Part shown: piece by piece, positions 1 to 12,710 of the stretch | Position numbering within the stretch: the stretch's first letter is position 1 | How the letters are laid out: every line of letters starts with the position of its first letter | Virus record (IMG/VR): IMGVR_UViG_3300002460_002611 | Reading direction: 5' to 3' (one strand) | DNA length: 12,710 bases | Origin: a virus | Notes under the pieces: generated by a model | What the model was told of the DNA's origin: nothing | The model's database searches: none | Seen by the model: only the letters and a program-made list of their open reading frames with translations | Translations under genes and position numbers: made by a program

Positions 1-1440
1 GGCAAGCTGCCCGATGAGTTCGTCCAGGAGTGGGTGAGGAAGGGCGAGGAGTTCATCGCGCTCTGGAACGAGTGCCTGTCGTTCGACCTCGTCGTGCCCT
101 ACCTCATCGACCTGGGCTACGATGAGCCGTTCTTTGGGTCCCTGTCACGTCGCATCATGAAACTGAGGTCGGCTGAGGTCCCGACGGCGGGCGTCTGCGT
201 TGATCGCGGCCAGCTGATGATGCTCTGGAACCCAATCTTCTTCAAGAAGGGTCTCGACGAGTGTCACATCCAGGGCGTCCTGAAGCATGAGCTGTATCAC
301 GTCATCCTGGAGCACATCACCAGCCGGCGTCAGACGCCCCACGTCCTGTGGAACGCGGCCACAGACCTGGCGATTAACTCACTCATCCCGCGGCAGGAGC
401 TGCCTGACTGGTGCCTCCACGCGGGTGAGATGTATAAGCCTGCGAAGGCGCCCCCCGACTGGAAGCCGGGCATCATGGCCCGCATCATCAAGGGGCTGCC
501 CAAGAACCAGAGCTCTGAGTGGTATATGAACCAGTTCCTCATGGACCCTGAGGTGCAGCAGGCCATGGCCAACGCTCGTGCTGCCGCAGGGCAGAGACCC
601 AAGCAGGGTGAGGGCGATGGTGGAGGCGCGGGTGGCCCTGGACAGCCTGGCGATGGTCAGGACGGGGGCCAAAAGAGCAACGACGGTGCATTCGAGGACG
701 AGCTCAGGAGGGAGCTCTATGGTGACGGCGGGGGCCAGTTCGACGACCATGACATCTGGGACAGGCTGACAGAAGAGCAGCGCGACGTGATGCGTGAGCA
801 TGTGCGAGGCCTGTTCAGGGACTGCGTCCGCGAGGCTGAGAGCAACGCAAAGGGCTGGGGCAACATGCCCGACAGCATCAGGGCGCACCTGAGGAAGGTG
901 CTGTCACGTGAGATCGATTGGCGTGACCTGATCAGCAGGTTCGTGGGCAGGTCAACGACGACAAAGACTACGTCGTCCATCAAGCGCGTGAACAGGCGCT
1001 ATCCATGGGACCACCCGGGCAGGAAGCGTGCCCACAGCGCCCGGCCCGTCTTTCTCATGGACCAGAGCGGATCGATGCGTGATGAATGGGTCGAGCTGCT
1101 GTTTGCTGAGGTCAGCAACATGGGCGTCATCACTGAGTATGACATCGTCCCGTTCGACCACACAGTCGATGAGGAGAACGTGCAGAGGGTGCGGAGGGGC
1201 ACGCAGCCCAAGCTTGTGAGGACGAGGTCGGGTGGGACGAACTTCAGCGCTGCGGTCGAATGGGTCAATAAGTGCCCAGGACGTCACGACGTGGCATTTT
1301 TGCTGACGGATGGCGAGTGCTTCTCACCCGTCAAGTGCAACATCCCACTGGCATACATCTTGGCGCCGGGCTGCCAGCTCCACTTTGAGCCCCCCGCCGG
1401 GACGATCGTGATAAACATGACTGACACTCGGAAGGGCTAA
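1..1440 (+). CDS. 5'-partial CDS: putative HExxH zinc-metallopeptidase-like domain (DUF2201_N type) fused to a C-terminal vWA-like domain. Reading frame is open to the window edge, so the true start is probably upstream; first in-frame GTG is at 34.
   Basis: 'HELYHVILEH' (nt 286-315) followed by 'WNAATDLAINS' matches the DUF2201 N-terminal putative metallopeptidase signature. 'VFLMDQSGSM' (nt ~1048-1077) is a vWA MIDAS-like DxSxS motif followed by the 'VPFDHTVD' strand typical of the DUF2201 vWA-like domain. A Gly/Asp-rich linker separates the two halves. No stop codon lies between nt 1 and 34 in frame. Confidence 0.8.
   Translation, partial: GKLPDEFVQEWVRKGEEFIALWNECLSFDLVVPYLIDLGYDEPFFGSLSRRIMKLRSAEVPTAGVCVDRGQLMMLWNPIFFKKGLDECHIQGVLKHELYHVILEHITSRRQTPHVLWNAATDLAINSLIPRQELPDWCLHAGEMYKPAKAPPDWKPGIMARIIKGLPKNQSSEWYMNQFLMDPEVQQAMANARAAAGQRPKQGEGDGGGAGGPGQPGDGQDGGQKSNDGAFEDELRRELYGDGGGQFDDHDIWDRLTEEQRDVMREHVRGLFRDCVREAESNAKGWGNMPDSIRAHLRKVLSREIDWRDLISRFVGRSTTTKTTSSIKRVNRRYPWDHPGRKRAHSARPVFLMDQSGSMRDEWVELLFAEVSNMGVITEYDIVPFDHTVDEENVQRVRRGTQPKLVRTRSGGTNFSAAVEWVNKCPGRHDVAFLLTDGECFSPVKCNIPLAYILAPGCQLHFEPPAGTIVINMTDTRKG
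598..753 (+). repeat. Low-complexity Gly/Asp/Gln-rich coding segment (inter-domain linker) inside the metallopeptidase-vWA CDS
   Basis: Translation 'GQRPKQGEGDGGGAGGPGQPGDGQDGGQKSNDG...YGDGGGQFDD'; the nucleotide sequence is built of ggy/gay codon reiterations. Confidence 0.6.
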
Positions 1441-1445
1441 CAGGC

Positions 1446-1580
1446 ATGTGTGAGTACGTGTACGCAGCATTATTTGCTGCATTCATGGTCGTGATGGTCG
1501 TCGTCGTGCTTGTGCTTGATGTTGTTGAGAGACGCGCAAAGAAGCGAAAGCAAAAGAAACAGGAGAACACGTGGATCTGA
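1446..1580 (+). CDS. Possible small membrane protein (44 aa), below the ORF-track length cutoff: a hydrophobic helix followed by a Lys/Arg-rich tail
   Basis: ATG at 1446, 6 nt after the upstream stop. Translation 'MCEYVYAALFAAFMVVMVVVVLVLDVVERRAKKRKQKKQENTWI*' is a single TM-like segment plus a basic C-terminus (positive-inside). It overlaps the next start (GTG 1571) by 10 nt. Confidence 0.3.
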   Translation: MCEYVYAALFAAFMVVMVVVVLVLDVVERRAKKRKQKKQENTWI

Positions 1581-1864
1581 ACGATGATATCGTCTTCACT
1601 GATGGACAGACGTGGCACCTGGGCGATTTGCTGGTCCTTAAAGCTCACTCAAGACGAAGTAATGTGATAGATGGACATCTTAGAGCTGTTTTGACTGATG
1701 AGCCACTCATTCTCTTGGGCTTCTCTGGAGTAGGAATATGTAGACAGGCACAGTTTATGTCAGCACGCTATGGCCTATGCTGGAGAAACGTCTGGCGAGA
1801 CTTTAGAGACAACGTATCGCTTGTTCAGAGGCTTGACATGAACCCTGGAGCGTTCCATGCTTAG
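1571..1864 (+). CDS. Member of the tandem small-protein paralog family (GDL / GHL / EPLIxLG / GxCWR motifs); GTG start
   Basis: 'GQTWHLGDLLVL...DGHLRAVLTDEPLILLGFSGV...FMSARYGLCWRNVW...VSLVQRLD'. An AGGAG lies 5 nt before the GTG. Confidence 0.7.
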   Translation: MDLNDDIVFTDGQTWHLGDLLVLKAHSRRSNVIDGHLRAVLTDEPLILLGFSGVGICRQAQFMSARYGLCWRNVWRDFRDNVSLVQRLDMNPGAFHA

Positions 1865-1981
1865 GATGGTGCTAAGGGCTGGAGATGCCTTGCTCCTTTC
1901 AGCTGGAAGGGCGATGCTGTGGTGTGCGTTATTCGTGGCCATGGCATGGGCAGAGATCGACGGCCCCAGGAGAGGTGACGA

Positions 1982-2248
1982 ATGATGGGCTTTAGGAACA
2001 GCAACCAGGATGCACGCATCCGCGTGAGGTCAGAGGGGGCGTCGATCGCCGTTGATACGGCATACAGGGACCCGGGGACGCTGCAGGCACGGGCCGATGT
2101 GCGTGAACGTTACGACGTTGAGACGGGGAGGTCATTGACGGGCCTGTCCGTCAGGACAGCAGGAGGCAGGAGCATCCGCTTCACGGGCTCCGAGGCTCGG
2201 ACGCTATATCGCATCCTGGATGAGGCCGTGAACGGTTCGAGGGTGTAA
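1982..2248 (+). CDS. Hypothetical protein (88 aa), no recognisable domain; not an obvious member of the paralog family
   Basis: A 'ggagaggtga' SD sits 4 nt before ATG 1982, and the coding-like composition is continuous with its neighbours. The protein is Arg-rich and shows no motif I recognise. Confidence 0.5.
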   Translation: MMGFRNSNQDARIRVRSEGASIAVDTAYRDPGTLQARADVRERYDVETGRSLTGLSVRTAGGRSIRFTGSEARTLYRILDEAVNGSRV

Positions 2249-2251
2249 CAC

Positions 2252-2518
2252 ATGAGGGCAGCAGAGCTGTGTCCGGGCGGCCTGTGTAGCAGCTCTGCTG
2301 TCTCTGTGATAGACTCACAGGGTAGAACCCATCTCTTCTCTGACGACAAACCGTTGTGGACAGCGTTGTTCATCAGACGTTATCACGTTAAGTGGGGGTT
2401 GGTCGGTCCGTATGAAGAGTTTCTGTTCATCTCGCCCCAACTCGGGGTGATGAAGGTGACCACAACAAGCCTGCAATATATCATGTTTGTCCAATCGCTA
2501 GACGATTGTGTGGAGTGA
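2252..2518 (+). CDS. Hypothetical protein, possibly a divergent member of the paralog family
   Basis: Starts 3 nt after the previous stop. The C-terminus 'YIMFVQSLDD' resembles the family tail 'LTLVSSLD / VSLVQRLD'. Weak 'PGGLCS', 'QGRTHL' and 'PLWTALFI' segments echo the GDL, GHL and EPLIFLG motifs. Confidence 0.45.
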   Translation: MRAAELCPGGLCSSSAVSVIDSQGRTHLFSDDKPLWTALFIRRYHVKWGLVGPYEEFLFISPQLGVMKVTTTSLQYIMFVQSLDDCVE

Positions 2519-2523
2519 ATGCA

Positions 2524-2832
2524 ATGCTGCTTGACCTCCCTTCTACGCTCATCCCAGGCGCCCTCTATGCCCTAGAGGGTGAGATTGGGCTCACAACAGA
2601 GACCACGCCCCGAGGAAGGTCTCAGCACTTGCTGTTACGTATTGGTGCGATACGTCATGCATCGGTAGGACAAGTGGAACCGCTGGTCTTTATCAAGACT
2701 ACGTTGGCTGGAAAGAACGCGCCAGGCATGTCAATGCACTGGTTCATGTCGAGGCTGGGTCCGTGCTACAGGAACACGCTCCCTACGAGCCTTTATCTCG
2801 TGCAGGAGGTCGCTGATGCCGACAGTGAATGA
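2524..2832 (+). CDS. Member of the paralog family. The ORF track starts at TTG 2506; ATG 2524 is preferred, with GGAG 8 nt upstream.
   Basis: 'LIPGALYAL...EPLVFIKT...FMSRLGPCYRN'. The 3' end overlaps the next gene's start. Confidence 0.65.
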   Translation: MLLDLPSTLIPGALYALEGEIGLTTETTPRGRSQHLLLRIGAIRHASVGQVEPLVFIKTTLAGKNAPGMSMHWFMSRLGPCYRNTLPTSLYLVQEVADADSE

Positions 2833-3898
2833 GATTGAGAGAAGGTTTCTTGTGAAGGAGATCGATCTCAAGCATCGTGCACTCAAGGACAACAACGTCT
2901 GGAACGGGTGTGAGGTCCATCTCACGCAGGGCTACCTTGACATCCCGGGCAGCATGCGCGTGAGGTCATACACGTTCAGGGGCACGGGCCTCCAGAGGCA
3001 TGAGCTGACGAGGAAGACGGGCAAGGGCCTCCTTCGGGTTGAGCAGAATGCAGACATCTCTGCCGAGGCTGCGCAGATGCTGCTGGGCTCGACGCCCTTC
3101 ACGATCAGCAAGACGCGCCGCATGTGTGATGGGTGGGAGGTTGACTTCTTCCACGGGCGGCTTGAGGGCCTCATCATGGCAGAGAAGGAGCTCCAGCATC
3201 CCGACGAGCCTTGTCCCATTCCGCCCTGGATAGCAGATGCTGTTGAGGTGACAGACTTCATCAGCAACAAACAGCTCGCCCGAGCCGCGTTCCTGCTGTC
3301 ATCTGATGAGCCTCTCTCTATCCTTGATGCGCGTCGTCTCAGGCGCGTGGTCCTGACGGGTGCACCGTGCTCGGGCAAGAGCGCGTTCGTGGAGCAGTTC
3401 AGGGGGACGCCTGGGTTCCATTGTGTGCCAGAGGTTGCGACGATTGTCATGGGGCAGCTCAATGTCATGCCCGAGTCAGGAGCAGCAAGCTTCCAGCGGA
3501 CGCTCTACCGCATGCAGCACCTGTTCGAGGACGCTGCTGAGGTCCAGGCCCAAAGGGACGGCAACGGGACAGTGGTCATCGACAGAGGGTCGCTCGATGG
3601 GGCCGCCTTCATGCCGGGAGGGCTGGATGAATACACAACCCTCGTTCAGACAGACGCTCTGTCGGAGCTCGGCAGGTATGACGCTGTCATCTTCCTCAGG
3701 CTGCCCCCGCGTGATGTGTGGGAGAGGAACAGGGCGAACAATGCAATCAGGCGTGAGACGTGGGAGCAGGCCCTCGTGCTTGAGGAGAGGCTGCTTGATG
3801 TGTGGTCCAGGCATCCCAACCTCATCGTTGTCGGAGGCAGGCCCACGTGGGAGGAGAGGTTCGCTGACATCATTGGACATGTCAGCTGCAGGTTGTAG
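2816..3898 (+). CDS. Two-domain enzyme: N-terminal CYTH / triphosphate-tunnel metalloenzyme domain fused to a C-terminal P-loop kinase of the NadR-AAA_28 / uridine-kinase-like type
   Basis: The N-terminus 'VNEIERRFLVKEID' is the ExExK CYTH signature (nt 2831-2854). Walker A 'VVLTGAPCSGKSAF' lies at nt ~3352-3390, followed by 'VPEVAT' and an 'IDRGSLDGAAF' region typical of NadR-type nucleoside kinases. AGGAGG sits 6 nt before ATG 2816. Confidence 0.8.
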   Translation: MPTVNEIERRFLVKEIDLKHRALKDNNVWNGCEVHLTQGYLDIPGSMRVRSYTFRGTGLQRHELTRKTGKGLLRVEQNADISAEAAQMLLGSTPFTISKTRRMCDGWEVDFFHGRLEGLIMAEKELQHPDEPCPIPPWIADAVEVTDFISNKQLARAAFLLSSDEPLSILDARRLRRVVLTGAPCSGKSAFVEQFRGTPGFHCVPEVATIVMGQLNVMPESGAASFQRTLYRMQHLFEDAAEVQAQRDGNGTVVIDRGSLDGAAFMPGGLDEYTTLVQTDALSELGRYDAVIFLRLPPRDVWERNRANNAIRRETWEQALVLEERLLDVWSRHPNLIVVGGRPTWEERFADIIGHVSCRL

Positions 3899-3907
3899 GA
3901 GCGTCAG

Positions 3908-4192
3908 ATGAATGAGAAGTTTGATGTGGGAGACCTTGTCGGCATAGTGGGTGTCAGCTACAACGGGCTGTCTGACGACGGACACCTCCTGAATGGAGGA
4001 TACTGCGATGTGGGTTGCCAGTGCGGCGCCTCGCCACCCGCACACCACATGCTTCTGCTATACATGGGCAGCGACTACAACTACAAGCATTTCGAATCTA
4101 TCCATTGGTTCCTGACGCAGACGGGGGAGCGCTGCTGGCGATACTCGACAGAGCACCTCATACTCGTGTCATCACATGATGGGATGCTATGA
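3908..4192 (+). CDS. Paralog family member, Cys-rich-insert subgroup
   Basis: 'FDVGDLVGIVGV...DGHLLNGGYCDVGCQCG...HHMLLLYMG...WFLTQTGERCWRY...LILVSSHD'. AGGAG lies 6 nt upstream, and the next gene starts by ATGA overlap. Confidence 0.75.
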   Translation: MNEKFDVGDLVGIVGVSYNGLSDDGHLLNGGYCDVGCQCGASPPAHHMLLLYMGSDYNYKHFESIHWFLTQTGERCWRYSTEHLILVSSHDGML

Positions 4193-4461
4193 CGTTGGGC
4201 TTGGGCGTAGAGATGCAGCCCGGTGACCTCGTGGGTCTCGCTGGCGTCAGGACAGTCTCATTGCAGACAGATGGGTGGTTGTCTAACTGTAAGATGTGTG
4301 TGGGATCGTGTGGATGCTGGTCGGGGCAGCCGCATGTGTGGTTGCTGTATCTGGAGCGTAAAGGATACTGTAATTACTTCCTGACATCTGCGGGCTCAAT
4401 CTGCTTCCGCTACGGAAGCAGGCGTGAGTATGTCGTGGTCTCCAGAGACAGGATATTGTGA
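4189..4461 (+). CDS. Paralog family member, Cys-rich-insert subgroup
   Basis: 'QPGDLVGLAGV...DGWLSNCKMCVGSCGCW...VWLLYLE...YFLTSAGSICFRYG'. ATGA overlaps at both ends. Confidence 0.75.
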   Translation: MTLGLGVEMQPGDLVGLAGVRTVSLQTDGWLSNCKMCVGSCGCWSGQPHVWLLYLERKGYCNYFLTSAGSICFRYGSRREYVVVSRDRIL

Positions 4462-4751
4462 TGACGAAAAGTGCTGCAGACATCAAGTCGGGAGACCTTG
4501 TGGGTGTGAGATCGGGGAGCATGTTTGAGCTGGACCCAGAAGGGCACCTGATGAATGGGTTCTGTTCAAGGGTTGGCTGCACGTGCCACCATGAAGAGGG
4601 TGGGGTGGTGCACATGCTGTTGCTCTACATGGGCCCTAGCACTCACATTGCCGATGTTTCGGGTCCAGTCCATACGTTCCTGATGCCGACAGGACAGGCA
4701 TGCTGGCGCTACGGATACAACAACCTGACGCTGGTCTCATCGTTGGACTAG
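4458..4751 (+). CDS. Paralog family member, Cys-rich-insert subgroup
   Basis: 'KSGDLVGVRSG...EGHLMNGFCSRVGCTCHH...VHMLLLYMG...FLMPTGQACWRYG...LTLVSSLD'. Confidence 0.75.
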   Translation: MMTKSAADIKSGDLVGVRSGSMFELDPEGHLMNGFCSRVGCTCHHEEGGVVHMLLLYMGPSTHIADVSGPVHTFLMPTGQACWRYGYNNLTLVSSLD

Positions 4752-4752
4752 G

Positions 4753-5148
4753 ATGTTCGCCCTTACTGGGACGCTACGTTACGACATCATGCTGGGCTAC
4801 GGACACAGGCTCGTCGTTGATGTTGAAAGGGACGTCGCGAGGTTCTATGCAGCATTGGTCCCAAGGAGCGTGGGCATCAGGTCGCAACGCTATGCGCCCC
4901 ATGTGACAGTCGTCAGGCTTGAGACGCCCAGCATGATGTCTGCATGGGGCATGAGGCAGGGCCAGCGTGTGAGCATGTGGTATGACCCGTACGTCTACAA
5001 CGACGAGAGGTATTACTGGCTTCGCGTGCACTCAGATGAGCTTCTTGACGTCAGGAAGGAGCTCGGGCTGCCATCATCGAGCAGGTTGAGCAGGCCGCCT
5101 GACGGCGTCGAGTGCTTCCACATGACGATAGGGAACACAAAGCCATGA
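4753..5148 (+). CDS. Small 2H-phosphoesterase-superfamily protein (LigT / cyclic phosphodiesterase / Acb1-like), 131 aa
   Basis: Two H-x-T-x motifs flanked by hydrophobics with typical spacing: 'APHVTVVRL' (His50, nt 4900-4902) and 'ECFHMTIGN' (His123, nt 5119-5121). It starts 2 nt after the upstream stop and ends in an ATGA overlap with the next gene. Confidence 0.7.
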   Translation: MFALTGTLRYDIMLGYGHRLVVDVERDVARFYAALVPRSVGIRSQRYAPHVTVVRLETPSMMSAWGMRQGQRVSMWYDPYVYNDERYYWLRVHSDELLDVRKELGLPSSSRLSRPPDGVECFHMTIGNTKP

Positions 5149-5477
5149 GCAAAAGAGAGAAGCTGAGGCTTGCGCAGCTGGTCCAGGGCGACCTGCTGCA
5201 GCTGCGTTGCTACGATGCATCACGACTAGAGATCGGTGACAACGAAGGTCACCTGTGCGGAGACATCTACGATCCTGAACGTCATGACCTCTTCGACGCC
5301 AAGCGCTTCGACAGGTGCACCGCACTCGTCCCGTTCATCTACCTGGGTCCTCATGATGTCAAGCATTCCAACACAGCAGCCAGGCTCCTGTCACCCACAC
5401 ACGGTGTCTGCTGGCGTTATGTGTGCCATGCCCTAGAGCTGGCGCAGCCCGTGTCAGCGTGTGAGGAGGACCAGTGA
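5145..5477 (+). CDS. Paralog family member. The ORF track start is GTG 5112; ATG 5145 is preferred because it forms an ATGA overlap with the 2H gene stop.
   Basis: 'LVQGDLLQL...EGHLCGD...VPFIYLGP...LLSPTHGVCWRYV'. Confidence 0.7.
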   Translation: MSKREKLRLAQLVQGDLLQLRCYDASRLEIGDNEGHLCGDIYDPERHDLFDAKRFDRCTALVPFIYLGPHDVKHSNTAARLLSPTHGVCWRYVCHALELAQPVSACEEDQ

Positions 5478-5478
5478 C

Positions 5479-5802
5479 ATGCATATGAATGAGCTACACA
5501 ACTACAAGAGCCCGACGGGTGAGGTCTGGAACGCGGGTGACCTGTGTGCGCTCACGATCACTGGCCCATTTTCTCTACGTGTAGAAGTTGAATACGTGAC
5601 CCAGGGTCACCTTATCGGGGCCACTGGTGGCTTGGATGAGCCCCTCATCTTCTTGGGTGTGTCATACAACGATGACTACAGCCGCTTGATCGCGTATCTC
5701 TTGTCTTTTAGGTTCGGTGCGTGTTGGAGGTTTGTGTGGTCCGACCAGACGGGTGGGTTGAAGCGTGTCCAGCAGCTGCAGCCTGATGTGTCGTCGCAGT
5801 GA
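5479..5802 (+). CDS. Paralog family member. The track start is GTG 5461; ATG 5479 is preferred, with AGGAGGA 8 nt upstream and 2 nt after the upstream stop.
   Basis: 'GEVWNAGDLCAL...QGHLIGATGGLDEPLIFLGV...LLSFRFGACWRFVW'. Confidence 0.7.
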   Translation: MHMNELHNYKSPTGEVWNAGDLCALTITGPFSLRVEVEYVTQGHLIGATGGLDEPLIFLGVSYNDDYSRLIAYLLSFRFGACWRFVWSDQTGGLKRVQQLQPDVSSQ

Positions 5803-5825
5803 GTGAAGGCCGAGGAGAACGTAAC

Positions 5826-6131
5826 ATGGACAGCCTCATATGCAACGGAGAGACATGGGCGGTCGGTGACATGTGCAGCTATGATGGTAGAAATGCCTTA
5901 GGCCAGTTTTGCATCGACCAACACAACAGCTGGTATCCCAACCACCTGCTAGGCAGGCCTGCTATCCCAGAGCCCCTCATCCTCATGGCGATAGAGCGGC
6001 ATGAGATACTCACGGCTGCACACGTCGTGTGGTTCATGTCTGTGACGTTCGGGCTGTGTTGGCGCTTGGTGTGGCCGGATGATGCAGACGATGTCGTGCT
6101 ATGTCAGAAGCAGTCTGAGACTGCACCATGA
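5826..6131 (+). CDS. Paralog family member. The track start is GTG 5799; ATG 5826 is preferred, with GAGGAG 8 nt upstream.
   Basis: 'GETWAVGDMCSY...NHLLGRPAIPEPLILMAI...WFMSVTFGLCWRLVW'. Confidence 0.7.
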   Translation: MDSLICNGETWAVGDMCSYDGRNALGQFCIDQHNSWYPNHLLGRPAIPEPLILMAIERHEILTAAHVVWFMSVTFGLCWRLVWPDDADDVVLCQKQSETAP

Positions 6132-6463
6132 TGGTGCCCAGGCTTGAACAGTTCCTGCAATCACGTGATGAGACGTGGCATGCAGGCGACCTGTGCGCGT
6201 TTGTGGAAGTGCACGGTGTGGACCTCACGCCGTATGTGGATGAAGAAGGTCACCTCCTTGGCAGTCCTATTGAGCCCATGCCCCTCATCTTTCTGGGCGT
6301 CTGTTGGTCAGAGAACAGAGAATACAGGAAGGTATGGTTCATATCGCCCGTGCACGGTCCCTGCTATAGAATCATCAATGACGCATCAAGGGGTCGGGTG
6401 CATCATGTGAGTCGGGCGCAGACGATCGCTAGCGTCACAAGGAGCATGCATCATGACACATGA
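6128..6463 (+). CDS. Paralog family member (ATGA overlap with the upstream gene)
   Basis: 'DETWHAGDLCAF...EGHLLGSPIEPMPLIFLGV...WFISPVHGPCYRI'. Confidence 0.7.
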   Translation: MMVPRLEQFLQSRDETWHAGDLCAFVEVHGVDLTPYVDEEGHLLGSPIEPMPLIFLGVCWSENREYRKVWFISPVHGPCYRIINDASRGRVHHVSRAQTIASVTRSMHHDT

Positions 6464-6710
6464 TATGCCTCTTCCGGGCGACCTGCTTATGTTCGCCACG
6501 AGCAATTGGTCAGTGCCTGACATGAGGCCCAACGGTTTCCTCTATGCCCGCCATACGTTGACATCGAACAATCAGCTAGCTGATTGCTTTGAGCCAGTCA
6601 TGATGCTATGTGACGAGGAGACGACGGGTCGCGTTCACCTGCTATCTGCTAGGTTTGGTCTGTGCTGGTGGTGGCGAGATTGGCTATTGTATCGTCATGT
6701 CGGCGCCTAG
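6453..6710 (+). CDS. Paralog family member (11-nt overlap with the upstream gene; alternative ATG at 6465)
   Basis: 'LPGDLLMF...NGFLYAR...EPVMMLCDEE...HLLSARFGLCWWW'. AAGGAG lies 8 nt before ATG 6453. Confidence 0.65.
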   Translation: MTHDMPLPGDLLMFATSNWSVPDMRPNGFLYARHTLTSNNQLADCFEPVMMLCDEETTGRVHLLSARFGLCWWWRDWLLYRHVGA

Positions 6711-6740
6711 CCTGGCTCATTGGGGTGCAGCCACTTAGAG

Positions 6741-6762
6741 CAGCTGGTGACAGCTGGTGACA
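6741..6762. repeat. Perfect tandem duplication of the 10-mer 'cagctggtga' (2 copies plus 'ca') in the only sizeable intergenic gap inside the paralog array
   Basis: 'cagctggtgacagctggtgaca' read directly from the sequence; it lies just upstream of, or overlapping, the start of the 6757/6766 gene. Confidence 0.6.
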
Positions 6763-6765
6763 TAC

Positions 6766-7083
6766 ATGGGTGATAAGCTACAGCCGGGTGCCCTGCTTGC
6801 GTTAGTCATGAAGCCTGGGTTCATGCCCGCTGCGACAGATGACGGGCAGCTGTATGCACAGGGGCTCATAGGTCTAGCTGCGCCGTGGTTGCAGAGGCAC
6901 GTTGAGCCTATGATCCTGCTTGGCCGTGAGCTGATCCAGTCGCGTGTATCTTATAAGCTCATGCTGCTGTCAGCTAGTCTAGGCCCATGCTGGTGTTGGA
7001 ACTTGGTATTGAGTGATGATGACATATTTTCATGTCGCCTCATCGTGGTGAGAGCCCATCCAGGTGGAGCAACTAATGGATGA
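6766..7083 (+). CDS. Paralog family member (the track start is GTG 6757; ATG 6766 is equally plausible)
   Basis: 'QPGALLAL...DGQLYAQ...EPMILLGREL...LLSASLGPCWCWN'. Confidence 0.65.
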   Translation: MGDKLQPGALLALVMKPGFMPAATDDGQLYAQGLIGLAAPWLQRHVEPMILLGRELIQSRVSYKLMLLSASLGPCWCWNLVLSDDDIFSCRLIVVRAHPGGATNG

Positions 7084-7336
7084 CATCAACCTGGATGGCT
7101 GCATCATTGAGGCGGGCGACCTTCTGGCGTTCAATGCTCCCGCGTGTGTGGAGGACGACCAGCTCCTGCATGATACTTCTTTTGGTGTGTATGTGACAGA
7201 GCTGCTTATCTACGTGGGCGCTGAGAGGTTCCCAGGAAAACCAGACTCGAGGTTCTGGTTCCTGTCCATCAGGTTCGGCCTGTGCTTCAAATGGACGAAC
7301 AGCTACCTGACGTTGGTGCAGCGAAGGGGATGGTGA
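7076..7336 (+). CDS. Paralog family member. The track start is GTG 7064; ATG 7076 is preferred, with GGTGGAG 6 nt upstream.
   Basis: 'IEAGDLLAF...DDQLLHD...ELLIYVGAER...WFLSIRFGLCFKW...YLTLVQRRGW'. Confidence 0.7.
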   Translation: MDDINLDGCIIEAGDLLAFNAPACVEDDQLLHDTSFGVYVTELLIYVGAERFPGKPDSRFWFLSIRFGLCFKWTNSYLTLVQRRGW

Positions 7337-7445
7337 TGCACTAGACATAGAAGCATGAGCATGATGTAATCTGCATGAATTTAGAGTGAAACATCTGGGC
7401 ATGTCCTATTAGGATGATGCCACCATCGGTTTTAACCCAAGGAGG

Positions 7446-10097
7446 ATGGAATTGAGCGACAATCGAACACAGAACGAACTTGTTCTCTCGCCAGGTGAAT
7501 TTGCATTGAGCCAGGACACCACATCAGGCATCCTGAAGTGCATCACAGGCCCTGGGATTTTGCAAATTACTGGGCAGGAAACGCCCGTAGCGTTTGACCC
7601 AAAGACGGGTCGCTTTGCTCGCTGTGATCTGGCTACAGCTGTCCAGCAGTTTGCGCTTGCGAAGCAGGGCCAATATATGGTCCTTTCAAATCCGGCGCAG
7701 AACGGAAAGCAACCTGTCGTCAAGGAGAAGAGCGCAGCCGCTGAGCTCAACATGGGTCAGAAGGTCAACATCCAGGGACCCATCACGTTTGCACTGTGGC
7801 CCGGCCAGAGCGCGACAGTGATTGAGGGCCACAACCTCAGGTCGAACCAATACCTTCGTATCCGTGTCTACGATGAGGATGCTGCTCGTGAGAACTGGAC
7901 GAAGGGTGTCGTGAAGGCTGCGCAGATCGCCGGTGGCGCGTCTGATGATGCTGACGCTGGAAAGGGAAAGGCGCAGACAAAGGGACACACTCAAAAGGGC
8001 CTCTTTGAGGCAGTGCCTGGTGACCTTGCTGTGGGTAAGCACTACATCGTTCGAGGCGATGAGTTCTCGTTCTACATCCCGCCGACAGGCGTCGAGGTCG
8101 TCACGGATGACAACGGGTCCTACGTTCGTGATGCCACCACCCTTGAGCGCCTTGAGTATTGCATCCTGATCGATGAGAACGGGAGCAAGCGCTACGAGCA
8201 GGGACCTAAGGTCGTCTTTCCGACGCCGACGGAGAGGTTCTTCGAGGAGCAGGAGAAGGGGCAGCGCATCTGCTCGTTCAAGCCCATTGAGCTGAATGAG
8301 ATACAGGGACTACACGTCAAGGTCATCTCTGACTACGCTGAGGCTGACGGGACCCAGCGGAAGGAGGGTGAGGAGCTCTTCATCAGGGGGTCTGAGACGC
8401 CCATCTACTTTCCGCGGCCTGAGCATGCTCCTGTGAAGTATGATGGGAAGTTCAAGCACTTCGCCACGGCTGTCCCGGCGGGTGAGGCTCGCTACGTCCT
8501 GGAGAGGAAGACGGGCGCGATCAGGACCGTCAAGGGACCCTGCATGCTACTTCCTGACCCTCGGACCGAGGTGATCGTCAGGCGTGTCCTCAGCGACAAG
8601 CAGTGCAACCTGTGGTATCCTGGCAACCTGGAGGCGCAGCGTTACAACTCAACGTTGCGTGAGCTGATGCGTGTCACGCCCACGACGAGGCCCTCCGGGA
8701 CCGTCTCTGAGGGAGAGGTGACGAGGTCGAAGAAGGTCAAGCAGAGCACGTACGGGAACGTCTCTGGGTTCGCCGACAGCAGCCTCATCAGCTCTGACAG
8801 CGCGCTCTTTGGAACCGACGAGTTCAGCAGGGGCAGCACCTACACTGAGCCTAGGACCGTCACGCTTGACACCAAGTTCGGGGGCGTGCCCACGATCGAG
8901 GTCTGGACGGGATACGCTGTCCTCATCATCGACAAGCAGGGGAACAGGCGCGTTGAGATCGGGCCCAAGACAATTCAGCTTGAGTACGATGAGCAGCTCG
9001 AGGTCCTGTCGATGAGCACGGGCAAGCCGAAGAACACGGACCAGCTTGTGCAGACGGTCTACCTGCGCGTAAAGAACAACCAGATCGGTGATGTTGTGAC
9101 GGCTGAGACGCGGGACCATGTCAACGTCTCCTTCAAGGTCTCCCTCAGGGGTGACTTTACGGATGAGCCAGGGCGCTGGTTTGAGTGTGAGAACTACGTC
9201 AAGCTGGTGTGCGACCACGTCAGGTCGGTCCTCAAGGCCGAGGTCAGGAAGCTGAAGGTGGAGGAGATATACAGCGACCCGACGTCGATCGTGAGGGACG
9301 CCATCCTGGGTGCTCGCGGTGGTGAGGACGTCTCACGACGGGGCATGCTGTTCGATGAGAACGGGTTCCACATCCTCGATGTTGAGGTCCTCGACTTCAA
9401 GGTGGGCGATGACCGCATCGCACAGATGCTTGACAACACTCAGCACAGTGTGGTTGAGTCAAACATCAGCCTTGCCCTGGCGGAGAAGAAGCTTGAGATC
9501 GACAGGCGACAGGAGGAGATCGACAGGGAGCGCGTCCAGCTCAAGACTGAGACTGAGCGCCTCAATGCGACGACGAAGGCTGACCTCGATAGGTTCAACG
9601 TGGACCTTGAGACCGAGAGGGTTGCTCGCCACCTGAAGCTGTCGTTGGACCGCATCTCGTCGCAGATCGACGAGACGACGAAGAGGGAGGAGATGCAGGC
9701 CGTTGAGCAACGCCTCCTTGATGAGAAGCAGGGGGCTGAGCTGGCGCGGCAGAAGAAGGACGCTGACGTCAGGAGCAGCATCGACCGCGTCATCCAGGAG
9801 CTGGAGCTCGCCCGGTCACGGGAGGAGACTGAGCACGTCATCCAGAGGTTCCAGGCTGCCAACGGACCCCTCGCAGAGGCGCTGCTGGCCCTGGGCAACC
9901 AGGACACGGTCGTCAAGCTCGCTGAGGCCCTGAGCGTCCAGAGCTTCATCGGGGGCAAGACGGTCGTCGATGTGGTGCAGAAGGTCTTCGCTGGATCGCC
10001 CGCAGCGGGTCTCGTTGAAAAGGCGCTGCAACGGGCGCTCCCTGCCTCCGTCGAGGCGAACGGAGCATCGGGAGGCACCAAGCGGGCTTCTGCGTAG
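7446..10097 (+). CDS. MVP: Major vault protein (MVP) homologue, full length (883 aa): N-terminal MVP repeats, SPFH-like shoulder, long cap-helix coiled coil and cap-ring region
   Basis: Length and architecture match eukaryotic MVP (~890 aa). Collinear motif matches to human MVP as I recall it: 'LEVLSMSTGKPK' vs 'FTVLSLSAGRPK'; 'VVTAETRDHV' vs 'VITIETADHA'; N-terminal 'LSPGEFALSQDTTSGILKCITGPGILQITGQE' vs '[31 protein letters not shown]'; shoulder 'FHILDVEVLDFKVGDDRIAQMLDNTQHSVVESN' vs '[33 protein letters not shown]'. This is followed by a charged heptad-like region, 'LAEKKLEIDRRQEEIDRERVQLKTETERL...', in the cap-helix position. AAGGAGG precedes the start (ATG 7446, or TTG 7452 with better spacing). 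Confidence 0.85.
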   Translation: MELSDNRTQNELVLSPGEFALSQDTTSGILKCITGPGILQITGQETPVAFDPKTGRFARCDLATAVQQFALAKQGQYMVLSNPAQNGKQPVVKEKSAAAELNMGQKVNIQGPITFALWPGQSATVIEGHNLRSNQYLRIRVYDEDAARENWTKGVVKAAQIAGGASDDADAGKGKAQTKGHTQKGLFEAVPGDLAVGKHYIVRGDEFSFYIPPTGVEVVTDDNGSYVRDATTLERLEYCILIDENGSKRYEQGPKVVFPTPTERFFEEQEKGQRICSFKPIELNEIQGLHVKVISDYAEADGTQRKEGEELFIRGSETPIYFPRPEHAPVKYDGKFKHFATAVPAGEARYVLERKTGAIRTVKGPCMLLPDPRTEVIVRRVLSDKQCNLWYPGNLEAQRYNSTLRELMRVTPTTRPSGTVSEGEVTRSKKVKQSTYGNVSGFADSSLISSDSALFGTDEFSRGSTYTEPRTVTLDTKFGGVPTIEVWTGYAVLIIDKQGNRRVEIGPKTIQLEYDEQLEVLSMSTGKPKNTDQLVQTVYLRVKNNQIGDVVTAETRDHVNVSFKVSLRGDFTDEPGRWFECENYVKLVCDHVRSVLKAEVRKLKVEEIYSDPTSIVRDAILGARGGEDVSRRGMLFDENGFHILDVEVLDFKVGDDRIAQMLDNTQHSVVESNISLALAEKKLEIDRRQEEIDRERVQLKTETERLNATTKADLDRFNVDLETERVARHLKLSLDRISSQIDETTKREEMQAVEQRLLDEKQGAELARQKKDADVRSSIDRVIQELELARSREETEHVIQRFQAANGPLAEALLALGNQDTVVKLAEALSVQSFIGGKTVVDVVQKVFAGSPAAGLVEKALQRALPASVEANGASGGTKRASA

Positions 10098-10119
10098 GAC
10101 AGGTGGATGTGCTAGGTAG

Positions 10120-10181
10120 GGCGTGAGGGTCCTCACGCCGGTGTGGGATGGGGCATCATCTTCATGGGTGGTGCCCCATCC
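10120..10181 (+). terminator. Two consecutive GC-rich hairpins immediately downstream of the MVP stop; candidate transcription terminator or RNA structure (no clean U-tract)
   Basis: Hairpin 1: 'ggcgtgagg' (10120-10128) / 'cctcacgcc' (10131-10139) are perfect reverse complements with a tiny loop. Hairpin 2: 'ggatggggca' (10146-10155) / 'tgccccatcc' (10172-10181) form a perfect 10-bp stem with a 16-nt loop, followed by 'gtgtattctgtg'. Confidence 0.3.
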
Positions 10182-10222
10182 GTGTATTCTGTGACCACAG
10201 CGTGGTATGATATCTGGTATAG

Positions 10223-10567
10223 ATGGGACTAAACGTGGGAGATGCTGTGCGGCCTGTCGTGGCCCTTGAGCTGAGGGAGCTTGAGGACGTCTACGGAAAG
10301 GCATTCAACCAGGCCATCCCAGGACGCTCAAAGAAGAACGTGACACGTGATGGTCACACGTTCCTTGACGGCTACCTGGGCATCTACCTCGGACCCAAGT
10401 ATCGTCAGATGCGTGACAGGCGGGGCGATGCGGGCTGGGTGCACAGGCTATTCCACTGCTTTCTGTTCGGGGGCGTGGAGGTGATGATAGATCCGCAGCA
10501 CATAGAGCTCGTAGCTGTCGAGCAGGCAGAGACAAGCGCAGACGATCCAACCGACGAGGAGGACTGA
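10223..10567 (+). CDS. Hypothetical protein (114 aa), acidic C-terminus; possibly a very divergent relative of the paralog family
   Basis: N-terminal 'GLNVGDAV' resembles the 'LNVGDLL' start of the truncated family member at 12513. 'DGHTFLDGYLGIYLGPKY' loosely echoes the GHL / LIFLG motifs. It ends in a TGATG overlap with the next gene. Confidence 0.5.
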   Translation: MGLNVGDAVRPVVALELRELEDVYGKAFNQAIPGRSKKNVTRDGHTFLDGYLGIYLGPKYRQMRDRRGDAGWVHRLFHCFLFGGVEVMIDPQHIELVAVEQAETSADDPTDEED

Positions 10568-11397
10568 TGACGATCGACATTGAGGCCGTTCCCTACAGGA
10601 CAACGCTTGACCAGATCGATGTGCCCGATGCGCTGAAGAGGCGCTATGCCTTCCACTCAGACCACGACAGGCGTCTCATGTTCGTCACGAGCCTGTTTGG
10701 CGGGCAGGGCATTGCACCATCGACAGTCACGCTGTTGACGGGCAACCCGGGCGCCGGAAAGAGCACCCTTGCTGTCCAGATGGCACAGGCATTGCATGCA
10801 CGAAGCGACTGCCTGGTCCTGTTCAACGGGCTGGAGGAGAGCCTGCACCAGACGCGCATTGTCGCTGACCGACTGTTCAGGAACTCCACACCCCCATTCT
10901 TCGTCGGGACAGACACGCTCGTGACGAGCCGGAACCCAAAGATGAACGGGCGCGTGCAGGCTGAGACGAAGTCGGGAAAGCGTCGCGCTGTGCTGGACCA
11001 CGTCCAGGTCCTTGCTGCTGCGCATCCGAACAGACAGCCCATCCTGATCGTGGACTCGCTGCAGTGCCTCGATGATGGACACTATCCCGATGGGTTTATC
11101 AACAGGTCCAGCACCCTGCGTGCATTGAAGCTCGTCAGGAGCTTCTGCAAGCAGACGTACGCGGCTGCCATCCTGATCGGGCAGGTTACCAAGAGCGGGG
11201 ATCCCGCTGGAGACAACAAACTAATTCACAACATCGACGTTCATATCCACCTGGGCATCGACACCAAAGAAAAGTCAGAGACCCAGGGCATGCGGATAGC
11301 GACGACCAGAAAGAACCGTTTTGGAGTTGCAGGGCAAACACATATCTGCAACATGTGGCCAACAGGTCTGGTCGAAGAGAACTCGTTGGTTACGTAG
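10567..11397 (+). CDS. RadA/Sms-like RecA-superfamily ATPase, core ATPase domain only (no N-terminal zinc finger or C-terminal Lon-like domain)
   Basis: Walker A 'LLTGNPGAGKSTLAVQMA' (nt ~10735-10790); 'LFNGLEES' EES motif of the KaiC/RadA clade; Walker B 'PILIVDSLQ'; 'IGQVTKSGDPAGDNKLIHNIDVHIHL' aligns with RadA 'GHVTKEGxIAGPxxLEHxVD'; hallmark RadA/Sms 'KNRFG' at nt 11311-11325. Confidence 0.8.
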   Translation: MTIDIEAVPYRTTLDQIDVPDALKRRYAFHSDHDRRLMFVTSLFGGQGIAPSTVTLLTGNPGAGKSTLAVQMAQALHARSDCLVLFNGLEESLHQTRIVADRLFRNSTPPFFVGTDTLVTSRNPKMNGRVQAETKSGKRRAVLDHVQVLAAAHPNRQPILIVDSLQCLDDGHYPDGFINRSSTLRALKLVRSFCKQTYAAAILIGQVTKSGDPAGDNKLIHNIDVHIHLGIDTKEKSETQGMRIATTRKNRFGVAGQTHICNMWPTGLVEENSLVT

Positions 11398-12304
11398 GGC
11401 AAATCTCTTACGCACATTTCTGCATCAAGCGGCATAGTTATGATGCATGAAAAGAAAAGGTCGTTCTGACCAAAGGAAGTATCACTTCACATACAAGACA
11501 ACATGCCTTGTAACAGGAAAGTACTACTACGGCATGCATAGCACAGACAAGATGGACGATGACTATCTGGGTTCAGGACAGATCCTTCGCTACTCAGTGA
11601 AGAAATACGGACCTGAGAATCACGTACGTGAGGTGTTACAGCTGTTCTCTGATAGAGCATCGCTCATCCAAGGTGAGAAGGAGCTTGTGACAGAGAGTGT
11701 GGCTGCAGGACCCATGTGTATGAACATGTGCGCAGGAGGTGCGACATCAAGGGGTGGTCCTCGACAGAAGAGACCCTACAAGCCTAGGGGACCCATGCCC
11801 GAGGAGACGAGGCTTAAAATATCACTATCGAATATGGGAAAGAAGCACAGCAAAGCCACGAGACGAAAGATGTCGAAGGCCAAGCTGGGAAAGACGTGGA
11901 CTTGGAACAAACCGATGTCAGATGAGCAGAAGAAGCAGATATCGGATACGTTGAAGGGCAAGAAGCTCTCTCCCTGGAACAAGGGGATAAAGATGGGTCC
12001 TCTATCTGATGAACAAAAGCAGAAACTTTCAATGTCCTTGAAGGGAAAAAACAAGGGCAAGAAGATGTCTGACGCGCAGAAAGAGCTTCTACGCCAGATC
12101 AATCTAGGAAAGAAGCACACTGCGGAAGCTAAGGCTAGGATGTCAGCTTCAAAAAAAGGGAAGAAAAAACCACCTCGCTCAGCTGAGCATTGTAAGAACA
12201 TGTCTGAGGCGCATAAGGGAAAAGTCCTATCAGAAGAACATAAGCGAAACATCAGTGAAGGTATGAAGATAGCCTGTGCTAAAAAGAAACAAGAGAGTAA
12301 GTGA
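11398..12304 (+). mobile_element. Probable homing-endonuclease gene insertion (compositionally distinct cassette) between the RadA-like gene and a paralog-family gene
   Basis: The AT-rich 49-nt leader (11398-11446) and the HEG ORF have a codon and GC profile clearly different from the flanks (many AAA/AAG/AGA/ATA codons), typical of a laterally mobile HEG. Confidence 0.6.
11447..12304 (+). CDS. GIY-YIG homing endonuclease with C-terminal array of NUMOD3 DNA-binding repeats (free-standing HEG)
   Basis: N-terminal 'KYHFTYKTTCLVTGKYYYGMHSTDKMDDDYLGSGQILRYSVKKYGPENHVREVLQLFSDRASLIQGEKELV' matches the GIY...YIG / conserved-Glu layout of T4 Seg / I-TevI-like enzymes. The C-terminal half has at least 6 reiterations of 'S/HxEQKxKIS.xxKGKK' (NUMOD3). 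GC content is markedly lower than in neighbouring genes. Confidence 0.85.
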   Translation: MKRKGRSDQRKYHFTYKTTCLVTGKYYYGMHSTDKMDDDYLGSGQILRYSVKKYGPENHVREVLQLFSDRASLIQGEKELVTESVAAGPMCMNMCAGGATSRGGPRQKRPYKPRGPMPEETRLKISLSNMGKKHSKATRRKMSKAKLGKTWTWNKPMSDEQKKQISDTLKGKKLSPWNKGIKMGPLSDEQKQKLSMSLKGKNKGKKMSDAQKELLRQINLGKKHTAEAKARMSASKKGKKKPPRSAEHCKNMSEAHKGKVLSEEHKRNISEGMKIACAKKKQESK

Positions 12305-12510
12305 CATCGCAGCTTAAATTGCGCCAGGTGCGCACGGGTGACCTCATTGAGATCGTCGAGGGTAGGCCTGAGTTGGTCCTGTCTGATTGCCTGACGAGTT
12401 CAGACAATTACATGCATGTCCTGTGGGGTGACGGCACACAGAGGACCTGGTATACAAGCGAGATCGTGTGTCGTCGCATCCTTGCCCGTGCTGAGGACAT
12501 GGAGCCTTGA
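12301..12510 (+). CDS. Hypothetical small protein (69 aa), start uncertain (GTG 12301 / TTG 12319 / GTG 12328); KOW/SH3-like N-terminal 'TGDLIEIVEG' motif
   Basis: Starts overlapping the HEG stop. 'VRTGDLIEIVEGRPELVLSD' resembles the N-terminal motif of the paralog family but lacks the C-terminal CWR motif. Confidence 0.45.
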   Translation: MTSQLKLRQVRTGDLIEIVEGRPELVLSDCLTSSDNYMHVLWGDGTQRTWYTSEIVCRRILARAEDMEP

Positions 12511-12512
12511 CG

Positions 12513-12710
12513 ATGAATGACCTCAACGTGGGCGACCTGCTGTCTCTGACGTACTTTGAGCTGCCCGTGCTCGTTGTCTGTGCATCGCCCCTGCGCGTGC
12601 TCCATGCTGATCGACGCTGTGAGGAGCTGTATCGAGGTCGCTTTGTGAAGATGCGCTGGCCTGACCGCAGGCTGGCGACAGCTGACGACTTCTGGCAGGA
12701 GGAGATGGAT
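12513..12710 (+). CDS. 3'-truncated CDS (runs off the window end); another member of the paralog family
   Basis: ATG at 12513, 2 nt after the upstream stop. Translation 'MNDLNVGDLLSLTYFELPVLVVCASPLRVLHADRRCEELYRGRFVKMRWPDRRLATADDFWQEEMD' with no stop before nt 12710. The 'VGDLLSL' N-terminal motif matches the family. Confidence 0.55.
   Translation, partial: MNDLNVGDLLSLTYFELPVLVVCASPLRVLHADRRCEELYRGRFVKMRWPDRRLATADDFWQEEMD

Follow-up and report, generated by a model that had tools for sequence, protein, structure and literature searches.

The first 1,440 nucleotides of IMG/VR virus record IMGVR_UViG_3300002460_002611 (the whole stretch analysed here, 12,710 nucleotides, is called the window) hold an open frame that is cut off by the window edge, and a gene resembling the one that encodes the major vault protein (MVP) lies 6 kb downstream of it. 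This raises the question of what the truncated gene encodes, with which partner its product would act, and whether the MVP-like neighbour has a part in its function. Our analysis identifies the frame as most of a phage gene (its 3' nine-tenths), whose product is probably the vWA adaptor, equipped with a zincin of its own, of a two-protein AAA+ remodelling machine in which an AAA_5 ATPase would be the partner.

In frame 1 the reading frame extends uninterrupted from nt 1 as far as a stop codon at 1438-1440 (plus strand, as are all features of the gene described below). The window could be placed on two parent contigs: L001, which comes from a groundwater metagenome, measures 128 kb and has a phage-like gene content (window = L001:7186-19895, 99.99% identity), and L002 (window = L002:6379-18740, 100%). 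The full gene occupies L001:7027-8625 and encodes 532 aa, so that positions 1-1440 carry the C-terminal 479 codons and the stop of a zincin-like metallopeptidase/vWA fusion, as indicated by the open frame, the Pfam and PHROG matches and the parent contigs. The N-terminal part of the window frame matches DUF2201_N (PF13203; residues 38-334, E-value 3.8e-18, 66.5 bits where the cutoff is 23.2; 66.1 bits for the full-length 532-aa protein), and the C-terminal part matches the vWA-like DUF2201 family (PF09967; residues 350-469, E-value 4.1e-07, 30.6 bits against a cutoff of 26.4). PHROG 1314 is matched over profile positions 27-388 of 394 (E-value 1.4e-39), and the only Pfam domains detected in the protein are DUF2201_N, DUF2201 and VWA_CoxE. 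The protein is thus a member of the DUF2201-type family (PF13203 plus PF09967; PHROG 1314), and both propositions of the earlier note on this point, namely a HExxH zincin joined to a vWA domain and a gene truncated at the window edge that continues upstream, are borne out. NCBIfam contains no match for this protein or for the ATPase. A search of solved structures with the DUF2201-family profile gave no significant match for the peptidase half, the best being the minigluzincin MJ1213 (E = 0.26). PHROG 1314 and several GenBank records bear the label "HNH endonuclease", but no HNH family occurs among the Pfam matches at E <= 0.01 or 0.05, and the label appears to be a propagated annotation error.

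The peptidase activity is predicted from the conserved HExxH motif. The motif HELYHVILEH (286-315) conforms to the HExxHxxxxH pattern of a putative metal-binding and catalytic site, and its residues H149, E150, H153 and H158 (numbering of the full protein) are invariant in both of our alignments, of 19 and 45 sequences. N171, D175, I178 and N179 of the NAATDLAIN motif (352-378) are likewise invariant in the two alignments, and this motif may supply the third metal ligand or form an active-site helix. Farther downstream lies a low-complexity insert rich in Gly, Asp and Gln (592-741), delimited by its composition, pLDDT and gapped alignment columns. The Gly/Asp-rich stretch (window residues ~197-250) has 18 G and 8 D among 54 residues, full-length residues 251-280 are disordered in the structure model (pLDDT 44-62), and the insert varies in length and composition among homologues, its columns in the 19-sequence alignment being highly gapped. 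The earlier note had read this stretch as a linker between the two domains; the stretch is present, but it falls within the peptidase region (the DUF2201_N span), where it follows the HExxH core and precedes a helical subdomain led by DDHDxWD, and the vWA domain starts about 120 residues past it. The motif DDHDIWD (742-762), recognised in both alignments and the structure model, opens this helical subdomain, which precedes the vWA domain; H303 is invariant in both alignments, and D301 and W306 are invariant or nearly so.

A conserved basic segment, IKRVNRRYPWDHPGRKR (979-1029), is placed before the first vWA strand by the alignment consensus, KRxNRRYPYxHPGRKR in both the 19- and the 45-sequence alignments, and by the structure model, the alignment for which was built from database matches only. 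The segment is modelled as a low-confidence beta-hairpin (strands 373-381 and 391-399, pLDDT 54-60), and by analogy to the finger of NorD it could be a candidate "finger" for the ATPase pore. The domain that follows has the vWA fold and a complete MIDAS (DxSxS...T...D), whose elements span 1060-1317: DQSGS at 1060-1074, GGT at 1231-1239 and TDG at 1306-1314.

A MoxR-type AAA+ gene had been expected just upstream of the window. On the parent contig an ATPase with Walker A and B motifs is indeed encoded upstream, but four small ORFs and a distance of 1,623 bp separate it from the zincin-vWA gene, and it is of the AAA_5 rather than the AAA_3 type. The 406-aa protein has the Walker A motif GRHGIGKS, the Walker B motif LVFLDEINR, a sensor Asn166 and a DPAxLDRF-type motif with an invariant Arg183 that corresponds to the arginine finger, all of them conserved in 15 sequences. 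It matches Pfam AAA_5 (PF07728) with 25.9 bits against a cutoff of 22, a match that covers only profile positions 60-139, and PHROG 1297 "ATPase" with an E-value of 1.1e-37. Comparison with the PDB was informative only with a family profile, a single sequence having yielded nothing useful; the profile matched midasin AAA domains (1.3e-23), CobS (7e-7), CbbQ (1e-4), McrB (1e-4) and NorQ (6e-3), and neither RavA nor MoxR is among the matches listed. The canonical MoxR family AAA_3 (MRP/RavA type) has no Pfam match to this protein at E <= 0.05. Judged by its sequence, the ATPase therefore belongs to the AAA_5/midasin/CobS/CbbQ-NorQ branch and is MoxR-like in the broad sense only.

In most relatives the two genes abut. 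Bacillus phage AR9 and the related contigs L009, L010 and L253 all have the ATPase next to the zincin-vWA gene. IMG/VR contains at least 468 relatives of the zincin-vWA protein, and in a sample of 80 of these viral loci the ATPase is carried by 69, lying within 500 bp on the same strand in 53 (directly upstream in 47, directly downstream in six). In the window lineage the two genes have been driven apart by the insertion of accessory small ORFs, and in a sister contig by that of a homing endonuclease. The fetched flank lacks the ATPase in the remaining 11 of 80 loci, which suggests that the vWA-peptidase may in some cases work unaided or with a partner encoded far away. Homologues were also found by tblastn in Vibrio T4-like phages; in Vibrio phage phiKT1024 the vWA-peptidase gene is present and no ATPase is annotated within 5 kb of it.

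Beyond the domain identity, the conserved catalytic and MIDAS residues, the vWA fold, the ATPase and its family and the linkage statistics, all of which the analysis shows, we infer that the two proteins form a complex, in which the ATPase would assemble into a hexameric ring and the vWA domain would dock on that ring, possibly via the conserved basic hairpin ahead of its MIDAS strand. The MIDAS site could then capture an acidic residue of a client protein, which would be remodelled upon ATP hydrolysis and cleaved by the tethered peptidase. This scheme is modelled on NorQ-NorD, CbbQ-CbbO, CobS-CobT and midasin; the general docking mode of MoxR/vWA systems is described in PMC9976466 and PMC13036017. 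As to the client, we favour a host protein or a non-structural phage protein over a virion protein, because the AR9 homologues are expressed early and the locus lies among chaperone, sigma-factor and DNA-metabolism genes.

The principal competing proposal is that the pair is a virion-maturation chaperone-protease, which would help head or tail proteins to assemble and to be processed by proteolysis. Such a virion role was put forward for group 2.2 jumbo phages by Iyer et al. 2021 (PMC7824862), by analogy to a MoxR-vWA system reported for tail development of the Acidianus two-tailed virus. It would suit the chaperone genes Cpn60 and HSP20 that share the block, and the tail-fibre-like genes that the related contig L009 carries on the other strand some 4 kb downstream. 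The immediate neighbours, however, are genes for a sigma factor, a RadA/KaiC-like ATPase, a NUDIX protein and DNA ligase or gyrase, with no morphogenesis genes among them. Expression of the AR9 homologues also argues against a virion role. According to the supplements of PMC5312081, g028 and g029 of AR9 reach FPKM values of 88/464/378 and 77/595/465 at 5/20/40 min, the corresponding values of the major head gene being 1.4/54/3599, and g028 is preceded by an early promoter and a primary transcription start site; transcription of the two genes is early or continuous and not of the late structural type. The comparison is with a 25-29% identical homologue in an unrelated Bacillus phage. On balance we regard a role in the virion as rather unlikely. 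Far less credible still is the idea, raised by the earlier note's comparison with CbbQ/CbbO, NorQ/NorD and vWA-MoxR conflict systems, that the locus is a cellular defence system or a metallo-enzyme maturation pair on a bacterial chromosome. The general architecture is alike (an AAA_5 ATPase with a vWA/MIDAS partner), and CbbQ and NorQ are among the PDB profile matches, but there are no client enzyme genes (nor, cbb, cob) nearby, the Pfam analysis of the neighbourhood revealed no effector domains, and neither NCBIfam nor PADLOC, whose coverage of the systems in PMC7159879 may be incomplete, recognises either protein. PHROG matches in the neighbourhood comprise GroEL (5e-147), a sigma factor (2e-56), homing endonucleases and weakly matched tail-fibre-like proteins; the ~21 kb examined showed no gene for capsid, portal or terminase. 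The phage-like gene content and the hundreds of relatives on IMG/VR viral contigs, on which the assignment rests, identify the locus as part of a large phage.

The MVP-like gene led us to consider a vault-linked module, in which a host-derived MVP homologue would have been recruited beside the pair and the pair would act on the phage vault-like shell (in its assembly, opening, cargo loading or processing), its vWA domain taking the role that the vWA-containing PARP4 and TEP1 have in eukaryotic vaults. If true, the pair would correspond, in a prokaryotic virus, to the minor vault proteins that contain vWA domains. Five independent relatives (DUF2201 identity 51-86%) share the order AAA_5 - DUF2201 - (0 to ~15 small ORFs) - MVP, and in L010 the MVP gene directly adjoins the DUF2201 gene with a gap of 153 bp. 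There are five further DUF2201/MVP cluster pairs whose longest contigs are equally long, and in the window no strong terminator-like hairpin separates the two genes, a 16-bp stem being found after MVP at 10146-10181. However, two members of the same lineage, L253 and L254, retain the ATPase/vWA-peptidase pair with MVP missing from the slot. A comparison of relatives with and without MVP downstream shows that the N-terminal extension does not track MVP linkage. The vWA-MVP association proposed in the earlier note holds only in a single phage lineage, where the gene order is conserved but for two exceptions, and does not extend beyond it. Counted in neighbourhoods of 10 kb, MVP accompanies none of 80 other viral DUF2201 loci, while DUF2201 occurs near two of 80 viral MVP loci (both weak matches, with the ATPase in one further locus) and none of 80 bacterial ones, and is thus essentially absent near these 160 other MVP loci; outside the lineage, then, the co-occurrence with MVP, whose lack the note named as a refutation of its idea, is not found. 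One 190-kb viral contig carries both genes (L038, L166), but ~70 kb apart. In other phages, e.g. L018, the KaiC/RadA-like ATPase directly follows DUF2201, so MVP looks inserted between them. Rather than an obligate partner, the MVP-like gene is most plausibly an accessory one that occupies a variable slot of the phage backbone.

The domain composition does not favour a vault function either. With PARP4 (VIT-vWA-MINT) and TEP1 (TROVE-vWA-NACHT-WD40), the two minor proteins of eukaryotic vaults, our protein has the vWA domain in common, but it has none of their VIT, PARP, MINT, TROVE or NACHT domains. The likeness to a vPARP-type partner suggested earlier thus finds no counterpart among its Pfam features, and the Foldseek matches to Ro60 (TM ~0.18) reflect the vWA domain only. 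When the genes near 160 MVP loci were clustered in search of a recurrent vWA or AAA partner, no family occurred in more than 21 loci; high-GC Myxococcota loci yield many spurious ORFs, and the clustering serves as a lead only. A DUF2828+DUF7788 neighbour of viral MVPs, a candidate TROVE/vWA-like protein, had no sequence match in the PDB. In the literature we found no paper tying DUF2201 to MoxR or to MVP. We consider a vault-linked function improbable, and since the comparative evidence speaks against an obligate link to MVP, it stays a low-probability lead. The sole unusual aspect of the locus is nevertheless that, in this lineage, the gene order includes a phage MVP homologue; if that order is functional, the old question of what vault shells do would become approachable in a tractable system, a bacterial virus.

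We return to a remodelling machine that probably acts on a non-virion client, and to the systems it resembles. NorQ-NorD, CbbQ-CbbO, CobS-CobT, RavA-ViaA and midasin all combine AAA_5/MoxR ATPases with vWA/MIDAS partners, as does the pair described here: its ATPase is of the AAA_5 type, the Walker B motif being DExNR and the arginine motif LDRF-type, its vWA partner has a complete MIDAS, and there are profile and fold matches to these proteins. The cellular partners have no peptidase and serve in metal insertion or complex maturation, whereas the phage-encoded partner includes a zincin domain. Among phages, g028/g029 of AR9 form a module of the same two genes, which agree with ours in domain order and in the HExxH and MIDAS motifs and are detected by BLASTP with the proteins of the window contig (E-values 2e-16 and 2e-21), albeit at an identity of only 24-29%; the two genes are separated by 24 bp in AR9 compared to 1.6 kb here, and no MVP homologue lies near them, in contrast to the window lineage. 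The pair reported in group 2.2 jumbo phages by Iyer, Anantharaman, Krishnan, Burroughs and Aravind (PMC7824862), a MoxR AAA+ ATPase and a vWA cochaperone with an N-terminally fused metallopeptidase, has the same architecture; that work predicts a function in virion assembly and nowhere mentions a vault protein, whereas the window lineage, which is uncultivated and at most 35% identical to any IMG/VR match, has MVP downstream. As the ATPase/peptidase-vWA pair is already published, the finding is an ordinary one on that count. The module is, however, widespread in large phages and often mislabelled as an HNH endonuclease, so its correct annotation has some value, and the present locus adds a phage lineage to a pair known from the literature.

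The zincin-vWA protein is encoded in frame 1 of the + strand, which is uninterrupted from nt 1 up to a stop codon at nt 1438-1440 and gives a product of 479 residues in the window. Residues 38-334 match the putative metallopeptidase domain DUF2201_N from Pfam (E 3.8e-18, 66.5 bits), residues 350-469 match the vWA-like DUF2201 (E 4.1e-7, 30.6 bits), and PHROG 1314 is covered over almost its entire profile (1.4e-39). With both domains, the HExxH motif (HELYHVILEH, nt 286-315, +) and the MIDAS elements DQSGS (nt 1060-1074, +), GGT (nt 1231-1239, +) and TDG (nt 1306-1314, +) all present, the earlier note was correct in calling an HExxH plus vWA protein of the DUF2201 type, and this observation is real and far above chance. 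Two alignments, of 19 and 45 homologues, agree on the invariant residues of the peptidase half (H149, E150, H153, H158, N171, D175, I178, N179 and H303; numbering of the full protein) and of the vWA half (D407, S409, G410, S411, G464, G465, T466 and D490), D301 and W306 being invariant in one and almost so in the other; thus, as judged from the sequence, both halves look catalytically or functionally intact.

The AlphaFold2 model (45-sequence input, mean pLDDT 81.4) begins with disordered residues 1-44; these are followed by an alpha/beta core that holds HExxH (about 58-250), a Gly/Asp/Gln-rich insert, likewise disordered (pLDDT 44-62 over residues 251-280), a helical subdomain that begins with a conserved DDHDxWD motif (about 278-370), and the vWA domain (about 372-525). 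The Gly/Asp-rich stretch previously proposed to separate peptidase and vWA does exist (18 Gly and 8 Asp among 54 residues), but it lies within the DUF2201_N span and we reject it as an interdomain linker; its length and composition differ between homologues. In some of them, e.g. P0033 and P0041 (alignment A1, columns ~400-460), a Cys-rich segment (for example CNGNCKPGGDGKPCDGNCTC) takes the place of the low-complexity insert and could serve to bind metal or to form disulfides. PHROG 1314 and several GenBank records (PP083314, PP083315, OR413349, NC_031039, NC_043027) label this family "HNH endonuclease". A Pfam search found no HNH domain in the zincin-vWA protein, so the label is unsupported and probably represents an annotation error that has since been propagated.

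The contig was extended via the 360-aa protein encoded at window 2816-3898, which is present on nine public contigs. The window corresponds to L001:7186-19895, part of a 128-kb groundwater metagenome scaffold, at 99.99% identity, and to L002:6379-18740 at 100% identity. The zincin-vWA gene does run past the left edge of the window, as predicted: the complete gene (L001:7027-8625) encodes 532 aa. It is preceded on the same strand of L001 by HSP20, a sigma-70 family factor (PHROG 351, 2e-56), small ORFs, an ATPase and four further small ORFs. The AAA+ partner expected "just upstream" therefore exists, as a 406-aa protein (L001:4183-5403, same strand), but 1,623 bp away, behind four ORFs (135, 73, 133 and 33 aa) for which no family hits were found; this 1.6-kb insertion is lineage-specific. 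The Walker A (GRHGIGKS) and Walker B (LVFLDEINR) motifs, the sensor Asn (N166) and a DPAxLDRF-type motif with the invariant Arg183, a candidate arginine finger, are conserved in 15 family members. The anticipated MoxR type was only partly borne out, since Pfam reports AAA_5 (25.9 bits vs. a threshold of 22, C-terminal half of the profile only) and no canonical MoxR (AAA_3) match; PHROG 1297 "ATPase" is matched at 1.1e-37, and no NCBIfam model is. The family profile finds midasin AAA domains (1.3e-23), CobS (7e-7), CbbQ (1e-4), McrB (1e-4) and NorQ (6e-3) among PDB sequences, and this sequence similarity places the ATPase in the AAA_5 branch, a group that typically operates with vWA/MIDAS partners.

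The interval between the zincin-vWA and MVP genes is largely occupied by 12 small paralogues arrayed in tandem (window 1571-7336, +; 85-121 aa, 23-36% identical) with the motif GDL...GH...EPLIxLG...FLSxxxGxCWR...LVQ. Four scanned copies had no Pfam or PHROG match, and by the paralogue HMM the copies (9-12) are confined to the window lineage (L001-L006, L011), L009, L010 and the 240 other loci having none. Inside the array, the 360-aa protein (2816-3898, +) is a fusion of a CYTH-like N-domain (weak, 2.9e-4, under the Pfam cutoff; PHROG 6660 at 4.5e-10) and an AAA_28 P-loop NTPase/kinase domain (4e-21) and is restricted to the window lineage plus L011; a 131-aa ORF unrelated to the paralogues (4753-5148, +; PHROG 12204, unknown function, 5e-17) breaks the array. 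A 276-aa RadA/KaiC-like P-loop ATPase (10567-11397, +; TIGR00416 sms 1.6e-20, Pfam KaiC-type ATPase 6.6e-9) often accompanies the AAA_5/DUF2201 pair of other phages (20 homologous ORFs in the loci fetched), in some cases immediately after DUF2201, and may be part of the ancestral gene block. Homing endonucleases occur at window 11447-12304 (+; NUMOD3 motifs, PHROG 314 at 6e-46) and, on sister contig L011 (5948-6823), between the ATPase and zincin-vWA genes, which suggests that the intervals around the pair act as hot spots for insertion.

The ORF at window 7446-10097 (+) encodes, by its profile matches, a genuine full-length MVP homologue (883 aa; MVP_shoulder 1e-18, Vault_3 2e-10), sharing ~50% identity with many proteins of Myxococcota and 55% with a copy that neighbours secA on a bacterial chromosome (L256). 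The MVP of this lineage is probably of bacterial origin. A 2023 preprint (10.1101/2023.11.10.566534) reported phage MVPs for two gut phages only; we found relatives encoded in 259 IMG/VR stretches, many on contigs >100 kb. Among other MVP loci surveyed (L173-L252 series, also L098, L210, L214 and L138), those of Myxococcota recurrently have genes for RtcB RNA ligase, the sigma-54 activator RtcR and a Ser/Thr kinase nearby. Of the viral loci, 10 encode a DUF2828+DUF7788 protein of 512 aa directly upstream of MVP (e.g. L138:7219-8757), for which no match among PDB sequences was obtained, and some contain an RNA ligase. Such neighbours hint at RNA repair as the setting of prokaryotic MVPs.

We consider a functional link between MVP and the ATPase/zincin-vWA pair, the vault connection suggested for the vWA gene, very improbable. 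The order AAA_5 - DUF2201 - MVP does recur within the lineage (zincin-vWA 47-86% identical to the window protein), in L001, L009, L010, L011 and L255, although the genes abut only in L010 (153-bp gap before MVP), three small ORFs separating DUF2201 from MVP in L009, five in L255 and 13-15 in L011 and the window contig; five further DUF2201/MVP cluster pairs have longest contigs of identical size. The window also lacks a strong terminator-like hairpin between zincin-vWA and MVP and has one with a 16-bp stem directly after MVP (10146-10181), a pattern compatible with co-transcription. However, relatives L253 (51% identity) and L254 (48%) keep the sigma70 - AAA_5 - DUF2201 backbone with a slot devoid of MVP, the small-ORF run of L254 leading straight to the KaiC/RadA-like ATPase that elsewhere follows MVP, and in several IMG/VR loci, e.g. 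L018, DUF2201 is followed directly by a KaiC-like gene. MVP occurs within 10 kb of none of the best 80 IMG/VR DUF2201 loci. Conversely, 80 IMG/VR MVP loci contain a weak DUF2201-family hit within 10 kb in only two cases and the ATPase in one, roughly as expected for random placement in 200-400 kb genomes, and 80 bacterial-genome MVP loci (mostly Myxococcota) have no DUF2201 in such flanks. On one 190-kb viral contig (L038, L166) the two genes lie ~70 kb apart. The pair and MVP are thus separable in both directions, and what associates them is a gene order particular to this lineage, without wider conservation; the simplest reading is that the lineage ancestor acquired MVP in a variable slot behind the pair.

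The gene content around zincin-vWA is phage-like: a phage-type GroEL (PHROG 5725, 5e-147), sigma factor, HSP20, homing endonucleases and dense same-strand small ORFs, with NUDIX and DNA ligase or gyrase genes in relatives, which are found on 119-kb and 308-kb contigs, and weak tail-fibre-like hits in L009. No capsid, portal or terminase genes were seen in the roughly 21 kb read, and PADLOC found no defence-system match. A pattern scan detected at least 468 zincin-vWA relatives in IMG/VR. Within 10-kb flanks of the best 80 loci (the number examined per scan), an ATPase homologue is present in 69 and missing from 11; in 47 it immediately precedes zincin-vWA on the same strand, at most 500 bp away, and in six it lies directly downstream. 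The gene belongs to a phage module already described by Iyer et al. (PMC7824862). The two window-contig proteins of the module are homologous to the g028/g029 products of Bacillus phage AR9 (2e-16 and 2e-21), in which g028 is annotated with an early promoter and a primary transcription start site. FPKM values at 5/20/40 min are 88, 464, 378 for g028 and 77, 595, 465 for g029, compared with 1.4, 54, 3599 for the major head gene (PMC5312081 Table S4). Since this time course resembles that of the gyrase genes and not of structural genes, an early or middle non-structural role is weakly favoured over virion maturation, the AR9 genes being distant homologues. By analogy with related systems, the ATPase would form a hexamer with which the vWA-peptidase would dock, the MIDAS would capture a client, and its cleavage would follow. 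A basic stretch at nt 979-1029 (+), conserved with the consensus KRxNRRYPYxHPGRKR and modelled with low confidence as a hairpin directly before the first vWA strand, is a candidate docking element, purely by analogy with the NorD "finger", which goes into the NorQ pore (PMC9976466, PMC13036017).

Follow-up and report, generated by a model that had tools for sequence, protein, structure and literature searches.

A tandem array of small, highly diverged paralogs with a predicted SH3-like barrel fold in a probable groundwater phage

The interval 1571–7336 of the window (the whole 12,710-nucleotide stretch of DNA analysed here) encodes 12, and probably 13, old and highly diverged tandem paralogs of about 85–120 residues. 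The proteins constitute a new sequence family; the fold class predicted for them and the type of lineage-specific expansion they represent are already known. We tentatively read the array, with a probability of roughly 40%, as a set of protein-binding modules aimed at targets in the host. The source is probably an uncultivated, large groundwater phage. Its viral origin is suggested by homologs in huge and jumbo phages, by homing endonucleases and by the one-strand array of small open reading frames (ORFs); a survey of 31 kb showed no structural genes.

Twelve ORFs form one paralog family

The original prediction placed thirteen consecutive ORFs and two downstream outliers in a single family. 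Twelve + strand ORFs pass leave-one-out HMM tests, scoring 16.3–48.2 bits each, whereas the maxima for 200 shuffles of each omitted sequence are 2.5–10.7 bits. The predicted motif similarity is thus upheld by the shuffle control for all twelve, which are listed below with the probable thirteenth member and with orthologs in L007, the related genome used for ortholog comparison.

1571–1864, + strand: member 1, 97 residues; 45.5 bits; query of AlphaFold model 1; ortholog L007 5768–6088 (47% identity)
2252–2518, + strand: probable degenerate 13th member, 88 residues; invariant cysteine absent (FLFISPQLGVMKV)
2506–2832, + strand: member, 108 residues from TTG 2506 (102 from ATG 2524, the start called in metagenome records); 16.3 bits, shuffle maximum 5.7; ortholog L007 7046–7348
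3908–4192, + strand: member of the CCCH-insert clade, 94 residues; 47.6 bits; query of AlphaFold model 2
4189–4461, + strand: member of the CCCH-insert clade, 90 residues; 22.0 bits; ATGA overlap with the preceding gene; ortholog L007 8742–9032 (49% identity)
4458–4751, + strand: member of the CCCH-insert clade, 97 residues (gene calls start at ATG 4461); 46.8 bits; 45% identical to 3908
5112–5477, + strand: member with the longest β5–β6 insert, 121 residues from GTG 5112; 27.2 bits; alternative start ATG 5145 gives 110 residues; ortholog L007 9691–9999 (53% identity)
5461–5802, + strand: member, 113 residues (107 from ATG 5479); 48.2 bits; reciprocal best hit L007 10001–10315
5799–6131, + strand: member, 110 residues (101 from ATG 5826); 35.1 bits
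6128–6463, + strand: member, 111 residues; 47.4 bits
6453–6710, + strand: member, 85 residues; 18.3 bits, shuffle maximum 7.3; strain variant P0006 has 102 residues, extended at the C-terminus
6757–7083, + strand: member, 108 residues (gene calls start at ATG 6766); 32.9 bits
7064–7336, + strand: last member, 90 residues (86 from ATG 7076); 32.1 bits; ortholog L007 10613–10879

Pairwise BLASTP joins the ORFs in one network, the best link reaching 61.6 bits and 45% identity; pairwise identity among the 12–13 tandem paralogs is 18–45%. The ORF at 2506–2832 was found by an HMM trained on the other eleven (E=2e-4), and the next-best six-frame ORF of the window under that model has E=0.33. ORF 2252–2518 fails the family HMM test (E=20). 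The two-sequence profile of this ORF and its ortholog aligns colinearly with the family profile over 75 columns with an hhalign score of 23.9, exceeding all 150 column shuffles (mean 10.4, maximum 17.9). The ORF is therefore rated as probably a degenerate member in which methionine has replaced the cysteine.

The two outliers do not belong to the family. ORF 10223–10567 has an hhalign score of 13.5, equalled or beaten by 19 of 150 shuffles. The outlier at 12513 falls in a separate tandem family of ~70-residue proteins, represented in the window by ORFs 12301–12510 and 12507–12710, of which only 15 N-terminal columns align with the array family. Loci of this second family are:

Window 12301–12710
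L013 10001–12490
L007 14974–20121
L020 120–810

Its proteins of ~65–85 residues are without the EPLIxLG, FLS and GxCWR motifs. The two families have in common an N-terminal xPGD[LMI] hairpin, and both are tandem expansions whose copy number is very different between relatives. The hhalign score between them is 21.2 (column-shuffle maximum 12.8), over 15 columns and with a probability of 16–28%. A common ancestry is unproven.

Conserved motifs and predicted fold

The predicted set of four ordered motifs is correct. Across 22 sequences drawn from two genomes, the glycine of GDL and the cysteine of GxCW[RK] are invariant, and D-L, G-H-L, E-P-L-I-x-L-G, F-L-S and L-V-Q dominate. An aromatic residue comes after the cysteine, and then usually arginine or lysine (arginine in 16 of 22). 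The family proteins are cytoplasmic and mostly acidic, with a pI of 4.4–6.9 in 20 of 22.

AlphaFold model 1 contains nine β strands and has a pLDDT of 85; model 2 has a pLDDT of 82.7, falling to 55–69 in a cysteine-rich insert (residues ~31–48). The modeled structure, a compact all-β barrel, can be superposed on domains of the SH3, Tudor or KOW type, and all members are predicted to share this one SH3-like small β-barrel scaffold. The initial guess of a KOW/SH3-type N-terminal hairpin thus holds at the fold level and extends, in the models, to the whole protein. The motifs xPGDL, DGHL, EPLIxLG, WFLS, GxCWR and LxLVQ map onto predicted strands, which also carry the conserved aromatics (W/F before LS, W after C), and the variable columns correspond to loops. 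Loops and tails differ in length and sequence, above all in the β5–β6 insert (0–30 residues).

A C-x3-4-C-x-C-x5-9-H pattern is present in all five members of one clade (3908, 4189, 4458, L007 8464 and L007 8742) and absent elsewhere. The insert, a loop of low model confidence, is a putative zinc knuckle.

Database searches and distribution

The family is unrecognised, as originally proposed. No Pfam family matches any of the 12 members at E<0.01, and none of the matches is to Imm or SUKH; the best, SMN_YG-box (E=0.019) and SH3_CYT4 (E=0.34), each involve a single member. In PHROGs v4 the best match has E=0.11, every weak match again being confined to a single member. No match was found by tblastn against 50,697 phage records or among PDB sequences, and no defence-system family of PADLOC-DB appears at E≤1. 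A search of 1.84 billion representatives gave 20 hits; 18 are real and all derive from two related lineages. The expected local expansion in a viral genome is borne out by these lineage-restricted paralogs, whose copy number varies between relatives.

Gene neighborhood and the variable slot

The array genes lie close together on a single strand with genes for a kinase, a phosphoesterase and a small basic protein. The non-member features are:

34–1440, + strand: upstream flank, DUF2201 metallopeptidase with VWA (Pfam DUF2201_N E=3.5e-18), truncated by the window start
1982–2248, + strand: interleaved basic hypothetical protein (hyp1982), pI 10.6; no family signal
2816–3898, + strand: interleaved fusion of CYTH and an AAA_28 (NadR-type) P-loop kinase (Pfam AAA_28 E=4e-21, CYTH E=3e-4)
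4753–5148, + strand: interleaved candidate 2H-type phosphoesterase (Pfam 2H-SAK E=6e-4, below gathering score; phrog_12204 E=5e-17)
7446–10097, + strand: downstream flank, major vault protein (MVP) homolog (Pfam MVP_shoulder E=1e-18, Vault_3 E=2e-10)
10146–10181, + strand: hairpin with a 16-bp stem, 3′ of the MVP gene, from a terminator-like scan

The partner of the VWA-peptidase, a MoxR ATPase, is located upstream of the window; in L001 the peptidase has 532 residues and an AAA_5/phrog_1297 ATPase lies upstream. Other neighbors in the window include an ATPase and a homing endonuclease, and an Rnl1-type ligase is encoded 4.5 kb downstream of the window.

Five array junctions are 4-nt ATGA/GTGA overlaps. 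With the gene callers' starts, most of the remaining junctions are overlaps of 1–17 nt or gaps of 1–55 nt; the longest-ORF starts 5112 and 7064 would mean 37- and 20-nt overlaps. The terminator-like scan gave no convincing + strand terminator within the array, and the hairpin at 10146–10181 likely marks the end of the transcription unit. The claim of a co-expressed operon is partly supported: judged from this spacing, co-transcription is plausible.

A conserved module composed of MoxR, the VWA-peptidase, hyp1982, MVP, hyp10223 and a RadA/KaiC-like ATPase surrounds a variable slot. The gene content of the VWA-to-MVP interval differs between related lineages. L019 keeps the synteny of MoxR, VWA, MVP and KaiC and is devoid of the family, kinase and 2H genes; in L020, three proteins of the second family occupy the same slot. 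hyp1982 is 87% identical in L007 and conserved alongside the MVP gene across lineages, its homologs adjoining MVP in L019 (63%) and L020 (74%). The array family is absent from ~85 other MVP-homolog loci (5 phage/viral, 80 metagenomic), and the comparison with vault accessory or cargo proteins was rejected for want of co-occurrence. The suggested cargo family tied to the vault protein is not supported.

Divergence, selection and copy number

Members share 34–56% identity with their L007 orthologs, with a dN of 0.33–0.67. The seven conserved interleaved or flanking genes share 73–91% identity (dN 0.05–0.18), or 79–91% (dN 0.05–0.13) for the six other than hyp10223; among them are the CYTH-kinase (80%, omega 0.13), the 2H gene (79%) and the MVP homolog (91%). 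Nonsynonymous evolution of the members is 4–10 times that of the interleaved genes. Between orthologs, motif columns are 69% identical and the other columns 31%.

This accelerated divergence is the part of the proposed "diversifying selection" that stands. Omega is 0.19–0.43 overall, 0.45 in non-motif columns and 0.15 in motif columns; since it is below 1 throughout, positive selection is not demonstrated. As dS between the ortholog pairs is also near saturation, relaxed constraint could explain the fast evolution instead of an arms race. The confinement of the family to two lineages gives such comparisons low power.

Copy number differs in L007, as the original prediction had suggested checking. 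Eight one-to-one ortholog pairs exist; 5799, 6128 and one of 6453/6757 are without an L007 counterpart, and for L007 6763 and 9029 the window offers no clear counterpart. Among close strains, SNPs, indels and one frameshift cluster in the 3′ copies (5799–7064). Two copies are strain SNP hot spots: 5799 has 7 synonymous and 8 nonsynonymous changes between strains of 99% identity, and 6128 has 0 and 8, together with an indel of 3 nt, in L003 and L004. In L003, 6757 carries 13 synonymous and 15 nonsynonymous SNPs and a 1-nt indel; it is frameshifted, its HMM match being split over two frames. The window has all 12 ORFs intact, as do the examined strains other than L003.

Comparison with known systems

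The array proteins have no sequence-profile match to SH3-like small β-barrels (SH3, Tudor, KOW, the BAH core, ribosomal L19, PsaE/NdhS). They differ from these in extra strands (nine in total, giving a BAH-like size), in a unique motif set with an invariant cysteine, and in being stand-alone proteins rather than domains of larger ones.

Nip, a counter-defence protein of Bacillus phage phi3T with predicted SH3-like domains, neutralises the defence NADase SpbK and is in complex with it (PMC11984713). Nip represents the type of mechanism proposed here for the array proteins. However, it is a 279-residue protein encoded by a single gene and combines two SH3-like domains with an HU-like dimerisation domain; it has no tandem family. 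No sequence relation between Nip and the array family was detected.

Expansions of small domains are also found in jumbo phages, such as the ~35 zinc-ribbon copies of Bacillus phage G (Iyer et al. 2021, PMC7824862), which were suggested to act as transcription factors or in DNA binding. The two cases are alike in having many lineage-restricted small-domain paralogs in a large genome that also carries a MoxR and VWA-metallopeptidase pair. The zinc ribbons belong to a different fold and family. The array forms one contiguous stretch with enzyme genes set between its members and, in contrast to what the roles suggested for phage G would imply, its proteins are acidic.

Polyimmunity loci (SUKH, Imm) of polymorphic toxin systems in bacteria, as reportedly described by Zhang, Iyer and Aravind, consist of tandem, small, highly divergent, cytoplasmic paralogs that inhibit diverse nuclease or RNase toxins, and some immunity families are said to have been recruited by viruses. 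The array likewise consists of tandem, highly divergent small paralogs, but has neither an adjacent toxin gene nor a match to a known immunity family in Pfam, and occupies a phage accessory slot instead of a toxin cassette.

Possible functions

Under the preferred reading, each paralog would be a small inhibitor or decoy module for a different, rapidly changing target, bound via variable loops set on the constant barrel. The targets, most likely host defence or host-takeover proteins, would lie outside the phage's own conserved machinery. Enzymes of counter-defence and RNA-end-repair type would be co-expressed with the modules, and copy duplication, divergence and loss would follow the host repertoire. 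The conserved strands and variable loops are consistent with a set of binding modules. Host targets are favored by the fast divergence of the members, since conserved phage partners would be expected to slow it, and by the copy gain and loss relative to L007, the strain variation in the 3′ copies, the variable slot in L019 and L020, the conflict- or repair-type neighbors including the Rnl1-type ligase, and the Nip precedent. A pure scaffold model does not account for the invariant cysteine and the following W-R.

An adaptor role would fit the close packing of the members with the kinase and 2H genes equally well. SH3-like folds commonly serve as adaptors, and the paralogs might lend specificity to machinery encoded by the phage itself, or act as its cofactors. 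In this case each one would recruit a distinct substrate or client to the CYTH-kinase, 2H and Rnl1 RNA-end-healing enzymes, to the MoxR–VWA-peptidase chaperone, or to the lumen of an MVP shell as cargo or cargo adaptor. The location between VWA and MVP agrees with this, as do the other small barrel-type proteins in the MVP-adjacent slot of L020 and the ATGA overlap with the stop codon of the 2H gene that a start at ATG 5145 would create. Such a role is nevertheless rather unlikely: the ~85 other MVP-homolog loci examined lack the family, L019 retains MoxR, VWA, MVP and KaiC without it, members diverge 4–10 times faster than each of the phage proteins proposed as partners, and close strains have lost single copies or carry them frameshifted.

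Less likely still is a role in binding nucleic acid or the expression machinery of the host, in the manner of Tudor, KOW, CarD-RID or L19 barrels; the paralogs would then redirect host expression by docking on RNA polymerase, ribosomes or particular RNAs. The acidic pI of most members argues against general nucleic-acid binding.

It is improbable that the array arose by largely neutral expansion of one small gene, its duplicates drifting and decaying with no distinct function per copy. Member omega above that of the neighbors, the frameshifted copy in one strain, the degenerate, cysteine-less 2252 and the copies lost in L007 would all be compatible with drift. Yet phage genomes purge useless DNA, the 12 ORFs are intact outside L003, the eight positional ortholog pairs persist beyond dS 1 with strong constraint in motif columns, and the glycine and cysteine are invariant in 22 of 22 sequences.

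The cysteine with its aromatic and basic neighbors, unusual for a purely structural residue in a fast-evolving family, could denote small enzymes or covalent acceptors, but this is very doubtful: no second catalytic residue is conserved (the DGHL histidine occurs in only 11 of 21 sequences), the fold matches are binding domains with no structural or sequence match to cysteine-dependent enzymes such as YkuD-type transpeptidases, and neither the degenerate 2252 nor L001 2168, a distant member, has the cysteine.

A further reading, which we regard as a long shot, takes the VWA-to-MVP interval as a dedicated, exchangeable "payload slot" of a phage vault-like system. The paralogs (the array family here, the second family in L020) would then be interchangeable client or cargo adaptors that fill an MVP shell with different proteins or RNAs, or else a poly-inhibitor battery aimed at RNA-targeting toxins of the host and working jointly with an RNA repair set of split Trl1-like type (P-loop kinase, 2H, Rnl1 ligase). 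Either version, if true, would offer a first functional entry point to the vault proteins of prokaryotes or viruses.

The array encodes an orphan family of small proteins

The small ORFs arrayed at 1571–7336 (+) form a single network in all-against-all BLASTP comparison, with a maximum of 61.6 bits and 45% identity. An HMM built on the 11 obvious members recovers a twelfth (2506–2832) at E = 2e-4; the runner-up among 248 six-frame ORFs has E = 0.33. When each of the 12 ORFs is scored with a model of the other 11, all reach 16.3–48.2 bits, as compared to a maximum of 10.7 bits for 200 shuffles of each omitted sequence. The ordered motifs of the original prediction are borne out by 22 sequences from two genomes. 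All 22 keep the Gly of xPGDL and the Cys of GxCW[RK], and the motifs DGHL, EPLIxLG, (W)FLS, and LxLVQ are dominant. DNA repeats within the array are solely 17–21-nt matches at motif codons. This excludes a DNA-level tandem repeat or recent gene conversion and points to old duplications.

The original prediction placed 13 array ORFs in one family. Twelve are solid members by the HMM and leave-one-out tests, and the ORF at 2252–2518 is marginal. With the family HMM it fails (E = 20). A profile of the ORF and its ortholog, two sequences in all, aligns with the family profile over 75 colinear columns with an hhalign score of 23.9, against a mean of 10.4 and a maximum of 17.9 for column shuffles. 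The ORF is of fitting size, lies in register within the array, and carries Met in place of the Cys. It is probably a degenerate 13th member.

Two more distant ORFs had also been counted as members, and neither belongs. ORF 10223–10567 has an hhalign score of 13.5, which is equalled or beaten by 19 of 150 shuffles. The putative member at 12513 is ORF 12507–12710, which, like its neighbor 12301–12510, encodes a protein of a second tandem family (fam2) at the following locations.

Window 12301–12510 and 12507–12710 (runs off the end)
L013 (a contig reaching downstream) 10001–12490
L007 (a diverged syntenic relative) 14974–20121
L020 (a third lineage) 120–810

The fam2 proteins are ~65–85 aa long and combine an N-terminal xPGD[LMI][ILV] hairpin with a 'DG...W' motif further along the chain. 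At least six copies are present downstream in this phage, at least 14 in L007, and three directly upstream of the gene for the major vault protein (MVP) in L020. Only the first 15 columns, comprising the N-terminal hairpin, align with the array family. The match exceeds shuffles but does not suffice to claim common membership.

A distant member of 120 aa is located outside the window, 7.8 kb upstream of the array (2168–2530 in the near-identical strain contig L001). It matches the family with an hhalign probability of 90% and a score of 37.1 (shuffle maximum 21.4). It retains PGDL, NGHV, and EPLLFM and lacks the Cys; strain variants have an 8-aa insertion (database protein P0023).

As originally claimed, the family is unrecognised: it has no match in Pfam, PHROGs, PADLOC, or PDB sequences, and tblastn with one member found none in 50,697 phage records. 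An exhaustive HMMER search of 1.84 billion cluster representatives returned 20 proteins, 18 of which belong to this phage or to a single diverged relative, the 44-kb Logan contig L007. Two long hits, P0018 and P0019, are treated as spurious, being giant repeat proteins whose scores sum sub-10-bit motif matches. Two word-indexed homolog searches yielded only strain variants and L007-lineage proteins, and Foldseek against BFVD gave no structural match below E = 0.04. The sequence family is new and orphan, while its fold and evolutionary kind are already known.

Predicted fold

The family is confidently predicted to adopt a binding-domain fold, an SH3-like β-barrel. Comparison of the model with the alignment shows that the conserved motifs coincide with predicted strands. 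The variable columns fall in the strand 3–5 segment, the β5–β6 insert (0–30 residues), the β6–β7 turn, and both tails. In one clade, composed of members 3908, 4189, and 4458 (window 3908–4751) and L007 8464 and 8742 (L007 8464–9032), the β5–β6 insert contains C-x3-4-C-x-C-x5-9-H. The insert of these five proteins is modelled with low confidence (pLDDT 55–69) and is plausibly a zinc knuckle. The pI is 4.4–6.9 in 20 of the 22 family proteins.

Source and gene neighborhood

Across the 11.9 kb in common, the window and an 18.7-kb ENA groundwater metagenome contig are 100% identical. The window also corresponds to one part of a 128-kb scaffold (ERZ28563591 scaffold_174) at 99.99% identity, and other strain variants are 99.0–99.8% identical. 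Every sizeable gene is on the + strand. Pfam identifies the following genes.

34–1440 (+), DUF2201 metallopeptidase plus VWA protein, truncated by the window edge
2816–3898 (+), CYTH plus AAA_28 P-loop kinase
4753–5148 (+), 2H phosphoesterase, weak match
7446–10097 (+), MVP homolog, 883 aa
10567–11397 (+), RadA/KaiC-like ATPase
11447–12304 (+), NUMOD3 homing endonuclease, 285 aa

A MoxR-type ATPase (L001 5428–6648), a sigma-70 factor, and an HSP20 protein are encoded upstream of the window. The element is probably a large phage, because the closest phage-record relatives of its enzymes belong to jumbo and huge phages (LR7565xx, RaK2, phage G, AR9, and 190-kb Vibrio phages). Among 50,697 phage records, megablast with the complete window matched none, and no phage structural genes occur within the 31 kb read.

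The P-loop kinase (fused to CYTH; 2816–3898), the 2H phosphoesterase (4753–5148), and an Rnl1-type ligase are separate genes within ~15 kb. The ligase is of the T4 Rnl1 type and is encoded ~4.5 kb downstream of the window (L013 14959–16143). The fungal and plant tRNA ligase Trl1 has the same three activities. Since AAA_28 is also the NadR ribosylnicotinamide-kinase type, a role related to NAD is just as possible. A metagenome scan found no relatives of the CYTH-kinase.

The gene at 11447–12304, whose homing-endonuclease-like product has NUMOD3 repeats, sits between the ATPase gene and the fam2 array. In L007 (1525–2400 and 14923–14974), it is missing from this position and one occurs elsewhere. 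The gene is a mobile-gene presence/absence polymorphism between the two phages.

The junctions of the array include five ATGA/GTGA overlaps. With the gene callers' starts, the remaining junctions overlap by 1–17 nt or are separated by 1–55 nt, and Shine–Dalgarno-like purine runs precede many starts. Promoter-like sites show no excess over shuffle expectation. A hairpin at 10146–10181 (+), 49 nt past the MVP stop, has a perfect-looking 16-bp stem with 9 G–C pairs and a 4-nt loop. It is the sole strong hairpin of the + strand and, of the terminator-like elements in the window, the strongest. The tight spacing and the overlaps fit the proposed co-expressed operon, and the genes from VWA through MVP could plausibly be transcribed as one unit. 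ARAGORN found no tRNA-like, Y, or vault RNA partner, and Rfam gave one chance-level match. Two hydrophobic mini-ORFs of 42–44 aa (1446–1580 and 1857–1985) are called as genes in metagenome records. They are unconserved in L007, where the flanking genes carry N-terminal extensions instead, and may be spurious or lineage-specific.

The array fills the variable interval of a conserved module

The MVP homolog is 91% identical in L007 and 38–47% identical in the huge-phage records LR756500, LR756501, and LR756503 and in IMG/VR contigs. Two gut-phage MVPs were described as the first viral ones reported (2023 preprint, 10.1101/2023.11.10.566534). MVP homologs are frequent among environmental contigs, with at least 528 loci confirmed in one metagenome scan.

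The window, L007, and L019, another MVP-carrying lineage, share a gene order: the MoxR ATPase, the DUF2201/VWA peptidase, a small basic hypothetical protein (1982–2248), MVP, the hypothetical gene at 10223–10567, and the RadA/KaiC-like ATPase. The variable part of this module is the interval between the VWA and MVP genes. In L019 (module at L019 4254–15634; MVP 57% identical), the interval is just 2.5 kb and contains an HNH endonuclease gene and small ORFs unrelated to the array family or fam2; the kinase and 2H genes are absent. In L020 (MVP 65% identical), three fam2-type small proteins lie between the small basic protein and MVP. Because these slots hold other genes, the array is, like the kinase and 2H genes, a lineage-specific filler. 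That the slot carries payloads serving a vault-like system of the phage, or a split set for RNA repair, is improbable.

Divergence and copy turnover

Seven conserved interleaved or flanking genes are 73–91% identical between the window and L007, with dN of 0.05–0.18 and omega of 0.07–0.21. Six of them are 79–91% identical, and the outlier is the gene at 10223–10567 (73%). Family members share 34–56% identity with their L007 orthologs, with dN of 0.33–0.67 and omega of 0.19–0.43. Their amino-acid divergence is 4–10 times faster than that of the interleaved genes. Over eight pooled ortholog pairs, motif columns have 69% identity and an omega of 0.15, as compared to 31% and 0.45 for non-motif columns. 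The scaffold is therefore under purifying selection and the rest evolves much faster. Pairwise dN/dS bears out only part of the diversifying selection that had been suggested: divergence outside the motifs is fast, but omega never exceeds 1 in this comparison, in which dS is near saturation.

The dS of the family genes (1571–7336 versus L007 5768–10879) is 1.1–2.2, approximately double the 0.7–1.0 of the conserved genes interleaved with them. This could be an NG86 saturation artefact at high dN, or reflect array-allele replacement via recombination with more distantly related phages.

Eight positional ortholog pairs emerge from a tree and reciprocal best hits. L007 offers no counterpart for members 5799 and 6128 and for one of 6453/6757, and the window offers no clear one for L007 6763 and 9029. 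Copy number thus differs between related genomes, a case of birth-and-death turnover. An apparently lower copy number in L001 reflects gene-calling gaps; it matches the window at 99.99% DNA identity and has all 12 ORFs intact.

Among strains, differences within the array are concentrated in 5799, 6128, 6757, and 7064, and members 1571–4458 are invariant. Outside the array, they occur in the DUF2201/VWA gene (mostly synonymous) and the 2H gene.

Table. Differences in array members among strains of 99.0–99.8% identity
5799: 7 synonymous, 8 nonsynonymous
6128: 0 synonymous, 8 nonsynonymous, 3-nt indel
6757: 13 synonymous, 15 nonsynonymous, frameshift in strain contig L003

Proposed function

We propose, with a probability of about 0.4, that the paralogs form a battery of small modules for binding proteins. 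Every module would have its own rapidly changing external target, most likely in host defence or takeover. The proposal draws on the constant barrel with variable loops, the fast and uneven divergence, the turnover, the acidity, and the variable slot among conflict/repair-type genes. SH3-like phage proteins that bind in counter-defence have a precedent in Nip of phi3T (PMC11984713), and lineage-specific expansions of small domains are known in jumbo phages (PMC7824862).

A clearly less probable explanation is that the paralogs serve as adaptors or cargo for MVP or the enzymes with which they are interleaved. Phage-internal partners are disfavoured because the MVP, VWA, kinase, 2H, and ATPase proteins are 79–91% conserved, as compared to 34–56% for the paralogs. 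The cargo idea is further weakened since the family is absent from the ~85 other MVP loci inspected (0 of 5 phage or viral, 0 of 80 metagenomic). Binding to RNA polymerase, ribosomes, or RNA is unlikely, and neutral decay of the paralogs slightly more so. Least likely is a Cys-dependent activity. GxCWR recalls the YkuD-like catalytic motif 'GC[IV]R', an assignment rejected because no His is conserved, a fold match is absent, and the spacing differs.

The original observation largely stands, and its interpretation is upheld in part, for an orphan family of known fold and evolutionary kind. Should the family consist merely of drifting duplicates, it would still be another case of lineage-specific expansion in large phages. 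The variable slot in the MoxR, VWA-peptidase, MVP, and RadA/KaiC-like module bears on the role of vault-protein homologs in phages. The evolutionary signature of the family is like the one seen in phage binders for counter-defence or host takeover, which makes its members concrete choices for synthesis and for screens against libraries of defence systems.

Follow-up and report, generated by a model that had tools for sequence, protein, structure and literature searches.

Within a 12,710-nucleotide stretch of viral DNA, referred to here as the window, three adjacent plus-strand ORFs (P1, P2, and P3; Table 1) encode small proteins with a Cys-rich segment, and they lie exactly between a gene for a CYTH–AAA_28 kinase fusion and a gene for a 2H-type phosphoesterase. 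The question raised by this locus is what these proteins are and whether the Cys-rich segment holds a metal ion, as suggested in a preliminary description of the DNA. The ORFs themselves, their position, and the peptides quoted there (GYCDVGCQCGASPPAHH, NCKMCVGSCGCWSGQPH, and GFCSRVGCTCHH...VVH) are all present as described, and the same placement was found in two further contigs, namely L011 (1433 bp, from a haplotype about 9–10% diverged), which carries the three genes with the same neighbors, and L016 (a 44-kb Logan contig), which is a distant syntenic relative with three genes between the kinase and 2H genes.

The window is a block of tightly packed genes on one strand, and matches positions 68.9–89.2 kb of a 128-kb groundwater metagenome scaffold (Rifle, PRJNA268031), with near-identical copies in at least 10 other assemblies; a megablast search with the whole window found no match among 50,697 phage records, and no Rfam family or tRNA was detected anywhere in it. 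The major-vault-protein-like protein downstream of the array is 91% identical in L016, and its phage-database homologues are confined to three "uncultured phage" records of 462–735 kb (38% identity), while homologues of the DUF2201 protein occur in jumbo phages of Vibrio and Bacillus. Since both proteins thus have homologues in huge or jumbo phages, sequence comparison points to a large phage as the likely source of the window. The first viral major vault proteins were claimed from gut phages in a 2023 preprint (10.1101/2023.11.10.566534), and the vault-like ORF of the window is a groundwater example of a viral protein of this kind; a strong terminator-like hairpin lies 3′ of its gene (10146–10181). 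The NUMOD3 endonuclease gene follows the KaiC-like ATPase gene in the window but lies upstream of the DUF2201 gene in L016 (3062–3937), indicative of a mobile gene that has moved. Upstream of the window (L001, 2538–3758 and 5382–6980), a MoxR-type AAA_5 ATPase is encoded a few genes 5′ of the DUF2201 gene, and this pair is accompanied by a sigma-70 family gene and an HSP20 gene, in a layout identical to that of L016.

Table 1. Coordinates of the three Cys-loop genes, their candidate ligand residues, the remaining array members, and neighboring genes in the window.
Feature	Coordinates	Strand	Remarks
DUF2201 metallopeptidase/VWA protein	34–1440		
Upstream family members without Cys loop (two)	1571–1864, 2506–2832	+	alignment, HMM scores; two non-family ORFs between
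CYTH + AAA_28 P-loop kinase fusion, 360 aa	2816–3898	+	upstream of P1; Pfam AAA_28 4e-21, CYTH 3e-4
P1, SH3-like small protein, 94 aa	3908–4192	+	Cys-loop member 1
P1 candidate metal site, C33-x3-C37-x-C39-x7-H47	4004–4048	+	codons 4004–4006, 4016–4018, 4022–4024, 4046–4048
P1 C76, Cys of G-x-C-[WYF]-R	4133–4135	+	possible alternative fourth ligand
P2, 90 aa	4189–4461	+	Cys-loop member 2; start overlaps P1 stop (ATGA)
P2 candidate metal site, C37-x3-C41-x-C43-x5-H49	4297–4335	+	
P2 C72	4402–4404		equivalent of P1 C76
P3	4458–4751	+	Cys-loop member 3; start overlaps P2 stop
P3 candidate metal site, C36-x4-C41-x-C43-x8-H52	4563–4613	+	numbered from GTG 4458
P3 C82	4701–4703		equivalent of P1 C76
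2H-type phosphoesterase, 131 aa	4753–5148	+	downstream of P3; PHROG 12204 5e-17
Downstream family members without conserved Cys loop (seven)	5112–7336	+	starts 5112, 5461, 5799, 6128, 6453, 6757, 7064
All family member starts (12)	1571, 2506, 3908, 4189, 4458, 5112, 5461, 5799, 6128, 6453, 6757, 7064		
Major-vault-protein-like protein, 883 aa	7446–10097		Pfam MVP_shoulder 1e-18, Vault_3 2e-10, Vault repeat
KaiC/RadA-like ATPase	10567–11397		
NUMOD3 homing endonuclease	11447–12304		GIY-YIG-like N-terminus

P1, P2, and P3 belong to a single paralog family of 12 plus-strand ORFs (85–121 aa) in the window. A family HMM scores the 12 members at 1e-22 to 1e-32 (2e-29, 3e-24, and 2e-28 for P1, P2, and P3, respectively), with no other sequence in 20 kb scoring 0.01 or better. 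The family signature reads GDL ... G[HW]L ... EPLIFLG ... FLS..G.CWR ... L.LVQ, which the trio follows in the form GDL...G[HW]L...hydrophobic strand+G...FL[ST]...G-x-C-[WYF]-R...L-x-L-V; only the Gly of GDL and the Cys of CWR are invariant in all 25 family sequences. No family member matched Pfam, PHROG, or NCBIfam, the result for the trio covering zinc-finger families in Pfam at E ≤ 0.1, and NCBIfam gave nothing for the neighboring genes either. A HMMER search of 1.84 billion cluster representatives returned only 20 hits; two, the giant proteins P0019 and P0020, are spurious repeat matches to TPR proteins, and the others represent this phage population and one relative. The family as sampled therefore consists of two phage lineages and their strain variants in 15 billion proteins. 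A tblastn search with P3 against the 50,697 phage records and a JGI metagenome scan with P0017 both yielded nothing.

The three ORFs are real, selected genes, given their overlapping starts and stops, the synteny in L011 and L016, and dN/dS values, between the window and L011, of 0.25 for P1 (84% identity) and 0.44 for P2 (90% identity). An AGGAG motif is located 6 nt 5′ of the P1 ATG, and the ATG of the 2H gene comes one base after the P3 stop. P3 comprises 97 aa if read from GTG 4458 and 96 aa from ATG 4461, the start used by metagenome gene callers (P0002). The high GC content of the DNA does produce many long spurious ORFs on both strands, and an artefact—ORFs that are not genes, or a Cys pattern arising by chance in GC-rich sequence—was weighed against these observations. 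However, the same three ORFs were called in 15 contigs from different samples, their dN/dS is below 1, in L016 their reading frame is kept and their amino-acid sequences are similar although nearly no DNA similarity remains, and both the family HMM scores and the confident AlphaFold2 models described below speak against it; the artefact is effectively refuted, its residual probability being negligible.

No promoter-like or terminator-like site was found inside the array, and the 12 copies are probably co-transcribed. At the head of the array lies a 44-aa ORF (1446–1580) that gene calling recovered in five independent contigs; its product, with a strongly hydrophobic core and then a tail rich in Lys and Arg (MCEYVYAALFAAFMVVMVVVVLVLDVVERRAKKRKQKKQENTWI), is probably a small membrane protein. 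Two ORFs of about 88 aa within the array (1982–2248 and 2252–2518) are not matched by the family HMM; the former shares 86% identity with the counterpart in L016, much more than the surrounding paralogs do, and the latter only 35%.

The Cys-rich segment had been described as an insert possessed by the trio alone, but this is incorrect: the stretch between the GHL motif and the central strand is a variable loop of 8–26 residues in every paralog, and the members starting at 2506, 5112, 6453, and 6757 have loops of 18–26 residues, compared with 18–21 in the trio. What is unique to the trio in the window is the Cys/His content of the loop, not an insert. As for the other shared motifs, GDLVG is indeed common to all three proteins, while GHL and HMLLLYMG hold for P1 and P3, P2 having GWL and HVWLLYLE in their place.

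The Cys/His pattern itself stands. A single expression, C-x(3,4)-C-x-C-x(5,8)-H-[MV]-[LMW]-L-L-Y, fits the trio and five Cys-bearing homologues, and none of these eight sequences departs from the three Cys and the His, although P1 is only 43% identical to its L016 counterpart Q1 and 36% identical to P2. In a seven-sequence alignment, the sole invariant columns among 20 loop positions are C37, C39, and H47 of P1; the first Cys is present in all seven but is displaced by one position in P3, where the distance from GHL to C-x-C is unchanged. The chance that three random invariant loop positions would all be Cys or His is 60/6840 = 0.009, in a calculation made post hoc. Codons of the ligand residues vary synonymously between copies (TGC/TGT and CAC/CAT) while the intervening residues change: in P1, substitutions between strains fall on D34, G36, G40, A41, and A45, and never on the Cys or His residues. 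The loops of Q1 and of Q2, the L016 counterpart of P2, read YCPRSCRCYQEPPLPHMMLLY and MCTGVCSCWSKDTHVWLLY, respectively. In P2, two extra Cys, C34 (4288–4290) and C61, are not conserved in Q2, and in P3 the residues H44 and H45 adjoin the C-x-C pair (C-T-C-H-H). An IMG/VR scan with the subclade pattern gave 28 pattern matches and 0 relatives, and a subclade profile gave 0 matches to PDB sequences at E ≤ 10.

Comparison with L016 sets these loops apart from those of the other paralogs. P1 and P2 are 43–55% identical to their L016 counterparts, which keep the three Cys and the His, whereas Q3, the counterpart of P3, retains the His but lacks the whole GHL–Cys segment, so that the cluster is kept in two of three positional counterparts and is dispensable in at least one relative. 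The P1/Q1 and P2/Q2 loops are 41–55% identical, unchanged in length, and as conserved as the barrel; in contrast, the long non-Cys loops of the members starting at 2506, 5112, 6757, and 7064 are 19–33% identical to their L016 orthologues and change in length. Thus, the Cys loops are constrained where the other loops are not. The member starting at 5112 (5112–5477) contains 6 Cys and 8 His; its L016 orthologue (11195–11536) also has four of the non-loop Cys (those of R-C-Y, C-W-R-Y-x-C, and A-C toward the C-terminus) but neither of the two loop Cys, and this member may represent a second, different Cys arrangement in the family.

The proposal that the trio is a recently duplicated subclade was only partly upheld. 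Neighbor-joining trees of the array members group all eight Cys-bearing sequences together, with Q3 branching next to them as sister; the clade is moderately supported (bootstrap 52–80%). The duplication, on the other hand, is not recent: the three proteins are 34–44% identical pairwise, with synonymous differences saturated (pS 0.70–0.85). P1 and P2 each have their own L016 orthologue (for P2/Q2, 55% identity and an orthology bootstrap of 96–100%), and so the P1/P2 duplication and the Cys motif are older than the split between the lineages; P3 and P1 may have separated either before or after the L016 divergence. Gene conversion between P1 and P3 was considered and rejected, the similar stretches being only 15–24 nt long and located at conserved motifs.

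The array evolves much faster than its surroundings. In the comparison of the window with L016, identity is 79–91% for the enzymes and the vault-like protein (dN/dS 0.07–0.13; 80% for the CYTH-kinase and 79% for the 2H phosphoesterase), against 35–57% for the family members, and in that with L011 the kinase C-terminus shows 93% identity and a dN/dS of 0.09. P3 is the fastest of the trio in the L011 comparison, with 81% identity and a dN/dS of 0.83; its 18 nonsynonymous codons versus 3 synonymous (4461–4748 against L011 1002–1289), with Cys and His untouched, indicate relaxed or positive selection. One contig (L010, 119–962) is a recombinant with a P1 of the L011 type (12 amino-acid changes) and a P2 and P3 identical to those of the window, indicating that strains exchange segments within the array. 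A diversity-generating retroelement was rejected as the origin of the loop variation, as the window contains no long template/variable repeat pair and no reverse transcriptase.

Two independent AlphaFold2 models, of P1 (pLDDT 83.5, pTM 0.76) and P3 (79.2 and 0.72), are all-beta, with the same seven strands, and contain a partly open barrel of five strands that can be superposed on SH3, KOW, or Tudor domains; the proteins are therefore SH3-like in fold. The Cys segment is modeled as a coil linking strand 3, which carries GHL, to the long central strand 4, with block means of loop pLDDT of 63/76 in P1 and 58/61 in P3 and values below 50 at the first Cys of P3. Compared with known SH3-like barrels (SH3, KOW, Tudor/chromo, PsaE/NdhS, and the CarD N-domain), strand order in the models would place the variable loop at the end of the SH3 RT loop, the usual ligand-binding face. 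There is no sequence similarity to the SH3, KOW, or Tudor Pfam families, the trio having a family signature of its own (GDL, GHL, EPLIFLG, FLS..G.CWR, and L.LVQ), and none of the known SH3-like families retrieved has a Cys3His loop at this position. A BFVD fold search gave only matches to unnamed phage proteins at E ≥ 0.04; those such as the Klebsiella phage Miami and Aeromonas phage phiA8-29 proteins, and DUF4314, are likewise short, SH3-like, and phage-encoded, but are weak structural matches only (Foldseek E 0.04 or worse), with no sequence relation in the tblastn search with P3.

These observations suggest, on a balance that tips slightly in its favor, that the Cys and His residues form a mononuclear Cys3His site, most likely of structural zinc, which rigidifies a surface loop of an SH3-like binder. 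The three genes encode barrels of about 95 aa, probably cytoplasmic, that belong to a fast-evolving array whose members all have, ahead of the central strand, a surface loop free in length and sequence; in the subclade of the trio this loop has acquired C-x3/4-C-x-C-x5-8-H, whose three thiolates and imidazole would chelate one Zn2+. The metal would then turn a floppy 18–21-residue loop into a rigid mini-module on the ligand-binding face, and the trio would thereby gain a fixed surface of its own with which to bind a macromolecule of the host or the phage. Four conserved Cys/His ligands, as expected of a generic structural mononuclear zinc site, are present, within the two lineages known and with Q3 lacking the segment. 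The N-termini are hydrophilic and no signal peptide is visible in the sequence, so that a reducing cytoplasm is to be expected, and such an environment favors metal ligation over disulfides. The Cys of CWR, invariant throughout the family, may be considered as fourth ligand instead, but the His is the better candidate, because it is specific to the subclade, with E-P at that position in other members. The CWR Cys is kept even in members without any other conserved Cys, and could serve in packing, as a reactive thiol, or as a ligand in the trio. The idea that it is part of a YkuD-like G-C-x-R catalytic motif was rejected, there being no Pfam hit and both spacing and fold differing.

The likeness to catalogued zinc motifs is limited. 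The term "knuckle" used in the preliminary description does not apply, as there is neither a conserved CxxC pair nor a zinc-finger Pfam hit, whereas its notion of a zinc-binding subfamily gains from the conservation in all eight Cys-bearing sequences and loses from the absence of the cluster in Q3. The CCHC zinc knuckle (PF00098, C-x2-C-x4-H-x4-C) resembles the trio in being a self-contained mononuclear Cys3His unit of about 13–17 residues; however, the order in the trio is CCCH with spacings of x3/4, x1, and x5–8, the CxxC turn is not conserved (the CKMC of P2 is lost in Q2), and the module is inserted in a barrel loop instead of standing alone, so that the trio does not belong to this family. 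Nor does it belong to the CCCH zinc fingers (PF00642, C-x8-C-x5-C-x3-H), with which it shares the ligand order but not the spacing, and to which there is no Pfam hit. The post-SET zinc site of SET-domain methyltransferases consists of C-x-C-x4-C plus one distal Cys, and, by way of analogy only, likewise combines three close Cys including a C-x-C with a ligand from the core domain (like H47 or C76), but in an unrelated fold, with the spacing order reversed, and with an enzymatic function. That the spacing in the trio fits no catalogued zinc motif counts against zinc, as does the fact that C-x-C is an uncommon zinc chelate. Also weighing against this reading are the low model confidence in the loop, the sampling of just two lineages, the loss of the segment in Q3, and the one-residue displacement of the first Cys in P3.

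A rival reading is that another cofactor is bound, either a Cys3His-ligated [2Fe-2S] cluster as in CDGSH/mitoNEET proteins or Cu(I) as in CxC-rich fungal copper sensors, in which case the proteins would be redox or metal sensors or metal scavengers and not zinc-stapled binders. The ligand set is indeed Cys3His, Cu(I) sites typically have C-x-C pairs, which occur also in mitoNEET-type 2Fe-2S proteins, and P3 has the extra His residues beside its C-x-C. The CDGSH signature, C-x-C-x2-[ST]-x3-P-x-C-D-G-[SAT]-H, is nevertheless absent from P1, P2, and P3 on direct reading, and the trio does not belong to that family. Zinc is by far the commonest occupant of such sites in small cytoplasmic proteins, and the four conserved ligands within 13–17 residues correspond to the size of a mononuclear site. 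The REP motif of SpCuf1, CXCX3CXCX2CX2H, provides a C-x-C example for Cu(I) (PMC4992176), but requires 5 Cys and a His; spacing and order in the trio fit neither this motif nor CDGSH, and no Pfam hit to such families was obtained. A cofactor other than zinc is accordingly considered very improbable.

A rather unlikely, yet weightier, alternative is that no metal is bound at all, with the Cys and His residues being kept for barrel packing, partner contact, or a reactive thiol, or only seeming to be conserved because few, related sequences are at hand. Just two lineages are known, AlphaFold2 does not order the loop, Q3 manages without the cluster, other paralogs are somewhat Cys-rich without conserved loop Cys (6 Cys in the member starting at 5112), and the family-wide Cys has no obvious metal partner. 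Against this, the four ligand-type residues stay invariant at 36–55% overall identity and with synonymous codon turnover while all residues between them change, the loop length is fixed in the Cys-bearing members only, and three surface-loop Cys within 7 residues are rarely kept metal-free in the cytoplasm.

The position of the trio suggests a further possibility, namely that the three proteins partner the flanking CYTH-kinase and 2H phosphoesterase as an RNA end-healing or nucleotide-processing cassette in which the zinc loop recognizes RNA or a nucleotide. KOW, Tudor, and other SH3-like barrels, to which the structures are matched, are often nucleic-acid binders, the location between the two enzyme genes is kept in the window, L011, and L016, and start and stop codons are coupled. 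In fungal and plant tRNA ligase, healing is the task of a P-loop kinase together with a 2H CPDase, and for jumbo phages 2H enzymes have been proposed as RNA-repair components (PMC7824862). However, it is the synteny of the whole array that is kept, not that of the trio alone, so that the adjacency of trio and enzymes is little informative. Tight co-adaptation is also hard to square with enzymes that evolve at a rate 4–10 times below that of the trio, inspection of 20 kb revealed no RNA ligase, and the 2H assignment is weak in Pfam (2H-SAK, 6e-4, 20.5 bits, under the curated cutoff of 27), with a PDB search giving no meaningful match to the protein. Such a cassette is judged improbable.

The reading of the Cys3His loop as a zinc-stabilized element can also be set in a wider frame, in which the array would be a phage repertoire of SH3-like binders with diversifying RT-like loops, each paralog having a different host target (e.g., in defence or takeover), and the Cys3His loop a previously undescribed, zinc-stapled solution. 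This idea is speculative and, on the whole, unlikely, but is in keeping with the amino-acid divergence of 4–10 times that of the flanking enzymes, a dN/dS near 1 for P3 between strains, the recombinant haplotypes, and the difference in copy number between the window and its relative (12 versus 10).

Overall, the Cys cluster would, if it binds zinc, offer a concrete handle on a family otherwise without annotation. The reach of the finding is limited by the restriction of the family to two uncultivated phage lineages and by the fact that zinc-stabilized loops are a familiar principle, of which a Cys3His loop in this orphan family of SH3-like phage proteins would plausibly be a variation. If the loop does bind zinc, it would constitute a compact case in which a minimal SH3-like scaffold has received a metal site in its hypervariable loop, and would set three members of an orphan phage array that is diversifying rapidly apart from the rest in function.

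Follow-up and report, generated by a model that had tools for sequence, protein, structure and literature searches.

The gene at positions 4753..5148 (+ strand) of the window very likely encodes a stand-alone, minimal 2H enzyme, which is predicted to be catalytically competent and belongs to a large phage-restricted family; invariant motifs, a predicted 2H fold and purifying selection point to this assignment. The window is the whole stretch of viral DNA analyzed, with a length of 12,710 nucleotides (IMG/VR record IMGVR_UViG_3300002460_002611). The encoded protein of 131 AA, termed mini-2H in the following, is assigned to PHROG 12204 and has 2H-SAK as its closest Pfam family. We are highly confident in the prediction that mini-2H has 2H phosphoesterase activity on a cyclic phosphodiester of a nucleotide or an RNA.

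Catalytic motif 1, H50-V-T-V-V-R55 (4900..4917, + strand), carries the family signature H-h-[ST]-h-h-R, and catalytic motif 2, H123-M-T-I-G-N-T-K130 (5119..5142, + strand), with the signature F-H-x-T-h-[GA]-N-x-K, is located at the extreme C-terminus. The cores H50-V-T-V and H123-M-T-I were read in the sequence at 4900-4911 and 5119-5130, respectively. At least two H-x-S/T motifs are present in 6.7% of 2132 open frames from related loci, and at least two of the stricter form H-h-[ST]-h in 0.4%; a pair of H-x-S/T motifs is not rare by chance, and taken alone it therefore gives just a lead. The first-pass annotation had described a 131-AA ORF with two H-x-T motifs (His50 and His123), and homologues, purifying selection and motif conservation confirm that this ORF is a real gene. 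Public assemblies contain one copy with 98% identity and another with 80% identity, the latter on a contig of 44 kb (L002) which is syntenic with the window. Purifying selection on the gene is strong, the dN/dS between the window gene and the L002 copy being 0.13. Its stop codon TGA (5146-5148) lies over the probable ATG (5145) of the next paralog, and this ATGA overlap (5145..5148, + strand) suggests translational coupling inside one long co-directional unit. Neither a promoter-like excess nor a terminator-like site was found within 3800-7500 of the window; because of the overlap and the lack of a terminator-like site in the array, the gene is regarded as part of such a unit. With the entire window as query, Megablast found no match among 50,697 phage records, and the 2H protein had none in NCBIfam and PADLOC. 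Scans of the window for tRNA genes, Rfam families and terminators were likewise negative.

A profile was built from 23 homologues (38-98% identity), and conservation was counted in 174 sequences which are at most 50% identical to one another. H50 and S/T52 are present in 174/174 sequences and R55 in 173/174, while H123 and T/S125 are each found in 172/172. Y77, Y87, W89 and R101 are each kept in at least 170 of the 174 sequences, whereby Y87 (170/174) is near-invariant; K130 (164/174) and N128 (162/174) follow, and position 47 is mostly Tyr (125/174). The AlphaFold2 model calculated from the alignment is confident (pLDDT 94.2, pTM 0.87) and has the element order E E H E(H50) E E H E(H123), i.e., a predicted architecture of two beta-beta-alpha-beta(HxT) units. 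Both hallmarks of the 2H superfamily are present: two conserved H-x-T/S motifs flanked by hydrophobic residues and, in the predicted model, a bilobed alpha+beta fold with the motifs on central beta-strands and a likeness to solved 2H enzymes. The earlier 2H-phosphoesterase call is thus well supported by motif conservation, the predicted fold and weak Pfam 2H matches. The Foldseek comparison proposed alongside that call gave nothing significant when the model was searched against the PDB, with 2H entries only among the weak matches, possibly because the element order of mini-2H is permuted. Searches of the PDB sequences with the protein (phmmer) and the profile (hmmsearch) returned chance-level matches alone, to thioredoxin and TrmK. 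Usb1, AKAP18, rotavirus VP3 and ASCC1 are named further down the list in the fold comparison.

The family is essentially virus-restricted and occurs mostly on large or jumbo-phage contigs. A profile search of 1.84 billion proteins yielded 1115 cluster representatives (50% identity) at E ≤ 1e-3, the best 150 of which are nearly all stand-alone proteins of ~110-230 AA. Annotated phage records with mini-2H comprise genomes of 337-497 kb only, apart from one record of 86 kb and a metagenomic phage of 595 kb. Isolates which carry the gene are the Klebsiella phages RaK2 and K64-1 with their relatives, the Salmonella phages Munch, 7t3 and SE_PL, the E. coli phages ph0011 and CMSTMSU, Sinorhizobium phage Phosso, Ralstonia phage RsoM2USA, Vibrio phage 2.275.O and Bacillus phage G. 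IMG/VR contains at least 60 loci, many of them on contigs of 200-460 kb, and 185,579 species genomes gave a single match, on a 65-kb contig of an Actinomycetes MAG. In phage records the protein is labeled 'hypothetical protein' throughout, with one label 'RNA ligase', and phrog_12204 is listed with 'unknown function'.

Among the Pfam models, the one nearest to the family is an RNA-repair domain. The 2H-SAK model (PF22547) matches the window protein with 20.5 bits (E 5.9e-4) where the gathering cut-off is 27 bits, and the match covers model positions 84-120 of 124, the C-terminal third, instead of most of the model. It matches 22 of 24 family members at E ≤ 0.1 and reaches about the gathering score in 10 of 150 representatives, a level which no other Pfam family attains; for the family, the assignment is borderline. 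Mini-2H and 2H-SAK have in common a second H-x-T close to the C-terminal end and an association with RNA repair, but mini-2H is stand-alone, with no fusion or linkage to SAK-type HAD phosphatases in the loci examined. 2H-SAK is reportedly the 2H domain of the 'Swiss Army Knife' (SAK) RNA-repair proteins of Burroughs and Aravind (2016). The models of the LigT type are weak on the family (2_5_RNA_ligase2 at best 3e-5, LigT_PEase at best 2.3e-4), and 2_5_RNA_ligase2 gives an E of 0.059 for the window protein. The RNA 2',3'-cyclic phosphodiesterases of the ThpR/LigT type (PF02834, PF13563; E. coli ThpR, D. radiodurans CPDase 5H7F) thus differ from mini-2H in that neither model reaches its gathering score and the element order is not canonical. 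Furthermore, mini-2H is ~45 residues shorter, and ThpR is cellular whereas the mini-2H family is virus-restricted. The conserved Arg of H-x-T-x-x-R is shared, since R55 aligns with ThpR H125-I-T-L-L-R130. The Pfam model of anti-CBASS protein 1 (Acb1, PF23474; T4 gp57B, Erwinia phage FBB1; PDB 7T26/7T27) matches none of the 24 native and none of 32 re-permuted family members at E ≤ 0.1, and hence none at gathering score, whereas the positive control T4 Acb1 (gp57B) gave 2.7e-60.

From profile alignments, the mini-2H family is probably circularly permuted with respect to the canonical 2H enzymes Acb1 and ThpR, although the fold is internally pseudo-symmetric. An alignment of 171 mini-2H sequences was compared with one of 15 Acb1 sequences in local mode using hhalign. 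Residues 80-130 of mini-2H align with Acb1 5-51, which places motif 2 over Acb1 H44 (32%, E 5e-4), and residues 2-83 align with Acb1 65-141, which places motif 1 over Acb1 H113 (5%, E 8e-3). The crossing with ThpR is identical, as mini-2H 16-94 aligns with ThpR 70-173 and 98-130 with ThpR 15-50 (hhalign, 12%); beta4-beta5 match the C-terminal strands of ThpR. By sequence, motif 1 of mini-2H thus corresponds to motif 2 of Acb1 (H113) and ThpR (H125), and motif 2 to motif 1 of Acb1 (H44). In native order there is no collinear homology to Acb1 over both motifs, but cross-order local alignments alone. After re-permutation of the family alignment (residues 72-131 followed by 1-71), one alignment of 107 columns to T4 Acb1 5-129 was obtained, which includes both motifs (86.9%, E 4.2e-6). 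This result is stable for any cut between residues 61 and 83, and 20 column-shuffled controls of the re-permuted alignment reached at most 1.2%. The best profile partner tried after re-permutation is Acb1 (87%) versus 12% for ThpR, whose profile is so low in diversity (all listed matches ≥ 73% identical) that the comparison with Acb1 is not a fair one. When an alignment of 24 sequences was compared with the single sequences of T4 Acb1 and ThpR, hhalign gave an uninformative ~5% each; its -glob mode is misleading for this comparison. The first-pass annotation does not contain the circular permutation.

In such a permuted protein, the two beta-beta-alpha-beta(HxT) units would stand in swapped order, the canonical N- and C-termini would be fused by the loop 78-86, and the new termini would lie inside the former inter-lobe linker. 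The permuted termini would therefore leave mini-2H without the C-terminal segment which forms the substrate lid of Acb1. By these alignments, mini-2H is a remote homologue of both Acb1 and ThpR, yet a member of neither family.

For the analysis of gene neighbors, the 2H proteins were clustered at 85% identity, which left 54 distinct loci. Their gene context leans toward tRNA and RNA repair. A CCA-adding tRNA nucleotidyltransferase is located within 3 kb of mini-2H in 9 of the 54 loci, in many cases as the immediate upstream gene in the same orientation, and these nine fall in about four lineages as read from the loci. A cREC gene (PF20274) is close in 6/54 and often adjacent, with the order CCA-cREC-2H. 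The cREC protein is predicted to do a job of like kind in jumbo phages, but its fold is unrelated (receiver domain, Asp-based chemistry); it is a partner or functional counterpart without homology to mini-2H. The 150 closest ORFs contain the Pfam families PolyA_pol (CCA enzyme, 6 members), cREC (3) and HNH (3), and Thg1, RlaP, RNA ligase, Glu/Gln-tRNA synthetase, PARG, EF-Ts and RNase H with one each. In RaK2, the CCA enzyme is 1.6 kb away. In Munch, mini-2H is preceded by an RNA ligase at 2 kb and, one gene upstream, by a DUF2828/DUF7788 protein, with the CCA enzyme 3.6 kb downstream; in phage G, a tRNA cluster precedes it by 8 kb and a macro domain follows at 2.7 kb. An RNA-repair neighbor can be recognized in only about a third of the 54 loci, and about two thirds are uninformative; ligase, RlaP and calcineurin neighbors are rare. 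The first-pass annotation had suggested examining whether related genomes place the gene near other anti-defense loci, but no known anti-defense gene was seen among the neighbors, where tRNA and RNA-repair genes recur. A tRNA-related context is not limited to repair enzymes, since T4 acb1, too, has a tRNA cluster at a distance of 1.4 kb.

In the window, a gene for a fusion of a CYTH (triphosphate-tunnel) domain (2.9e-4) and a NadR-like AAA_28 P-loop kinase (4.1e-21) is located three genes upstream at 2816..3898 (+ strand); the CYTH half matches PDB 3typ and 2fbl. The first-pass annotation had seen in this kinase a parallel to the kinase-CPD arrangement of Trl1. This argument is weak, for the kinase is NadR-like and CYTH-fused, and among 86 loci with a major vault protein (MVP) its pairing with the 2H gene is confined to the window and the close relative L002; a Trl1-like pairing was set aside. 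A full-length MVP homologue of 883 AA is encoded 2.3 kb downstream of the 2H gene (7446..10097, + strand), with matches to Pfam MVP_shoulder (1e-18) and Vault_3 (2e-10) and to MVP in the PDB (6.7e-19 over residues 491-848). MVP is found 0.6-2.3 kb from mini-2H in four loci of three lineages (the window and L002; L009; L036), i.e., in 4 of 85 MVP loci. The huge phages LR756500 and LR756501 have MVP, but no 2H gene was found within 17-20 kb of it, and a general functional link between MVP and mini-2H was rejected on these grounds. Conserved neighbors in 51 distinct phage MVP clusters are a calcineurin-like phosphoesterase, DUF2828/DUF7788 plus vWA, RlaP, an AAA_33 kinase, NADAR, cREC and RNA ligase; cREC follows 0.3-1.6 kb downstream of MVP in 18/85 loci. 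Given the cREC and calcineurin-like neighbors of MVP elsewhere, the 2H gene here therefore appears to hold the position of other cyclic-phosphate- or phosphate-processing enzymes, which fits the idea that one enzyme type is replaced by another within an RNA-repair island. Downstream of MVP, a RadA/KaiC-like P-loop ATPase (10567..11397, + strand) matches a KaiC-type model with 6.6e-9 and TIGR00416 RadA with 1.6e-20, the latter below cut-off; a homologue (7.7e-46) also accompanies the MVP and 2H genes of L036.

The role which we tentatively favor, from the family-wide gene context and the known chemistry of the superfamily, is the healing of 2',3'-cyclic-phosphate ends of RNA or tRNA. Metal-independent ribonucleases of the host would leave such ends on tRNA or other RNA, and mini-2H would open them to a 2'- or 3'-monophosphate. 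Other phage enzymes, namely a phosphatase or cREC, the CCA-adding enzyme and RNA ligase, could then finish the repair, which would keep translation going during infection. In the virus of the window, the 2H gene shares a co-directional block with those of the MVP (vault-like) scaffold, the CYTH-kinase fusion and the RadA-like ATPase. Several observations argue for RNA healing. The sole Pfam family approached is the RNA-repair family 2H-SAK, while LigT models are weak and Acb1 is never matched. The Arg of H-h-[ST]-h-h-R, R55, is retained like that of H-I-T-L-L-R in ThpR; CCA enzyme and cREC recur as neighbors, and MVP stands among RNA-repair genes in other phages. These kinds of neighbors are assigned to jumbo-phage RNA repair by Iyer et al., who list 2H, cREC, the CCA enzyme, RlaP, Thg1 and ROT/TROVE (PMC7824862).

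Other observations weigh against RNA healing. The 12.7-kb window contains neither an RNA ligase nor a CCA enzyme, and a PNK-type kinase and tRNA genes are also absent; recognizable RNA-repair neighbors are limited to the third of the loci mentioned above. The 2H-SAK match stays below its cut-off and within the end of the model, the best re-permuted partner is Acb1 (with the low-diversity ThpR profile as comparison), and MVP and mini-2H are not generally linked. Phage G gp116, which belongs to the same PHROG 12204, was labeled Acb1 from HHpred alone (PMC12484599). The tRNA-proximal context is shared by T4 acb1, and cREC has been proposed to act possibly on cyclic ADP-ribose-type signals, too (PMC7824862).

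A lid-less, permuted anti-defense nuclease similar to Acb1, which would degrade cyclic di-, tri- or other oligonucleotide signals of CBASS or type III CRISPR so that effectors are not activated, is the main rival and in our view less likely. Mini-2H is small, stand-alone and phage-only like Acb1, although shorter (131 versus 152 AA), and the spacing of its catalytic histidines is similar (73 residues versus 69 in T4 Acb1). The collinear match of the re-permuted profile, far above its shuffled controls, is the strongest point in favor of this role, and it is accompanied by two aligned tyrosines, since the base-stacking Y12 of Acb1 corresponds to Y87 and Acb1 Y110 to Y47. The correspondence does not extend to the remaining substrate contacts. 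According to Hobbs et al., the lid of Acb1 (residues 145-152, with W147), E141 (adenine N6) and F107 contact the nucleotide by lid closing, stacking or base-specific interaction. In the alignment mapping, the lid, E141 and F107 have no counterpart in mini-2H, those of W147 and E141 being absent because only 8 residues follow H123 in the chain; of the stacking residues Y12/W74/F107 only Y12 is matched, and for W74 the assignment is ambiguous, with Y10 displaced by one position. The halves also appear in swapped order. The silence of PF23474 argues in the same direction. The HHpred label of phage G gp116 speaks for the Acb1-like role, but Acb1 matches of this kind are expected for any 2H protein. 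The surroundings differ as well, with tRNA and RNA-repair genes around mini-2H and no known anti-defense neighbor seen, but a 57A-57B-ipI block around T4 Acb1. Of the first-pass proposal of an Acb1-like enzyme or RNA cyclic phosphodiesterase, both roles remain the leading ones, while membership in Pfam Acb1 and possession of its lid do not hold.

It is improbable that the substrate is a cyclic phosphate derived from NAD, i.e., ADP-ribose 1'',2''-cyclic phosphate (Appr>p) from 2'-phosphate removal of the KptA/Tpt1 type, or a cyclic ADP-ribose-type signal, which mini-2H would process along with macro, NADAR, Nudix or PARG enzymes. Neighbors of this kind do exist: NAMPT, NMNAT-Nudix and an ADP-ribosylglycohydrolase in one locus (L003), the macro domain in phage G, Nudix in RaK2 and Munch, PARG among the neighbor ORFs, and NADAR adjoining the 2H gene in another locus (L072). 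Each of them, however, occurs just once and is of a kind that jumbo phages commonly carry, neither KptA/Tpt1 nor an ADP-ribosyltransferase was seen adjoining the 2H gene in any locus, and the strongest recurring neighbor, the CCA-adding enzyme, acts on tRNA. The upstream kinase in the window is NadR-like, the shoulder of MVP in eukaryotic vaults is a binding site for NAD+/ADP-ribose, and an association of cREC with NAD-processing systems has been described (PMC7824862), all of which would suit an NAD-derived substrate. A non-enzymatic or unrelated role, as a nucleotide or RNA binder (sponge) keeping the 2H scaffold or as a structural accessory of the paralog array, is very improbable: the gene does sit within an array of unrelated small paralogs and many mini-2H loci are without functional context, but invariance of the catalytic tetrad and R55 in 174 sequences of ≤ 50% identity would be unexpected if catalysis were lost, and the strong purifying selection also argues against it.

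Phage 2H enzymes are now read as RNA-repair enzymes or as anti-CBASS nucleases of the Acb1 type, and automated or HHpred annotation already names mini-2H members 'Acb1' or 'RNA ligase'. The analysis identifies PHROG 12204 as a separate, very large virus-restricted branch without the Acb1 lid, probably permuted and with a context leaning to tRNA repair, and the Acb1 label should not be transferred to it. What is new is probably the permuted, minimal, virus-restricted and unannotated form, as far as sequence comparison can tell; the kind of enzyme (2H) is already known. It is conceivable, though rather doubtful, that this unrecognized, permuted and lid-less branch, found nearly only in large phages, is either a new class of enzymes degrading immune signals or a step of RNA repair on an MVP scaffold. 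If the former were true, current Acb1 models would miss a class of enzymes; if the latter, 2H, cREC or calcineurin-type enzymes would open cyclic phosphates as interchangeable partners of MVP. The link of mini-2H to a phage vault homologue which is surrounded by RNA-repair genes elsewhere could bear on the long-open role of the vault particle.

Other genes of the window encode a DUF2201 metallopeptidase-vWA protein (34-1440), a GIY-YIG/NUMOD3 endonuclease (11447-12304) and the array of small paralogs in which the 2H gene had been described as embedded. This array was indeed seen around the gene at 1571..7336 (+ strand); its members have ~90-110 AA each and are interrupted by the CYTH-kinase and 2H genes, and further copies are located at 10223-10567 and 12301-12510. 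The paralogs gave no match in Pfam, PHROG and PADLOC. In their alignment they share GDL...GHL...EPxIxLG...FLSxxxGxCWR, and their HMM matches copies in the window plus at least 13 in L002.

A full-length protein homologous to the major vault protein (MVP; 883 amino acids) is encoded on the plus strand at 7446-10097, 2.3 kb downstream of the small 2H phosphoesterase gene (mini-2H), and matches MVP in the PDB with an e-value of 6.7e-19. Relatives of this protein are encoded in at least 151 IMG/VR loci, and those in the 85 loci that were analysed fall into 51 clusters at 80% identity (loci L073-L155). The neighbours kept across the analysed loci are RNA-repair genes, and the conserved set comprises a calcineurin-like phosphoesterase, DUF2828/DUF7788 with a vWA domain, RlaP, an AAA_33 kinase, NADAR, a cyclic-phosphate-processing receiver domain (cREC) and an RNA ligase. 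Phage and bacterial MVPs have already been reported in two preprints; searching the two texts for terms on gene neighbourhood or repair gave no match. Within the annotated phage collection, an MVP homologue was found only in the metagenomic huge phages LR756500 and LR756501 (L074 and L073; genomes of 462 kb and 735 kb). No mini-2H is present within 17-20 kb of MVP in either, and in L074 a cREC gene lies 11 kb upstream of MVP.

A RadA/KaiC-like P-loop ATPase (10567-11397, plus strand) adjoins MVP and mini-2H in the window and in its close relative, the syntenic 44-kb contig L002. The same arrangement is found in L036, a distant contig of 309 kb (ATPase at 3801-4565), which hints at an association of the three genes.

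In the phage contig L057, two paralogous mini-2H genes (1730-2128 and 3869-4297) are located about 2 kb apart, and such a pair is also present in L058 and L061; this points to duplication of the family within a genome. The locus of Salmonella phage Munch (L158, 1626-9995) begins with an RNA ligase, followed by a small ORF, a DUF2828/DUF7788 gene of the family found upstream of MVP in other phages, a further small ORF and mini-2H, beyond which a ribosome-associated inhibitor, a CCA-adding enzyme and NUDIX are encoded. The mini-2H of phage Phosso (L159, 4884-5366) is annotated as 'RNA ligase', as is still the case in RefSeq for its remote homologue T4 57B (Acb1; L008, 1953-2411). This name is misleading for both and appears to go back to '2'-5' RNA ligase', the label formerly given to the LigT family.

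A label that looks like an error is 'HNH endonuclease' for PHROG 1314, which is matched by the protein encoded at 34-1440 (plus strand), a putative DUF2201_N metallopeptidase with a DUF2201/CoxE-type vWA domain; its L002 homologue carries about 55 extra N-terminal residues. In the gene at 2816-3898 (plus strand), a triphosphate-tunnel domain of the CYTH type, which resembles PDB 2fbl and 3typ, is fused to a NadR-like AAA_28 P-loop kinase. This unusual architecture is kept in L002 and missing from the other MVP loci analysed.

Around mini-2H, about 16 plus-strand genes of 70-114 codons (1571-7336, 10223-10567 and 12301-12510) form an array of paralogs, 12 clear and four divergent, with the common motif GDL...(D)GHL...EPxIxLG...FLSxxxGxCWR. 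Searches against Pfam, PHROG and PADLOC gave no match for them; at least 13 more copies are present in L002. The gene at 11447-12304 (plus strand; PHROG 314, e-value 6e-46) encodes a homing endonuclease of the GIY-YIG type that carries five NUMOD3 repeats, and related endonucleases turn up close to MVP in several IMG/VR loci (L094, L098, L099, L108 and L112).

Follow-up and report, generated by a model that had tools for sequence, protein, structure and literature searches.

Vaults are among the largest particles of eukaryotic cells, and there is no agreed function for them. Eukaryotic major vault protein (MVP) self-assembles without other factors, giving a closed cage of high symmetry (39-fold in the half-vault), and its cap-helix runs for about 42 turns. 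In bacteria, MVPs are described from Myxococcota in a 2019 preprint by Sokolskyi and, according to PMC13404743, by Burroughs & Aravind in 2016. PMC13404743 cites the latter work for a link of bacterial rtcB-MVP operons to RNA repair, and an operonic non-coding (tRNA-like) RNA is a feature of this RtcB-linked system. Among viruses and giant elements, the gut Caudoviricetes ctOa11 and ct2Ri15 encode MVP homologues (Santos et al. 2023 preprint), and the Borg 'vault' proteins are MVP homologues too (2024 preprint). The SPFH/band-7 proteins HflK/C, flotillin, prohibitin and stomatin are related in a looser sense, in that an SPFH fold followed by a long helix builds an oligomeric cage.

The MVP gene described here lies in a stretch of 12,710 nucleotides (the window), which is part of a 128-kb metagenomic scaffold, scaffold_174 of ANAN16-1 in ENA ERZ28563591, and differs from it by one mismatch; the scaffold has sister contigs of 170 kb and 119 kb. 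Judged from sequence comparison and structure prediction, its product is a true full-length MVP homologue, with four regions in the eukaryotic order and of nearly eukaryotic lengths. It is a further member of the known phage and bacterial MVP group and not the first of its kind. The features of the window are as follows.

1–1440, + strand: 3' part of the gene for a zincin-like metallopeptidase and VWA protein (Pfam DUF2201_N and DUF2201, phrog_1314; 532 aa in full on the scaffold)
7337–7439, + strand: AT-richer intergenic gap (43% GC against 57% for the whole window)
7440–7445, + strand: Shine-Dalgarno sequence AGGAGG (sequence and spacing analysis; TTG 7452 lies 6 nt downstream)
7452–10097, + strand: MVP-homologue coding sequence, 881 aa from TTG 7452 (883 aa from the alternative start ATG 7446)
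7473–9068, + strand: N-terminal β-repeat region, approximately R1–R9 (aa 10–541 in 883-aa numbering; AlphaFold2, Foldseek to R1–R7, Vault_3 and a sub-threshold Vault match)
9078–9410, + strand: SPFH-like shoulder (aa 545–655; Pfam MVP_shoulder, high pLDDT, Foldseek)
9411–9857, + strand: predicted cap-helix, one continuous helix of 149 residues (aa 656–804; AlphaFold2, collinear HMMER alignment to rabbit MVP)
9858–10094, + strand: C-terminal cap-ring-like region of short helices (aa 805–883; AlphaFold2, HMMER to query residue 848)
10120–10139, + strand: first downstream hairpin, 8-bp stem
10146–10181, + strand: second downstream hairpin, 16-bp stem, at the position of the U-tract terminators that follow MVP in the related contigs L003, L007 and L008
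10247–10567, + strand: conserved small protein, 106 aa (114 aa from ATG 10223); its stop shares base 10567 with the next start
10567–11397, + strand: RadA/Sms-like RecA-fold ATPase, 276 aa (Pfam KaiC/AAA_25, tblastn to RadA, Walker A GNPGAGKST, KNRFG, synteny)
11447–12304, + strand: NUMOD3 homing endonuclease with a GIY-YIG-like N-terminus (Pfam NUMOD3, phrog_314, PADLOC HEase, motif)

The sequence-only reading had described a complete 883-aa MVP gene behind a strong Shine-Dalgarno site. The + strand is indeed open without a break from 7446 to 10097 (883 codons), the product is a full homologue and AGGAGG is present, but the start is probably 6 nt downstream of the ATG that had been named. AGGAGG abuts ATG 7446 with zero spacer and stands 6 nt ahead of the in-frame TTG 7452, which also agrees with the N-termini of homologues (MSENRAQNELVL...). 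Because both the spacing and these N-termini fit TTG 7452, the real coding sequence is most likely 7452–10097. The 881-aa product of this start is 100% identical to a database protein (P0001), and an exact database look-up of the 883-aa product gave no match, the database version beginning at TTG 7452.

Matches over the repeats, shoulder and cap-helix had been reported from the letters, with a BLASTP or HHpred search against MVP proposed as a check; Pfam, HMMER against the PDB, AlphaFold2 and Foldseek all bear them out. MVP_shoulder (PF11978) matches aa 545–655 with an E-value of 1e-18, spanning profile positions 3–118 of 118, and Vault_3 matches aa 497–534 (E 2e-10), both above the gathering threshold; a Vault repeat match at aa 284–318 lies below it (E 0.002). 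When searched against the PDB with phmmer, the protein matched MVP chains only (E 7e-19 to 6e-16). The HMMER alignment to PDB vaults is strong over query residues 490–848, reaching chain residue 846 of rabbit MVP and so running through the cap-helix, and a weaker collinear stretch pairs query 227–370 with chain 270–409. The AlphaFold2 monomer model, with a pTM of 0.39, predicts β-repeats, an SPFH shoulder, a single cap-helix and a C-terminal region. It is β-rich at aa 10–378 and 483–541, confident for the block of R9 and the shoulder (shoulder pLDDT 82–94) and of low confidence at aa 232–345 and 414–478; disordered insertions in the repeat region are predicted near aa 162–182 and 414–478. The top 12 Foldseek matches are full-length vault chains (E 1e-26 to 1e-21). 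Crystal fragments of murine MVP R1–R7 are also matched (E ~6e-8), and the shoulder portion finds flotillin, HflK/C, prohibitin and stomatin. A similarity confined to SPFH and coiled coil was rejected, since the repeat region matches R1–R7 structurally. In an alignment of 49 homologues many invariant residues and motifs are held in common, across the repeat region too, and the top homologues are all of 815–904 aa with both Pfam domains, save one protein of 1,095 aa with an extra domain.

Compared with eukaryotic MVP (rat, human and rabbit; PDB 4V60, 9BW5 and 9Z4W), the window protein is alike in domain order, near-identical region lengths, solubility, collinear alignment, a Foldseek E-value of ~1e-26 and the G-[KR]-P-K loop. 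However, Foldseek identity is only 15–17%, sequence comparison barely picks up the N-terminal repeats, the window protein carries insertions at aa 162–182 and 414–478, and most residues of the NAD+ pocket are not conserved. The G-[KR]-P-K 'keyhole loop' motif itself (STGKPK in the window protein) is conserved. The human NAD+ pocket is thus kept in part, with the G-K-P-K loop retained and the equivalents of H509, R511, F522 and W545 lost, and because of this partial conservation we do not claim NAD+ binding for the window MVP. Unlike in the eukaryotic particle, neither TEP1 (TROVE), PARP4 nor vault RNA was found near the phage-encoded gene, and Pfam detected no TROVE or PARP domain in any open reading frame of the window. 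The SPFH/band-7 cages are membrane-anchored and without MVP repeats, whereas the window protein has ~530 residues of repeats and no hydrophobic segment. Its maximum 19-residue hydropathy (KD19) is 1.18, and we therefore conclude that it has no transmembrane segment. With MVP repeats present, and with no Pfam Band_7 match in the protein, a generic SPFH/band-7 membrane scaffold was also rejected.

Prokaryotic MVP homologues had been called rare in the sequence-only reading. This view does not survive a wider search, which found at least 5,341 clusters at 90% identity (~1,170 at 50%) and 404 matches in GTDB species genomes, mostly Myxococcota, and the gut-phage and Borg preprints of 2023 and 2024 had already made virus-borne and giant-element MVPs known. 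MVP also occurs on 209 IMG/VR viral contigs and, as relatives, in huge phages of 462–735 kb, a breadth in large phages that is absent from those two preprints. A protein search of a phage collection matched only three huge-phage genomes, and the gut phages ctOa11 and ct2Ri15 were not among the matches. The closest non-viral relatives of the window protein are the Myxococcota MVPs, with 45–55% identity over the full length and common invariant motifs, among them the search patterns GH[HNQ]LRSNQY and SFYIPPTG; to most other viral MVPs its lineage shows 34–47% identity. A neighbour-joining tree, built without bootstrap support or a eukaryotic outgroup, places the window lineage within the diversity of Myxococcota MVPs. 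The nearest bacterial relatives are paralogues without RtcB linkage. Myxococcota MVP genes differ in their setting, being found on chromosomes of ~70% GC beside RtcB/RtcR or a Ser/Thr kinase, while the phage block around the window MVP has MoxR, VWA and RadA-like genes and no RtcB/RtcR. The gut-phage (Santos et al. 2023) and Borg MVPs, likewise encoded by viruses of prokaryotes or by giant elements, also have a predicted fold that is MVP-like throughout; the gut phages have a Firmicutes link, whereas the window clade is environmental, Myxococcota-related and has its own conserved gene block.

This block defines the lineage. It comprises a sigma factor, a MoxR AAA+ ATPase, the zincin-VWA protein, MVP, the small protein and the RadA-like ATPase, and the MVP within it is kept full-length in phages diverged to 52% identity, on contigs of 40–57% GC. 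Large tailed bacteriophages of this lineage carry MVP as a core gene, which implies a selectable role during infection. The MoxR gene, partner of the zincin-VWA gene, is encoded just upstream of the window, and jumbo-phage homologues of the zincin-VWA protein are annotated as a zincin-like protease fused to vWA. Downstream, the small protein follows MVP in L003 and L008 as well and is displaced along with the ATPase in L007; it has no Pfam, PHROG or PADLOC match. The RadA-like ATPase is without the RadA zinc finger and the Lon-like domain. A more distant viral locus, L122, has MoxR and the RadA-like ATPase near MVP. A five-gene module (MoxR, VWA, MVP, small protein, RadA-like) general to MVPs was rejected, as it is confined to the window lineage and, in part, L122; it is absent from 80 bacterial MVP loci and most viral loci. 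That these related phages keep the same gene order may be due to common descent and not to a functional link. In the window itself 94% of the sequence is coding, eight pairs of adjacent genes share at least 4 nt (exactly 4 nt in six of them) and many genes have an SD-like core ahead of them, in line with the Shine-Dalgarno sites and stop/start overlaps already noticed from the letters. The assignment of the GIY-YIG/NUMOD3 endonuclease and the RadA-like gene likewise stands, with Pfam, motifs and tblastn in agreement.

Of all the gaps left by the gene calls adopted for the window, the two widest are those on either side of MVP. The upstream gap is AT-richer, as had been stated, and at 7337–7439 it has no recognisable sigma-70 promoter and no RNA structure (z 0.06); a conserved promoter motif ahead of MVP was sought without success, there being no alignment conservation and no matches to the candidate motif. 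The two stable hairpins after the gene were also correctly seen. Together they fold with a dG of −61.8 kcal/mol (z −3.8), and the structured region 3' of MVP is a terminator-type hairpin, conserved in position but not in sequence among the related phages.

Clues to what such proteins may do come from the neighbourhoods of other MVPs. At ten Myxococcota loci rtcR (PF06956, 9e-69) is divergent from rtcB-MVP across a gap of ~10 bp, and in rtcB operons controlled by rtcR the second gene encodes one of the bacterial MVP paralogues; other Myxococcota MVP genes adjoin a Ser/Thr kinase. The viral locus L107 has MVP-RtcB plus a tmRNA. Genes recurrent beside MVP in IMG/VR loci encode RNA ligase, PNK-like, Metallophos, nucleotidyltransferase, RNase T, cREC and DUF2828/DUF7788 proteins. 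An RNA ligase is associated with 22 of 86 MVP loci against none of 12 control loci, a small control; of the 28 MVP lineages that are purely viral, only 5 have one within the fetched flanks. MVP genes of large phages often have RNA-repair genes around them, which carries over to viruses a link already proposed for bacteria. The window lineage has no RNA ligase, TROVE-like protein or non-coding RNA adjacent to MVP, and RtcB/RtcR beside MVP is absent from L001 (the window's scaffold), L003, L007 and L008. A T4 gp63-type Rnl1 is encoded ~7 kb downstream of MVP on L001, outside the window, and none was found in L003, L007 or L008. In the window, Rfam returned nothing at gathering score or at E ≤ 1 save one chance miRNA match, and ARAGORN no tRNA-like gene; vault-RNA, Y-RNA or tRNA-like RNAs were found neither there nor in the RtcB-MVP loci. 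A relationship between the zincin-VWA protein and the DUF2828/DUF7788 partner of other phage MVPs was rejected (hhalign probability <1%), and phmmer against the PDB gave no match for DUF2828/DUF7788 as a Ro60/TROVE-like protein. No PADLOC defence family matches MVP.

By analogy with eukaryotic MVP, we suggest, with a probability of roughly 0.55, that the window MVP self-assembles into a soluble vault-like cage in the infected cell. Multimerisation would proceed via the cap-helix and shoulder, and the cage would reside in the cytoplasm. It might then act as a scaffold or compartment in an RNA- or nucleotide-centred conflict between host and phage, a role we put forward only tentatively, because of the rtcR-controlled rtcB-MVP operons and the occurrence of many other phage MVPs among RNA ligases, end-healing enzymes of the kinase and phosphoesterase types, nucleotidyltransferases and an RNA-binding family. 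The MoxR ATPase with the zincin-VWA protein could plausibly be an assembly chaperone or cargo. A more specific and improbable version is that MVP, MoxR and zincin-VWA form a minimal phage vault that encloses enzymes or RNA, or sequesters phosphate-bearing nucleotides through the STGKPK loop, and so blunts RNA- or NAD-targeting defences of the host. If true, it would be the first genetically tractable, conflict-related vault function, and would suggest that eukaryotic vaults (TEP1 with its vWA domain) descend from such systems.

Other uses of the protein have to be weighed against these. The cage may instead house or regulate the zincin-VWA protein, with MoxR as a loading or remodelling ATPase. 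All four lineage members have MoxR and zincin-VWA genes ahead of MVP, in L008 directly adjoining it, the L122 locus keeps MoxR and the RadA-like ATPase close by, and the shoulder resembles the HflK/C-FtsH and prohibitin cages, HflK/C being known to enclose FtsH. The arrangement also echoes the vault component TEP1, drawn with a vWA domain; PARP4 also carries a vWA domain. However, 6–15 unrelated small open reading frames split the VWA gene from MVP in L001 and L003, MoxR-VWA pairs occur in jumbo phages without an MVP match, none of 12 fetched IMG/VR VWA loci shows MVP in its flanks (not specifically scored), and by profile comparison the VWA protein is unrelated to the DUF2828/DUF7788 partner of other lineages. 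We regard a protease-housing cage as unlikely. Similar doubt attaches to a host-derived auxiliary gene with a Myxococcota-type housekeeping role, for example a nutrient, amino-acid or nucleotide store, that boosts a host function. This would fit the nested position in the neighbour-joining tree and the 49–55% identity to Myxococcota MVPs, against 34–47% to most viral ones, and an auxiliary or storage role has been put forward for gut-phage MVPs. Yet the gene has long belonged to the core of its lineage, with its own conserved terminator and on contigs of 40–57% GC, whereas Myxococcota MVP loci have a median GC of ~70%.

Two further readings concern the virion and the nature of the contig. MVP could be part of the virion or serve in its assembly, as a scaffold, decoration or internal protein: it is large, is predicted to self-associate and has its own terminator, and in L007 tail-fibre-like paralogues lie directly downstream of it. 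These genes are, however, an opposite-strand insertion absent from the other lineage contigs; MVP sits among non-structural genes (sigma factor, HSP20, MoxR, RadA-like ATPase, RNA ligase), no PHROGs structural family matches it, and hundreds of bacteria have members of its family on their chromosomes. We give this reading almost no credence. The contig might also be a bacterial chromosome island, plasmid or other mobile element, carrying one more bacterial MVP. The sequence-only reading had proposed inspecting the contig for capsid, terminase and tail genes: tail-fibre-like paralogues turned up on the sister contig L007, but the ~26 kb examined of the 128-kb scaffold (~10 kb each side) revealed no gene for a capsid, portal or terminase. 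The scaffold has no match in IMG/VR, and the window none in a DNA-level search of the phage collection. Against this stand long one-strand arrays of small open reading frames, a T4-type Rnl1, a tRNA, a sigma factor, HSP20 and MoxR-VWA on the scaffold (L001/L181), as well as PHROG matches, the homing endonuclease, the tail-fibre-like paralogues and viral and huge-phage MVP relatives. Bacterial housekeeping genes are absent from the ~26 kb of L001/L181 examined, and bacterial MVP loci look entirely different. A non-viral contig is thus very unlikely, and the virus context claimed from the letters, as opposed to a eukaryotic one, is upheld as that of a bacterial virus by gene content, PHROG matches, jumbo-phage homologues and viral relatives.

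The window adds a phage lineage that is well defined and keeps its own set of genes around MVP, and the role of vaults would be much easier to find in a phage-host pair than in mammalian cells. At the downstream end of the window, the homing endonuclease is missing from the equivalent site in L003, L007 and L008, and is a mobile insertion outside the MVP unit.

The plus-strand ORF at 7446-10097 is intact over 883 codons, and Pfam, phmmer searches of the PDB, AlphaFold2 and Foldseek all agree that it encodes a genuine major vault protein (MVP) homologue, as the sequence-only reading had proposed. Residues are numbered from ATG 7446.

Pfam domains of the window MVP
aa 284-318, Vault repeat, E 0.002, below threshold
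aa 497-534, Vault_3, E 2e-10, above the gathering score
aa 545-655, MVP_shoulder, E 1e-18, above the gathering score

When all PDB sequences were searched with phmmer, MVPs were the sole matches (E 7e-19 to 6e-16), with a strong alignment of residues 490-848 to 467-846 of the PDB chain and a weaker collinear stretch pairing 227-370 with 270-409. In the AlphaFold2 model (49 homologues as input; mean pLDDT 69.9, pTM 0.39), aa 10-378 and 483-541 form beta-rich repeats, aa 545-655 a confidently modelled shoulder and aa 656-804 a single 149-residue helix, after which come short C-terminal helices. This matches the plan of eukaryotic MVP, whose cap-helix is described as having 42 turns. Full-length vault chains made up all top twelve Foldseek matches in the PDB (E 1e-26 to 1e-21). 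Since the isolated murine R1-R7 fragment is also matched (E ~6e-8) and matches to SPFH proteins stay limited to a shoulder-sized part, the similarity extends beyond an SPFH domain plus coiled coil. The protein has no hydrophobic segment.

The start of the gene is better placed 6 nt downstream of ATG 7446. The AGGAGG at 7440-7445 directly abuts that ATG and lies 6 nt upstream of an in-frame TTG at 7452, from which an 881-aa product is read that is 100% identical to the database protein (P0001); its N-terminus, MSDNRTQNELVL, aligns with homologue N-termini, MSENRAQNELVL. Because of the Shine-Dalgarno spacing, this identity and the homologue N-termini, the true CDS is most likely 7452-10097. The AT-richer upstream gap and the two stable downstream hairpins noticed earlier are both present. 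The gap (43% GC against 57% for the window) is without significant structure, contains no recognisable sigma-70 promoter and yielded no motif common to the MVP upstream gaps of the window and related phages.

Hairpins 3' of the MVP gene (region dG -61.8 kcal/mol, z -3.8)
10120-10139, stable hairpin 1
10146-10181, stable hairpin 2

Each related phage has a strong GC-rich hairpin followed by a U-tract at the same position; the hairpin sequences do not align with one another, and we conclude that an intrinsic terminator is conserved here in position. MVP is bounded by the two largest gaps (115 and 149 nt) between genes as called for the window, consistent with its forming its own transcription unit.

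Across 49 homologues, conservation in the prokaryotic and phage MVP family peaks in the repeat region and not in the cap-helix, with the motifs GHxLRSNQY, SFYIPPTG and GPxMLLPDP (aa 128-136, 208-215 and 364-372), a hint that the protein may be more than a passive wall and have a functional surface. In human vaults a shoulder pocket binds NAD+ and ADP-ribose. The human NAD+ 'keyhole loop' has its equivalent in STGKPK at aa 525-530 (9018-9035), which keeps G-K-P-K; P528 and K529 are invariant and G526 nearly so. Because the remaining residues of the human pocket are not conserved in the homologues, ligand binding by this loop of the phage MVP is only a lead.

The window corresponds, with one mismatch, to positions 2550-15259 of a 22.6-kb stretch (L001) of a 128-kb ENA metagenome scaffold, and an 18.7-kb contig from another sample is identical to it. 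Coding density is 94%, a single strand carries all genes used in the analysis and eight neighbouring gene pairs overlap by at least 4 nt, bearing out the overlaps first noticed. Gene content of the scaffold was read over ~26 kb, about 10 kb each side of a gene.

Features around MVP
1571-1864 and 5145-7336, small-ORF family 1, ~8 members of 85-113 aa
2816-3898, CYTH + AAA_28 fusion (triphosphate tunnel metalloenzyme domain and P-loop kinase-like domain)
3908-4751, small-ORF family 2, 3 members
4753-5148, 131-aa ORF, weak 2H-phosphoesterase match (E 6e-4, below threshold)
11447-12304, NUMOD3/GIY-YIG-like homing endonuclease
~7 kb downstream of MVP in L001, beyond the homing endonuclease, tRNA-Met
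~7 kb downstream of MVP in L001, T4 gp63-type RNA ligase 1 (Rnl1)
within the ~26 kb, MopE-like protein
within the ~26 kb, HSP20
within the ~26 kb, sigma-70-family factor
within the ~26 kb, MoxR AAA+ ATPase
within the ~26 kb, zincin-like peptidase fused to VWA (DUF2201)

The CYTH + AAA_28 gene is also conserved in the sister contig L003, and its product could be an enzyme that processes the ends of RNA or nucleotides. Upstream of MVP the small ORFs form tandem arrays of divergent paralogues, in which family 1 carries the motifs W..GD[LM]C and FG.C[WY][RWK]. Neither family has a Pfam or PHROG match, and the pattern resembles an array of diversifying accessory or anti-defence genes in a large phage. 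Downstream of MVP, the gene for a small protein is followed by that for a RadA/Sms-like ATPase (Walker A and KNRFG motifs) and then by the homing endonuclease; the RadA-like and endonuclease genes first noticed were both confirmed. The endonuclease is absent from the corresponding position in sister contigs, and relatives of it occur in 12 of the viral loci that carry MVP, which fits independent mobile insertions.

Contigs of 170, 119 and 62 kb encode MVPs at 67%, 62% and 52% identity, respectively, and the third of these proteins is found on contigs of up to 308 kb as well. The 170-, 119- and 62-kb contigs have in common an ordered block (MopE-like, HSP20, sigma, MoxR, VWA, MVP, small protein, RadA-like) with variable small ORFs between its genes. 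In sister contig L007 an 8.5-kb opposite-strand insertion (12679-21090), containing three ~800-aa paralogues with weak tail-fibre PHROG matches, separates MVP from the small protein and RadA-like pair. Since this block is common to diverged contigs of 40% to 57% GC, MVP is, on comparative sequence grounds, an old core gene of a large, bacterial-type tailed phage lineage. Jumbo phages of 190-250 kb, among them Vibrio phages and the Bacillus phages AR9 and PBS1, encode homologues of the zincin-VWA protein. No capsid or terminase gene was seen in the ~26 kb read of the 128-kb scaffold, which is the chief weakness of assigning it to a virus; given the lineage block, the jumbo-phage homologues and the phage-type genes, which uphold a bacterial-virus context, we consider a non-viral origin improbable.

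All ORFs of the MVP loci (86 viral, 81 bacterial) were clustered, and no partner gene proved universal. In ten Myxococcota MAG loci, rtcR (PF06956, E 9e-69) lies on the minus strand, divergent from plus-strand rtcB and MVP, which are ~10 bp apart (L051 3071-8460; also L028, L043, L049, L052, L053, L056, L058, L060 and L063). An RtcB-MVP link is already published (Burroughs & Aravind 2016, as cited in PMC13404743). In many of these genomes a second MVP paralogue adjoins a Ser/Thr kinase instead, and this two-paralogue split may be new to the literature.

Recurrent neighbours of MVP in viral loci
RNA ligases
AAA_33 polynucleotide-kinase-like protein
several metallophosphoesterases
nucleotidyltransferase
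RNase T exonuclease
'cyclic-phosphate processing receiver' (cREC) domain protein
flotillin-like SPFH protein
DUF2828+DUF7788 protein (phrog_850; 'RNA-binding protein' in PHROGs)

In ~24 viral contigs of one clade (the L137-L180 group) all of these, with three metallophosphoesterase families, form an RNA-repair-like island around MVP (for example L138 7219-16616 and L137 15954-21676). On a 209-kb viral contig (L107 9983-16825; IMG/VR UViG_3300034196_000067) MVP is directly followed by RtcB (12654-13835); L107 also carries a full-length tmRNA gene (16447-16825) and a YpsA/SLOG-family protein (1445-2071). An RNA ligase was found in the fetched flanks of 22/86 viral and 17/80 bacterial MVP loci against 0/12 in a small set of control loci, yet counted by lineage a ligase is present in only 5/28 purely viral groups, and an end-processing enzyme in 10/28. 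The family is thus embedded in RNA-repair contexts repeatedly but not always. The window lineage is an exception: no RtcB, TROVE-like protein or ncRNA lies next to its MVP, and it has only the distant Rnl1 and tRNA-Met (~7 kb downstream in L001) and the weak 2H-phosphoesterase-like match.

Eukaryotic MVP self-assembles unaided, and every region serving its assembly is kept in the window protein at matching length. Going beyond the observed architecture, conservation and context, we infer for these reasons that the phage MVP most likely self-assembles into a soluble vault-like cage within the infected cell, at a probability of roughly 0.55. Such a cage might act as a scaffold or compartment in RNA repair or another RNA- or nucleotide-centred conflict; the family-level association favours this role, which for this phage we put forward tentatively, at well under even odds. 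The lineage-specific neighbours MoxR and zincin-VWA suggest another use, as chaperone and cargo of the cage, which seems to us unlikely. A plain host-like auxiliary role is similarly doubtful, and a role in the virion would be very surprising. We found no experimental work on any prokaryotic or viral vault in the literature.

Prokaryotic and viral MVPs are neither rare nor, for viruses, new, contrary to what was first supposed. Bacterial homologues are known from Daly et al. 2013 and a 2019 preprint, putative vault proteins are reported in Borg elements, and a 2023 preprint presented the 'first viral MVPs' from two gut Caudoviricetes, proposing an auxiliary metabolic or storage role. A word-indexed search returned at least 5,341 MVP clusters at 90% identity, and exhaustive HMMER 1,168 clusters at 50% identity (E <= 1e-3), 600 of them with E <= 1e-30. 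Scans identified 404 MVP-encoding stretches in GTDB (one genome per species) and 209 stretches with full-length relatives on IMG/VR viral contigs of up to 482 kb, and three 'huge phage' genomes (462-735 kb) have one MVP each. For us the value lies not so much in the one gene as in two outcomes of the survey: MVP genes, core or accessory, are widespread in large phages, and the window lineage provides a conserved and compact gene block where vault-shell function could be tested.

The best 80 of the 404 GTDB stretches are almost all from Myxococcota (Nannocystaceae, Kofleriaceae, Haliangiales, Polyangia), frequently with two paralogues per genome. A neighbour-joining tree of 165 MVPs, built without bootstrap values or a eukaryotic outgroup, places the window lineage inside the Myxococcota MVPs as a monophyletic viral clade, consistent with ancient acquisition from Myxococcota-type bacteria. 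The closest 'bacterial' relative (55% identity) lies on a 60-kb contig binned as Nannocystaceae (L011, CAYLJJ010000029.1), which has 55% GC against ~70% for Myxococcota loci and encodes a sigma factor of phage type. This contig may belong to a phage and have been mis-binned, or may be a prophage, which makes it a possible clue to the host.

Follow-up and report, generated by a model that had tools for sequence, protein, structure and literature searches.

In the 12,710-nucleotide stretch of viral DNA analysed here (the window), a putative homing endonuclease gene (HEG) is found between two protein-coding genes on the same strand. It is an intact open reading frame of 285 aa in the ORF map (11447-12304, plus strand), and its boundaries are identical in all gene calls on public contigs. 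The preceding gene codes for a RadA/KaiC-like P-loop ATPase of 276 aa (10567-11397, plus strand; PF06745 and AAA_25), full-length relative to its orthologues, whose stop codon lies at 11395-11397; it is the conserved gene of the locus and may be the carrier of, or a neighbour to, the homing site. The following gene in the ORF map, of 69 aa and with a GTG start (12301-12510, plus strand), lies outside the cassette; its composition is native (GC 0.557, GC3 0.657) and no homologue of it is present in the relatives. As the initial annotation stated, the HEG stop overlaps this small gene, the TGA at 12302-12304 sharing 4 nt (GTGA) with the start at 12301. The sequence from the ATPase stop to the HEG start gives a leader of 49 nt (11398-11446, plus strand), the length originally reported, while its supposed AT-richness is only moderate (GC 0.449, i.e. 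44.9%).

A possible hairpin in the leader, pairing 11421-11427 with 11441-11447, would mask the HEG start codon; a regulatory role for it was rejected, since the fold of 11380-11480 (-24.8 kcal/mol) is no better than that of shuffled sequence (z = -1.64, not significant). No sigma-70-like site was detected as a promoter of the HEG's own, nor was any target-site duplication or flanking repeat found around the gene, the repeats present being internal NUMOD3 units. Rfam families, including group I introns, gave no match at the gathering threshold or at E<=1, and the ATPase and 69-aa ORFs are complete on both sides; thus an intron-encoded HEG was rejected, and the gene is free-standing between intact genes, not in an intron or intein.

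It had also been suggested that the HEG may have split an array of paralogous genes, an idea that was abandoned. A family HMM built from 11 array members (1571-7336) was used to search about 160 proteins: true members scored 1e-20 to 1e-30 and one further member was recovered (2524-2832, E 3.7e-7), while the genes near the HEG are not family members, with E values of 3.7 (10247-10567), 0.35 (12301-12510) and 0.32 (the gene starting at 12507). BLASTP gave no link of 10247-10567 or 12301-12510 to the array family either. The upstream small gene, for which a start at 10247 is likelier than the 10223 first assigned, is instead a conserved syntenic partner (10247-10567), located just upstream of the ATPase in all relatives, and in the relatives that lack the HEG unrelated small genes directly follow the ATPase.

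The composition of the HEG is clearly different from that of its surroundings. Its GC content (0.467) is the lowest of the window genes, against a mean of 0.558 (sd 0.033) for 44 neighbouring genes, and its GC3 is 0.539 against their mean of 0.657; the HEG explains the local GC trough, the lowest 300-nt value anywhere in the window being 0.423 at 12001-12300 in a sliding-window analysis. When the HEG amino-acid sequence was simulated with local codon usage, the expected values were 0.529 for GC and 0.719 +/- 0.025 for GC3; the observed GC3 has z = -7.15, the most extreme of 45 genes, followed by -5.09 and -4.86. AAA, AGA, ATA, CTA, GGA, TCA and ACA are over-used. The lower GC and the AAA/AGA/ATA-rich codon usage first noticed in the sequence are thereby borne out, with the qualification that roughly a third of the GC deficit (0.558 to 0.529) is due to a Lys-rich protein and not to codon choice. 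Codon usage is clearly deviant in two small genes as well, at 1571-1864 of the window and at 15878-16300 of contig L011; among these cases the HEG is the most extreme.

Domain organization of the predicted protein

The protein has an N-terminal GIY-YIG catalytic domain at about residues 10-100 (11474-11746, plus strand), with FTY (Y16), YYG (Y27, G29), H31, E77 and N93, a disordered linker at residues 101-116, and tandem NUMOD3-type DNA-binding repeats at about residues 117-275 (11795-12271, plus strand; PF07460), organized in roughly eight helix-plus-'GKK' units. The repeats are detected by Pfam NUMOD3 with 63.5 bits (cut-off 20.4) and are mirrored at the DNA level by the internal direct repeats D1, D3, D5 and D6. 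A regular expression identifies four strict units, the others being recognizable on inspection of the sequence; short helices, each followed by a G-K/R loop, run from residue 117 to about 275, and the AlphaFold model has eight short helices here, from H119-129 to H263-284, with low-pLDDT loops between them.

A PDB search with the single HEG sequence gave zero matches, while the profile of a 22-sequence alignment retrieved the I-TevI catalytic domain (1LN0/1MK0) as best PDB match, with E 0.0024, aligning Y16, Y27, E77 and N93 with I-TevI Y6, Y17, E75 and N90. In the same alignment (n=22) Y16, Y27, G29, H31, E77 and N93 are invariant, as are D38, Y40 and G42-S43-G44 in this GIY-YIG subfamily, and R70 is nearly so. 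The AlphaFold model reaches pLDDT 95-98 over residues 11-90, with strands 12-20, 26-33 and 59-67 and helices 45-54 and 70-80 in the order beta-beta-alpha-beta-alpha. Foldseek against the PDB places 1MK0 first (probability 1.00, TM 0.63 over 95 of 97 residues), and its top two matches, 1MK0 and 1LN0, have probabilities of 1.00 and 0.97 with TM 0.61-0.64 over 93-95 of about 97 residues.

It might be argued that the protein is catalytically dead and acts only as a DNA-binding regulator. The Pfam GIY-YIG models indeed remain below threshold, with 18.6 bits for PF19835 (SegE_GIY-YIG) against a cut-off of 25 (E 0.0022), a threshold that is a detection criterion and not a defining feature, and PF01541 gives zero match; moreover, the region of I-TevI R27 is an unaligned insertion in the HMM alignment, and a counterpart of this arginine could not be aligned. 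Against this, none of the catalytic positions (Tyr, Tyr, Glu and Asn) is missing or varies within the subfamily, and the very confident model of the N-terminal domain has an I-TevI-like fold, which makes the loss of activity most improbable. Among the features of the GIY-YIG superfamily, the I-TevI-like alpha/beta fold with its three-stranded antiparallel sheet, the 'GIY' and 'YIG' motif tyrosines at a spacing of about 10-11 residues, the catalytic Glu and the conserved Asn are in place, and homologues with 29-36% identity carry precomputed PF01541 or PF19835 matches.

The nearest annotated relatives point to the same class. PHROG 314 (phrog_314, 'homing endonuclease') matches the HEG with 6e-46, and in tblastn searches T4-like Seg GIY-YIG endonucleases match it at 30-34% identity. 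Together with the NUMOD3 repeats, the profile and fold matches to I-TevI and the lack of an intron, these data uphold the original description as a free-standing GIY-YIG/NUMOD3 HEG: the gene located 3' of the ATPase is probably a Seg-like homing endonuclease with a NUMOD3 tail, its nuclease activity being predicted from comparative analysis.

Distribution of the gene in related lineages

A megablast search of the whole window against deposited phages found no relatives; a scan of IMG/VR with the ATPase gave none and with the HEG only distant NUMOD3 fragments, and a scan of JGI metagenomes with the ATPase returned a single, near-identical, HEG-carrying contig that exact-protein look-up had already recovered. 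The comparison covered nine related lineages sharing the synteny of an MVP-like gene, a gene of about 106 aa and the ATPase; all nine have ATPase orthologues with 47-58% identity, always after a gene of about 106-127 aa. A Seg-like HEG lies directly 3' of the ATPase in three of them (the window lineage, L020/L021 and L039) and is absent from this position in the other six (L019, L022/23, L024, L035/36, L037 and L038). Thus not all homologous genomes carry the gene. In the HEG-less relatives no HEG remnant was found after the ATPase by tblastn at E<=10, including the 235-nt gap in L035; the search hit only one intact HEG, which in L022 occupies a different site, on the minus strand and preceding the MVP-like gene at its upstream side. 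Another related HEG is found between AAA_5 and DUF2201 genes in L041. Related HEGs therefore occupy other sites in the same phage group, which testifies to the mobility of the family.

The three carriers are not grouped on the neighbour-joining (NJ) tree of the ATPase; their ATPases share 47-52% identity with each other but 55-58% with those of HEG-less lineages. Nor is the window HEG clearly placed with those of L020 and L039, the NJ trees being star-like and without support values. ATPase identity reaches only 55-58% in the closest HEG-less genomes, whose downstream genes are non-homologous, no significant homology having been found between the genes downstream in the window and those of HEG-less relatives. 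In all three carrier lineages, with genome GC from 0.46 to 0.63, HEG GC3 is 0.18-0.38 below that of the flanking genes; the values are 0.42 against 0.80 for the ATPase in L020 and 0.38 against 0.65 in L039. The pattern of presence and absence, the non-grouping carriers and the GC-poor HEGs fit repeated invasion of one site, and the proposal of an inserted mobile cassette is strengthened by the non-native codon usage, by the six of nine lineages without the gene and by the three non-grouping lineages that have one at this site.

The same distribution could be produced by an old resident gene, inherited vertically from a common ancestor and repeatedly lost, with a low GC resulting from a Lys-rich protein and from weak selection on a poorly expressed gene. 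Such a history would account for the same position and orientation of the HEG in three deeply diverged lineages and for the identity of the HEGs between lineages (42-46%), which is not above that of the flanking ATPase (47-52%) or of the MVP-like gene (63%); amino-acid composition does contribute to the GC deficit. On the other hand, GC3 is largely free of protein constraint and would be expected to drift to the local value, yet it is low in all three lineages; with carriers ungrouped on the ATPase tree the gene would have to have been lost independently at least three or four times, and the empty sites are without HEG remnants. On balance, this history is quite improbable. The un-ameliorated GC3 argues against inheritance of the HEG from a deep common ancestor, and to this extent the view of the cassette as recently inserted can be retained, though only in part: in the sampled population all listed contigs contain the HEG, near relatives offer no empty site, and the nearest homologues are no more than 46% identical.

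Strain variation around the endonuclease gene

Exact-protein look-ups retrieved 23 contigs with the HEG protein and 19 with the downstream gene, and the HEG is present in 10 of 10 matches listed in each case, the HEG-carrying contigs having been partly selected by the exact-protein look-up itself. With the HEG, the ATPase or the 69-aa gene as query, exact look-up revealed no empty site in near strains, among the matches listed. On these matches the HEG is fixed in the sampled population, so there is currently no empty target there; no HEG-less near relative was found that would fix the exact limits of the insertion or reveal a homing event.

In the strains with an intact HEG, a core of 1154 bp (11209-12362) has zero SNPs; it begins in the ATPase gene, of which it covers the final 189 nt, takes in the leader and the entire HEG, and extends 62 nt into the 69-aa gene. 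SNP-dense islands adjoin it on both sides: upstream, 27-39 substitutions, almost all synonymous, lie in the ATPase gene (10698-11208, the right-hand end of the island being at either 11034 or 11208), and downstream 11 substitutions fall within 70 nt of the 69-aa gene (12363-12432) in strains L008 and L010. Synonymous changes number 34 in the ATPase gene against 0 in the HEG, and with the flanks of L008 diverged by 4.4% the probability of 0 SNPs in 1154 bp is 2e-23; the comparison of the window with L008 in the gene of about 106 aa is out of register from indels and was disregarded. The tract ends are nested, at 11034 or 11208 on the left and at 12363 or 12678 on the right. Contigs also break at the downstream island, with L012 ending at 12362 and both L008 and L010 at 12455; the HEG probably explains these assembly breaks and the clustering of strain polymorphism right beside it.

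A SNP-free core between SNP-dense islands is compatible with co-conversion, and 11209-12362 is a candidate for the smallest tract so converted. On the model of T4 SegA-G, the enzyme would, during co-infection, make a double-strand break in or near the region of the ATPase and the downstream gene of a related HEG-less genome; the break would then be resected, and repair copying the HEG-carrying genome would carry over the HEG and sequence from its flanks. For most of their length the strains show 99.9% identity, and they have several SNP islands elsewhere (e.g. at window-equivalent 15500-16000); since long SNP-free tracts are the rule in them, mosaic recombination of the ordinary kind, or metagenome assemblies that are chimeras of strains, could also have produced the pattern around the HEG. 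That the protein is an active nuclease, where it would cleave, and that homing rather than ordinary recombination shaped the population pattern are accordingly put forward as predictions from comparative analysis.

Fixation in the population might also indicate that a HEG-derived nuclease has been domesticated, co-expressed with its neighbours and kept for a benefit, such as the exclusion of markers of competing co-infecting phages or another host-beneficial nuclease role, rather than spreading. The gene is present and intact in the population contigs, among the matches listed, the GTGA overlap with the next gene suggests operon integration, and no separate promoter was found for the HEG; marker exclusion is a known effect of T4 Seg enzymes (PMC2988022), and immune evasion has reportedly been linked to one Seg enzyme (PMC13096335). 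This explanation is nevertheless unlikely: codon usage is still strongly non-native, most related lineages are without the HEG, and a selfish HEG that spreads successfully would likewise be expected to end up fixed. Moreover, in strain L032 a premature stop removes the last 41 residues of the HEG, suggesting relaxed constraint.

As a tentative reading, to which we would not give even odds, the three post-ATPase HEGs may represent a Seg-like lineage that homes repeatedly and specifically to one site across widely diverged large uncultivated phages (GC 0.35-0.63), the 1.15-kb core and nested boundaries in Rifle groundwater being a direct footprint of ongoing homing and co-conversion. If true, this would be among the few cases of HEG-driven gene conversion readable from metagenomic strain variation. 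Should co-conversion be the right reading, the locus could serve as a handy natural marker of exchange by recombination when strains of this phage group co-infect. The finding is chiefly of use for annotation: it singles out a mobile cassette, probably dispensable to an otherwise uncharacterised groundwater phage, and marks the 3' flank of the RadA-like ATPase gene as a recurrent invasion site.

Relationship to known homing endonucleases

As a probable selfish gene of the T4 Seg type, the HEG leaves the knowledge of homing endonucleases unchanged. The structural archetype of the GIY-YIG homing endonucleases is I-TevI, which is encoded in the T4 td intron and cleaves DNA at most about 25 bp away from its insertion site. 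The two proteins share a modular arrangement of catalytic domain, flexible linker and DNA-binding domain, at a sequence identity of about 14%. The tail of I-TevI consists of a zinc finger, a minor-groove helix and a helix-turn-helix, while the window HEG has about eight NUMOD3 repeats and is not in an intron.

With respect to the Seg enzymes of T4, the window HEG is only 30-34% identical to any Seg protein of cultured phages; it resides in a large uncultivated groundwater phage of about 57% GC with no DNA-level kin among deposited phages, and its neighbour and presumed target is a RadA/KaiC-like ATPase, which is not known as a Seg target. In other respects the similarity is close. T4 SegA-SegG are free-standing GIY-YIG homing endonucleases that spread by 'intronless homing' (PMC2988022); like them, the window HEG is free-standing between conserved phage genes, has an N-terminal GIY-YIG domain followed by a C-terminal DNA-binding region, and finds its best annotated matches in T4-like 'Seg-like homing endonuclease' genes. 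Both are polymorphic for presence and absence at a fixed locus among related phages, and an identical core with diverged flanks is what co-conversion predicts (PMC2988022).

Finally, HEGs that adjoin essential genes have been reported to delimit genetic exchange in phages (Barth, Dunham and Seed 2023, PMC10055350), in a study of T5orf172 and HNH HEGs in ICP1 and of 'HEG islands' exceeding 10 kb. The window HEG likewise adjoins a conserved core-like gene and lies at the junction of SNP-free and SNP-dense sequence in a natural phage population, with the difference that here a single GIY-YIG HEG is associated with a core of about 1.15 kb.

Locus, boundaries and composition of the endonuclease gene

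The homing endonuclease gene (HEG; 11447-12304, + strand) is an intact ORF of 285 aa, located in a same-strand run of genes that belongs to a large uncultivated phage-like element. Contigs from the Rifle aquifer groundwater metagenome, up to 128 kb long, match the window at 99.99-100% identity; megablast found no DNA-level relative of the window among deposited phages. The HEG is separated by a 49-nt spacer from the stop codon of a RadA/KaiC-like P-loop ATPase gene (10567-11397, +), and its own stop overlaps by 4 nt (GTGA) the GTG start, at 12301, of a gene for a 69-aa protein. These boundaries are identical in independent gene calls on more than 10 public contigs. One gene caller placed the start at Met30, which would remove the conserved N-terminus; the 285-aa form is considered the right one, since conservation begins at about residue 5 in an alignment of 22 sequences. 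The lack of any Rfam match in or around the HEG and the full-length ATPase ORF show that the gene is free-standing, neither intron- nor intein-borne. A scan of 10000-12710 gave no sigma-70-like promoter, and the hairpin able to cover the HEG start codon lies in a region that folds no better than shuffled sequence (z = -1.64); for these reasons, the HEG is probably expressed by read-through from the ATPase operon.

The low GC content and deviant codon usage reported in the initial annotation are real. GC and GC3 of the HEG are 0.467 and 0.539, compared to means of 0.558 (sd 0.033) and 0.657 for 44 neighbouring genes, and the lowest 300-nt GC in the window (0.423) is found inside it. Since the protein is lysine-rich (18%), the expected GC was computed from its amino-acid sequence encoded with local codon usage, giving GC 0.529 and GC3 0.719 +/- 0.025; the actual GC3 lies 7.15 sd below this expectation, the most extreme value among 45 genes (the next being -5.09 and -4.86), with over-use of the A-ending codons AAA, AGA, ATA, CTA, GGA, TCA, ACA and GTA. 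Roughly a third of the GC deficit, taken at face value, stems from amino-acid composition. The leader, previously described as AT-rich, deviates in that direction but only mildly (44.9% GC). Two other small genes, at window 1571-1864 and at 15878-16300 of the database contig L011, also depart strongly from local codon usage (GC3 z = -4.9 and -5.1) and may be recent acquisitions too.

The site of the HEG and its surroundings in related lineages

One group of ATPase homologues is near-identical; those of the next set have 44-58% identity and lie on contigs up to 170 kb. These contigs share the gene order MoxR-like AAA_5, DUF2201 metallopeptidase/VWA, small genes, Major Vault Protein (MVP)-like gene, a gene for ~106-127 aa, ATPase, small genes and AAA_28. 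A HEG is found directly after the ATPase, in the same orientation, in the window lineage, in L020/L021 (281 aa) and in L039 (267 aa, the closest homologue at 46%); none follows the ATPase in the lineages L019, L022/L023, L024, L035/L036, L037 and L038, and no HEG remnants were detected by tblastn in the empty sites of these relatives. The ATPases of the three carriers are 47-52% identical to each other and 55-58% to the HEG-less ones, and they do not group together in a NJ tree. In all three carriers the HEG is GC-poor compared to its flanks, GC3 being 0.54 versus 0.73 for the flanking ATPase in the window lineage, 0.42 versus 0.80 in L020 and 0.38 versus 0.65 in L039. Between lineages, HEG identity (42-46%) is not above that of the flanking ATPase or of the MVP-like gene (63%), and the HEG NJ trees are star-like, pairing L020 with L039 and leaving the window HEG without a clear link to them. 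These data are best read as a mobile HEG family whose members have invaded one preferred site repeatedly. Deep vertical inheritance followed by many losses is less likely, since GC at third positions should by then have reached equilibrium. Thus, comparative and compositional grounds sustain the proposal that the HEG is an inserted mobile cassette.

Related Seg-like HEGs are also found at other sites, one immediately upstream of the MVP-like gene and on the other strand (L022:4077-4802, -), and one between the MoxR-like AAA_5 and DUF2201 genes (contig L041:1343-2338, +). GC of contigs with the same gene order (L019, L020, L022, L024, L035, L037, L038) goes from 0.35 to 0.63, unusually wide for one syntenic phage group; some such contigs carry a class-I tRNA synthetase (PF00579), histone-deacetylase-like or amidohydrolase gene.

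The further suggestion that the HEG had split an array of paralogs is not supported. The family consists of 12 genes of 86-112 aa (1571-1864, 2524-2832, 3908-4751 and 5145-7336), namely 11 members within 1571-7336 plus 2524-2832, recognised by the family HMM (E 3.7e-7); its members share the pattern 'GDL ... L(I/L)(F/Y)(L/M)G ... G.CWR' and match no Pfam or PHROG family. The genes around the HEG are not recognised by the HMM (10247-10567, E 3.7; 12301-12510, E 0.35; the gene starting at 12507, E 0.32). Moreover, the 10247-10567 gene is a conserved partner just before the ATPase in every related lineage (28-36% identity), and the genes 3' of the ATPase vary by lineage, with no detectable homology among them; all this indicates that the array was not split. 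Resemblance of the downstream genes to the family is limited at most to an N-terminal 'GDL' tripeptide. A 2H-phosphoesterase-like gene (4753-5148) breaks up the array. Two or three members present in the window and in contig L012 (e.g. 4189-4461) are missing from contig L001, so that copy number varies between strains. Contig L002 has no alignable ~106-aa gene upstream of the ATPase (L002:1783-2043 versus window 10249-10556), the interval from the MVP-like gene being ~200 nt shorter and non-homologous to that of the window.

The MVP-like protein (7446-10097, +; 883 aa) matches vault repeat domains as well as the shoulder domain of eukaryotic Major Vault Protein (PF11978, 1e-18), and is conserved, with 62-67% identity, across all the related phage-like contigs; a vault-like protein is unusual in a phage genome. 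Directly 3' of its gene lies a strong terminator-like hairpin (10146-10181, +; 16-bp stem, 9 GC pairs). The window also encodes a CYTH + AAA_28 fusion protein (2816-3898, +) and a DUF2201 metallopeptidase/VWA protein (34-1440, +), which in relatives has an upstream MoxR-like AAA_5 partner; a T4 Rnl1-type RNA ligase is found downstream (L001:15813-16997). Together with the 2H phosphoesterase, the CYTH + AAA_28, DUF2201 and ligase genes may point to an RNA-repair module.

Variation around the gene within the population

The exact HEG protein is present in 23 contigs and the exact downstream 69-aa gene in 19; in both cases the HEG is in position at all 10 places among the matches listed, and no empty site was found among these contigs. 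The insertion, initially described as recent, can be so called only in the sense that it is not ancestral: in the population sampled the HEG is fixed, and elsewhere it has no close relative.

The strains are ~99.9% identical and SNPs are concentrated in local dense islands, two of the densest of which flank the HEG. The first is in the ATPase (10698-11208; 27-39 substitutions; in strain contig L008, 34 are synonymous and 2 non-synonymous), the second in the 69-aa gene (12363-12432; 11 substitutions). The core between them (11209-12362, 1154 bp) has zero differences; it covers the final 189 nt of the ATPase gene, the leader and the entire HEG, and extends 62 nt into the 69-aa gene. Two alternative ends of the divergent blocks occur to the left of the HEG (11034, 11208) and two to its right (12363, 12678). 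L008 diverges by 4.4%, over ~2.5 kb on the left and 93 nt on the right, and for this strain the probability of zero differences over 1154 nt is ~2e-23; the look-up of exact proteins cannot account for the HEG having no synonymous changes at all, compared to 34 in the ATPase. Variable co-conversion tracts during homing yield such a pattern (PMC2988022), which is compatible with homing without being proof of it, because long identical tracts and further SNP islands are also seen in other parts of these genomes, the contigs could be chimeric between strains, and several of them end exactly at the HEG-flanking islands.

A further SNP-dense or gene-replacement island (L001:14054-14554, window-equivalent 15500-16000) carries genes for 75 and 64 aa in some strains and for 81 and 105 aa in others, indicating that mosaic exchange in the population extends beyond the HEG flanks. 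In one strain the HEG has three clustered substitutions (L032:1353-1362, corresponding to window 12171, 12178 and 12180), one of which changes Ser245 from TCA to TAA with loss of the last 41 residues; this reflects either an error of assembly or incipient decay of the HEG.

Relationship of the product to known homing endonucleases

The identification as a GIY-YIG/NUMOD3 endonuclease was borne out. NUMOD3 (Pfam) matches the C-terminal half with 63.5 bits (cut-off 20.4), PHROG 314 'homing endonuclease' matches the whole protein (6e-46), and tblastn versus GenBank phages retrieved 860 records, mainly from T4-like phages, at 30-34% identity and annotated as Seg-like GIY-YIG homing endonucleases. 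Of the Pfam GIY-YIG models, PF19835 scores 18.6 bits, below its cut-off of 25, and PF01541 gives no match; the domain was therefore checked in three other ways. Six residues (Y16, Y27, G29, H31, E77 and N93) are invariant in the 22-sequence alignment. The best PDB sequences for the profile of this alignment are those of the I-TevI catalytic domain (1LN0, 1MK0; E 0.0024), with Y16, Y27, E77 and N93 paired with I-TevI Y6, Y17, E75 and N90; the position equivalent to I-TevI Arg27 could not be assigned. Finally, the AlphaFold model (pLDDT 95-98 for residues 11-90) has 1MK0 as best PDB match by Foldseek (probability 1.00, TM 0.63, 95/97 residues). In the model, a disordered linker (residues 101-116) is followed by ~8 short helices with G-K/R loops between them, corresponding to NUMOD3 repeats.

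The value of this HEG is chiefly for annotation, and it may serve as a natural marker of recombination within the phage group; its product is predicted to be a Seg-type free-standing GIY-YIG homing endonuclease, a kind already well known.
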